From the IMG/VR virus record IMGVR_UViG_3300037115_000242: DNA of 24,078 nucleotides. One strand, given 5' to 3'. How positions within the stretch are numbered: position 1 is the stretch's first letter; each line of letters opens with the position of its first letter. Of this stretch, positions 1 through 24,078 are shown piece by piece. The translations under genes were made by a program, and so were the position numbers. The notes under the pieces were generated by a model, which did no database searches, was not told the DNA's origin, and saw only the letters and a list, made by a program, of their open reading frames with translations. The DNA comes from an uncultured virus (IMG/VR IMGVR_UViG_3300037115_000242) (taxonomy: Duplodnaviria; Heunggongvirae; Uroviricota; Caudoviricetes).

Positions 1-61
1 CCGGATAGTGCAACGGGTCGTGCAGCGACTCCCCGAACTTCCAAGATTGACAGGTGGACAT
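1..61 (-). CDS. 5' end of a hypothetical protein running off the window edge (MSTCQSWKFGESLHDPLHYP...)
   Basis: ATG at 61 preceded by a strong AGGAGG Shine-Dalgarno; frame open to position 1. Confidence 0.6.
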   Translation of the reverse strand, partial: MSTCQSWKFGESLHDPLHYP

Positions 62-121
62 CTTCCTCCTAAGGGGACGCCCTAATGCTAGTGACGCAAA
101 TACTTAAATGAGTGGATTGAA

Positions 122-769
122 CTACTGCTGGGCTGGCAGTAAAAGTCGGTACTTGGTCCGCTCGAACAAGGCTGGCTCGATCTCCCACAGTGTGTACTGG
201 TTCCACACCTGTCGTGGCGTCTTCGTTTCGGTGCCGAAGGAAAAGACAGCATCGCGACATTTGTCTCCCTCTTCTTTGGGCAGACTTCTCGCCTGCACAA
301 AAACGTGAGCCATGCGCGACACTTGCTGTAACTCCTCCGGCGGAATCGCCCGAGGACCTTCTTGGATCGCCTGGAACTGCTGACTGAGGAGATTTTGCAA
401 CCCTGGAACGTCCGCTTCGTTGTAGTGATTCTTGCGACGCCACGCGGGACGATGGATGTCCTTCAAACGTTCCTTGTGCTCCTTGACCGCGTCCTTGTAG
501 TACAGGCGAGCACCACCGACGCCTACCGCGAGGTCGGCGACCGCGATGTTGTTAAGCAGGTGGTCGGGCATGTCGACATTCGTCCAGAACTCCAAGACCT
601 GTCGCGCATCGCGAGGAAGAGGCGGGTGAATCGCGGAGCCCTGTGAGTTGTACGACTTGTTGTCGGTCAACTTGACCTCGATGAGGTCAACATCACTTGG
701 CTTGCGGTCTTCTGCAAACTGGCCTCCTATTGGAGTCCCTCTGTGCCGACGTGGAAGATCACTCACCAT
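122..769 (-). CDS. Hypothetical protein with N-terminal GTP-x-GGQF tag
   Basis: 215-aa ORF overlapping the stop of the upstream gene; N-terminus PRRHRGTPIGGQFAEDRKP matches two other ORFs in the window. Confidence 0.8.
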   Translation of the reverse strand: MVSDLPRRHRGTPIGGQFAEDRKPSDVDLIEVKLTDNKSYNSQGSAIHPPLPRDARQVLEFWTNVDMPDHLLNNIAVADLAVGVGGARLYYKDAVKEHKERLKDIHRPAWRRKNHYNEADVPGLQNLLSQQFQAIQEGPRAIPPEELQQVSRMAHVFVQARSLPKEEGDKCRDAVFSFGTETKTPRQVWNQYTLWEIEPALFERTKYRLLLPAQQ

Positions 770-1299
770 GTACTCGATTCATCTAGTCGTTCTTCAAGCG
801 GACTTTCTACGGAGATCGCACTCGGCGCAATGCCAAGTTGTTCTCGGACGATGGCGTCAACGGTCATTGCGAACCAGAGTGAGGCCCACTCGGGACCATC
901 GGTCTCATCGGACAGTCCGACTGATGCGGCGAACTCCCAAAAGATGCTCGCGCCTAAGAGAATGTCGCCGACCGACTCTTGCTTCTCTTTCGGAATCTCT
1001 TGATTCGGGTCGTAGACTTTCCACACGTCATCGAGTAATTCGCGACGCACGTTCGACAAAAAGTTCTTCCACTCTTCGAGAGACTCACTTCCTTCGATGT
1101 ACGCGTGAACCCACTCGGCAAGATCGCTGGCGATTTCCGCGAAGTCGTTGTTGCCTTCATCGGAGAGGAAAGAGTTGGGATACGTCGTTGAACCGACGCA
1201 GAGAGCAACAGTCAACGCGGAGAATTGGCGACATGTTGAATCTTGTGCCCATATGGTCGGCTCGTCACTCGACAGAATGGACAAATCAACAGATGACAT
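763..1299 (-). CDS. Acidic hypothetical protein, probably leaderless
   Basis: 178-aa ORF, D/E-rich; TAGACT lies 6 nt before the ATG and there is no SD. Confidence 0.7.
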   Translation of the reverse strand: MSSVDLSILSSDEPTIWAQDSTCRQFSALTVALCVGSTTYPNSFLSDEGNNDFAEIASDLAEWVHAYIEGSESLEEWKNFLSNVRRELLDDVWKVYDPNQEIPKEKQESVGDILLGASIFWEFAASVGLSDETDGPEWASLWFAMTVDAIVREQLGIAPSAISVESPLEERLDESSTW

Positions 1300-1350
1300 G
1301 CCCGTAGTCTACCCATGCGATGTTGAAAATTGGGTGCTTTTGGTTGCTGA

Positions 1351-1998
1351 TTAGTTGCCCAGTGGTGAAGGTTCGGTGCTCACCAACCACGACCGACCGA
1401 CCTTGGTGAGAGAGACAGAAACCGCGTTCACCGCCGCTCCCGTCACGGGAGGCAGACGTGTCCCGCTACTAGTGAACGAGCCGTACGTCCAGGTGACTTG
1501 CACAACGCAATGAAGGGCGCACGTACCCACTCCTTCGGGCAGTTCTGCATCCGAAATGTATGGATAGATGCCGGTCTTGTCCACCGTTAAGAGCGTCCAC
1601 GCGTTCTTCGATCCAGGGCTGGTGACAGTCCCGTTATGCGTGCTGTCGTAGGCGTAGAACGACGGAGTCTCAAAGGGCTTCGCGAGCACGTCTTCGCCGT
1701 GAAGAATGTTCGGCCACTTGTAGAACTCCGAGTAATAGTTCGTGACCCATTGAGCCGCCGACCAGATCACTGACCCTTTGTCGTTGATGCCATCAGGACC
1801 CGACGGTCCTGTCGTGAAGAGTGTGGTCGTCGTCGTTCCCGGCTTGGTAGTCGTCGTGCTTGGTGACGTCGTAGTCGTTGCGCTTGCTCCACCTCCGGGG
1901 TACGTGGGTGTCGGCGTAGAACGACTCGTGAAATACCAGATGACTGACGTGAGTACGACGACCACGACAACGAGATAGATGACTCCAGTCCGTCTCAT
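1351..1998 (-). CDS. Membrane-anchored exported protein, TcpC/VirB8-like candidate
   Basis: N-terminal TM helix, Thr/Pro linker, C-terminal strand pattern ending VSLTKVGRSWLVS typical of NTF2-like folds; last gene of the transfer operon. Confidence 0.5.
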   Translation of the reverse strand: MRRTGVIYLVVVVVVLTSVIWYFTSRSTPTPTYPGGGASATTTTSPSTTTTKPGTTTTTLFTTGPSGPDGINDKGSVIWSAAQWVTNYYSEFYKWPNILHGEDVLAKPFETPSFYAYDSTHNGTVTSPGSKNAWTLLTVDKTGIYPYISDAELPEGVGTCALHCVVQVTWTYGSFTSSGTRLPPVTGAAVNAVSVSLTKVGRSWLVSTEPSPLGN

Positions 1999-2240
1999 TT
2001 GACTGACCGATGTTCACATACCGTCTGCACGCGAATTGGATAAGCGGCGGGACACGGTTTTCCAGGGGCGCGTTCTATGTACGTGATCGTCACACCCGAC
2101 GTAGTAGTCGTGAGGTTTGAACTCGTGTTCGCTCCACCTCCGACGTACGTGACGGTTTTAAGTGAGCCCGAAAGAAAGAAGGCGAGAGCCATGACCACAA
2201 TGACTACTCCAGATATCCAAAGAGCGGTAGAGCGTTTCAT
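1995..2240 (-). CDS. Small single-TM protein
   Basis: 81 aa, N-terminal hydrophobic helix, C-terminal Cys pair; ATGA overlap with the next gene. Confidence 0.7.
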   Translation of the reverse strand: MKRSTALWISGVVIVVMALAFFLSGSLKTVTYVGGGANTSSNLTTTTSGVTITYIERAPGKPCPAAYPIRVQTVCEHRSVK

Positions 2241-2480
2241 TTACTTGGCCCTCTGTAGATGAGTGTTGATGAAGTTGCGGATGTGAGGAATGATATTTGC
2301 TCCGTTGTGCGTGTAGAGGTACCACGTCACGGCGATCACCACCACGATGAGAATCACCGAGATCAGTCGAGAGAATATCTTGCTCGCCACCGAGAGGAGG
2401 GCTATGAGGATGAGGGCGATGACAATGTGTGGTCCGGTGAGTAACTTCATTTGACTGTTCTCTAACCCCAAGAAATTCAC
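2241..2480 (-). CDS. Small two-TM membrane protein
   Basis: 79 aa hydrophobic hairpin; GTGA overlap with the hydrolase stop, abuts the next gene. Confidence 0.7.
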   Translation of the reverse strand: MNFLGLENSQMKLLTGPHIVIALILIALLSVASKIFSRLISVILIVVVIAVTWYLYTHNGANIIPHIRNFINTHLQRAK

Positions 2481-5176
2481 GCCGCCGCTCCCCCGCCTTC
2501 AAAGCCGTCGCTATACCAAGGAATGATCTGGACGTCGCTGCCTTCTTCAGGAGCCTGAATGATCATTGGCGTGAACGTGGTGACCGTCTGCGTGAACGTG
2601 TTGCCGGTCGGACTGCCCGAGCACGTCGTTGACAACTCCACCAAGCCCGACATCACCTTGGACGTCACACACGAAGAGACAGTGCTGGTTGTGGGCGTGC
2701 CGGTCTGGACCATCCCGAGGAACATCACCACGTGATCGGGAAGTCCCGTTGAGTCAGGGAAGTAGAAGAGGAGGTCACCCGGTTCCATCGTGGTCATGTC
2801 CTGGGAGATACCCGACTGCGCTTGCACGTACTCGTACTGCGCCTGTGACGTTCGAGGCAACGCGACTCCGGCTTTGCCAAAGGAGTATTGGACAAGACCC
2901 GAGCAGTCGAATCCGGGGTCTCCGGTCTGCGTCGCGTACTCAGCGGAGCACGGGTTTCCTGATCCGTAGATCGCGGTCGAGACGACGAAGCCTCCAGAGC
3001 ACGCGGGTGCGCCGTACCCAGCAAGCCCCATGCCTACGCCCGCTGTGCCACCGCCACCGTAGACGTACGGGATGCCAACTTCTGTCTTCGCGGTAGTGAC
3101 GGCGAGTTGCGCCTGCGGACTTCCACCGGGCACGTTGGGAATGTTTGATCCGTAGTTGCACGAGGGCAATGTGTCGGTGAGGCTCTGCACAATGAGTGCC
3201 GCCGCTGACGACCACGGTTGGAGCACGGACACTGACGTCCCGAGCGTCGCGGCCTGTGCCGCTGGTGAAGCACTACGAATCTTGTCGCCCGACAAGAACT
3301 GAGAAACCGCATCGGGCACACTGGTGATGTCGTTGCCGAAGACGCCCGTCGTTGGGTAAAGAGAACTTTGTCCCAGCGTCGATCCAGTGAGTGCGTCAAT
3401 GATCATCGCCTCTTCCGTCGAACTGTTCGCGCCACGAGCCTTGGCAACATTCACGATCTTCTCCGCCAACTGCAACTGCCCCTGTGTGAGCACCAAGGTG
3501 CCGGTAGGACTGGAGACAGTGAGTGAGGTTGGTTGTGAGCCGCCCGTACCGCACGACTGATTTGCCTGAGGAGACCATCCCGCCGCCCAGTCGGTTGCCA
3601 AAAGATAGATGTTCTGATCCATCGTCACGGAGTTGTTCGCAATAGGCAACATGCCAAGAGCCTTGACGACGGCAGAGCGAAGACTCTGCGCCGCCGAGTT
3701 CGTTGGGTCGAACGTCGGTATGACGAGACCGTTCGAGTTCACTCCTTGCAACAGGCTCACGTTGCCTTCGGCTTTTGACTTGTAGAGGTCCTTCGCCAGC
3801 GTGGTGCCGAACCACTCTGAAGAAAGCGAGAGGCTGGTCGCGCTCGCTGCGGGGAGAGCGGTCGTCGTGACGCAATATGGTCCACTGGACTCTGCCGGAC
3901 ACGTGCCACTGCTCGTAGACGAAGGATTCGACGCCGACGTCTTCAGGGCAGTCCCCGTGTACGATCCGGGCACCTCAACGCCAGGGGCTATGGCCGAGAT
4001 AGTGGGCGGTGGACTCTTGCCAGGAGCATTGATCGTGCAAGCATCGTCCCACCCTGGATAGAAACTGTTGGGGTGATTATTGAGGATGAAGAGGGCCGCA
4101 GCATTCTGCGCTGCCGGGGTTGCTTGGTACGGTTGCGACGCACCATATTGCGTGGAGAAACCGTCCGCCACCCACGTTGACTCAAGGATGCCGTACGCAC
4201 CCGATGGCGCACTCGCGCTGTTGTATGCATCACCGGATTCCGCTTGACGAATGCACGCCCAGTCCGCCGTGTCAATGGTGGAGTAGTCCGTCGATGACGG
4301 GTCGATGGTGGCTGGCACTGATCCGTTGCGGCCTACCGCACAGTCAATGCCGACTCCGACGTAACCAACCGACGACACGCACGCACTCGTCGTCGGGGTT
4401 GCTGCCGTACCCGTGCTACTAGGACTCGATGAACCCGCCGACGAAGCGGTGAGAGGAACGACCGATGGGCAAATCGAGTCTGGTGCCGAACCAGCCGGAC
4501 ACGCTCCTCCCGTCTGCGCAACATTGGACCCGACTCCCGTTTCGTAATAGACCGTCGCCGCCATCAACTCCCACGGCGTGATTGATGATTCCGCCGCGTC
4601 CTGAATCGACGCGAGGTTGTTCGCTGGCTCACCCGTACTCGTCGTGGCCGATGAGGTCTGCTGGGCGTTGTTGGCAATGAGTGAGTTCACGGTGGCACCC
4701 ACGCCGAGCAACAGACTGATCCACAAGAAGACAGGCAAGAGCGGCAAGAAGATCAGCGCCAGTATCCAACGACCCTTGGTCGTCGTGAGGACACCTTTGA
4801 CGAGGCCAACGGCTGCACCTTGAAGACCGCCGCCGACGACCGCACCTTCGGCGGACTTTCCGGTGGCCCCCTTAACAGTGTCCTTGAGGATTTTCCCGGT
4901 CTTCGCCTTGGCCGACGTGTTCTTGTTGGCGTCACGTTCCGCCTTGAGACCTTTCGGAGTGAGACCCTTGGCGTCAGGCACACCGACTTTCTTCGCGACC
5001 TTGCCACCGACCTTCTTGGCCGCTTCCGATCCTGCCTTCTTCGTGGCTCCAGCACTCTCTTTGCCGGGTGGTGGCCCAATCGCCTTGTGCTTCTTCTCTA
5101 CGTTCAGCGGAGGTTTGCGACTAGAGACTTTCTTGCCCGCATTCGATGCGGCGTTGGGAAGCCGTGGATCAGACAT
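2477..5176 (-). CDS. Multi-domain conjugative peptidoglycan hydrolase (TM, Rpf-like transglycosylase, C-terminal NlpC/P60)
   Basis: NlpC/P60 motifs GIPYVYGG, GFDCSGLVQY, LPRTSQAQY, PGDLLF, HVVMFLG; Rpf-like WACIRQAESG...GAYGILESTW...ATPAAQ; Lys-rich N-terminus followed by a TM helix. Confidence 0.88.
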   Translation of the reverse strand: MSDPRLPNAASNAGKKVSSRKPPLNVEKKHKAIGPPPGKESAGATKKAGSEAAKKVGGKVAKKVGVPDAKGLTPKGLKAERDANKNTSAKAKTGKILKDTVKGATGKSAEGAVVGGGLQGAAVGLVKGVLTTTKGRWILALIFLPLLPVFLWISLLLGVGATVNSLIANNAQQTSSATTSTGEPANNLASIQDAAESSITPWELMAATVYYETGVGSNVAQTGGACPAGSAPDSICPSVVPLTASSAGSSSPSSTGTAATPTTSACVSSVGYVGVGIDCAVGRNGSVPATIDPSSTDYSTIDTADWACIRQAESGDAYNSASAPSGAYGILESTWVADGFSTQYGASQPYQATPAAQNAAALFILNNHPNSFYPGWDDACTINAPGKSPPPTISAIAPGVEVPGSYTGTALKTSASNPSSTSSGTCPAESSGPYCVTTTALPAASATSLSLSSEWFGTTLAKDLYKSKAEGNVSLLQGVNSNGLVIPTFDPTNSAAQSLRSAVVKALGMLPIANNSVTMDQNIYLLATDWAAGWSPQANQSCGTGGSQPTSLTVSSPTGTLVLTQGQLQLAEKIVNVAKARGANSSTEEAMIIDALTGSTLGQSSLYPTTGVFGNDITSVPDAVSQFLSGDKIRSASPAAQAATLGTSVSVLQPWSSAAALIVQSLTDTLPSCNYGSNIPNVPGGSPQAQLAVTTAKTEVGIPYVYGGGGTAGVGMGLAGYGAPACSGGFVVSTAIYGSGNPCSAEYATQTGDPGFDCSGLVQYSFGKAGVALPRTSQAQYEYVQAQSGISQDMTTMEPGDLLFYFPDSTGLPDHVVMFLGMVQTGTPTTSTVSSCVTSKVMSGLVELSTTCSGSPTGNTFTQTVTTFTPMIIQAPEEGSDVQIIPWYSDGFEGGGAAA

Positions 5177-5179
5177 GGA

Positions 5180-8100
5180 CTACGACTCGTTCATCTCATC
5201 AAAGAAGTGATCCGCTCGTCGATTGAACTCTTCGTTGTCAGCCTCTCTACGAGCATCGTCGTCTTGGCGGGCTGGCGCTACGTCGGGATCGAGCGGGTTG
5301 CCTGAGGAGCGTTCTCTTGGATCAACTGGCTCGCGTGTCGGAGTCTCTCCGCCGGTCTCGACATGAACGGTGCGACTCGTGGGGGTTTGCCATTCGTTCA
5401 AGCGTCGATTGGTGGCATCAACCTCATCAGGGCTCAAGACGTGAGCGTCGTCTGCCGTCGTGTATCTACCATCGGGCGACGTCGTGGGTCCTTGATCGTC
5501 TGGCGTCAATACAGAAGGTTGACGAACAGACCTATCCGGCTTGGTGATTCCATGACGACGAGTGTGCAACTTACGACCAACCGCCGCCGCGCCCACCGCA
5601 CCAGCCGCAATTGCCCCGAGACCAAGAACGCCTGCGCCGACGGGGGCCATCGCAAGACCCACCGTGCCAATCGCGGCATACTTGGCTGACTTTCTACCGG
5701 CGACCGCAACCTTCCCCATTACCGACTTACCCCTCATTGCCTCAAGTGGATGAGGTCCTACGTACTTGGCACCGTTGACCAATCTACTGCCCACCGCTTT
5801 CGCGGTATCTTTCGCTCCGGCGACGCGATGAGTTGCCCCTTCTGCATCACGCTTGCTCATCTTCGCCCGAGCCGCCGCCGAGAAGTTCTTCGCTCTCGCC
5901 GCTGCTGAAACCTTGGTCGTCCCTCGTCCACCGGCTGTCGCACCCTCGACACCAGCGGCGGCTTGTGTAGCGGCTAAACCTTCGGTGGTCGTATCGCCGC
6001 CGGTTGGAGTTCCTCCGGTATCACTGTCTCCGCTGGGCGCTCCAGAACCGGCATCATGCTCTCCGGCTTTCCCGGCACCACTTCCGCTTCCACCGCGACC
6101 TCCACCAGACATTCCGCCTCGACGGTGTCGACCACCACCTCGACGACCAGCAATGGCACCAGCACCAGGTACGCCGTTGTTCGATGCGTAGTTGCCCGCC
6201 ATACGACGAGCCTTGGCCCAGTGACTCTCCAGTTCAGCGCCACCGATGGCACCCAGTGTTCCGGCTGATGCCGCGTATCCCATCACGCTCGATGGCTTGA
6301 AGGGAGACGGAGCCTTCAGAACTTTCTTGAAGAACATGTGGATGATATAGATGGAGACGAGTGGGCAAAGTCCGATCCACAGCAGAGCGAAGATCGAACC
6401 TGGTCCTGCTAGCGCCGAACCAACCGTCGCGAGCATTGATGAGATGCCCGCGATAACTGAAAGCACGAGTCCCACGCACGTTGAGAAGATGACCAGGCTC
6501 AACGTCTTCTTCGCCATCATCAAGAACTTGCCTTCGCTGTTCGCAAACGGCAACAGCATGAAGATCAGCATGATGGGCAACATCAAGAGAAGTAAGAGGA
6601 GCGCGATCTTAGAGATGAGCAACGCAATGGAGAGTCCGAAGAAGACCAGCATGATGATGGTCGAGGAGAACAGGAACAGGAGAGCCGCCGTCTCCGCACT
6701 GACGTTCGACGTGCCGTGCAAGTTGTTCAAGTAATCGGCAATGCCCGCTCCGTACTGCTCTCCGTTGATCGTGCTGGCCGGAGCGCCATCGACCGTCAGA
6801 CTGCTGGGAACTGTGCCCGAGGTATCGCTCTCGATGTTGGCCGGAGTTGCCGCCCACCAGTTGAAGACTGAGTAGTCGGAGTTCGCGATGCCACCGGCCA
6901 TCACCGTCGGCGTCCCGTACGTTGTGCCGCCGTTGTCGTGCACCGGGGTCTCAAAGAATGCTTGACAGTCGTCTGCCGCCACCGCTGCGCTGCCGCTCGG
7001 GGTGACGCTGTTGTCTACTTGGGTCCATTCGGAAGGGCTGATGAGACCACCACTCTGCACGTCCCACTCCATTGGCGTGTCGGTACTCGCGTTGGTTTGA
7101 CACGCGGCCCAACCGACCATCGATTCGTCTTGCGTCTGCGGAGAGATCGCACCGTTCCACGCGAGTGACGACGACGACGAAGAACCGGTGCTACCAAGAA
7201 TCCCGCCGCTCACGGCCCCCGAACTTTGATCGTACGTTCCGGCGAGAGAGGGCGACTCCGAGAGAGCAATCGCCGCGCTCTCCATCTGCGCCTGATATCT
7301 CGGACGGATACCCGCGTTCTGTTCAAGAAGGTGACAGTACGAGAGCAAGCCGAAGTTGTTGCTCGAACCGAACTGCTCCTCGACGTAAGTAGGAACCGCG
7401 AGACCCTCCCACAGTGTGTTGAGGGCTATGGGGACAGCGGCGTAGTTCGAGCCCACACCAGCACTGCCTCCATCGGCGGCGGAGACTCCGCCCGCCGCGC
7501 CCGAGTAGGTGTCAACGAGAGCCTCGTTGTAGTAGTAGCAGTTGAGCGGATCGCCAAGAGCCTGTCCGCCGCCATTCGCCCCAATGCCCGACACGGCAGC
7601 GGCCATGAGTTCGGTTGGTTTGGATGTGATCGCACTCACGGTTCCGTACACGGTATTGAGTATCCACGCGGGAGAGAAGGTGGGATCGGGATTTGTCGCC
7701 GTTGTCGCTGACGAAGCGTTGATCATCAAGGTGAAAATCGCCACCACAACGACAATGCGAAAGAGACTGCTGAGGAGACCTTTGCCACTGCCGCGTATCC
7801 GACTGATGAGCAGAGCCACGAGAGCGACGATGACGACAATGACGATGATGTTGCCCTGGACGAGCGCATTGTCAAACGCCGCCGACGCACTGTCCACCGC
7901 CGTGCCGACTGATGACGAGATGCAGAAATTGTTCGCGAACTCTGTTGATGAGACACCGAGCCCCCACTCGGTGTCGCCTGCTGACATTAGCGGGGAGATC
8001 AGTCCACTGCGCTGGGCGTAGGCAATGTCGTTGCCGATGTTGAAGCCGAGTGAAAGATCGGTGTGCGTCGTTCCGAGCGAGCCAAGCCAACGATTCGCTG

Positions 8101-8353
8101 GCAGGTAGTTCGATGCGGTGGTCGAGGCCGCGACACTGCTTGCGGTTGAGGTCGGACAAAGAGTCGTAGCCCCGGTGGTCGCGGCGGGAGTGGTGGTGGG
8201 TGGTGTCGTTCCGGCTGATGCGGACGAGACGGCGATGAAGAGGGGAAAGATCGAGGCAACGAGTAGCGCAAGGAAGCCTTTAACTACTCGTTGAGACCAC
8301 ACCTTTCTCATGCTTTCGTCTTTCTTCACGCATTCTGGTCGCTCCGTTTGCAC
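5180..8353 (-). CDS. Large polytopic conjugation membrane protein, VirB6/TcpH-like (alternative start ATG 8311)
   Basis: Signal-like N-terminus, several TM clusters, large extracellular Cys-containing loop, Gly-rich/charged cytoplasmic tail; lies between pilin-like and hydrolase genes. Confidence 0.65.
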   Translation of the reverse strand: MQTERPECVKKDESMRKVWSQRVVKGFLALLVASIFPLFIAVSSASAGTTPPTTTPAATTGATTLCPTSTASSVAASTTASNYLPANRWLGSLGTTHTDLSLGFNIGNDIAYAQRSGLISPLMSAGDTEWGLGVSSTEFANNFCISSSVGTAVDSASAAFDNALVQGNIIVIVVIVALVALLISRIRGSGKGLLSSLFRIVVVVAIFTLMINASSATTATNPDPTFSPAWILNTVYGTVSAITSKPTELMAAAVSGIGANGGGQALGDPLNCYYYNEALVDTYSGAAGGVSAADGGSAGVGSNYAAVPIALNTLWEGLAVPTYVEEQFGSSNNFGLLSYCHLLEQNAGIRPRYQAQMESAAIALSESPSLAGTYDQSSGAVSGGILGSTGSSSSSSLAWNGAISPQTQDESMVGWAACQTNASTDTPMEWDVQSGGLISPSEWTQVDNSVTPSGSAAVAADDCQAFFETPVHDNGGTTYGTPTVMAGGIANSDYSVFNWWAATPANIESDTSGTVPSSLTVDGAPASTINGEQYGAGIADYLNNLHGTSNVSAETAALLFLFSSTIIMLVFFGLSIALLISKIALLLLLLMLPIMLIFMLLPFANSEGKFLMMAKKTLSLVIFSTCVGLVLSVIAGISSMLATVGSALAGPGSIFALLWIGLCPLVSIYIIHMFFKKVLKAPSPFKPSSVMGYAASAGTLGAIGGAELESHWAKARRMAGNYASNNGVPGAGAIAGRRGGGRHRRGGMSGGGRGGSGSGAGKAGEHDAGSGAPSGDSDTGGTPTGGDTTTEGLAATQAAAGVEGATAGGRGTTKVSAAARAKNFSAAARAKMSKRDAEGATHRVAGAKDTAKAVGSRLVNGAKYVGPHPLEAMRGKSVMGKVAVAGRKSAKYAAIGTVGLAMAPVGAGVLGLGAIAAGAVGAAAVGRKLHTRRHGITKPDRSVRQPSVLTPDDQGPTTSPDGRYTTADDAHVLSPDEVDATNRRLNEWQTPTSRTVHVETGGETPTREPVDPRERSSGNPLDPDVAPARQDDDARREADNEEFNRRADHFFDEMNES

Positions 8354-8366
8354 ACCTTGAGTGGGC

Positions 8367-8669
8367 TTATCCGCCGAATGCCTTTAGAACGATATTGCAA
8401 ATCCCATCAACAACGTCCAAGAGGTAGCCGATGAACGTGCTGGGGTCCGACAGAATCATTCCGAGGATCACGGTCAGAATCAATCCAATGTGATTCCCTC
8501 GCTGGCCTTTGCGACGGTCCATGATGTACTTGACCGCCGAGAAGATGACCAAGAGCACACCAACGAAAGCCATCCACTTCGTGACCACTCCGATGCCAGA
8601 GGCTCCACTCAAGGTGGTCCAAAAACTCTGCCAACTGGAGGTGAAGTCCACGGTCGCTGCTACTAACAT
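8367..8669 (-). CDS. Pilin-like (VirB2-like) two-TM protein
   Basis: 100 aa, two hydrophobic helices separated by a basic loop RRKGQRG; SD AAGGGAG; leads the transfer operon. Confidence 0.55.
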   Translation of the reverse strand: MLVAATVDFTSSWQSFWTTLSGASGIGVVTKWMAFVGVLLVIFSAVKYIMDRRKGQRGNHIGLILTVILGMILSDPSTFIGYLLDVVDGICNIVLKAFGG

Positions 8670-8700
8670 TGGTGACTCCCTTTAGTTCGTCTGTTCTTTG

Positions 8701-8710
8701 TTATGGGTGC
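8701..8710 (-). promoter_or_regulatory. GCACCCATAA motif, copy 1
   Basis: Exact 10-mer, intergenic, 31 nt upstream of ATG 8669. Confidence 0.6.
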
Positions 8711-8733
8711 GAGATGACGAATTTCTCATACCT

Positions 8734-8874
8734 TTAGATGCCGAACGCAGTGAGAATCGCAAACACGACGAGTAACGCCGCTATTCCGAGGATCACGTAG
8801 AGGCCACGACCGTCCCGCCACTCCGCAATTTCCCGTTTTTCTCTCGCTGTTTTAGAGAACTTCTCTTCGTTCAT
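8734..8874 (-). CDS. 46-aa tail-anchored membrane peptide (MNEEKFSKTAREKREIAEWRDGRGLYVILGIAALLVVFAILTAFGI), below the ORF-track cutoff
   Basis: Hand-translated; ATGA overlap with the stop at 8871; clean C-terminal TM; fills the gap. Confidence 0.75.
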   Translation of the reverse strand: MNEEKFSKTAREKREIAEWRDGRGLYVILGIAALLVVFAILTAFGI

Positions 8875-9308
8875 CCCTGCAAGAGTACATCGGAATAATC
8901 TCCGGCTGGGCGACTATCGAGCATTGGATTGGGCATTGAACTGGAGACCAACGTTCCCCATTTTCCACCCAAAGGATCGACTTGAACGCCACAACACGTG
9001 AACTTGCCCACGTTTGAACGACGTCGGTCGAGAAGTGACTGATATTGACGAAGGTGAAGACCACTCCTCGTCCTGCTTTCGATGAGCCAGAACACTGCAC
9101 CTTCAATGATGAACAGCATGGAGAAGCCGTAGGTGCCGATCAATTGATACGCGATGAGTGAGGCGAAAAGACCGGGAAGAAATCCGATGGCCGCGATGAT
9201 GAGACCCCGAGCCGGTAAGTCGAGACCTTGGATCACGACTCGACGTTGCGACGATGACTTACGTGTGAGGTTGGTGAGGGTATAGACCTTCATCCGGGCA
9301 AGGGCCAC
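8871..9308 (-). CDS. TcpE/PrgI/VirB3-like conjugation membrane protein
   Basis: 145 aa; basic N-terminus KVYTLT...IQGLDLP, two TM helices, basic tail; upstream of pilin-like and VirB6-like genes. Confidence 0.55.
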   Translation of the reverse strand: MALARMKVYTLTNLTRKSSSQRRVVIQGLDLPARGLIIAAIGFLPGLFASLIAYQLIGTYGFSMLFIIEGAVFWLIESRTRSGLHLRQYQSLLDRRRSNVGKFTCCGVQVDPLGGKWGTLVSSSMPNPMLDSRPAGDYSDVLLQG

Positions 9309-9637
9309 TAACGAACGACCTCGAAGACGTGACCGACGAGCCGATACTGAGTGTCCGGTTCGAGATCGCCACCGATGTTTCCGGTCACCGTGTAGCGGAC
9401 ATCCGGGGCGTCTTCATCTTCACCCATGATGGAGATCGATCCGCCTTCACCGGCTTGCGCGGTTCCACCGATTCCGGTGATGGCGACACCACTGGGTCCT
9501 ACTGAGGAGATGCCGTCGTCACCCGAGATGGCAATGCCGTAGACGCCCGCCTGAGCGAGTCCACCGTCACCGGCAATGGCAACCCCGTTGTCACCGGCAA
9601 TGGATTCTTCTCCGTAGCCGCTCAGTTCACGAGCCAC
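9308..9637 (-). CDS. Gly-rich octapeptide-repeat protein (phage-type x-A-x-A-G-x-x-G repeats)
   Basis: Seven 8-aa repeats and C-terminal GNIGGDLEPDTQYRL; start reassigned to GTG 9637 by TAGTG overlap with the upstream stop. Confidence 0.7.
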   Translation of the reverse strand: MARELSGYGEESIAGDNGVAIAGDGGLAQAGVYGIAISGDDGISSVGPSGVAITGIGGTAQAGEGGSISIMGEDEDAPDVRYTVTGNIGGDLEPDTQYRLVGHVFEVVR

Positions 9638-10560
9638 TACCGGCGCTCCGCGATGCTCATGGAAACAGCCCACAGGTTGTCCCCGTAGTTCGGGTGCCGC
9701 GTAATCACTTCGCACACTAAGTCCTTTTCGTCTTCACTAAGAGTACCGAATGGTGCAAAGAGTGATTCGCTGTCGAGCAATCCGCGCTGGAACATCTCCG
9801 CGCACTTCACCGCGCCACCGCGCTCTTTGACGTCGGTGCGGAGTGTCGTCGCTTGGCGCTTCGGGATGGTCGCACCGAGTGGTCGTGGTGCAGGTCCGGC
9901 CACCGCGTCCCACGCCATCTGGCGAGCGGCAATGGGGTCCTTCTCCACGGTCTTCATGGTGAATGACGCCACCGAGTCTTCGTCGAACTCATCAAGGTTG
10001 ACCTCAACGACTTCGTTGGCTCCGACCGCTTCGACCCGACGCAACACGTGGTCGTTGCCACCGTTGTGGTTGTACTCGGTCGCGTCGCCGGTCGTCGTGA
10101 ACGACGTCTCCATCACTCGACGATGGAAACCATGCGAGGGTGGGTACTTCGTCGTCTTCTCTCGAATATCGGCAGCGATGGCATCTTCCTCGATTGGGGT
10201 GAGGAGTCGACCAAGACGGTTCATCTCGCTCGCGCACGTGTCGTGGTACTCACGCAGTGCCCCGTCGTCGCGGTGATTCGAGCGACCCTTCATCGCGGCA
10301 ATGGCGGCGAACTTGCAGGCGGAGTTGATCGAGGCTTCGTTGACCACTCGGTCAGGGTTCTTCACCACGCTGGAGAACGTGAGCAATGCCTCTTGCATAA
10401 TGTCGTCCGCGTCCGCGCCGACGTACTTGCGAGCGTAGGTCTTCGACCATTTCCTGGCCCATGCCACGGTCGTTTCGAGTTCACCACCGTCGGGACGTCG
10501 GTTCTCCGCGTACTGTCCACCGGCCTTCGGTGTTCCCTTGGGTACTCGTGGTTGGCTCAT
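9637..10560 (-). CDS. Sigma-70-family-like protein (regions 2 and 3-like) with N-terminal GGQY tag
   Basis: Start reassigned to ATG 10560 (SD GAAGGGA); ARKY-VGADADDIMQEALL resembles region 2.1-2.2 and RLGRLLTPIEEDAIA resembles region 3 LGRxPTxEE; no clear region 4 HTH. Confidence 0.55.
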   Translation of the reverse strand: MSQPRVPKGTPKAGGQYAENRRPDGGELETTVAWARKWSKTYARKYVGADADDIMQEALLTFSSVVKNPDRVVNEASINSACKFAAIAAMKGRSNHRDDGALREYHDTCASEMNRLGRLLTPIEEDAIAADIREKTTKYPPSHGFHRRVMETSFTTTGDATEYNHNGGNDHVLRRVEAVGANEVVEVNLDEFDEDSVASFTMKTVEKDPIAARQMAWDAVAGPAPRPLGATIPKRQATTLRTDVKERGGAVKCAEMFQRGLLDSESLFAPFGTLSEDEKDLVCEVITRHPNYGDNLWAVSMSIAERR

Positions 10561-10586
10561 GTAATTCCCTTCGGTTCTTCCTTCTA

Positions 10587-10596
10587 TTATGGGTGC
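10587..10596 (-). promoter_or_regulatory. GCACCCATAA motif, copy 2
   Basis: Exact 10-mer, intergenic, 26 nt upstream of ATG 10560. Confidence 0.6.
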
Positions 10597-10642
10597 GAAA
10601 TGTGACATCTTGTGGGATTCCGTTATCCCTCAAGGAGATGGC

Positions 10643-11192
10643 CTACGGAGTGGCCCTTGGGATGCTGTAGCCGTTCTCGGTGGCCCAGTCGAAGAAGTAA
10701 TCGACCTCCTGCGCCCGAAGATCGGCGAGACCTTTGATGTCAGCAGGATCGTTCAAATTGAAGTACAGATCGACGACTTCGGATACCTCTTCACGCTGAG
10801 TGTCCTCGCTGATGTCGTCGTCGTACAGAGCCTCGTCGAGAATTTCGTTGCGGATGGACTGACTGAAACTGTCTTGATTTTGATTCGCGTCCGCCAACTT
10901 TTTCTGGAGGGCTTCGATCATCATAGATTTCTGAAAGTCGATATCTTGATAACGACTTGACAACTTCTCGTAGTGCTTGGCGTGATCCAAGGGAGTCAAC
11001 GTGCCATTCTCGTCCGCTTGACGGTGGGCACGGATGAGTTCATCAATCGAATTCGACGTCTCCATGATCAAATCCTCACGATCAGCAAGCGTCGTGGGCT
11101 CAAAGTCATTGTCGAGATCGCTACCGTCAGGTCTGCGTCCTTCTGAGAACTGTCCGCCGACGGGGGGTGCCCTTCGGTTGTCGATTCGTCAT
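10643..11192 (-). pseudogene. Acidic protein with N-terminal GGQF tag, frameshifted in a C6 run (true lesion or sequencing error)
   Basis: SD GAAGGAG + ATG 11192 reads MTNRQPKGTP; removing one C from the run at 11162-11167 continues VGGQFSEGRRPDGSDLD... in frame into ORF 10643..11071. Confidence 0.75.
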
Positions 11193-11217
11193 CTTCGCTC
11201 CTTCGTCTCACCCTTAG

Positions 11218-11227
11218 TTATGGGTGC
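11218..11227 (-). promoter_or_regulatory. GCACCCATAA motif, copy 3
   Basis: Exact 10-mer, intergenic, 25 nt upstream of ATG 11192. Confidence 0.6.
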
Positions 11228-11235
11228 AACAACGT

Positions 11236-13395
11236 TTAGTCGCGAAACATAGCCTTTCGCACCTGGCGATGCCGGGGGTCGTCCGCGTTCTGCCAACTGT
11301 CATCGTGAATCCACGTGAGGTGCGTGGTGTGTCGAGAAGCCATGACACAGAGACGTCCGAGCGACTGCGCGTGCTCGCTGTTGTCCTCGCCCATCATGGG
11401 ATCGAGCGCCACTACCGACGTCCACTCGCCACCCTGGAGGCGGTCGGCAGTACCGATGCGCACCGGATAGTCGTGAAGCATGGCGGTGAGAATGGTGGCT
11501 TGCGAGTTCCGTGAGACGATGGCCGCGACAGTGCCGCAGTCCGTCAGTGCTCGCGCTCGATGCGCCATGACAGTGAGCGCGTTGATATCGTCGGCGGTCT
11601 CCACTCTCGGTACTTCGATGGCTTCGACTTCACGTACCGGCTGTCCATCGACCGTCACCAGTTCGCGCTCAAGGCACGCACTCTCGAACTTGAAGTCGTA
11701 GAGCGGAGCCACCACACCGGCTGACACCGGACCGAGGCGATACGTCGTAGAGAGGGCGAACCGCGCTACGTCTTTCGTGAACATCATCGACGGAGCCGGA
11801 AGGAAAGGACCATGCCCCGTCTTCCAGAATGACGTGTCAACGGTGATGACTGGTCCAATCTGTCCGGGGTCGCCCACCATGAGCAACTGAGGGATGCCAC
11901 TGCGAGCGCGAATCACCGCCGCGTAGGTCGCTTGGTACGCCTCATCGACGATCATCAAGTCGTAGGACTCACTGTCCTTGGCGATGCGAGCACCCGCGAG
12001 CGTGCGAACGACGACGACAGGATCGACACCCTTGATGTCCTCCGCGTCGCGACCGCTGTTGCTCATCATCAGGCATACGCGGTCACCGATGACTGCGTAG
12101 ATGCGGTCGTAGAGCGAAAGTACCTGTGCGCGAGTGAACGCGCAGACGAGAATCTGCATATCGGTTCGCGTGGTGAGTTGCTCCACGACGTCAACAATCA
12201 GACTCGTGTTGTGGGTGACCATCAAACCATTGCCGCAGAGGAACAGGTGGTTGGGAGAGTCGACTTGAATGCACTGAGTCGGAACCGAGGCAACTGGCGT
12301 GACCGTGAGATAGCGATTATTTGTTCGCGTTCCATTGCAGGTCGACATTGCTTTTCTCGGGAGTCGAGCGGCCCCTTCTAGATAAAAGGTCACTCGATAC
12401 TTTGGTCCACAATCGCGACCATTGAGTGTGGCGCGTCCTTCGGAGAGCGATGCCTTCACGCCAAGACTCCGGGCGAGAAACTGAACGCCTTGAGCGAGAT
12501 TCAGTTTTGTCGACATGAATTCGATCATGCCGTGTCGTTCTCCAGCAACGTGTCCATCGGTGTCAATGAGACCTTGCAGAAGCGCAAGGCGCTGTTCTTT
12601 CGATGCTCGAAAATAGGCGTCAGGAATGTGCTTGTTGTTCAACAGCCCAGCAACGCGAAGTTGCTTTTGTAAGCCAAGTATCCCAATGGTGATTGGGTCC
12701 TTGCGCTCGGTCGTGACATAACCGGCTTCCTCAATGAACTGGCGCATCCACTTCTGGTCTTCGACCGATGATGTGATTGCACCACATGATGCAGTGCCAT
12801 CGCCAAGCCAAGCGCCTAAGACGTACGGGTCAATAGGAAGTTCTGCGTGTGGTAGTTCCAGTGGCTTTGCGAGGTTCAATCGCGGTCTCTTGCTTCGTGG
12901 AGTCTCTGCCAAACAACGAGTGGTGTGATTATGAACTCCACTGCCAATCCCGCGAAGTATTGGTCCAGTCTTTCCGGGGTAGTGAGGTATCGCTTGTTTT
13001 GCGACTTTCTTAGGATTCTCCAACATGACGGGCCAGAGGTGGTCGGCATCAGCGATGACACTCTCCCCATCGTCGGTTGAGACCTCAAAACAGTCATGAT
13101 CGTAGAAAATTTCTGACTTGAACGTCACGGTGCAGGGGTTCCCTTGCTCGTCGATGAGTTGGTCGCCGATCTGGACATCGCCCATTGTCGTCCAACCAGT
13201 TGGCGTGGGGAGTGGTGTATCAAGAGCCAGTGCTTTACCTGCCCCCGGAGGACTGTCCACCACCACGTCGTGACCGCGCCAGATTCTCTCTAGCGTCTTG
13301 GCGAGAACGGAGCCAACCTCTAGGGGCTTGTGGAGAGGGGTGTCAGCATAGATTGTCGCAACGCTATTGCCGGTGGTGTCCTTCTTTATGAGCAT
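11236..13395 (-). CDS. Superfamily 1 (Upf1/DNA2-like) helicase containing an intein
   Basis: SPPGAGK|T Walker A split by the intein; IVDEAYQ, VGDPGQIGP, TYRL, TADRLQGGE and RLCVMASRH motifs. Confidence 0.9.
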   Translation of the reverse strand: MLIKKDTTGNSVATIYADTPLHKPLEVGSVLAKTLERIWRGHDVVVDSPPGAGKALALDTPLPTPTGWTTMGDVQIGDQLIDEQGNPCTVTFKSEIFYDHDCFEVSTDDGESVIADADHLWPVMLENPKKVAKQAIPHYPGKTGPILRGIGSGVHNHTTRCLAETPRSKRPRLNLAKPLELPHAELPIDPYVLGAWLGDGTASCGAITSSVEDQKWMRQFIEEAGYVTTERKDPITIGILGLQKQLRVAGLLNNKHIPDAYFRASKEQRLALLQGLIDTDGHVAGERHGMIEFMSTKLNLAQGVQFLARSLGVKASLSEGRATLNGRDCGPKYRVTFYLEGAARLPRKAMSTCNGTRTNNRYLTVTPVASVPTQCIQVDSPNHLFLCGNGLMVTHNTSLIVDVVEQLTTRTDMQILVCAFTRAQVLSLYDRIYAVIGDRVCLMMSNSGRDAEDIKGVDPVVVVRTLAGARIAKDSESYDLMIVDEAYQATYAAVIRARSGIPQLLMVGDPGQIGPVITVDTSFWKTGHGPFLPAPSMMFTKDVARFALSTTYRLGPVSAGVVAPLYDFKFESACLERELVTVDGQPVREVEAIEVPRVETADDINALTVMAHRARALTDCGTVAAIVSRNSQATILTAMLHDYPVRIGTADRLQGGEWTSVVALDPMMGEDNSEHAQSLGRLCVMASRHTTHLTWIHDDSWQNADDPRHRQVRKAMFRD
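12208..13233 (-). mobile_element. Class 3 intein (342 aa) with LAGLIDADG homing endonuclease
   Basis: Starts ALALDTPLPTPTGW, block B DADHLW, LAGLIDADG helices LGAWLGDG and LQGLIDTDG, block F TQCIQV, ends THN before Thr+1. Confidence 0.92.
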
Positions 13396-13431
13396 TGCAG
13401 GGCTTTCTAGTGGTGACTTGTTACCAACTTA

Positions 13432-13665
13432 CTAACCCCATGTATCGCCATTCGCCACAGGCTCTACGCCGAAAATCAGGGATGTGATACCGAGTCCGGC
13501 AGTAAGGATGATGAGAAAGAACAATGCCGTGGGCTCGATGATGTGGAAGGGGTGACTCACGTTGAAATTAGTGAGCACCGACCCGATCATGAGTAACGAC
13601 AGTGCGCTGTAGAGAAACAGGACCGAAACAAATAGCCACCAGTACCTCGTGAGTCGACTCATCAT
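13432..13665 (-). CDS. Small two-TM membrane protein
   Basis: 77 aa, two hydrophobic helices; ATGA overlap with the VWA gene. Confidence 0.7.
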   Translation of the reverse strand: MMSRLTRYWWLFVSVLFLYSALSLLMIGSVLTNFNVSHPFHIIEPTALFFLIILTAGLGITSLIFGVEPVANGDTWG

Positions 13666-14963
13666 TTCTCATCCTTCACGTGGACAACCTTCGCCCACTC
13701 CGGTGTTGGGTAGTAGTCACTTGCTTCGTCAATGAGGCACACGACAACGGGCACTCGCGGTCGCTCAGTGGGCCACGGGGTGTAGCCGTCCGTCATGACC
13801 ACGATCACCGAGGGCTTGTGCTTCATCGCGGACTCGATGCCTACGCCCATGTCCGTGCCGCCGTTACCTGCTCGATTGGTCAAGTCATCGTTGCGACGAA
13901 ATTTCACCGTCGCTCCCACAACCGTGTCCACGTCGAGGATAACCAATTGCTGATCGCGAACCCCGAGTTGCTTGGCAATACCGATGATCTCGTTAGTCGC
14001 CGCGAGGAACATCTCCGTGTTGACCGATCCTGACGTGTCGCGAACCACGGCCACCGTGGGGATCGGCGTGTGCAGTCCTGGCATGGCTACTCCGTTGAAG
14101 ACGGGGATGCGTCGGTTGCGACGACGGTACGTTGACTCGTGGTCACCCGCCCGACTCGCAATGGATTGGCGCACGAATCCTGCCAGCACTCGACGCCACG
14201 AGACGACGGGTGGAGCAAGAATAATTTCAGCGGTCTTGAGTAGTCCACCGGGAACGGTGCCGGGGTGCTTATCGGCGAAGGCGCGAATCTCACCAGCGGT
14301 TGCGATCTGTTTGAGTTCGCGCTCGATATCGCTAACACCGGGGTCGCCCGTGTCGTCTTCCTCAGCGGGTGAAGGGTTGCCGCTCGCCGAACCACAACCC
14401 TCGTCGTCATCGTCCTCATCGGAGTCACCACCGCCATCACTGCCGCCGTCGGTGCCATCCCCATCACCGGGGTCTCCTGGTTGCTTCTGCGACTTCGGAG
14501 GCGGTGGCTGGTTCTTGAGTATTGCGTAGTACGTCTCGGCCAGTTCGTGGCGCTCGGCTCCGAACTGCTCGGCCAGAACTCCGTACTCACCGAGAGCGAC
14601 GCATCCGGCTTCCACCAAGTCGTCGTTGTTCGCGGCGTCTGCCGCCCGATTCCAGAGTTTGCGAGCGGCCCTCGTCGTCGGCACAGCGGCTTCGTTGGCC
14701 CGAGCGAAGTCGTTGCTGAACAAGTGACCGCACTCGTGTAGGAGAGCCTCGGAACTGAGTCGATTGCTGAACTCTTCTTGCACGTAATCGAAGTTGATGT
14801 AGAGCCGATACTTGTCGTCGCACGCGAACGTCTTCGTCTCATTGGAGTTGAATGGTCGCAACGCGAACAGGATGTGCGACATGTACGGCATGATTTCGAG
14901 TGCCCCGACGACCCATCCACTGAGGAGAGCCATCTGCTCCTTGTTGGGCTTGGTCGCGGACAT
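13662..14963 (-). CDS. DUF2201-type putative metallopeptidase with C-terminal VWA-like domain
   Basis: HECGH (HExxH), acidic Gly/Asp linker, MIDAS-like DTSGS, GGTDM, MTDGYTPWP. Confidence 0.88.
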   Translation of the reverse strand: MSATKPNKEQMALLSGWVVGALEIMPYMSHILFALRPFNSNETKTFACDDKYRLYINFDYVQEEFSNRLSSEALLHECGHLFSNDFARANEAAVPTTRAARKLWNRAADAANNDDLVEAGCVALGEYGVLAEQFGAERHELAETYYAILKNQPPPPKSQKQPGDPGDGDGTDGGSDGGGDSDEDDDDEGCGSASGNPSPAEEDDTGDPGVSDIERELKQIATAGEIRAFADKHPGTVPGGLLKTAEIILAPPVVSWRRVLAGFVRQSIASRAGDHESTYRRRNRRIPVFNGVAMPGLHTPIPTVAVVRDTSGSVNTEMFLAATNEIIGIAKQLGVRDQQLVILDVDTVVGATVKFRRNDDLTNRAGNGGTDMGVGIESAMKHKPSVIVVMTDGYTPWPTERPRVPVVVCLIDEASDYYPTPEWAKVVHVKDEK

Positions 14964-15346
14964 TACTGCACGTCCTTCAAGGACTCTGATTTTGCGATCT
15001 TCCAGTTTCGAACGGTTGTCGATGAGACACCAGCCACCCTCGATAGGTGGTTGTTGCTCATGCTCTCGTTCCCAACTGTTGCTTCGATGATGGAGCGAAT
15101 GGAGTTATCGCACGCGATGCGGATTGAGGCGAGGTGTTCCAGCACGAGAAGCGCGTAGATATCGACGAGGTCGAGTCCAACCAGTGCTTCGGCCTTCACC
15201 ATCTTTTCGATTTCGGCACTCGCGCCATGACGCACGTAGTTCGCGCATTGGGTAACGTGCTCTCCGAACTCGCCTTGGTTTAAGAGACGAGACGGCGACA
15301 AAGAACCCTCTTGTGGACCTGAACTGTTGCCAGCACGTTGGGTCAC
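14963..15346 (-). CDS. Small protein with C-terminal helix-turn-helix
   Basis: MSNNHLSRVAGVSSTTVRNWK HTH pattern; start reassigned to GTG 15346 (GTGA overlap); TAATG coupling to the VWA gene. Confidence 0.65.
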   Translation of the reverse strand: MTQRAGNSSGPQEGSLSPSRLLNQGEFGEHVTQCANYVRHGASAEIEKMVKAEALVGLDLVDIYALLVLEHLASIRIACDNSIRSIIEATVGNESMSNNHLSRVAGVSSTTVRNWKIAKSESLKDVQ

Positions 15347-15921
15347 AACGGGCACTCGTTGGCGGCGTCTTGCATAGCGGTGAAGACCTCTTGACGCCAC
15401 GCATCGAACTTCTCTTCGTCGGTGAGGTCGGTCTTTTCGGTGTCGTCCTCATCCTCGTCATCACTGTCGTCGAACTCACTGAGTGAGTCGAGTGCATCAC
15501 GAAGCGCCGATGCCCAGTCGGAGCACTCATCTGCGTGGTCGGTCATTTCCTCGCTCTGTGAAGTGGGGTGGCCGAAGCCGTCCTCAATGGAACTAGCGCC
15601 CTCGCTGTACTGCTCGCCGACCTCTTCGACCGCATCGGCGGCTTCTTCCATGACGGCCTGAGCATCATCCAGAGTGAAGGTCTCACCCTGACTGCCCTCA
15701 ATCCAATCCTCAACGGCTTCCTGTGCGCTGTAGAGCGACGAGAGTTTGTCGTTGCTGGCGATCTGCGATGCGCGAAACGGACCACACTCGATGTGACGAA
15801 CCACGCGAGGACTACGGAATGCCGCCGCCCAGTAGTAGCCCTGACCAACGTCAATGGACTCGTGGCAGGAGATGCACGTACCGGCGACCTTCTGTGCTTT
15901 GTTGACGGTGTTCACTCGCAT
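15343..15921 (-). CDS. Phage-like protein with N-terminal CxxC...HxxC zinc finger and acidic helical C-terminus
   Basis: CISC...HIEC; very D/E-rich remainder; SD AAGGAG. Confidence 0.75.
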   Translation of the reverse strand: MRVNTVNKAQKVAGTCISCHESIDVGQGYYWAAAFRSPRVVRHIECGPFRASQIASNDKLSSLYSAQEAVEDWIEGSQGETFTLDDAQAVMEEAADAVEEVGEQYSEGASSIEDGFGHPTSQSEEMTDHADECSDWASALRDALDSLSEFDDSDDEDEDDTEKTDLTDEEKFDAWRQEVFTAMQDAANECPL

Positions 15922-15980
15922 GTCGTGCTCCTTCGATCTACGAGTTATCTAGCCCCAATATCGAGCCATCGCTCCAGGGC

Positions 15981-16193
15981 TCAGGTGTCTAGGCCAGCCA
16001 TCCAGACGGTATATGCCTCACCAACCCATCCGGTGTCGAGTTCAGCGTCGATCTTTTCGATGATCGCTTCGATGTGAGGTTTGGTGACGTCGTTGACCGG
16101 ATAGATGTCGCCGTTGTTGACGGAGAGAAGAACGTCGATGACTCGTCGTAGATCGTCCTCATCCAGAACCGGGACCTCGTGCGTTAGACCCAT
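15981..16193 (-). CDS. Small acidic hypothetical protein
   Basis: 70 aa, overlaps the upstream stop; GGAG SD. Confidence 0.6.
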   Translation of the reverse strand: MGLTHEVPVLDEDDLRRVIDVLLSVNNGDIYPVNDVTKPHIEAIIEKIDAELDTGWVGEAYTVWMAGLDT

Positions 16194-16702
16194 TCTCCGG
16201 CCTTACCGATGAGGACTCCGTGTATTCCCTCAGTGACAGTTGCGTCGTTCAGGATTATCAGTTCGGTGATGGAGTTGGTCGCGTCTTTCTCCAAACTCGT
16301 CGGCATAGGTCCGACTTGCGCGAAGCCAATACTCGTGACGTCATCGAAGAAGAACGAGAGGTAGTACGCGGGCACCGAGAATCCAAGTTCGGTGTACGGA
16401 TACATTTGCTCATTGGTGTTGATGGTGGTCTCTCGTTCAGGAGCATCAATAGGCGCGGGGAAGACATGGTCGATCACTTCGCGCAAAATGATGTCAGTCA
16501 GATCGCCAAACTGCGTCAGTGACGCGAGTAGTTCTGGCGTCGCGACCAAATCGAAGCACTCTCTCGCCGACATAATTCTCTTGCGCAACTGAATCGTCGC
16601 GTCAGTGAAGACCTGCTGTTGAGCGTCGAACATCGCACGAATGGATGCCGCGTCAACAGCGCTCGGGTACATGGTGAAAACGTTGGGGATATTCGCGGTC
16701 AT
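16184..16702 (-). CDS. Hypothetical protein
   Basis: 172-aa ORF, ATGA-coupled to the upstream gene. Confidence 0.65.
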   Translation of the reverse strand: MTANIPNVFTMYPSAVDAASIRAMFDAQQQVFTDATIQLRKRIMSARECFDLVATPELLASLTQFGDLTDIILREVIDHVFPAPIDAPERETTINTNEQMYPYTELGFSVPAYYLSFFFDDVTSIGFAQVGPMPTSLEKDATNSITELIILNDATVTEGIHGVLIGKAGEWV

Positions 16703-17241
16703 GAGATTTTTGTTGCTACCTCAAATAAATACGCGTCGAAGTGGCGACCCACAGGAATGCTGGTCGTAGTGCTCGCCGCCACGACCCACACTTGACCAGT
16801 GGTAGCCCGGTAGGTGACTTCGTTCTGTGCCACCACACCGTGCTGATCCACCAACGACTTCGGCTTTGTGGTGAACGCTCCGAGGATGAGGGAGTTCTTG
16901 CCGACGTGGTAGTCGCAGAGAACCTCGCCATTGCTGTTCACACTCAGTGCGTCGTTGATCGAGGTCACTGTGACCGAAAACTGTCTGTCAACCACTGCCA
17001 CTGCTCCAAAGAGGGTCGAGCATTCCGTGGCGAGTTCCGTATCGTACGTGGCCTTCTCGGACGCGATGAGCGCATTCTTCTCCGAGTTAGTGCCGTTGTT
17101 GACCCCGAGCGAGTACGAGAGAGTAAATGCCGCTACCACACCGAGGACGATTAGTCCTTTGGTGGCTTTCGTTAGTGGTGGCTTCGCCTGTCGGTCCGAC
17201 GCGATGGTGGGATTCGTTTTGCGAAAGTAGTTACGCGGCAT
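16699..17241 (-). CDS. Membrane-anchored exported hypothetical protein
   Basis: Basic N-terminus, single TM helix, Cys pair; overlaps the AAA gene stop. Confidence 0.65.
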   Translation of the reverse strand: MPRNYFRKTNPTIASDRQAKPPLTKATKGLIVLGVVAAFTLSYSLGVNNGTNSEKNALIASEKATYDTELATECSTLFGAVAVVDRQFSVTVTSINDALSVNSNGEVLCDYHVGKNSLILGAFTTKPKSLVDQHGVVAQNEVTYRATTGQVWVVAASTTTSIPVGRHFDAYLFEVATKIS

Positions 17242-18343
17242 CCTCGGCCTTCCAACGACCCGTAGACGTGAACAGGTCTTGGAAGGCAGTGATAGTGGCC
17301 TTCGGTACCTTCACACCGTCAGGCATGTGTTGCATCAGGTTACGCATACCGGGGTAGGCCAGATCGGGACGACCCTTCGCCGCGCACATCGTCAGCGCGT
17401 TCACGGCTTGCGTCCACGTCGTGGCGTCACCACGGATGCGAGCAATCGCGGTCAGTGACAACACCAGGGCATAGATGCGGTCGGGACGTTCAGTCCAGTC
17501 GACAATCGAGGGGTCCGCGAGCACTTCGTCAGCGTCGTAGAGGTCAGCGGTCATGAACCACTGGACGAACTCACGACCGGCACCTTCACCGACGCAACCA
17601 ATCGCGGCGACCATGAGAGCCTCTTGGTCGTCCTCGCGAAGTTTCGCCGCCACGGAGACGAGGTTCGTCCACGAACGCGGTGAGGGCCAGCCACGACCGG
17701 CGGTGATTGCGTCCTTCGGCACGCCGGGTTCGATGAGGTCAGGTCGAGTCTTGAGGAAGGCCGCGACCATCGTGCGGGCGGCTATCGTGCGGTCGGTCGT
17801 CGCGAGCATTTCGCGAAGATCGGGTGCCGTGGAAAACTCGAAGCCGCTCATCAAGCCTTCGAGCCATCCGTCGGAATCGAAGTGCCAGTCGAGGTGCAAG
17901 AAACGGTTGGCGACCGGCGCGGCGAGGTCCCACCCATCTACCGCGACGTCTGCCGGGTTTGCGGCGGCAACGATAGCCACAGTGTCGGGAAGTTTCGTCT
18001 CGCCCACGTAGCGTTCTTGAGCGACACGCAACATGGCCTTCTGCACGGTCGGGGCCGACGTGCTGAGTTCGTCAAGAAAGAGAATTCCCTTCACCGCTTC
18101 GCGAAGGCGCTCGGCCCACGCCAACGAAAGGTAACTGGTCACGCCATTTTTGTCGGCGGGAAAACCGAGGAAGTCGGTGGCTTCACGGTTCGACCCCACG
18201 ACAGTCTCGACGTGGTAGCCCCACTCGGCACCCCATAGTTCGATCAGCGCGGTCTTACCGATGCCCGGATTACCCCACAGAAGGACAGGAACGTTAGCCA
18301 TGATGCTGGCGGCGAATACGCGAGTAGTCGGATGGGTAGTCAT
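17231..18343 (-). CDS. MoxR-like AAA+ ATPase (partner type of DUF2201/VWA proteins)
   Basis: GNPGIGKT Walker A, LFLDE Walker B, AAANP sensor, ANRF, PSPRSW; SD AGGAG. Confidence 0.9.
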   Translation of the reverse strand: MTTHPTTRVFAASIMANVPVLLWGNPGIGKTALIELWGAEWGYHVETVVGSNREATDFLGFPADKNGVTSYLSLAWAERLREAVKGILFLDELSTSAPTVQKAMLRVAQERYVGETKLPDTVAIVAAANPADVAVDGWDLAAPVANRFLHLDWHFDSDGWLEGLMSGFEFSTAPDLREMLATTDRTIAARTMVAAFLKTRPDLIEPGVPKDAITAGRGWPSPRSWTNLVSVAAKLREDDQEALMVAAIGCVGEGAGREFVQWFMTADLYDADEVLADPSIVDWTERPDRIYALVLSLTAIARIRGDATTWTQAVNALTMCAAKGRPDLAYPGMRNLMQHMPDGVKVPKATITAFQDLFTSTGRWKAEDAA

Positions 18344-18411
18344 TGGTGCTCCTGGGTCTGGTACTTCTCTACCAAACCTCTAGCCCCCAGTAAAGGCCGT
18401 TGGCCCCTTGC

Positions 18412-18600
18412 TTAACTGACCGCAGTGGGTTCGGGATTCCTCAGTTTCAGAATCTCGGCACTGTTGGTCTCCACCTTCTTGTAGAGCCAGAACGCAACGA
18501 CGGCGAGAGCCAGTGTCGCGTACGCCAGAAAGAAGAACCCGATGATGAATAACGGGCTGATTTGATGACTGACGAAGACGAAGAAGTGGGCTTTGTGCAT
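18412..18600 (-). CDS. Small membrane protein, probably leaderless (alternative start 18609)
   Basis: Hydrophobic core; TAGGAT lies 7 nt before ATG 18600. Confidence 0.55.
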   Translation of the reverse strand: MHKAHFFVFVSHQISPLFIIGFFFLAYATLALAVVAFWLYKKVETNSAEILKLRNPEPTAVS

Positions 18601-18678
18601 GGTTGCCATCCTATCGTTTGGACCCTATTGATTTTTCAAGAACCACCAATTCATCATCACCTGTCCTAGAATTCACGC

Positions 18679-19203
18679 ATGACTACAGCCCCCACATCCG
18701 AACCGGATGACGCCGCCAACTCTCCAAGTAACGACAAAGGAGCCGATGCATCACGCGAGAAGAAGACGCCGAAGACATCTCGTTCGCCAGTCAAGTTCGG
18801 CAGTCCGAAGCACTGTGTTGACTTAACCCTCGCGGTCAACAACACGAAAGGAATCGGACTTACGATTCTTGCGGCCGCAAGTGGATCGAGCAATGAATCA
18901 GTCGCGAACGTCGCGCTCGCACTCATCACCAACTTCAGTCGTGCCAAGTCCGTCCTGAGCACCGCACAAGAGATCGCCACCGCCGATCCAATGGAGTCAG
19001 GCATCTTGGCTATCGAGTGCGCCAACGAAGACTCAGCATTGTTCAAATTGGTGTGGTCGATGGCTCGTGTTCTCAACGACACAATGCCGTCACAGGTTCC
19101 TCCTACCAAAGCGAAGAGTGGACTCGAATTAGCCAAGGGTCTCCAGTCGCTCAGTGACGATGCTCGCGTCGCGTTGCGCCGTGCAGAAACGGTGATCTCG
19201 TGA
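18679..19203 (+). CDS. Hypothetical helical protein, probably leaderless
   Basis: 174-aa ORF; TAGAAT at 18667-18672, 6 nt before the ATG; GTGA-coupled to the next gene. Confidence 0.65.
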   Translation: MTTAPTSEPDDAANSPSNDKGADASREKKTPKTSRSPVKFGSPKHCVDLTLAVNNTKGIGLTILAAASGSSNESVANVALALITNFSRAKSVLSTAQEIATADPMESGILAIECANEDSALFKLVWSMARVLNDTMPSQVPPTKAKSGLELAKGLQSLSDDARVALRRAETVIS

Positions 19204-19433
19204 GCGATACCGCAGACCTCGACCTAGAGAAGAAGGCCGTCCTCATCGGCGAATATCTCGTGCGTGACCTGAACGAAATTGGTCTCGGGCACGTCCAAGT
19301 AACTCTGAGCGTGACACCGTCCGAAAATGGCCCCGTGGTCACCGTGTCGCACACAGGTGACTCCGAAGACGACACGGTCGTGGCGACCCTCGTCAACGCC
19401 CTCCTCAAAGAGCAGGAATGGCCGGGGTTCTAG
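19200..19433 (+). CDS. Small acidic hypothetical protein
   Basis: 77 aa, overlaps both neighbours. Confidence 0.6.
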   Translation: MSDTADLDLEKKAVLIGEYLVRDLNEIGLGHVQVTLSVTPSENGPVVTVSHTGDSEDDTVVATLVNALLKEQEWPGF

Positions 19434-19981
19434 TCCGCAAGATTGTCTCCGGGGGACAGACGGGGGCGGATCGGGCCGGTATTGACTTCGCCATCGCCTA
19501 CGGCATTGAGTACGGCGGTTGGGTGCCCAAGGGAGGCAAGGCCGAAGACCTCACGACCCCGCCAGGTCTACTCGCGCTCTACCCGTTACTCGAAGAAGCA
19601 CCTACAACGTCAATGGCCGCTCGAACCAAGTTCAACATCCGCGACTCCGACGCGACCCTCATCATTCGTCCTCACGGCGGAGTGATGTCACCGGGAACGA
19701 AGTTGACTATCGAACTCTGTGAGCAACTCAAAAAGCCCTACGCAGTCATTGACCCGAACGACTGGGATGGAGCCGATCAGTTCGCGGAGTTTCTCCACTT
19801 CGTCGATAAGTCGTGGCGAGACAATCACATGTGGCTCGATGGAGAGTCCGAATCAACTCCAATGGACCCCATCGTGCTCAACGTGGCGGGTCCGCGAGAG
19901 AGTAAGTCGAAAGGCATCTACGACGCGGCGATGGGTTTCCTCGTCGAGTCCGTTGGTGTGGTGCAGTACGCCTCGGCCTAG
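19418..19981 (+). CDS. SLOG-superfamily protein (putative molybdenum carrier / circularly permuted YpsA type)
   Basis: KIVSGGQTGADRAG, GGWVPKG, RTKFNIRDSDATL, LNVAGPRES signature. Confidence 0.88.
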   Translation: MAGVLVRKIVSGGQTGADRAGIDFAIAYGIEYGGWVPKGGKAEDLTTPPGLLALYPLLEEAPTTSMAARTKFNIRDSDATLIIRPHGGVMSPGTKLTIELCEQLKKPYAVIDPNDWDGADQFAEFLHFVDKSWRDNHMWLDGESESTPMDPIVLNVAGPRESKSKGIYDAAMGFLVESVGVVQYASA

Positions 19982-20289
19982 AGCGCGAGGAACGTCTTTA
20001 CTTGCTCGTCCGTGAGGCTCTCGTTCTCGCCCTCGGGGTCAACCAGTCCGATGAGGACCACGTCACCACAGATGACGTCCGTCTCTCCGTACGAGGCGAC
20101 CCACAGTGCGGTGGCCTTCTCGTTGATCGGAAGACGATGAATCTTGCCTTCTTCGTTCAGGTACATCTCGATGTTGTGAGCCAGGAGTCGAACGCGCTCG
20201 ATATAGCCACCGACCGCGATGCTCAGTGCCGCGTACGAGGTCTCGCTTTTGAACTCGGCAACGCTGGTCGTTCCGTCGATCTTGAGGAT
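19978..20289 (-). pseudogene. DUF3846-like gene lacking its start codon, disrupted by element insertion
   Basis: Frame upstream of ATG 20166 reads ILKIDGTTSVAEFKSETSYAALSIAVGGYIERVRL...MYLNEEGK...LPINEKAT...ICGDVVLIG; no start codon before an upstream in-frame TGA. Confidence 0.75.
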
Positions 20290-20714
20290 GGGTAGTCCTC
20301 GGCCATCTTCCGTTTTAGTTCGGTTACAAGTTCACGACGTCGTTTTCGAGACAATGGTTCATATCGTTGAAGAGCTGCCGATTTGGTAATTAGTGCCGCT
20401 TCTCCAATGTCTTGCCACGTCTTGCCTTGGCGTCGCGCATCGCGAGCTGCCAGTGTCGCATTCCGCCGAGCAACTTGTTCGATTGCATTCCAGATGCTCA
20501 CGGCTTCAAGCGGTGTGCTCGGCTCTTTTGAAATTGATTTGAGCAATTCGTAATACGGAGTATCGCGAATGCTCACGAGTAAATCTCCCAACTCGCTCAG
20601 CGTTTCTTGGTCTTCTTCTTCATATGGTGGACGCGCGACGTTGGTGGATCGATCTCCGAGGTAGTCATTCAGCGTCTCAAACTTCAAGAGACCGGGCTTT
20701 CCAATGAACGGCAT
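20223..20714 (-). CDS. HTH transcriptional regulator of the integrative element
   Basis: ARRQGKTWQDIGEAALITKSAALQRY actinobacterial HTH pattern; TAGGGT 6 nt before the ATG (leaderless). Confidence 0.75.
   Translation of the reverse strand: MPFIGKPGLLKFETLNDYLGDRSTNVARPPYEEEDQETLSELGDLLVSIRDTPYYELLKSISKEPSTPLEAVSIWNAIEQVARRNATLAARDARRQGKTWQDIGEAALITKSAALQRYEPLSRKRRRELVTELKRKMAEDYPSSRSTERPALPSSKARPRTRH
20284..20300. other. Candidate att core: GAGGA-TGGGTAG-TCCTC
   Basis: 5-bp inverted repeat around a 7-bp spacer exactly where DUF3846 similarity breaks. Confidence 0.5.
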
Positions 20715-20748
20715 AAATTCACCCTAGCAAGTGCGCACATAGGAATTG

Positions 20749-20782
20749 TCTTTTTGTGAAATATAAACATTTCACAAAAAGA
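20749..20782. promoter_or_regulatory. Perfect 14-bp inverted repeat, candidate operator in the divergent promoter
   Basis: TCTTTTTGTGAAAT-ATAAAC-ATTTCACAAAAAGA in an AT-rich intergenic region. Confidence 0.7.
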
Positions 20783-20856
20783 GACTGAAATTGCAAGGTG
20801 TGAACTATGAACATGATATGGTGTGAATAATGAATTCCAGAGAGGAGGTGAAAATT

Positions 20857-21243
20857 ATGGAAGTCAAGAGCATTGATCTGCCAATTGATGGCTCTCGTCT
20901 AGGCACGAGTGCTACCGGAAACGTGAGCAGCGTCTACAAATATCAAGACGAGTCCGAGCGGAAGGCTGGAACGGCCCGAGTTCAGGATCTCAGCGAAGAT
21001 GGGCGGTTCTTGTGGACCGTCGAGGCGACGTTGGTTATCGAGCAGTACGGCACTAAGACCACTCAGGTCATCCAGGTGCGAATTCCGGCCAAGGTTGAAC
21101 CTGTCGTGCCTATAGGCCCGGTGCAATTCAGCATGTTGACCGCGTCTGTTCGATTGACCAAAGGTCAGGTGTACTGGGGGGCTGAAGGCATTGAGCCAAT
21201 AGCCACCAAGTCGCTACGTACCAGCGATCACGCCACACCGTAA
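20857..21243 (+). CDS. Pra/SCO3933-like (SSB-like OB-fold) protein of actinobacterial integrative elements
   Basis: QDLSEDGRFLWTVE...IQVRIP...P...VQFSMLT...WGAEGI pattern; SD GAGGAGGTG supports ATG 20857. Confidence 0.6.
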   Translation: MEVKSIDLPIDGSRLGTSATGNVSSVYKYQDESERKAGTARVQDLSEDGRFLWTVEATLVIEQYGTKTTQVIQVRIPAKVEPVVPIGPVQFSMLTASVRLTKGQVYWGAEGIEPIATKSLRTSDHATP

Positions 21244-21254
21244 GTAATTAAACG

Positions 21255-21304
21255 CCGGGAGGGTGATCGTTGTCGCGCACAACGAGGACGGTCGCCCTCA
21301 CCGG
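21255..21304 (+). terminator. Imperfect GC-rich hairpin between the Pra-like and membrane genes
   Basis: CCGG-GAGGGTGATCGT...ACGGTCGCCCTC-A-CCGG pairs with two G.U wobbles; followed by ATCTTT. Confidence 0.4.
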
Positions 21305-21336
21305 ATCTTTAGTCACGATCCACTAGGAGGATCTAC

Positions 21337-21990
21337 ATGTTTGGCAAGAAGAAAAAGTTAGAGCGCGTTCCAGAAGATAGCCAACAACAAGAAGGAGACG
21401 AGTTCTGGGAGGTGCTCAAATTCGCTATGCGCTGGATAGGTGGCCCTATCGGACTTGCGCTCGCCTGCGTAGTGCCCGGCTGGACGTTGTGGCCCGACCG
21501 TATCGTCATCGGGACTCTCACTATGATCGTTTGGCTTTTGTGGGGCATTCCTCACATGAGTCGTCGCTTGTCCCACGCCGTGGGGAATAGAGCTCAAGCT
21601 CGGCGCTACCAACCATATGAAGAAGACGGAATCTGGGCTGCGACCGAAACGAGGAACGCGCCCAAGAATTTTGCAGCAGCCGGTCTAATACAACCTGATC
21701 GTCAGGATCGGACGAAGGCCGGTTTCGTACCAAGGATTATCAAGCATGGGCCCTACCCGGGGGGCGTTGAGATGTGGTGCTCGTTGCCACCAGGCATGCC
21801 CGTAACTCTCGTTGCTTCAAAGTTGGCGGAGCTTCAGTCGGCTTTTCGCGCTCAGTATGAACCAGTAGTTCTACCGGGGCGCCACGGTGCTGAGGTGGCC
21901 ATTCGCTGGCCCCGTCGAAACCCCCTGGACGGAGACAGTCCGAGGGTTAGACCAAGGGCTTTCGATGATTCTCCCTGGGACCTGCTGTGA
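21337..21990 (+). CDS. Membrane protein resembling the N-terminal half of a TraB/FtsK-like translocase
   Basis: SD AGGAGG; two TM helices; LPPGMP...LAELQSAF...NPL pattern that usually precedes the FtsK ATPase domain. Confidence 0.65.
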   Translation: MFGKKKKLERVPEDSQQQEGDEFWEVLKFAMRWIGGPIGLALACVVPGWTLWPDRIVIGTLTMIVWLLWGIPHMSRRLSHAVGNRAQARRYQPYEEDGIWAATETRNAPKNFAAAGLIQPDRQDRTKAGFVPRIIKHGPYPGGVEMWCSLPPGMPVTLVASKLAELQSAFRAQYEPVVLPGRHGAEVAIRWPRRNPLDGDSPRVRPRAFDDSPWDLL

Positions 21991-22739
21991 TAGGTCGTAC
22001 TGCGGAAGGTGATGCGTCGTGGGATGTTGGCTGGTCGCCACATCTGTGCGTCATCGGTGACACCGGATCGGGCAAGTCCAGTGTCATCCGGGCCGTTCTT
22101 GCGTCGTGGCCAGGGTCCGTGGTTCTACTCGACCCGAAGCGCCTCGAGTTTGGGAACTGGCCAGAAGGAGGACGAGTCTTGACCTCCGCGGGTGACCCCC
22201 ACCGCATCGCTGAAGTACTCCGGCAATGCGCCGACGAGGTCGATAGCAGGATGGAGGACCTCTCTCGAATCGTTGCAACTCACTGGACCGACCCAGATGC
22301 TAAACCCCTCGGTCTCCGACCAGTCCTTATCGTCATAGATGAGGCGATGGTGGCTCTGACTCGTCCCGCGAAGGGAGAGACCGAGAAAGAGACCAGGGTT
22401 CGAGTGGACAGCGCACGTCAGTCTCTTCTCGAATGTCTAGTCCTCGGTCGGGCATGTGGAGTCCACGTCGTAGTCGGTCTTCAGCGTCCCGACGTTGCCT
22501 TCCTGGGTGGCACGGCGCGAGACCAACTGAGGGGAAGGATTGGACTGGGAATCCTTTCACCAGATGCCACCCGCATGCTCTTTGATGCTGACCTTTCCGA
22601 ACAGATGGATGGGCGGCCCGGTTTCGGATTGGCCGTAAACCTGACGCCGACCATGCCGGTCCCGGTTCCATTTCGATCCGCCTGGATTAGCCCTGCAGAT
22701 GTCCGAGCGATGTACTTGCCTGAGTCCGAGAGTGCGTGA
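21987..22739 (+). CDS. FtsK/SpoIIIE-family ATPase domain
   Basis: PHLCVIGDTGSGKS, LLDPK, IVIDEA, GRACGVHVVVGLQRPD. Confidence 0.88.
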   Translation: MIGRTAEGDASWDVGWSPHLCVIGDTGSGKSSVIRAVLASWPGSVVLLDPKRLEFGNWPEGGRVLTSAGDPHRIAEVLRQCADEVDSRMEDLSRIVATHWTDPDAKPLGLRPVLIVIDEAMVALTRPAKGETEKETRVRVDSARQSLLECLVLGRACGVHVVVGLQRPDVAFLGGTARDQLRGRIGLGILSPDATRMLFDADLSEQMDGRPGFGLAVNLTPTMPVPVPFRSAWISPADVRAMYLPESESA

Positions 22740-22945
22740 CTGGTATGTCGACCGAGATCGAAAAATTGATCCCACTCCGACCCGCCTTTCGAGTTGCTGA
22801 AGTGGCTGAACTTCTCGGAGTGGCGAGGGCCAGTGTGTACAGCCACATTGAGGCAGGGCACCTCGCCGCCGTGCATCTCGGTAAGACCGTACTCGTCCCG
22901 CGTTCGGCACTCATCGCTCTACTCGAAGAAGGGAGTGCCCGGTGA
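22736..22945 (+). CDS. xis: Excisionase-type HTH protein
   Basis: FRVAEVAELLGVARASVYSHIEAGHL; directly upstream of and coupled to the integrase. Confidence 0.85.
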   Translation: MTGMSTEIEKLIPLRPAFRVAEVAELLGVARASVYSHIEAGHLAAVHLGKTVLVPRSALIALLEEGSAR

Positions 22946-24078
22946 CCATTAGTCGACTCGTCTCCACCCGGACTGGCAAGGTCACGTGGCGAGTACGGAT
23001 CAAACAGGGGAGAGCGGTCGTCGAGTCGGCCACGTTCTCTACGTTGTCCGAAGCAAAACTTTTTGAGTCGACGCGTCGGACGCAAATGTCACGGATCGAT
23101 TGGGTAGACCCGGCCCGGGGACGGGTGTCGCTCGGTGAAGTTGCCGAAGAGTATCTGGCGTCGAGATCGAATGTTGCGCCGCTAACTCAGGGTACCGATA
23201 AACAAATGTACCGCCAGCACATCGGTCCGACTTTTGGCAAGCGAGCTCTCGCCAGGATTACTGCGGCCGAAATCACAGAATGGCTAGGTCGGCTCGCGGA
23301 TCGAGAAGTTGCTCCGTCGACCCGTCGGCGAGCGCTCGCCGTTCTGCGAGGAATCCTCGCTCACGCAGTTGCCGATCGTCGTTTGCGTGTGAATCCGGCC
23401 GTCGGAGTGAAAGGACCTAAGGGCGGAGTGCGACGAGAGGGCATCGCGCTTACGGTCGAAGAGGTGAGTCGTCTTCTCGCTGAACTTCCCGAAGAGTGCC
23501 GACCTCCGGTCATTCTCATGGCCATCACTGGTATTCGAGTGTCGGAAATGTGCGGTCTGCGTGTCGGTGACGTTTATCGCTCGCCGCAGGGCTACATGTT
23601 GCGCCTGCAACGTTCGATCAGCCAGTCCTCACACGATGGCAAGGCGTACCTCGGCGATCTTAAAAGTCATCGCGCGCGCTCCGTTCCTGTTCCTCGTCTG
23701 CTTGTTGAATGGATCAGCAAGCGAATAGAGAACGCTGATGCGGTGGCTCCTCTTTTTACGACTAAGAGAGGGCGGGCGTGGACGCGAGGGAACTTCGCCA
23801 CTCGCTCGGGATGGACCAAGGCAAGGAGGAGAGCCGGCCTGCCCGATGTTCGTATTCACGACCTTCGCCACACCGCAGCTTCGGCCATGCTCGCCGCGCA
23901 ACCGGATGTGCTGGCAGTGTCTCGCGTGTTAGGGCACTCCACTCCGATACTGACCCTCAGTCTTTACGGGCACGTCATGGATCAGGGCATCGTTCGAGTC
24001 ATTGAAGCGGTCGAAGGAAGTTGGGGGGACGTAGGGGGGGCCGAACCACGAAAGGAGGAGGGGAACCCTTTGGTGTAG
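22942..24078 (+). CDS. int: Tyrosine recombinase / integrase
   Basis: TGIRVSE, K, HDLRH, LGHS and catalytic Y (LSLYGH); N-terminal arm-binding-like and SAM-like regions. Confidence 0.95.
   Translation: MTISRLVSTRTGKVTWRVRIKQGRAVVESATFSTLSEAKLFESTRRTQMSRIDWVDPARGRVSLGEVAEEYLASRSNVAPLTQGTDKQMYRQHIGPTFGKRALARITAAEITEWLGRLADREVAPSTRRRALAVLRGILAHAVADRRLRVNPAVGVKGPKGGVRREGIALTVEEVSRLLAELPEECRPPVILMAITGIRVSEMCGLRVGDVYRSPQGYMLRLQRSISQSSHDGKAYLGDLKSHRARSVPVPRLLVEWISKRIENADAVAPLFTTKRGRAWTRGNFATRSGWTKARRRAGLPDVRIHDLRHTAASAMLAAQPDVLAVSRVLGHSTPILTLSLYGHVMDQGIVRVIEAVEGSWGDVGGAEPRKEEGNPLV

What the first reader, a model, noticed from the sequence alone, without database searches (positions are those of the whole stretch)
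122..11192. Shared N-terminal GTP-x-GGQ[FY] tag on three unrelated proteins flanking a transfer cluster: candidate cargo-addressing signal
Seen: ORF 769 starts PRRHRGTPIGGQFAEDRKPSDVDL, ORF 10560 starts PRVPKGTPKAGGQYAENRRPDGGEL, and ORF 11192 (after frameshift repair) starts RQPKGTPVGGQFSEGRRPDGSDL. The consensus is R-x-x-[KR]-G-T-P-x(1-2)-G-G-Q-[FY]-[AS]-E-x-R-[KR]-P-x-x-x-[DE]-L, and I see no similarity among the three beyond about residue 30. The DNA is diverged while the peptide is conserved, pointing to protein-level selection. From recall, similar GGQF peptides occur on phage and plasmid hypotheticals, with no function known to me. Inference: a portable tag that routes cargo to the transfer apparatus, to a particle, or onto the transferred DNA for delivery into the recipient.
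Basis: partly seen in the sequence, partly recalled or inferred. Interest (0 to 1): 0.85.

Follow-up and report, generated by a model that had tools for sequence, protein, structure and literature searches.

The report
Shared leader peptide on plasmid-transfer proteins
Three unrelated proteins in this mobile element start with the same short peptide, and that peptide heads dozens of otherwise unrelated proteins in a family of large conjugative elements of Actinobacteria, so it looks like an undescribed address label for proteins that travel with transferred DNA.

Summary
In the window the peptide occurs three times, always at an N-terminus (ORFs starting at 769, 10560 and 11192; the last is broken by one extra C). 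The three proteins are alike only in the tag.

A profile of the tag finds 2971 protein clusters in 1.84 billion. Single elements carry many copies: 46 on the 427-kb Pseudarthrobacter plasmid pACHL01, 36 in Arthrobacter terrae, and 16 in one integrated element of an Acidimicrobiaceae chromosome.

- All 93 copies I located in DNA lie 1-18 codons after a start codon.
- The cargos are diverse: 41 clusters among 114 proteins. All lack membrane-like segments and most are acidic.
- They include ArdC-like, pentapeptide, Fic, DNA ligase, CCA-enzyme, DUF2958, DUF7007 and a sigma-like factor.
- Synonymous codons vary freely, so selection acts on the peptide.
- All hosts are T4SS elements of Actinomycetota. 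None of 400 other sampled genomes of the phylum has it.
- The same motif sits internally, 4-9 times, at module junctions of phage or unassigned polyvalent proteins.

No Pfam or NCBIfam model, and no paper I could search, describes it. Best reading, at about 0.4: a per-module leader for proteins delivered with DNA.

The parts
683..769 (-). Tag copy 1: first 29 residues of ORF 122-769
   Evidence: Translation; HMM E 1.5e-11
122..769 (-). Tagged protein 1 (215 aa, P0001 family). No known domain. Conserved just downstream of the VirB6-like gene in three other elements.
   Evidence: No Pfam, PHROG or NCBIfam hit. tblastn synteny in the G004 ICE, G005 C45 and pACHL01. Atlas search uninformative.
10477..10560 (-). 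Tag copy 2: first 28 residues of ORF 9637-10560
   Evidence: HMM E 9e-10
9637..10560 (-). Tagged protein 2 (307 aa), possibly a divergent sigma-70-like factor. Conserved upstream of the transfer cluster.
   Evidence: Orthologues keep the tag. Synteny in 3 elements and in L086/L087. Weak Sigma70_r2 hit, E 0.004, for the pACHL01 orthologue. The AF2 model is all-helical with a disordered tag. Foldseek's top 50 are nearly all sigma factors, but with E >= 0.13.
11114..11192 (-). Tag copy 3, interrupted by one extra C in the C-run 11162-11167
   Evidence: Sequence; two HMM pieces in adjacent frames
10643..11192 (-). Tagged protein 3 (acidic, no known domain), frameshifted here. It lies in a variable slot that holds 0, 1 or 5 tagged genes in relatives.
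   Evidence: Intact P0008 is 172/173 identical. Slot comparison with L086 and L087.
5180..8353 (-). VirB6/TrbL-like (CD3337/EF1877-like) large membrane protein of the transfer apparatus
   Evidence: Weak Pfam TrbL hit and NCBIfam hit. 27-38% identity to syntenic genes in 3 elements.
2477..5176 (-). NlpC/P60 cell-wall hydrolase of the transfer cluster
   Evidence: Pfam hit, E 2.6e-13; NCBIfam
8367..9715 (-). Three small conserved genes between tagged protein 2 and the VirB6-like gene (8367-8669, 8871-9308, 9308-9715)
   Evidence: Conserved in order in the G004 ICE; 8871-9308 is also conserved in G005 and pACHL01
763..1299 (-). 178-aa gene next to tagged protein 1, syntenic in the G004 ICE

Best explanation
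The roughly 25-30-residue peptide has the form M-x(2-5)-R-[QV]-P-K-G-x-[PST]-x-G-G-Q-[FYW]-A-x(4-5)-[EP]-x(3-4)-L. I read it as a portable, intrinsically disordered N-terminal leader. It marks soluble, mostly acidic 'establishment' proteins of one family of large T4SS elements of Actinomycetota for delivery into the recipient cell together with the DNA. These proteins include anti-restriction and DNA-mimic proteins, enzymes that modify host targets, tRNA and DNA repair enzymes, and a sigma-like factor.

On this reading each free-standing protein presents the leader at its N-terminus to the coupling machinery. The conserved operon of a T4CP, a 465-aa protein and an FtsK-like ATPase lies directly upstream of the biggest tagged-gene arrays. 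In phages the same modules, each still headed by the leader, are strung behind one MuF capsid-packaging domain as a polyvalent protein. So the leader is a per-module handle of proteins that travel with DNA.

Shown here: the portability of the tag, its position, the selection on it, its restriction to these elements, the nature of the cargo, and the link to polyvalent junctions.

Inferred only: that the tagged proteins are transferred, that the leader is what is recognised, and by what.
For: (1) Portability and position.
- The profile search found 118 proteins, 104 of them with E < 1e-6 in a database of 5.8 billion.
- 114 of 120 proteins carry one copy within the first 45 residues. The cargos form 41 BLAST clusters.
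- All 93 of 93 copies located in DNA have a start codon 1-18 codons upstream and an ORF of 38-683 aa downstream.
- Of the best 150 among 2971 representative hits, 122 start at residue 1.

(2) Protein-level selection. The invariant R, P, G, G, G positions use 4-6 synonymous codons. Of codon pairs encoding the same amino acid, 40-53% differ.

(3) Restriction to these elements.
- The DNA pattern gave 28 loci in 185,579 species genomes, all Actinomycetota by record title.
- 0 of 400 other sampled Actinomycetota genomes have it. 10 of 200 other Micrococcaceae have it.
- Copies cluster on megaplasmid scaffolds or inside one ICE.

(4) T4SS context. T4CP, VirB4, a VirB6-like protein and a hydrolase are conserved in all examined elements. 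On pACHL01, T4CP, the 465-aa protein and the FtsK-like ATPase are followed on the same strand by an array with 19 tags. G005 C45 has the same layout.

(5) Cargo typical of proteins known or proposed to be delivered with DNA.
- ArdC-N+M78, pentapeptide, GNAT, CCA enzyme+HD, KTSC, DUF7007 and DUF7226.
- Fic, LPD29, a ParB-like nuclease, DUF2958 and an NAD-dependent ligase.
- No cargo of 114 has a membrane-like segment, and 76% have pI < 5.5. On pACHL01, 0% of tagged cargos have such a segment against 25% of other ORFs.

(6) A slot upstream of the sigma-like gene holds 0, 1 or 5 tagged genes in three related elements.

(7) The tag is modelled as disordered, with pLDDT < 50.
Against: - The same motif heads modules inside a MuF polyvalent protein and two neighbouring ORFs of an actinophage head-gene cluster. 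There are 6 and 4 internal copies in two phage loci and none is N-terminal. Those loci share no other protein with the T4SS elements. A receptor specific to the T4SS therefore cannot explain every occurrence.
- Two of the three window proteins, and the ligase, are conserved backbone genes rather than swappable cargo.
- Known T4SS signals are C-terminal or internal, as cited in PMC8406263 (passages read).
- If these arrays are leading-region genes expressed in the recipient, no protein transfer is needed.
- No transfer, binding or processing has been observed.
- My ORF calls for the charge and membrane-segment comparison are crude.
Confidence: 0.4

Rival explanations
1. Processing or stability signal. 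The motif marks where polyvalent proteins are cut into modules. On free-standing proteins it gives the same defined N-terminal end, which then controls maturation or lifetime. One form of this: a cut that exposes the invariant aromatic residue as an N-degron, so that delivered effectors act only briefly.
For: - There are 4-9 internal copies exactly at module junctions in proteins of 972-2713 aa.
- In these proteins the conserved region extends 6 residues upstream ([FY]-[DN]-P-x-Q-P). A cut there would leave an N-terminus of the same length as in the stand-alone proteins.
- Iyer et al. 2017 propose processing of polyvalent proteins by zincin-like peptidases (PMC5512222, abstract and passages).
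- Earlier notes of this scan read other junction motifs as cut sites.
- The aromatic position is always F, Y or W.
Against: - A cut site has no obvious use at the extreme N-terminus of more than 100 single-module proteins, yet it is strongly conserved there.
- No protease is shared by the phage and the T4SS elements.
- DUF2201, a putative metallopeptidase, was not found in the G004 ICE stretch I compared.
- No cleavage has been observed.
Confidence: 0.2
2. Docking motif for a conserved host or element hub, acting after arrival or after expression in the new cell. The short linear motif would bring every tagged module to one partner, such as a chaperone, the incoming DNA or SSB, RNA polymerase or a protease. 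This would work whether the module arrived by phage ejection, by T4SS, or was made from leading-region genes.
For: - The motif is used by both a phage and T4SS elements that share nothing else.
- It is a bipartite, disordered linear motif.
- Its second half changes by host lineage: AEGRKPxGGDL, AATxHxEPxxxL and AxxxNPESTxxL. That is as expected if a partner co-evolves.
- Many cargos act on DNA or tRNA.
- The arrays are co-oriented, like the anti-defence leading regions described in PMC11541004 (listing and start of abstract only).
Against: - A docking motif does not require the strict N-terminal position, yet it holds in 93 of 93 copies.
- No partner was identified.
- The tag profile has no PDB match.
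- The motif does not fit the clamp-binding or SSB-tail motifs as I recall them. That comparison is from memory and was not tested.
Confidence: 0.2
3. DNA-level feature. The shared sequence is a repeated nucleotide element, such as a recombination site, a translation-initiation region or a product of gene conversion, and the peptide is a by-product.
For: - The copies lie at gene starts in tight co-oriented arrays.
Against: - Invariant residues use 4-6 synonymous codons, and 40-53% of same-residue codon pairs differ within one replicon.
- The peptide is conserved across elements with 57-69% GC and across two classes of Actinomycetota.
Confidence: 0.03
4. Simple paralogy. The tagged proteins are diverged members of one family and the N-terminus is merely its best-conserved part.
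For: Some cargos do form families or share shuffled modules; the largest clusters have 15 and 11 members.
Against: - BLASTP among the three window proteins aligns only the tag.
- There are 41 cargo clusters.
- The cargos have unrelated Pfam folds: ligase, Fic, ArdC-N, pentapeptide, PolyA_pol, GNAT.
Confidence: 0.02

Closest known systems
Polyvalent proteins of phages and conjugative elements (Iyer, Burroughs, Anand, de Souza, Aravind 2017, PMC5512222)
   Same: - The domain repertoire overlaps: ArdC-N+peptidase, ART, GNAT, LPD29, DUF2958-type and MuF.
- The proposed role is the same: proteins delivered with DNA at invasion.
- The tag is the same motif that stands at module junctions of 12 large polyvalent proteins among the best 150 hits and in a phage MuF protein.
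   Different: - Here the modules are separate genes, each with the motif at its own N-terminus, up to 46 per replicon.
- My text searches of that paper for linker, conserved motif, N-terminal motif and glycine found no such motif described. 'Cleavage' gave only unrelated passages.
Protein translocation by conjugative T4SS (pED208: ParA, ParB, SSB, PsiB, PsiA; the 'F plasmid conjutome'; PMC8406263, PMC11288057)
   Same: Plasmid-encoded maintenance and anti-SOS proteins are sent to recipients through the conjugation channel, and the receptor is the VirD4-type coupling protein.
   Different: - Those substrates share no sequence-defined N-terminal tag.
- The known signals are the internal TSA/TSB of relaxases or positively charged C-terminal tails (PMC8406263 passages; PMC11288057 listing only).
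- Transfer is not shown here.
Anti-defence leading regions of conjugative plasmids (Samuel et al. 2024, PMC11541004)
   Same: Co-oriented islands of anti-restriction and other anti-defence genes sit next to the transfer functions.
   Different: - That work concerns gene position and early expression, not a shared peptide. I saw only the listing and the start of the abstract.
- oriT, and hence the leading end, are not located here.
N-terminal handles shared by many effectors: PE/PPE and LXG domains (T7SS), the prePAAR motif (T6SS), the capsid-targeting sequence of phage T4 internal proteins (all recalled, not tested)
   Same: One conserved N-terminal element sits on many unrelated cargos and addresses them to one export or packaging machine.
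   Different: - Those are folded domains of 100-200 aa, or work with other machines.
- None resembles this peptide as I recall them.
- No T7SS, T6SS or capsid genes are in the elements examined.

Membership tests
Polyvalent protein (Iyer et al. 2017) | Two or more domains of disparate activity in one polypeptide | tested here: not met
   The three window proteins and the 114 N-tagged proteins are single-cargo proteins of 76-486 aa. Only the internal-motif proteins meet this feature.
Polyvalent protein (Iyer et al. 2017) | Encoded by phages or conjugative elements and drawn from the polyvalent domain repertoire | tested here: met
   T4SS elements. Cargos include ArdC-N+M78, LPD29, DUF2958, GNAT, ParB-like nuclease and Fic.
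Canonical T4SS translocation signal | C-terminal positively charged tail, or an internal TSA/TSB or BID-type domain | tested here: not met
   The motif is at the extreme N-terminus in 93 of 93 copies. The signal types are as cited in PMC8406263.
Canonical T4SS translocation signal | Binds the coupling protein and is needed for transfer | not testable with these tools
No experiment has been done.
Double-glycine leader (bacteriocin/PCAT type; features recalled) | Leader of 15-30 aa ending in GG, small peptide cargo, and an adjacent ABC transporter with a C39 peptidase | tested here: not met
   Conservation continues about 15 residues past GG. Cargos reach 700 aa. No ABC/C39 gene is among the window's Pfam hits.
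Sec or Tat signal peptide (features recalled) | Hydrophobic core after a basic N-region, or a twin-arginine motif | tested here: not met
   The tag is Gly/Pro-rich and polar. None of the 114 tagged proteins has a hydrophobic 19-residue window downstream of the tag.
Pup-like C-terminal GGQ (feature recalled) | GGQ/GGE at the extreme C-terminus of a small modifier protein | tested here: not met
   Here GGQ lies at residues about 12-17 of longer proteins.
Sigma-70 family (for tagged protein 2 only) | Recognisable region 2 and region 4 | tested here: inconclusive
   Sigma70_r2 scores E 0.004, below the cut-off, for the pACHL01 orthologue. The window protein has no Pfam hit. The model has two helical domains. 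Foldseek's top hits are sigma factors, but at E >= 0.13.

The most novel reading that the evidence does not exclude
This would be the first sequence-defined substrate leader of a conjugative T4SS in Gram-positive bacteria. An N-terminal peptide would let one element send dozens of different proteins (a readable 'conjutome' of up to 46 per plasmid) into the recipient ahead of or with its DNA. It would also explain the junction motifs of phage and plasmid polyvalent proteins: they would be per-module delivery leaders rather than mere linkers or cut sites.
Probability: 0.3. Interest if true: 0.9.

Novelty: new variant of a known kind. Interest (0 to 1): 0.8.

Why it matters
How conjugation systems choose protein substrates is poorly understood, above all in Gram-positive bacteria. 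What the junctions of polyvalent proteins do has been open since 2017. Here one short peptide lists, by sequence alone, the candidate delivered proteins of a whole family of large actinobacterial elements. Most of them, 37 of 45 on pACHL01, have no known domain, so they form a ready catalogue of candidate anti-defence and host-takeover functions.

The peptide also gives a simple handle for experiments (reporter fusions, pull-downs) and perhaps for delivering proteins between cells. In addition, pACHL01-type megaplasmids, typed as non-mobilizable, carry a full set of transfer genes.

Tried and rejected
- Megablast of window 1-12000 against the plasmid and phage collections: no match.
- Scan of genome contigs with the protein-2 family alignment: 47 pattern matches, none confirmed.
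- Scan of viral contigs with the tag alignment: 8 pattern matches, none confirmed.
- tblastn of a 26-aa tag, and of a 29-aa phage-type junction, against the phage collection: no match at E <= 10. The low-complexity filter may hide some matches.
- Tag profile against PDB sequences: nothing at E <= 10.
- Pfam and NCBIfam on tagged proteins: no model covers the tag.
- Literature searches for the strings GGQF, GGQFA, QPKGTP, RQPKG and the junction strings PNQPR, NQPRD, PSQPR, PDQPR, QPRAPKG and QPRDPKG: only unrelated papers. pACHL01 is named in 3 papers with unrelated titles.
- Jamet et al. 2017 (PMC5576092): no occurrence of linker, motif, cleavage or junction.
- The whole genome of the window is not held.
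- PF02534 (T4CP family) found no match on pACHL01, although RefSeq annotates one there.
- The FtsK-like 1416-aa protein has one FtsK domain only, so an EccC-like (T7SS) reading was dropped.
- Atlas search for tagged protein 1: no usable hit.
- My metagenome DNA pattern was too narrow and gave only 3 loci.

Full report
**1. The observation**

The window (57% GC) carries genes mostly on the minus strand from 122 to about 18,600. Translating ORF 122-769(-) and ORF 9637-10608(-) shows the reported peptide.

Four orthologues of the second protein begin at the Met encoded at 10560 and keep the peptide, so 10560 is the true start.

The third gene starts at the ATG at 11192-11190. It reads M-T-N-R-Q-P-K-G-T-P and then loses its frame in a run of six C (11162-11167). 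With five C it would continue V-G-G-Q-F... to the stop at 10643. An intact 182-aa version (P0008) exists elsewhere and is 172/173 identical after the break. The break is therefore recent, or a homopolymer sequencing error.

GGQ[FYW] occurs only three times in all six frames. A profile built mostly from other genomes finds only these three places in the window (E 1.5e-11; E 9e-10; two pieces at about 1e-4). The next best hit is E 0.18. BLASTP among the three proteins aligns only residues about 4-29.

**2. Surroundings**

Pfam, PHROGs and NCBIfam identify:
- an NlpC/P60 hydrolase (2477-5176);
- a large VirB6/TrbL-like, CD3337/EF1877-like membrane protein (5180-8353);
- a superfamily-1 helicase with a LAGLIDADG intein (11236-13395);
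- a DUF2201 protein with VWA and putative metallopeptidase domains (13662-14963);
- a MoxR-type AAA_5 ATPase (17231-18343);
- a cpYpsA SLOG protein (19418-19981);
- a short FtsK-like ATPase (21987-22739);
- a tyrosine integrase (22942-24078).

This is an integrative conjugative element of the Gram-positive T4SS type. It has no close DNA relative in the plasmid or phage collections.

**3. How far the peptide reaches**

A profile of seven N-termini, searched against longer proteins in a 5.8-billion-protein set, returned 118 proteins, 104 of them with E < 1e-6.

I examined 120 proteins: these 118 plus the two window proteins.
- 114 carry one copy within the first 45 residues. In 107 of them the G of the K-G pair is residue 7-12.
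- The other six are P0061, which probably has an over-extended start, and five large proteins with internal copies.
- The parts after the tag fall into 41 single-linkage BLAST clusters.

Of 50 N-tagged representatives, 9 have a Pfam hit and 41 have none. The hits are ArdC-N+M78 peptidase, pentapeptide repeats, PolyA_pol+HD (by NCBIfam a CCA-adding enzyme), GNAT, KTSC, DUF7007, DUF7226, a left-handed beta-helix and a weak DnaJ-type zinc finger.

An exhaustive HMMER search of 1.84 billion representatives with a 40-sequence profile gave 2971 proteins at E <= 0.001 and 100 at E <= 1e-10. Of the 150 listed:
- 122 have the match starting at residue 1, and 14 more start at residues 2-34;
- 12 are proteins of 972-2713 aa with 4-9 internal copies;
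- the remaining two are one apparent two-gene fusion and one with the match at residue 75.

**4. Which replicons**

tblastn of a 26-aa tag found no phage record. It found 8 plasmids, four of them Micrococcaceae megaplasmids with 6-16 places each.

The profile finds 46 places on pACHL01, the 427-kb plasmid of Pseudarthrobacter chlorophenolicus A6.

A degenerate DNA pattern for R-Q-P-[KR]-G-[TI]-P-x-G-G-Q-F-A has about 0.01 chance matches expected, by my own estimate assuming even base composition. It gave 28 loci among 185,579 species genomes. By record title these are Arthrobacter, Pseudarthrobacter, Sinomonas, other Micrococcaceae, 'Actinomycetes' MAGs and Acidimicrobiaceae MAGs.

Per genome the profile finds:
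- 36 copies in Arthrobacter terrae, on two scaffolds of about 190 kb;
- 27 in one Acidimicrobiaceae MAG;
- 16 in a complete Acidimicrobiaceae chromosome, all between 2.20 and 2.285 Mb;
- 3 and 1 in two other MAGs.

None of 400 other Actinomycetota genomes sampled evenly has a match at E <= 1e-4 (at most 18 candidates were scored per genome). 10 of 200 other Microchoccaceae genomes do, two of them with 10 and 16 copies (one single-copy genome is flagged unpublished).

**5. Position and selection**

A regular expression for the core found 15, 19, 12, 45 and 2 copies in the Acidimicrobiaceae element, the two A. terrae scaffolds, pACHL01 and the window. This expression misses the frameshifted third window copy. 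All 93 have a start codon 1-18 codons upstream, usually 4-7, and an open frame of 38-683 residues after them.

Within each replicon the invariant R, P, G, G, G positions use 4-6 synonymous codons, and 40-53% of same-residue codon pairs differ. The peptide is what is conserved, not the DNA.

The first half (R-x-P-K-G-x-P-x-G-G-Q-F-A) is common to all. The second half differs by lineage: AEGRKPxGGDL in the window's clade, AATxHxEPxxxL in Micrococcaceae, and AxxxNPESTxxL in Acidimicrobiaceae.

In an AlphaFold model of tagged protein 2 the tag has pLDDT below 50.

**6. The elements are one family of large T4SS elements**

The Acidimicrobiaceae element is bounded by an integrase at 2,287,244-2,288,425, with housekeeping genes beyond it. 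It shares a long backbone with A. terrae and pACHL01:
- a VirD4-type coupling protein (821 aa), a 465-aa protein and an FtsK-like ATPase (1416 aa) in a row;
- a VirB4-like AAA_10 ATPase;
- the VirB6-like protein;
- cell-wall hydrolases;
- a DnaE-like polymerase, SSB and an NAD-dependent ligase;
- helicases with inteins;
- the MoxR ATPase.

The window's block is syntenic in all three. The block runs: tagged protein 2, three small genes, the VirB6-like gene, then further on the 178-aa gene and tagged protein 1. So two of the three window proteins are conserved members of the transfer cluster.

Tagged protein 2 may be a divergent sigma factor. The evidence is a Sigma70_r2 hit at E 0.004 for the pACHL01 orthologue, a model with two helical domains, and Foldseek top hits that are nearly all sigma factors but not significant.

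On pACHL01 the coupling protein, the 465-aa protein and the FtsK-like ATPase are followed on the same strand by an array running from 228 to 200 kb that holds 19 tags. A. terrae has the same layout.

Two closer relatives of the window (55-74% protein identity) show that the place of the broken third gene is a variable slot. It holds no tagged gene in one relative and five in the other.

**7. What is tagged**

On pACHL01, 8 of 45 tagged proteins have Pfam hits and 37 have none. The hits are Fic, a ParB-like nuclease, LPD29 ('large polyvalent protein-associated domain 29'), DUF2958 twice, DUF7007, an NAD-dependent DNA ligase and a PolyA_pol+HD enzyme.

In the Acidimicrobiaceae element the tagged set includes DUF2958, DUF7007 and ArdC-N+M78.

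None of 114 cargos has a hydrophobic 19-residue window, and 76% have pI below 5.5. On pACHL01 the tagged cargos have a median pI of 4.8 and 0% membrane-like segments, against 6.6 and 25% for other ORFs (my ORF calls are crude).

**8. The link to polyvalent proteins and phages**

The large hits carry the motif in a longer form, [FY]-[DN]-P-x-Q-P-R-x-P-K-G-x3-G-G-[QR]-W, before each module. The modules include ADP-ribosyltransferases, GNAT, JAB-like domains (by eye) and Acb1. One protein also has a shorter form, Q-P-R-D-x2-G-R-W.

P0059 has a MuF domain followed by four motif-headed modules. It lies between the portal gene and the protease, major-head and major-tail genes of an IMG/VR contig with 68% GC. 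That phage locus has 6 copies of the motif and a relative has 4. All are internal. These loci share no other protein with the T4SS elements.

So the modules come in two forms. In T4SS elements they are separate genes, each with the motif at its own N-terminus. In phages they are strung behind one packaging domain.

Earlier notes of this scan describe other, unrelated junction motifs in phage polyvalent proteins and read them mostly as cut sites. They are unchecked leads. The present case adds that one such motif also works at a free N-terminus.

**9. Mechanism**

The data fit a per-module leader of proteins that enter a new cell with the DNA. The supporting points are the strict N-terminal position, the disorder, the soluble acidic cargo, the cargo types, the restriction to these elements, and the adjacency to the coupling-ATPase operon.

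I put about 0.4 on delivery through the T4SS, with the leader as the recognised element. Against this stand the phage copies, which need no T4SS, and the lack of any shown transfer.

The main rivals are:
- a processing or lifetime signal (0.2);
- a docking motif for a host or element hub used after arrival or after early expression (0.2).

A DNA-level repeat and simple paralogy are rejected. The complex prediction that might have shifted these odds was unavailable.

**10. Novelty**

No Pfam or NCBIfam model covers the tag and no PDB sequence matches it. None of the literature string searches found it. Text searches in Iyer et al. 2017 and Jamet et al. 2017 found no description of such a motif. 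I could not see the supplements of these papers, and subscription journals are not in the library.

I rate it a new variant of a known kind: a shared N-terminal handle on effectors, and junctions of polyvalent proteins. It is of high interest because it makes two open questions directly testable.

Noticed in passing
window 11236-13395 (-): The superfamily-1 helicase carries a LAGLIDADG/Hom_end intein at about residues 55-395. In relative L086 residues 1-54 and 396-717 align back to back, so that copy is an intein-free allele. Helicases of the related elements also carry inteins.
   Followed up: partly
window 13662-14963 and 17231-18343 (-): A DUF2201 protein (VWA plus putative metallopeptidase) and a MoxR AAA_5 ATPase. 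MoxR is conserved (45-60% identity) in all related elements. DUF2201 is conserved in A. terrae and pACHL01 but was not found in the Acidimicrobiaceae stretch compared. Their role in these elements is unknown, and the peptidase is a candidate tag-processing enzyme.
   Followed up: partly
window 20830-24078 (+): A short FtsK/TraB-like ATPase (250 aa) and a tyrosine integrase, with two small ORFs before them. They have no counterpart in the related megaplasmids. This could be the element's own integration end or a separate small AICE-like element.
   Followed up: no
window 11162-11167: The third tagged gene is broken by a run of 6 C where 5 would keep the frame. Sequencing error, recent pseudogene or slippage-prone switch cannot be told apart here.
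   Followed up: partly
window 9637-9715: The 3' end of tagged gene 2 overlaps the listed GTG start of the next ORF (9308-9715) by 79 bases. The true start of that ORF is probably further downstream.
   Followed up: no
L087 6147-9289; L086; window 10643-11192: The site just upstream of the sigma-like tagged gene is a variable slot. It holds 0, 1 (broken) or 5 tagged genes in three related elements.
   Followed up: yes
NC_011879.1 (pACHL01) 230623-240257 and 325000-373000: PLSDB types this plasmid as non-mobilizable, yet it encodes a coupling protein, an FtsK-like ATPase, a VirB4-like ATPase, a VirB6-like protein and a CHAP hydrolase. It also carries its own DnaE, SSB and ligase, plus tRNA-related enzymes (CCA-type enzyme, Thg1-like, peptidyl-tRNA hydrolase).
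   Followed up: partly
NC_011879.1 303213-305318; G005 C45 107328-109436: The plasmid-borne NAD-dependent DNA ligase carries the tag in Micrococcaceae plasmids. Its orthologue in the Acidimicrobiaceae element (716 aa) does not appear to.
   Followed up: partly
P0122 (2078 aa): This polyvalent protein has two segments with H-x-H-P-x-G-type motifs that look JAB/RadC-like by eye. JAB peptidases cut after Gly-Gly, which might bear on the invariant GG of the motif. This was not tested.
   Followed up: no

Follow-up and report, generated by a model that had tools for sequence, protein, structure and literature searches.

The gene at 9637..10560 of the window (the whole stretch of 24,078 nucleotides that was analysed, which belongs to a conjugative element from a peat-soil actinobacterium) encodes a protein that profile and fold comparisons place in the sigma-70 family as a highly divergent member. 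Its residues from about 28 to 150 are assigned to sigma domain 2, to two of the domain 3 helices and to the beginning of region 3.2; for its C-terminal domain, neither region 4 nor a known fold gave a match. We propose, with a confidence that is about evenly balanced, that this protein is an element-encoded specificity factor lacking sigma-4 and serving a set of -10-only promoters, marked here by the word GCACCCATAA. Its parts are as follows:

9637..10560, minus strand: sigma-like gene, 307 aa plus stop (translation; four relatives with the same start)
10480..10560, minus strand: N-terminal peptide tag, residues 1-27 (family consensus, tag HMM)
10282..10479, minus strand: sigma domain 2 homologue, residues 28-93, three helices (profile and fold matches)
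10111..10281, minus strand: helix hairpin resembling sigma regions 3.0/3.1, residues 94-150 (hhalign, conservation)
9991..10110, minus strand: acidic disordered linker, residues 151-190, net charge -6 (pLDDT 42-57, charge)
9640..9990, minus strand: acidic, all-helical, conserved C-terminal domain, residues 191-307 (domain model)

The open reading frame is a real gene, since in four other metagenome runs 17 of its 18 codons that vary do so synonymously, and none of these runs contains an indel in it. The ATG at 10560 is the start common to four relatives with 50-59% identity to the product, and the strings quoted in the original prediction (DADDIMQEALL, RLGRLLTPIEEDAIA and TLSEDEKDLV) are all present. 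Its family, which is unnamed, has 188 representatives at E<=1e-3. A metagenome scan recovered three loci, short and distant, that were left out of the analysis. Two scans of genome contigs found no relative, tblastn against 50,697 phage records returned zero matches, and the target was without a match in NCBIfam and PHROGs (the latter at E<=0.01). In the ESM Atlas the protein's own cluster was found at 0.95, and all leads to sigma clusters lay below 0.9.

The proposed likeness of the DADDIMQEALL stretch to sigma region 2 proved to be a remote homology to domain 2. Searching PDB sequences with a profile of 105 family sequences retrieved Mycobacterium tuberculosis SigE at E 1.2e-4 (profile positions 39-114), and sigma factors accounted for 20 of the 23 matches listed. 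The target alone stays under the Pfam Sigma70_r2 cut-off (13.1 vs 24 bits, E 0.085); 32 of the 105 family members match this model at E<=0.1, the best at 3.7e-6, and a longer member, P0020, exceeds the curated cut-off (29.6 vs 24 bits). Alignment by hhalign to RpoS, RpoD and FliA gave a probability of 87% and E 3.7e-6 over 138 columns, spanning RpoS 95-238, i.e. regions 2.1 to 3.2; the N-domain by itself reached E 1.1e-7. Within domain 2, DADDIMQE at residues 50-57 aligns to DAEDLTQE of SigE, and the helix equivalent to region 2.2 is acidic throughout the 105 members at position 52 (D/E in 94%) and position 53 (D/E in 97%), with Q56 being Gln in 59%. In sigma factors this acidic/Gln helix touches the beta-prime clamp helices, and aromatic residues, including the WW of region 2.3, are used for melting. 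The melting aromatics are poorly kept in the family: the position aligned to the WW is S77 in the target and Y in just 54% of members.

The RLGRLLTPIEEDAIA stretch, described beforehand as region 3-like, lies in register with sigma regions 3.0/3.1. Residues 94-200 aligned to the region 3 slice of RpoS, RpoD and FliA with P 1.8e-5 over 31 columns, and the alignment stays in register into region 3.2. Residues 94-150 form a LGRxLTxxExDxxAxxIR hairpin followed by a conserved PPSHGFHRR, and R118, E124, A129 and R133 are each at least 90% conserved in the family. Sigma70_r3 matched one of the 105 members (E 0.0078), and the third helix of domain 3 is absent from the AF2 model of the protein (pLDDT 85). 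Comparison of folds agreed with the profiles on domain 2: residues 18-93 of the model superimpose on SigR sigma-2 in VIA with Z 6.7 (rmsd 3.5, 74 aligned residues), a Z of 6-7 being in the range of chance matches between helical bundles. Sigma factors made up 19 of the 50 rows listed, unrelated Sld7 and cyclins reached similar scores, and no Foldseek match to the full-length model reached E 0.001.

Region 4 could not be detected in the remainder of the protein, in line with the original statement that a convincing helix-turn-helix is missing. The linker at residues 151-190 begins in register with sigma region 3.2 and leads into a C-terminal domain of net charge -4 that was modelled with a pLDDT of 90.7 and a pTM of 0.79. 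The best matches to this domain were E 1.9 in the PDB (Foldseek), Z 3.9 among 48,161 chains (VIA-align) and E 0.85 in BFVD, and sigma-4 was absent among the fold matches listed by all three, although absence from such lists is no proof that the domain is missing. A region 4 slice aligned to the domain by hhalign was not significant (P 0.11). Of the 31 Pfam families for the 105 members, the 25 listed include none for region 4, and none appeared in the Pfam comparison of 15 longer members. TLSEDEKDLV, which had been suggested to resemble region 4.1, was dropped as such, its resemblance being not significant (hhalign P 0.11-0.36).

A co-fold with the beta-prime coiled coil, another check named in the original prediction, paired residues 20-155 with M. 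smegmatis RpoC 297-411 (RPOC_MYCS2, a clamp-helix fragment). It scored 0.43, against 0.00 for the best of three controls, with a verdict of 'weak support'; the runs share at least 49% of contacts, and partner pLDDT was at least 62. Of 157 solved complexes, 116 passed the mark, as did 2 of 215 mismatched pairs; the passes at 0.60 or under comprised just 18 of the 157 solved complexes and both of the mismatched pairs. The result is consistent with binding to RNA polymerase, but because similar sigma/beta-prime complexes have already been solved, the pass may reflect only likeness or memory.

As had been predicted, the gene is preceded by its own candidate promoter and heads a coupled run into the gene formerly called TcpE-like. 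The relevant features of the window are:

10587..10596, minus strand: GCACCCATAA, candidate -10-type promoter word, 26 nt upstream of the sigma-like gene's ATG
10566..10572, minus strand: GAAGGGA, ribosome-binding site of the sigma-like gene (read from the sequence)
11218..11227, minus strand: GCACCCATAA, second copy, 25 nt upstream of the tagged neighbour's ATG (11190-11192)
8701..8710, minus strand: GCACCCATAA, third copy, 31 nt upstream of the first transfer-cluster membrane-protein gene (ATG at 8667-8669)
20734..20742, plus strand: CGCACATAG, a megaplasmid-like variant of the word, intergenic before ORF 20830-21243
9308..9637, minus strand: Gly-rich repeat protein (PHROG 18079, E 2.7e-13)
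8871..9308, minus strand: small two-helix membrane protein, the earlier TcpE-like gene (frames, sequence)
5180..8353, minus strand: large polytopic membrane protein (weak TrbL/VirB6 match)

Coupling is seen as two successive TAGTG overlaps, in which the stop of the sigma-like gene overlaps the GTG start of 9308-9637 and the stop of 9308-9637 overlaps the start of 8871-9308. ORF 8871-9308, for which TcpE-like is a tentative name, had zero matches in Pfam, NCBIfam and PHROGs. The polytopic protein, encoded downstream of the third word copy, matched Pfam PF04610 at E 0.0016, under the cut-off.

The placement of GCACCCATAA in the window is non-random. The exact 10-mer occurs three times, in each case on the minus strand, intergenic, co-oriented with genes and 25-31 nt before their starts; a fourth copy, with one mismatch, lies within a gene. 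At least four matches were obtained in none of 100 shuffles (0.69 expected). Most genes of the window are without the word (there is none in 11236-18343), and the total is only three or four copies. In all three elements examined, the word is found upstream of the family gene itself. We dropped the idea of a ribosome-binding or 'start-associated' sequence, as the word stands 25-31 nt upstream in the window with a separate Shine-Dalgarno between, and a second class of sites on plasmid pS16, 24-56 nt upstream, also speaks against it. A sigma-28 promoter was likewise discarded, TAAA at a fixed distance not being seen. Literature searches with the DNA words returned primer-type matches only.

Related words are abundant on four actinobacterial megaplasmids that carry the family, where CCGCGCATAG and CCGCACAC occur at 4- to 14-fold the control frequency, 7-9 nt before start codons and with no -35 seen. 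This spacing is the geometry of leaderless -10 promoters. Plasmid pS16 has 186 sites of [CG]CGCATA[GC], with the logo gTCCGCGCATAGg and again no -35 seen; 77 of these sites lie exactly 7-8 nt and 61 lie 24-56 nt before starts, counted to ORFs of at least 50 codons. In 114.8 kb of pPA-B-2242, CCGCA[CT]A[CG] is present at 67 sites, compared to 9 for the reversed word, and 29 of the 67 are 8-9 nt before a start. A full-length family gene was found on 4/4 megaplasmids with a word excess and on 0/6 plasmids without it, two small plasmids of Curtobacterium being among the latter. The three megaplasmids from this genus are probably kin to one another, and therefore only about three independent lineages are represented. 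Canonical Sigma70_r2 genes are also present on all four word-bearing megaplasmids (FliA-like in pS16; RpoD-like and FliA-like in pPA-B-2242), and any of these canonical sigmas could read the word. For this reason the link between factor and word is an inference. A literature search on Curtobacterium, megaplasmids, sigma factors and type IV secretion turned up no pertinent work among the papers listed.

Taken as a mechanism, the five parts of the protein (disordered tag, sigma domain 2, two domain 3 helices, acidic linker and acidic C-terminal domain) could act together as an unusual sigma subunit. Domain 2 would grip the beta-prime clamp helices of the host RNA polymerase, and domains 2 and 3 would recognize a long word that combines a -10 with an extended -10 (GCACCCATAA here) without contacting a -35 element. 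The acidic linker stands in the place of region 3.2 and the C-terminal helical domain in that of sigma domain 4, where a contact to a protein such as the beta flap or a co-factor would replace a DNA contact. Since the word precedes the sigma-like gene, its tagged neighbour and the first transfer-cluster membrane gene, the factor would amplify its own synthesis and switch on transfer genes. Such self-feedback through GCACCCATAA had been part of the original prediction. The position of the word, its copy before the family gene in 3/3 elements, the -10-only geometry and the co-occurrence of 4/4 vs 0/6 lend indirect support to reading of the word by the protein and to the feedback, whereas the canonical sigmas confound the co-occurrence; polymerase binding, word recognition and the feedback loop are inferred.

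Several known systems share some of these properties. ECF sigma factors (group 4) have no domains other than 2 and 4, and many of their genes carry a copy of their own promoter. SigE and SigR of this group are the best sequence and structure matches to residues 28-93. The sigma-like protein shares with them the sigma-2 three-helix core, a DAEDLxQE-type helix and, at the level of its gene, an own candidate promoter copy. It departs from the ECF architecture of domains 2 and 4 in having a region 3-like hairpin, no detectable domain 4, an N-terminal tag and a 117-residue domain without known fold. In sigma-28 (group 3, FliA/WhiG), domains 2 and 3 are both in register with the protein (hhalign vs E. 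coli FliA P 0.00095; PDB 6pmi, FliA, listed at E 0.42 in the family profile search), and the end of the word resembles that of the long -10 box GCCGATAA of this class. Sigma-28, however, has a domain 4 and requires a -35 TAAA, whereas here neither a conserved -35 nor a domain 4 was found. Leaderless -10-only promoters in Actinobacteria are of the sigma-A type TANNNT. The words of pS16 and pPA-B-2242 similarly end 7-9 nt before the start with no -35, but they place C-A-T-A-G/A after a GC-rich CCGCG or GCACC, lack the final T, reach 5-6 bases further upstream and are in excess only on plasmids with the sigma-like family.

On paper, the protein works like the late sigma gp55 of phage T4, which acts with gp33 and gp45. 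Flap binding resides on the separate gp33, and the sliding clamp activates through a C-terminal clamp-binding motif of gp55. PMC7892883 describes gp55 as a truncated, five-helix sigma in which a sigma-R2 homology domain is followed by a helix-loop-helix; gp55 binds the beta-prime clamp helices by acidic residues and reads a -10-like element without a -35. The sigma-like protein differs in that its single chain also includes a C-terminal domain of 117 residues. No sequence relation to gp55 was detected in PHROGs (E<=0.01) or by tblastn against the 50,697 phage records. SigN of Bacillus subtilis, a canonical sigma, provides a further likeness. According to PMC10601692, it is encoded on the large plasmid pBS32, and the likeness is that of a plasmid-borne sigma.

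The presence of canonical Sigma70_r2 genes on 4/4 word-bearing megaplasmids raises an alternative that we regard as possible, if doubtful. The sigma-2 domain might bind RNA polymerase without reading a promoter and so act as a competitor or modifier of host sigma (by appropriation or inhibition), with the word being read by some other factor, be it a canonical sigma encoded on the element, a FliA/WhiG-type sigma of the host, or host sigma-A aided by an activator. The poor conservation of the melting residues in region 2.3, the acidic C-terminal domain of unmatched fold, and the CATAA/CATAG ending of the word, reminiscent of the sigma-28 -10 box, would all fit such a role. It is harder to reconcile with the conservation of regions 3.0/3.1, the readers of an extended -10, where conservation in the N-terminal half is highest (four residues at 90% or above), or with the word showing no TAAA-like -35. 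Moreover, the Rathayibacter plasmid W07 has a canonical sigma yet no word excess, and a canonical sigma is absent from the 24-kb window, though the element extends past it (contigs of 53-59 kb exist in runs X4 and X9). A specificity factor reading the word itself is the interpretation we favor.

It is also conceivable, but improbable, that a sigma-like fold was re-used in DNA transfer, for example to bind the relaxosome or the transferred strand in its single-stranded form, with the tag recruiting it, along with the other tagged proteins, to the transfer machine. Sigma domain 2 naturally binds single-stranded -10 DNA, the gene heads a transfer-gene run here and adjoins transfer genes in two megaplasmids, and the tag is common to many unrelated proteins. 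Against this stands the conservation of the acidic helix that contacts beta-prime, and a transfer role would not explain why a promoter-like word at leaderless distance is so strongly associated with the family. Far less credible still is a chance likeness of a helical protein to sigma factors, accompanied by an unrelated repeat. The target's own Pfam score is indeed sub-threshold and the structural Z values remain below 8, but three independent profile methods agree on one register over ~100-140 columns, Pfam matches 32/105 members with one above the curated cut-off, and the word is non-random in the window and in four plasmids.

If the protein is the specificity factor that we propose, conjugative elements and megaplasmids of Actinomycetota would own a sigma subunit of undescribed architecture, in which domains 2 and 3 are joined to a new protein-binding domain that replaces the -35 reader. 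A private promoter code would then head up to ~190 genes per plasmid and explain a transcription programme of the element that is separate from that of its host. An unannotated family with 188 representative clusters would gain a name and a testable function, and a cellular-plasmid example would join the phage factors that lack sigma-4 (T4 gp55). The same genes share the N-terminal tag, and promoter, tag and factor jointly define a regulon open to direct testing in cultures of Curtobacterium (such as sp. MCSS17_016, which carries pS16) and Pseudarthrobacter (such as sp. BIM B-2242).

The tag noted on the sigma-like protein is real and also heads two other proteins of the window, bringing the number here to three; about 39 are found on one megaplasmid. 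The other two genes are:

122..769, minus strand: third tagged protein, 215 aa, without family match (BLASTP, tag HMM)
10643..11192, minus strand: tagged neighbour gene (tag HMM E 3e-4 on the downstream frame)

The tag has the consensus R-x-P-x-G-x-P-x-GGQ[FY]A..., with G15 conserved in 97% and R5 in 86%, and is modelled as disordered (pLDDT 61-70). It is common to the products of 9637-10560 and 122-769 (BLASTP E 2e-4; tag HMM E 4.6e-8). Literature searches for the tag (GGQF, GGQFA and variants) found nothing relevant, and the passages found in the polyvalent-protein paper PMC5512222 mention neither the tag nor sigma. The tag might be an address label for the element's type IV secretion machine, such that the sigma-like factor and dozens of other tagged proteins would travel with the DNA. 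In the recipient, the factor would steer RNA polymerase to the private -10-only promoters while no gene of the element has yet been expressed, a scenario that we consider unlikely. It would parallel, in conjugation, the RNA polymerases that phages N4 and phiKZ deliver from their virions, and, if true, tagged proteins and word-bearing promoters would form one 'establishment' regulon. The tagged neighbour at 10643..11192 is broken in the window, where a run of C near 11162 has one base too many; at this point all four other metagenome runs are one letter shorter.

The protein described in the original prediction as a tagged sigma-like factor is the product of a real, conserved gene. The gene and the candidate -10-type promoter word associated with it are arranged as follows:

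9637-10560, minus strand: sigma-like gene, 307 residues, N-terminus MSQPRVPKGTP, containing all three strings quoted in the original prediction
10587-10596, minus strand: promoter word GCACCCATAA, 26 nt before the ATG at 10560
Between GCACCCATAA and this ATG, minus strand: GAAGGGA
20734-20742: word variant CGCACATAG, between the diverging ORFs 20223-20714 (minus) and 20830-21243 (plus)

The start was assigned to the ATG at 10560 instead of the upstream ATG at 10608, since four relatives with 50-59% identity begin at the same position. As had been proposed, the gene heads a translationally coupled run: its stop codon overlaps the GTG (TAGTG) opening ORF 9308-9637, and the same kind of overlap joins the stop of this ORF to the start of ORF 8871-9308. 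We could not confirm that ORF 8871-9308 is 'TcpE-like', as no match was found in Pfam, NCBIfam or PHROGs. The coupled ORF 9308-9637 (minus strand) encodes a glycine-rich repeat protein with GD.G.A.AG... units that matches PHROG 18079 (unknown function, E 2.7e-13) and, weakly, DUF4774. The sequence stretch is present in 20 DNA runs, mainly peat metagenomes, from 17 studies. In contigs from four of the runs, compared over 8300-11400, the sigma-like gene has no indels and differs at 18 codons; 17 of these changes are synonymous, and the other is V185I, located in the linker.

At E<=1e-3, an exhaustive HMMER search returned 188 representative relatives, 49 of them with E<=1e-10; most have 300-350 residues and match end to end, and none has a name. 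On its own, the window protein matches Pfam Sigma70_r2 below threshold (E 0.085, 13.1 vs 24 bits) and has no match in NCBIfam or PHROGs. We aligned it with 104 of 153 relatives, omitting 49 that were fragments, much longer, or partial matches. Sigma70_r2 is by far the commonest Pfam match among these 105 members (32 at E<=0.1, best 3.7e-6), Sigma70_r3 is matched by one member in the same member-by-member scan, and a longer relative omitted from the alignment, P0020, clears the curated Pfam cut-off at 29.6 bits. Searched against PDB sequences, the alignment profile matches Mycobacterium tuberculosis SigE (E 1.2e-4, profile positions 39-114), and 20 of the 23 matches listed are sigma factors. 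Profile-profile comparison with E. coli RpoS, RpoD and FliA gives a probability of 87% (E 3.7e-6, 138 columns) in a register that holds from region 2.1 into the beginning of region 3.2, and the profile also matches the single sequences of RpoS (P 0.0073) and FliA (P 0.00095). Residues 28-155 alone reach E 1.1e-7, residues 94-200 match the region 3 slice alone at P 1.8e-5, and LGRxLTxxExDxxAxxIR aligns with the LGRxPTxxEiAe motif of sigma regions 3.0/3.1. These matches establish the predicted region 2-like and region 3-like stretches as true remote homology.

The AlphaFold model built from the alignment (mean pLDDT 85) places helices at 28-45, 51-65 and 75-91 and a hairpin at 96-116 and 122-135, followed by disorder at about 155-190 and a six-helix C-terminal domain. 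Against 48,161 chains, VIA-align pairs residues 18-93 with sigma-2 domains, with sigma factors in 19 of the 50 rows listed and Streptomyces coelicolor SigR as the best match (Z 6.7, rmsd 3.5, 74 aligned), which is supportive only, because similar scores are obtained with unrelated helical proteins. In full-length Foldseek, 47 of the 50 rows listed are sigma-containing entries (best E 0.073), but none of the 50 reaches E 0.001. By these tests the protein has a sigma domain 2 and, probably, part of a domain 3, and we hold with high confidence that it is a sigma-family homologue.

No convincing region 4 is indicated by hhalign or Pfam scans, in agreement with the original prediction, whose reading of TLSEDEKDLV as region 4.1-like is not significant: the C-terminal domain aligns with the region 4 slice of three E. 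coli sigmas over 18 columns at P 0.11. Sigma70_r4 is absent from the 25 of 31 Pfam families listed for the 105 aligned members and from 15 longer family members. Modelled alone, residues 186-307 form a domain (pLDDT 90.7, pTM 0.79) with no relatives in Foldseek PDB (best E 1.9), VIA (best Z 3.9) or BFVD (best E 0.85). It is the best conserved part of the protein, with W217, P225, G248, G249, F268, P270 and G272 each at least 90% conserved in the aligned family. Since both this domain (net charge -4, also the family median) and the linker ahead of it (-6) are acidic, a protein contact would fit better than DNA binding.

Binding to RNA polymerase was approached by co-folding residues 20-155, with their alignment, and M. 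smegmatis RpoC 297-411 (clamp-helix region, estimated bounds). The median score of three runs was 0.43 (0.55, 0.43 and 0.35), compared with 0.00 for the highest-scoring of three controls; the runs share at least 49% of contacts, and partner pLDDT is at least 62. The proposed contact with the beta-prime clamp helices thus scores above its controls, but was graded 'weak support': 116 of the 157 solved complexes attain the mark, as do 2 of the 215 mismatches, and passes scoring <=0.60 comprise only 18 of the 157 together with both mismatches. As sigma/beta-prime complexes have already been solved, the pass may show likeness only. Overall, the protein probably binds RNA polymerase.

The sigma-like gene is preceded by its own candidate promoter, as originally suggested, with GCACCCATAA 26 nt upstream and the RBS-like GAAGGGA between. 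The exact 10-mer occurs three times in the 24-kb window, always intergenic and on the minus strand; it precedes the ATG at 11192 by 25 nt, that at 10560 by 26 nt and that at 8669 by 31 nt. Allowing one mismatch gives four matches, a number attained by 0 of 100 shuffles. Just after CGCACATAG lies a near-perfect palindrome, CTTTTTGTGAAAT...ATTTCACAAAAAG (20750-20781, plus strand), that looks like an operator.

Using tblastn, the family was found on four Micrococcales megaplasmids, three from Curtobacterium (pS16, pCPAA3 and D40) and one from Pseudarthrobacter (pPA-B-2242), and in no phage records. In both regions examined (pS16 and pPA-B-2242) the family gene sits among transfer genes, with neighbours encoding a type IV DNA-binding protein, SSB, NlpC/P60 or CHAP hydrolases, helicases and a large membrane protein. 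The records NZ_CP126255.1, NZ_CP061722.1, CP018784.1 and NZ_CP126274.1 (418-608 kb) are 'non-mobilizable' per MOB-suite in PLSDB; despite this typing, the pS16 and pPA-B-2242 regions hold type IV secretion-like genes, SSB and cell-wall hydrolases, and pPA-B-2242 also has dnaE and flagellar genes. Comparison of the 70 nt upstream of each annotated start revealed recurrent words immediately 5' of many genes, CCGCGCATAG in pS16 and CCGCACAC(ATA) or CCGCATAG in pPA-B-2242, which resemble GCACCCATAA and CGCACATAG.

Occurrence of the word on plasmids with and without a full-length family gene
Plasmid; family gene; word; sites; reversed control
pS16 (whole, 545,759 bp); full-length; SCGCATAG; 155; 11
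pCPAA3; full-length; CGCATAG; 187; 20
D40; full-length; CGCATAG; 159; 39
pPA-B-2242; full-length; CGCATAG; 33; 8
Frondihabitans plasmid; without; CGCATAG; 19; 22
Cryobacterium plasmid; without; CGCATAG; 15; 16
Rathayibacter plasmid; without; CGCATAG; 4; 6
Curtobacterium small plasmid 1; without; CGCATAG; 3; 3
Curtobacterium small plasmid 2; without; CGCATAG; 3; 5
Kocuria plasmid; without; CGCATAG; 5; 0

Among the 186 [CG]CGCATA[GC] sites on pS16, the distance to the start of an ORF of at least 50 codons is exactly 7 nt for 57 and exactly 8 nt for 20; for another 61 it is 24-56 nt, with an intervening Shine-Dalgarno, and 17 sites lack an ORF of this length within 60 nt. The pS16 logo is gTCCGCGCATAGg, with nothing conserved at -35. 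Over 114.8 kb of pPA-B-2242, CCGCA[CT]A[CG] has 67 sites vs 9 for reversed words, and 29 of the 67 precede a start by 8-9 nt. Ending 7-9 nt ahead of the start codon, such a word occupies the position required of a leaderless-mRNA -10 box, and a long -10 with an upstream extension and no -35 could be read by a factor with domains 2 and 3 and no domain 4. The word also stands upstream of the family gene itself in all three elements examined (the window, pS16 and pPA-B-2242).

The full-length family genes on the four megaplasmids (E 1e-77 to 1.5e-80) coincide with an excess of the word, and the counts in plasmids without the gene argue against the word being a general Curtobacterium promoter. The three Curtobacterium megaplasmids probably belong to a single lineage, which narrows the independence of this association. 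Canonical sigma factors might instead read the word: Sigma70_r2 genes are also present on all four megaplasmids, FliA-like on pS16 and, on pPA-B-2242, one RpoD-like and one FliA-like adjoining flagellar genes. The Rathayibacter plasmid has a canonical sigma and no word excess. No canonical sigma is seen in the 24-kb window, the element extending past its left end. Given the shared lineage, the co-resident canonical sigmas and an element that runs off the window, we can only infer the reader; that the sigma-like protein reads the word and regulates its own gene we judge to be evenly balanced.

In architecture the protein differs from ECF sigma factors, which have domains 2 and 4 only, whereas here domain 2 is joined by a region 3-like segment and no domain 4 is indicated. 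It shows no sequence relation to T4 gp55, the truncated sigma invoked in the original prediction (PHROGs; tblastn against phages), but resembles it in design. PMC7892883 describes gp55 as a sigma-R2 homology domain followed by a helix-loop-helix, with acidic residues that bind the clamp helices, and as reading a -10-like element; the flap contact is there attributed to a separate protein, gp33. The sigma-like protein instead carries its conserved acidic domain on the same chain, in the place of domain 4.

The N-terminal tag (residues 1-27, modelled as disordered) contains the motif R-x-P-x-G-x-P-x-GGQ[FY]A. A strict pattern is matched by 74 of 152 relatives, and many of the rest have variants (GGRFA, GGEF, DGRFGEQ, HPR...G.F). 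Besides the sigma-like gene, a tag HMM detects ORF 122-769 (E 4.6e-8) and gene 10643-11192 (E 3e-4) in the window, and three proteins encoded in the pPA-B-2242 region, namely those of the family gene, of the next gene downstream and of one more gene. Tag-only matches on whole plasmids (family profile positions about 3-70) number 39 on pPA-B-2242, 3 on pS16, 2 on pCPAA3 and 4 on D40 and, wherever compared, are the first codons of CDS annotated as hypothetical. By eye, about 22 of the 29 pPA-B-2242 genes that the word precedes by 8-9 nt start with the tag or a variant. Elsewhere among the contigs of the compared metagenome runs, the 30 tag-encoding bases recur behind a GCACCCATAG word, so that word and tag may move as a cassette. 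Nothing on the tag was found in the published literature; delivery through the transfer machine is one possibility for its role, and docking on a common partner is another.

On NZ_CP061722.1, a 418-kb Pseudarthrobacter plasmid, about 39 tagged proteins occur in long 'hypothetical' arrays (e.g. 152-176 kb and 322-359 kb), most of their genes directly behind CCGCACAC plus 8-9 nt, and word and tag look like one cassette before unrelated bodies. In the tagged gene 10643-11192 (minus strand), a single additional base in a C run (G on plus) near 11162, within 11150-11175, breaks the reading frame in two; contigs of all four other runs lack this base, and the break is therefore an assembly error or private to the sample. 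A superfamily-1 helicase gene (11236-13395, minus) contains, at residues 261-340 between helicase motifs, an interrupting segment of the LAGLIDADG homing-endonuclease type (Pfam LAGLIDADG_3 E 1.7e-9, Hom_end E 2.4e-6), probably an intein. Further genes of the long minus-strand run that lies upstream of the sigma-like gene encode a DUF2201 VWA-like/putative metallopeptidase protein (E 7e-19 and 5e-15; 13662-14963) and a MoxR-type AAA ATPase (AAA_5 E 1e-7; 17231-18343), and the promoter word is missing from these genes. On the plus strand, a circularly permuted YpsA SLOG-family protein (19418-19981, Pfam PF12694 E 1.2e-38) is encoded in a block with an FtsK-like ATPase (21987-22739) and a tyrosine integrase (22942 to the window end).
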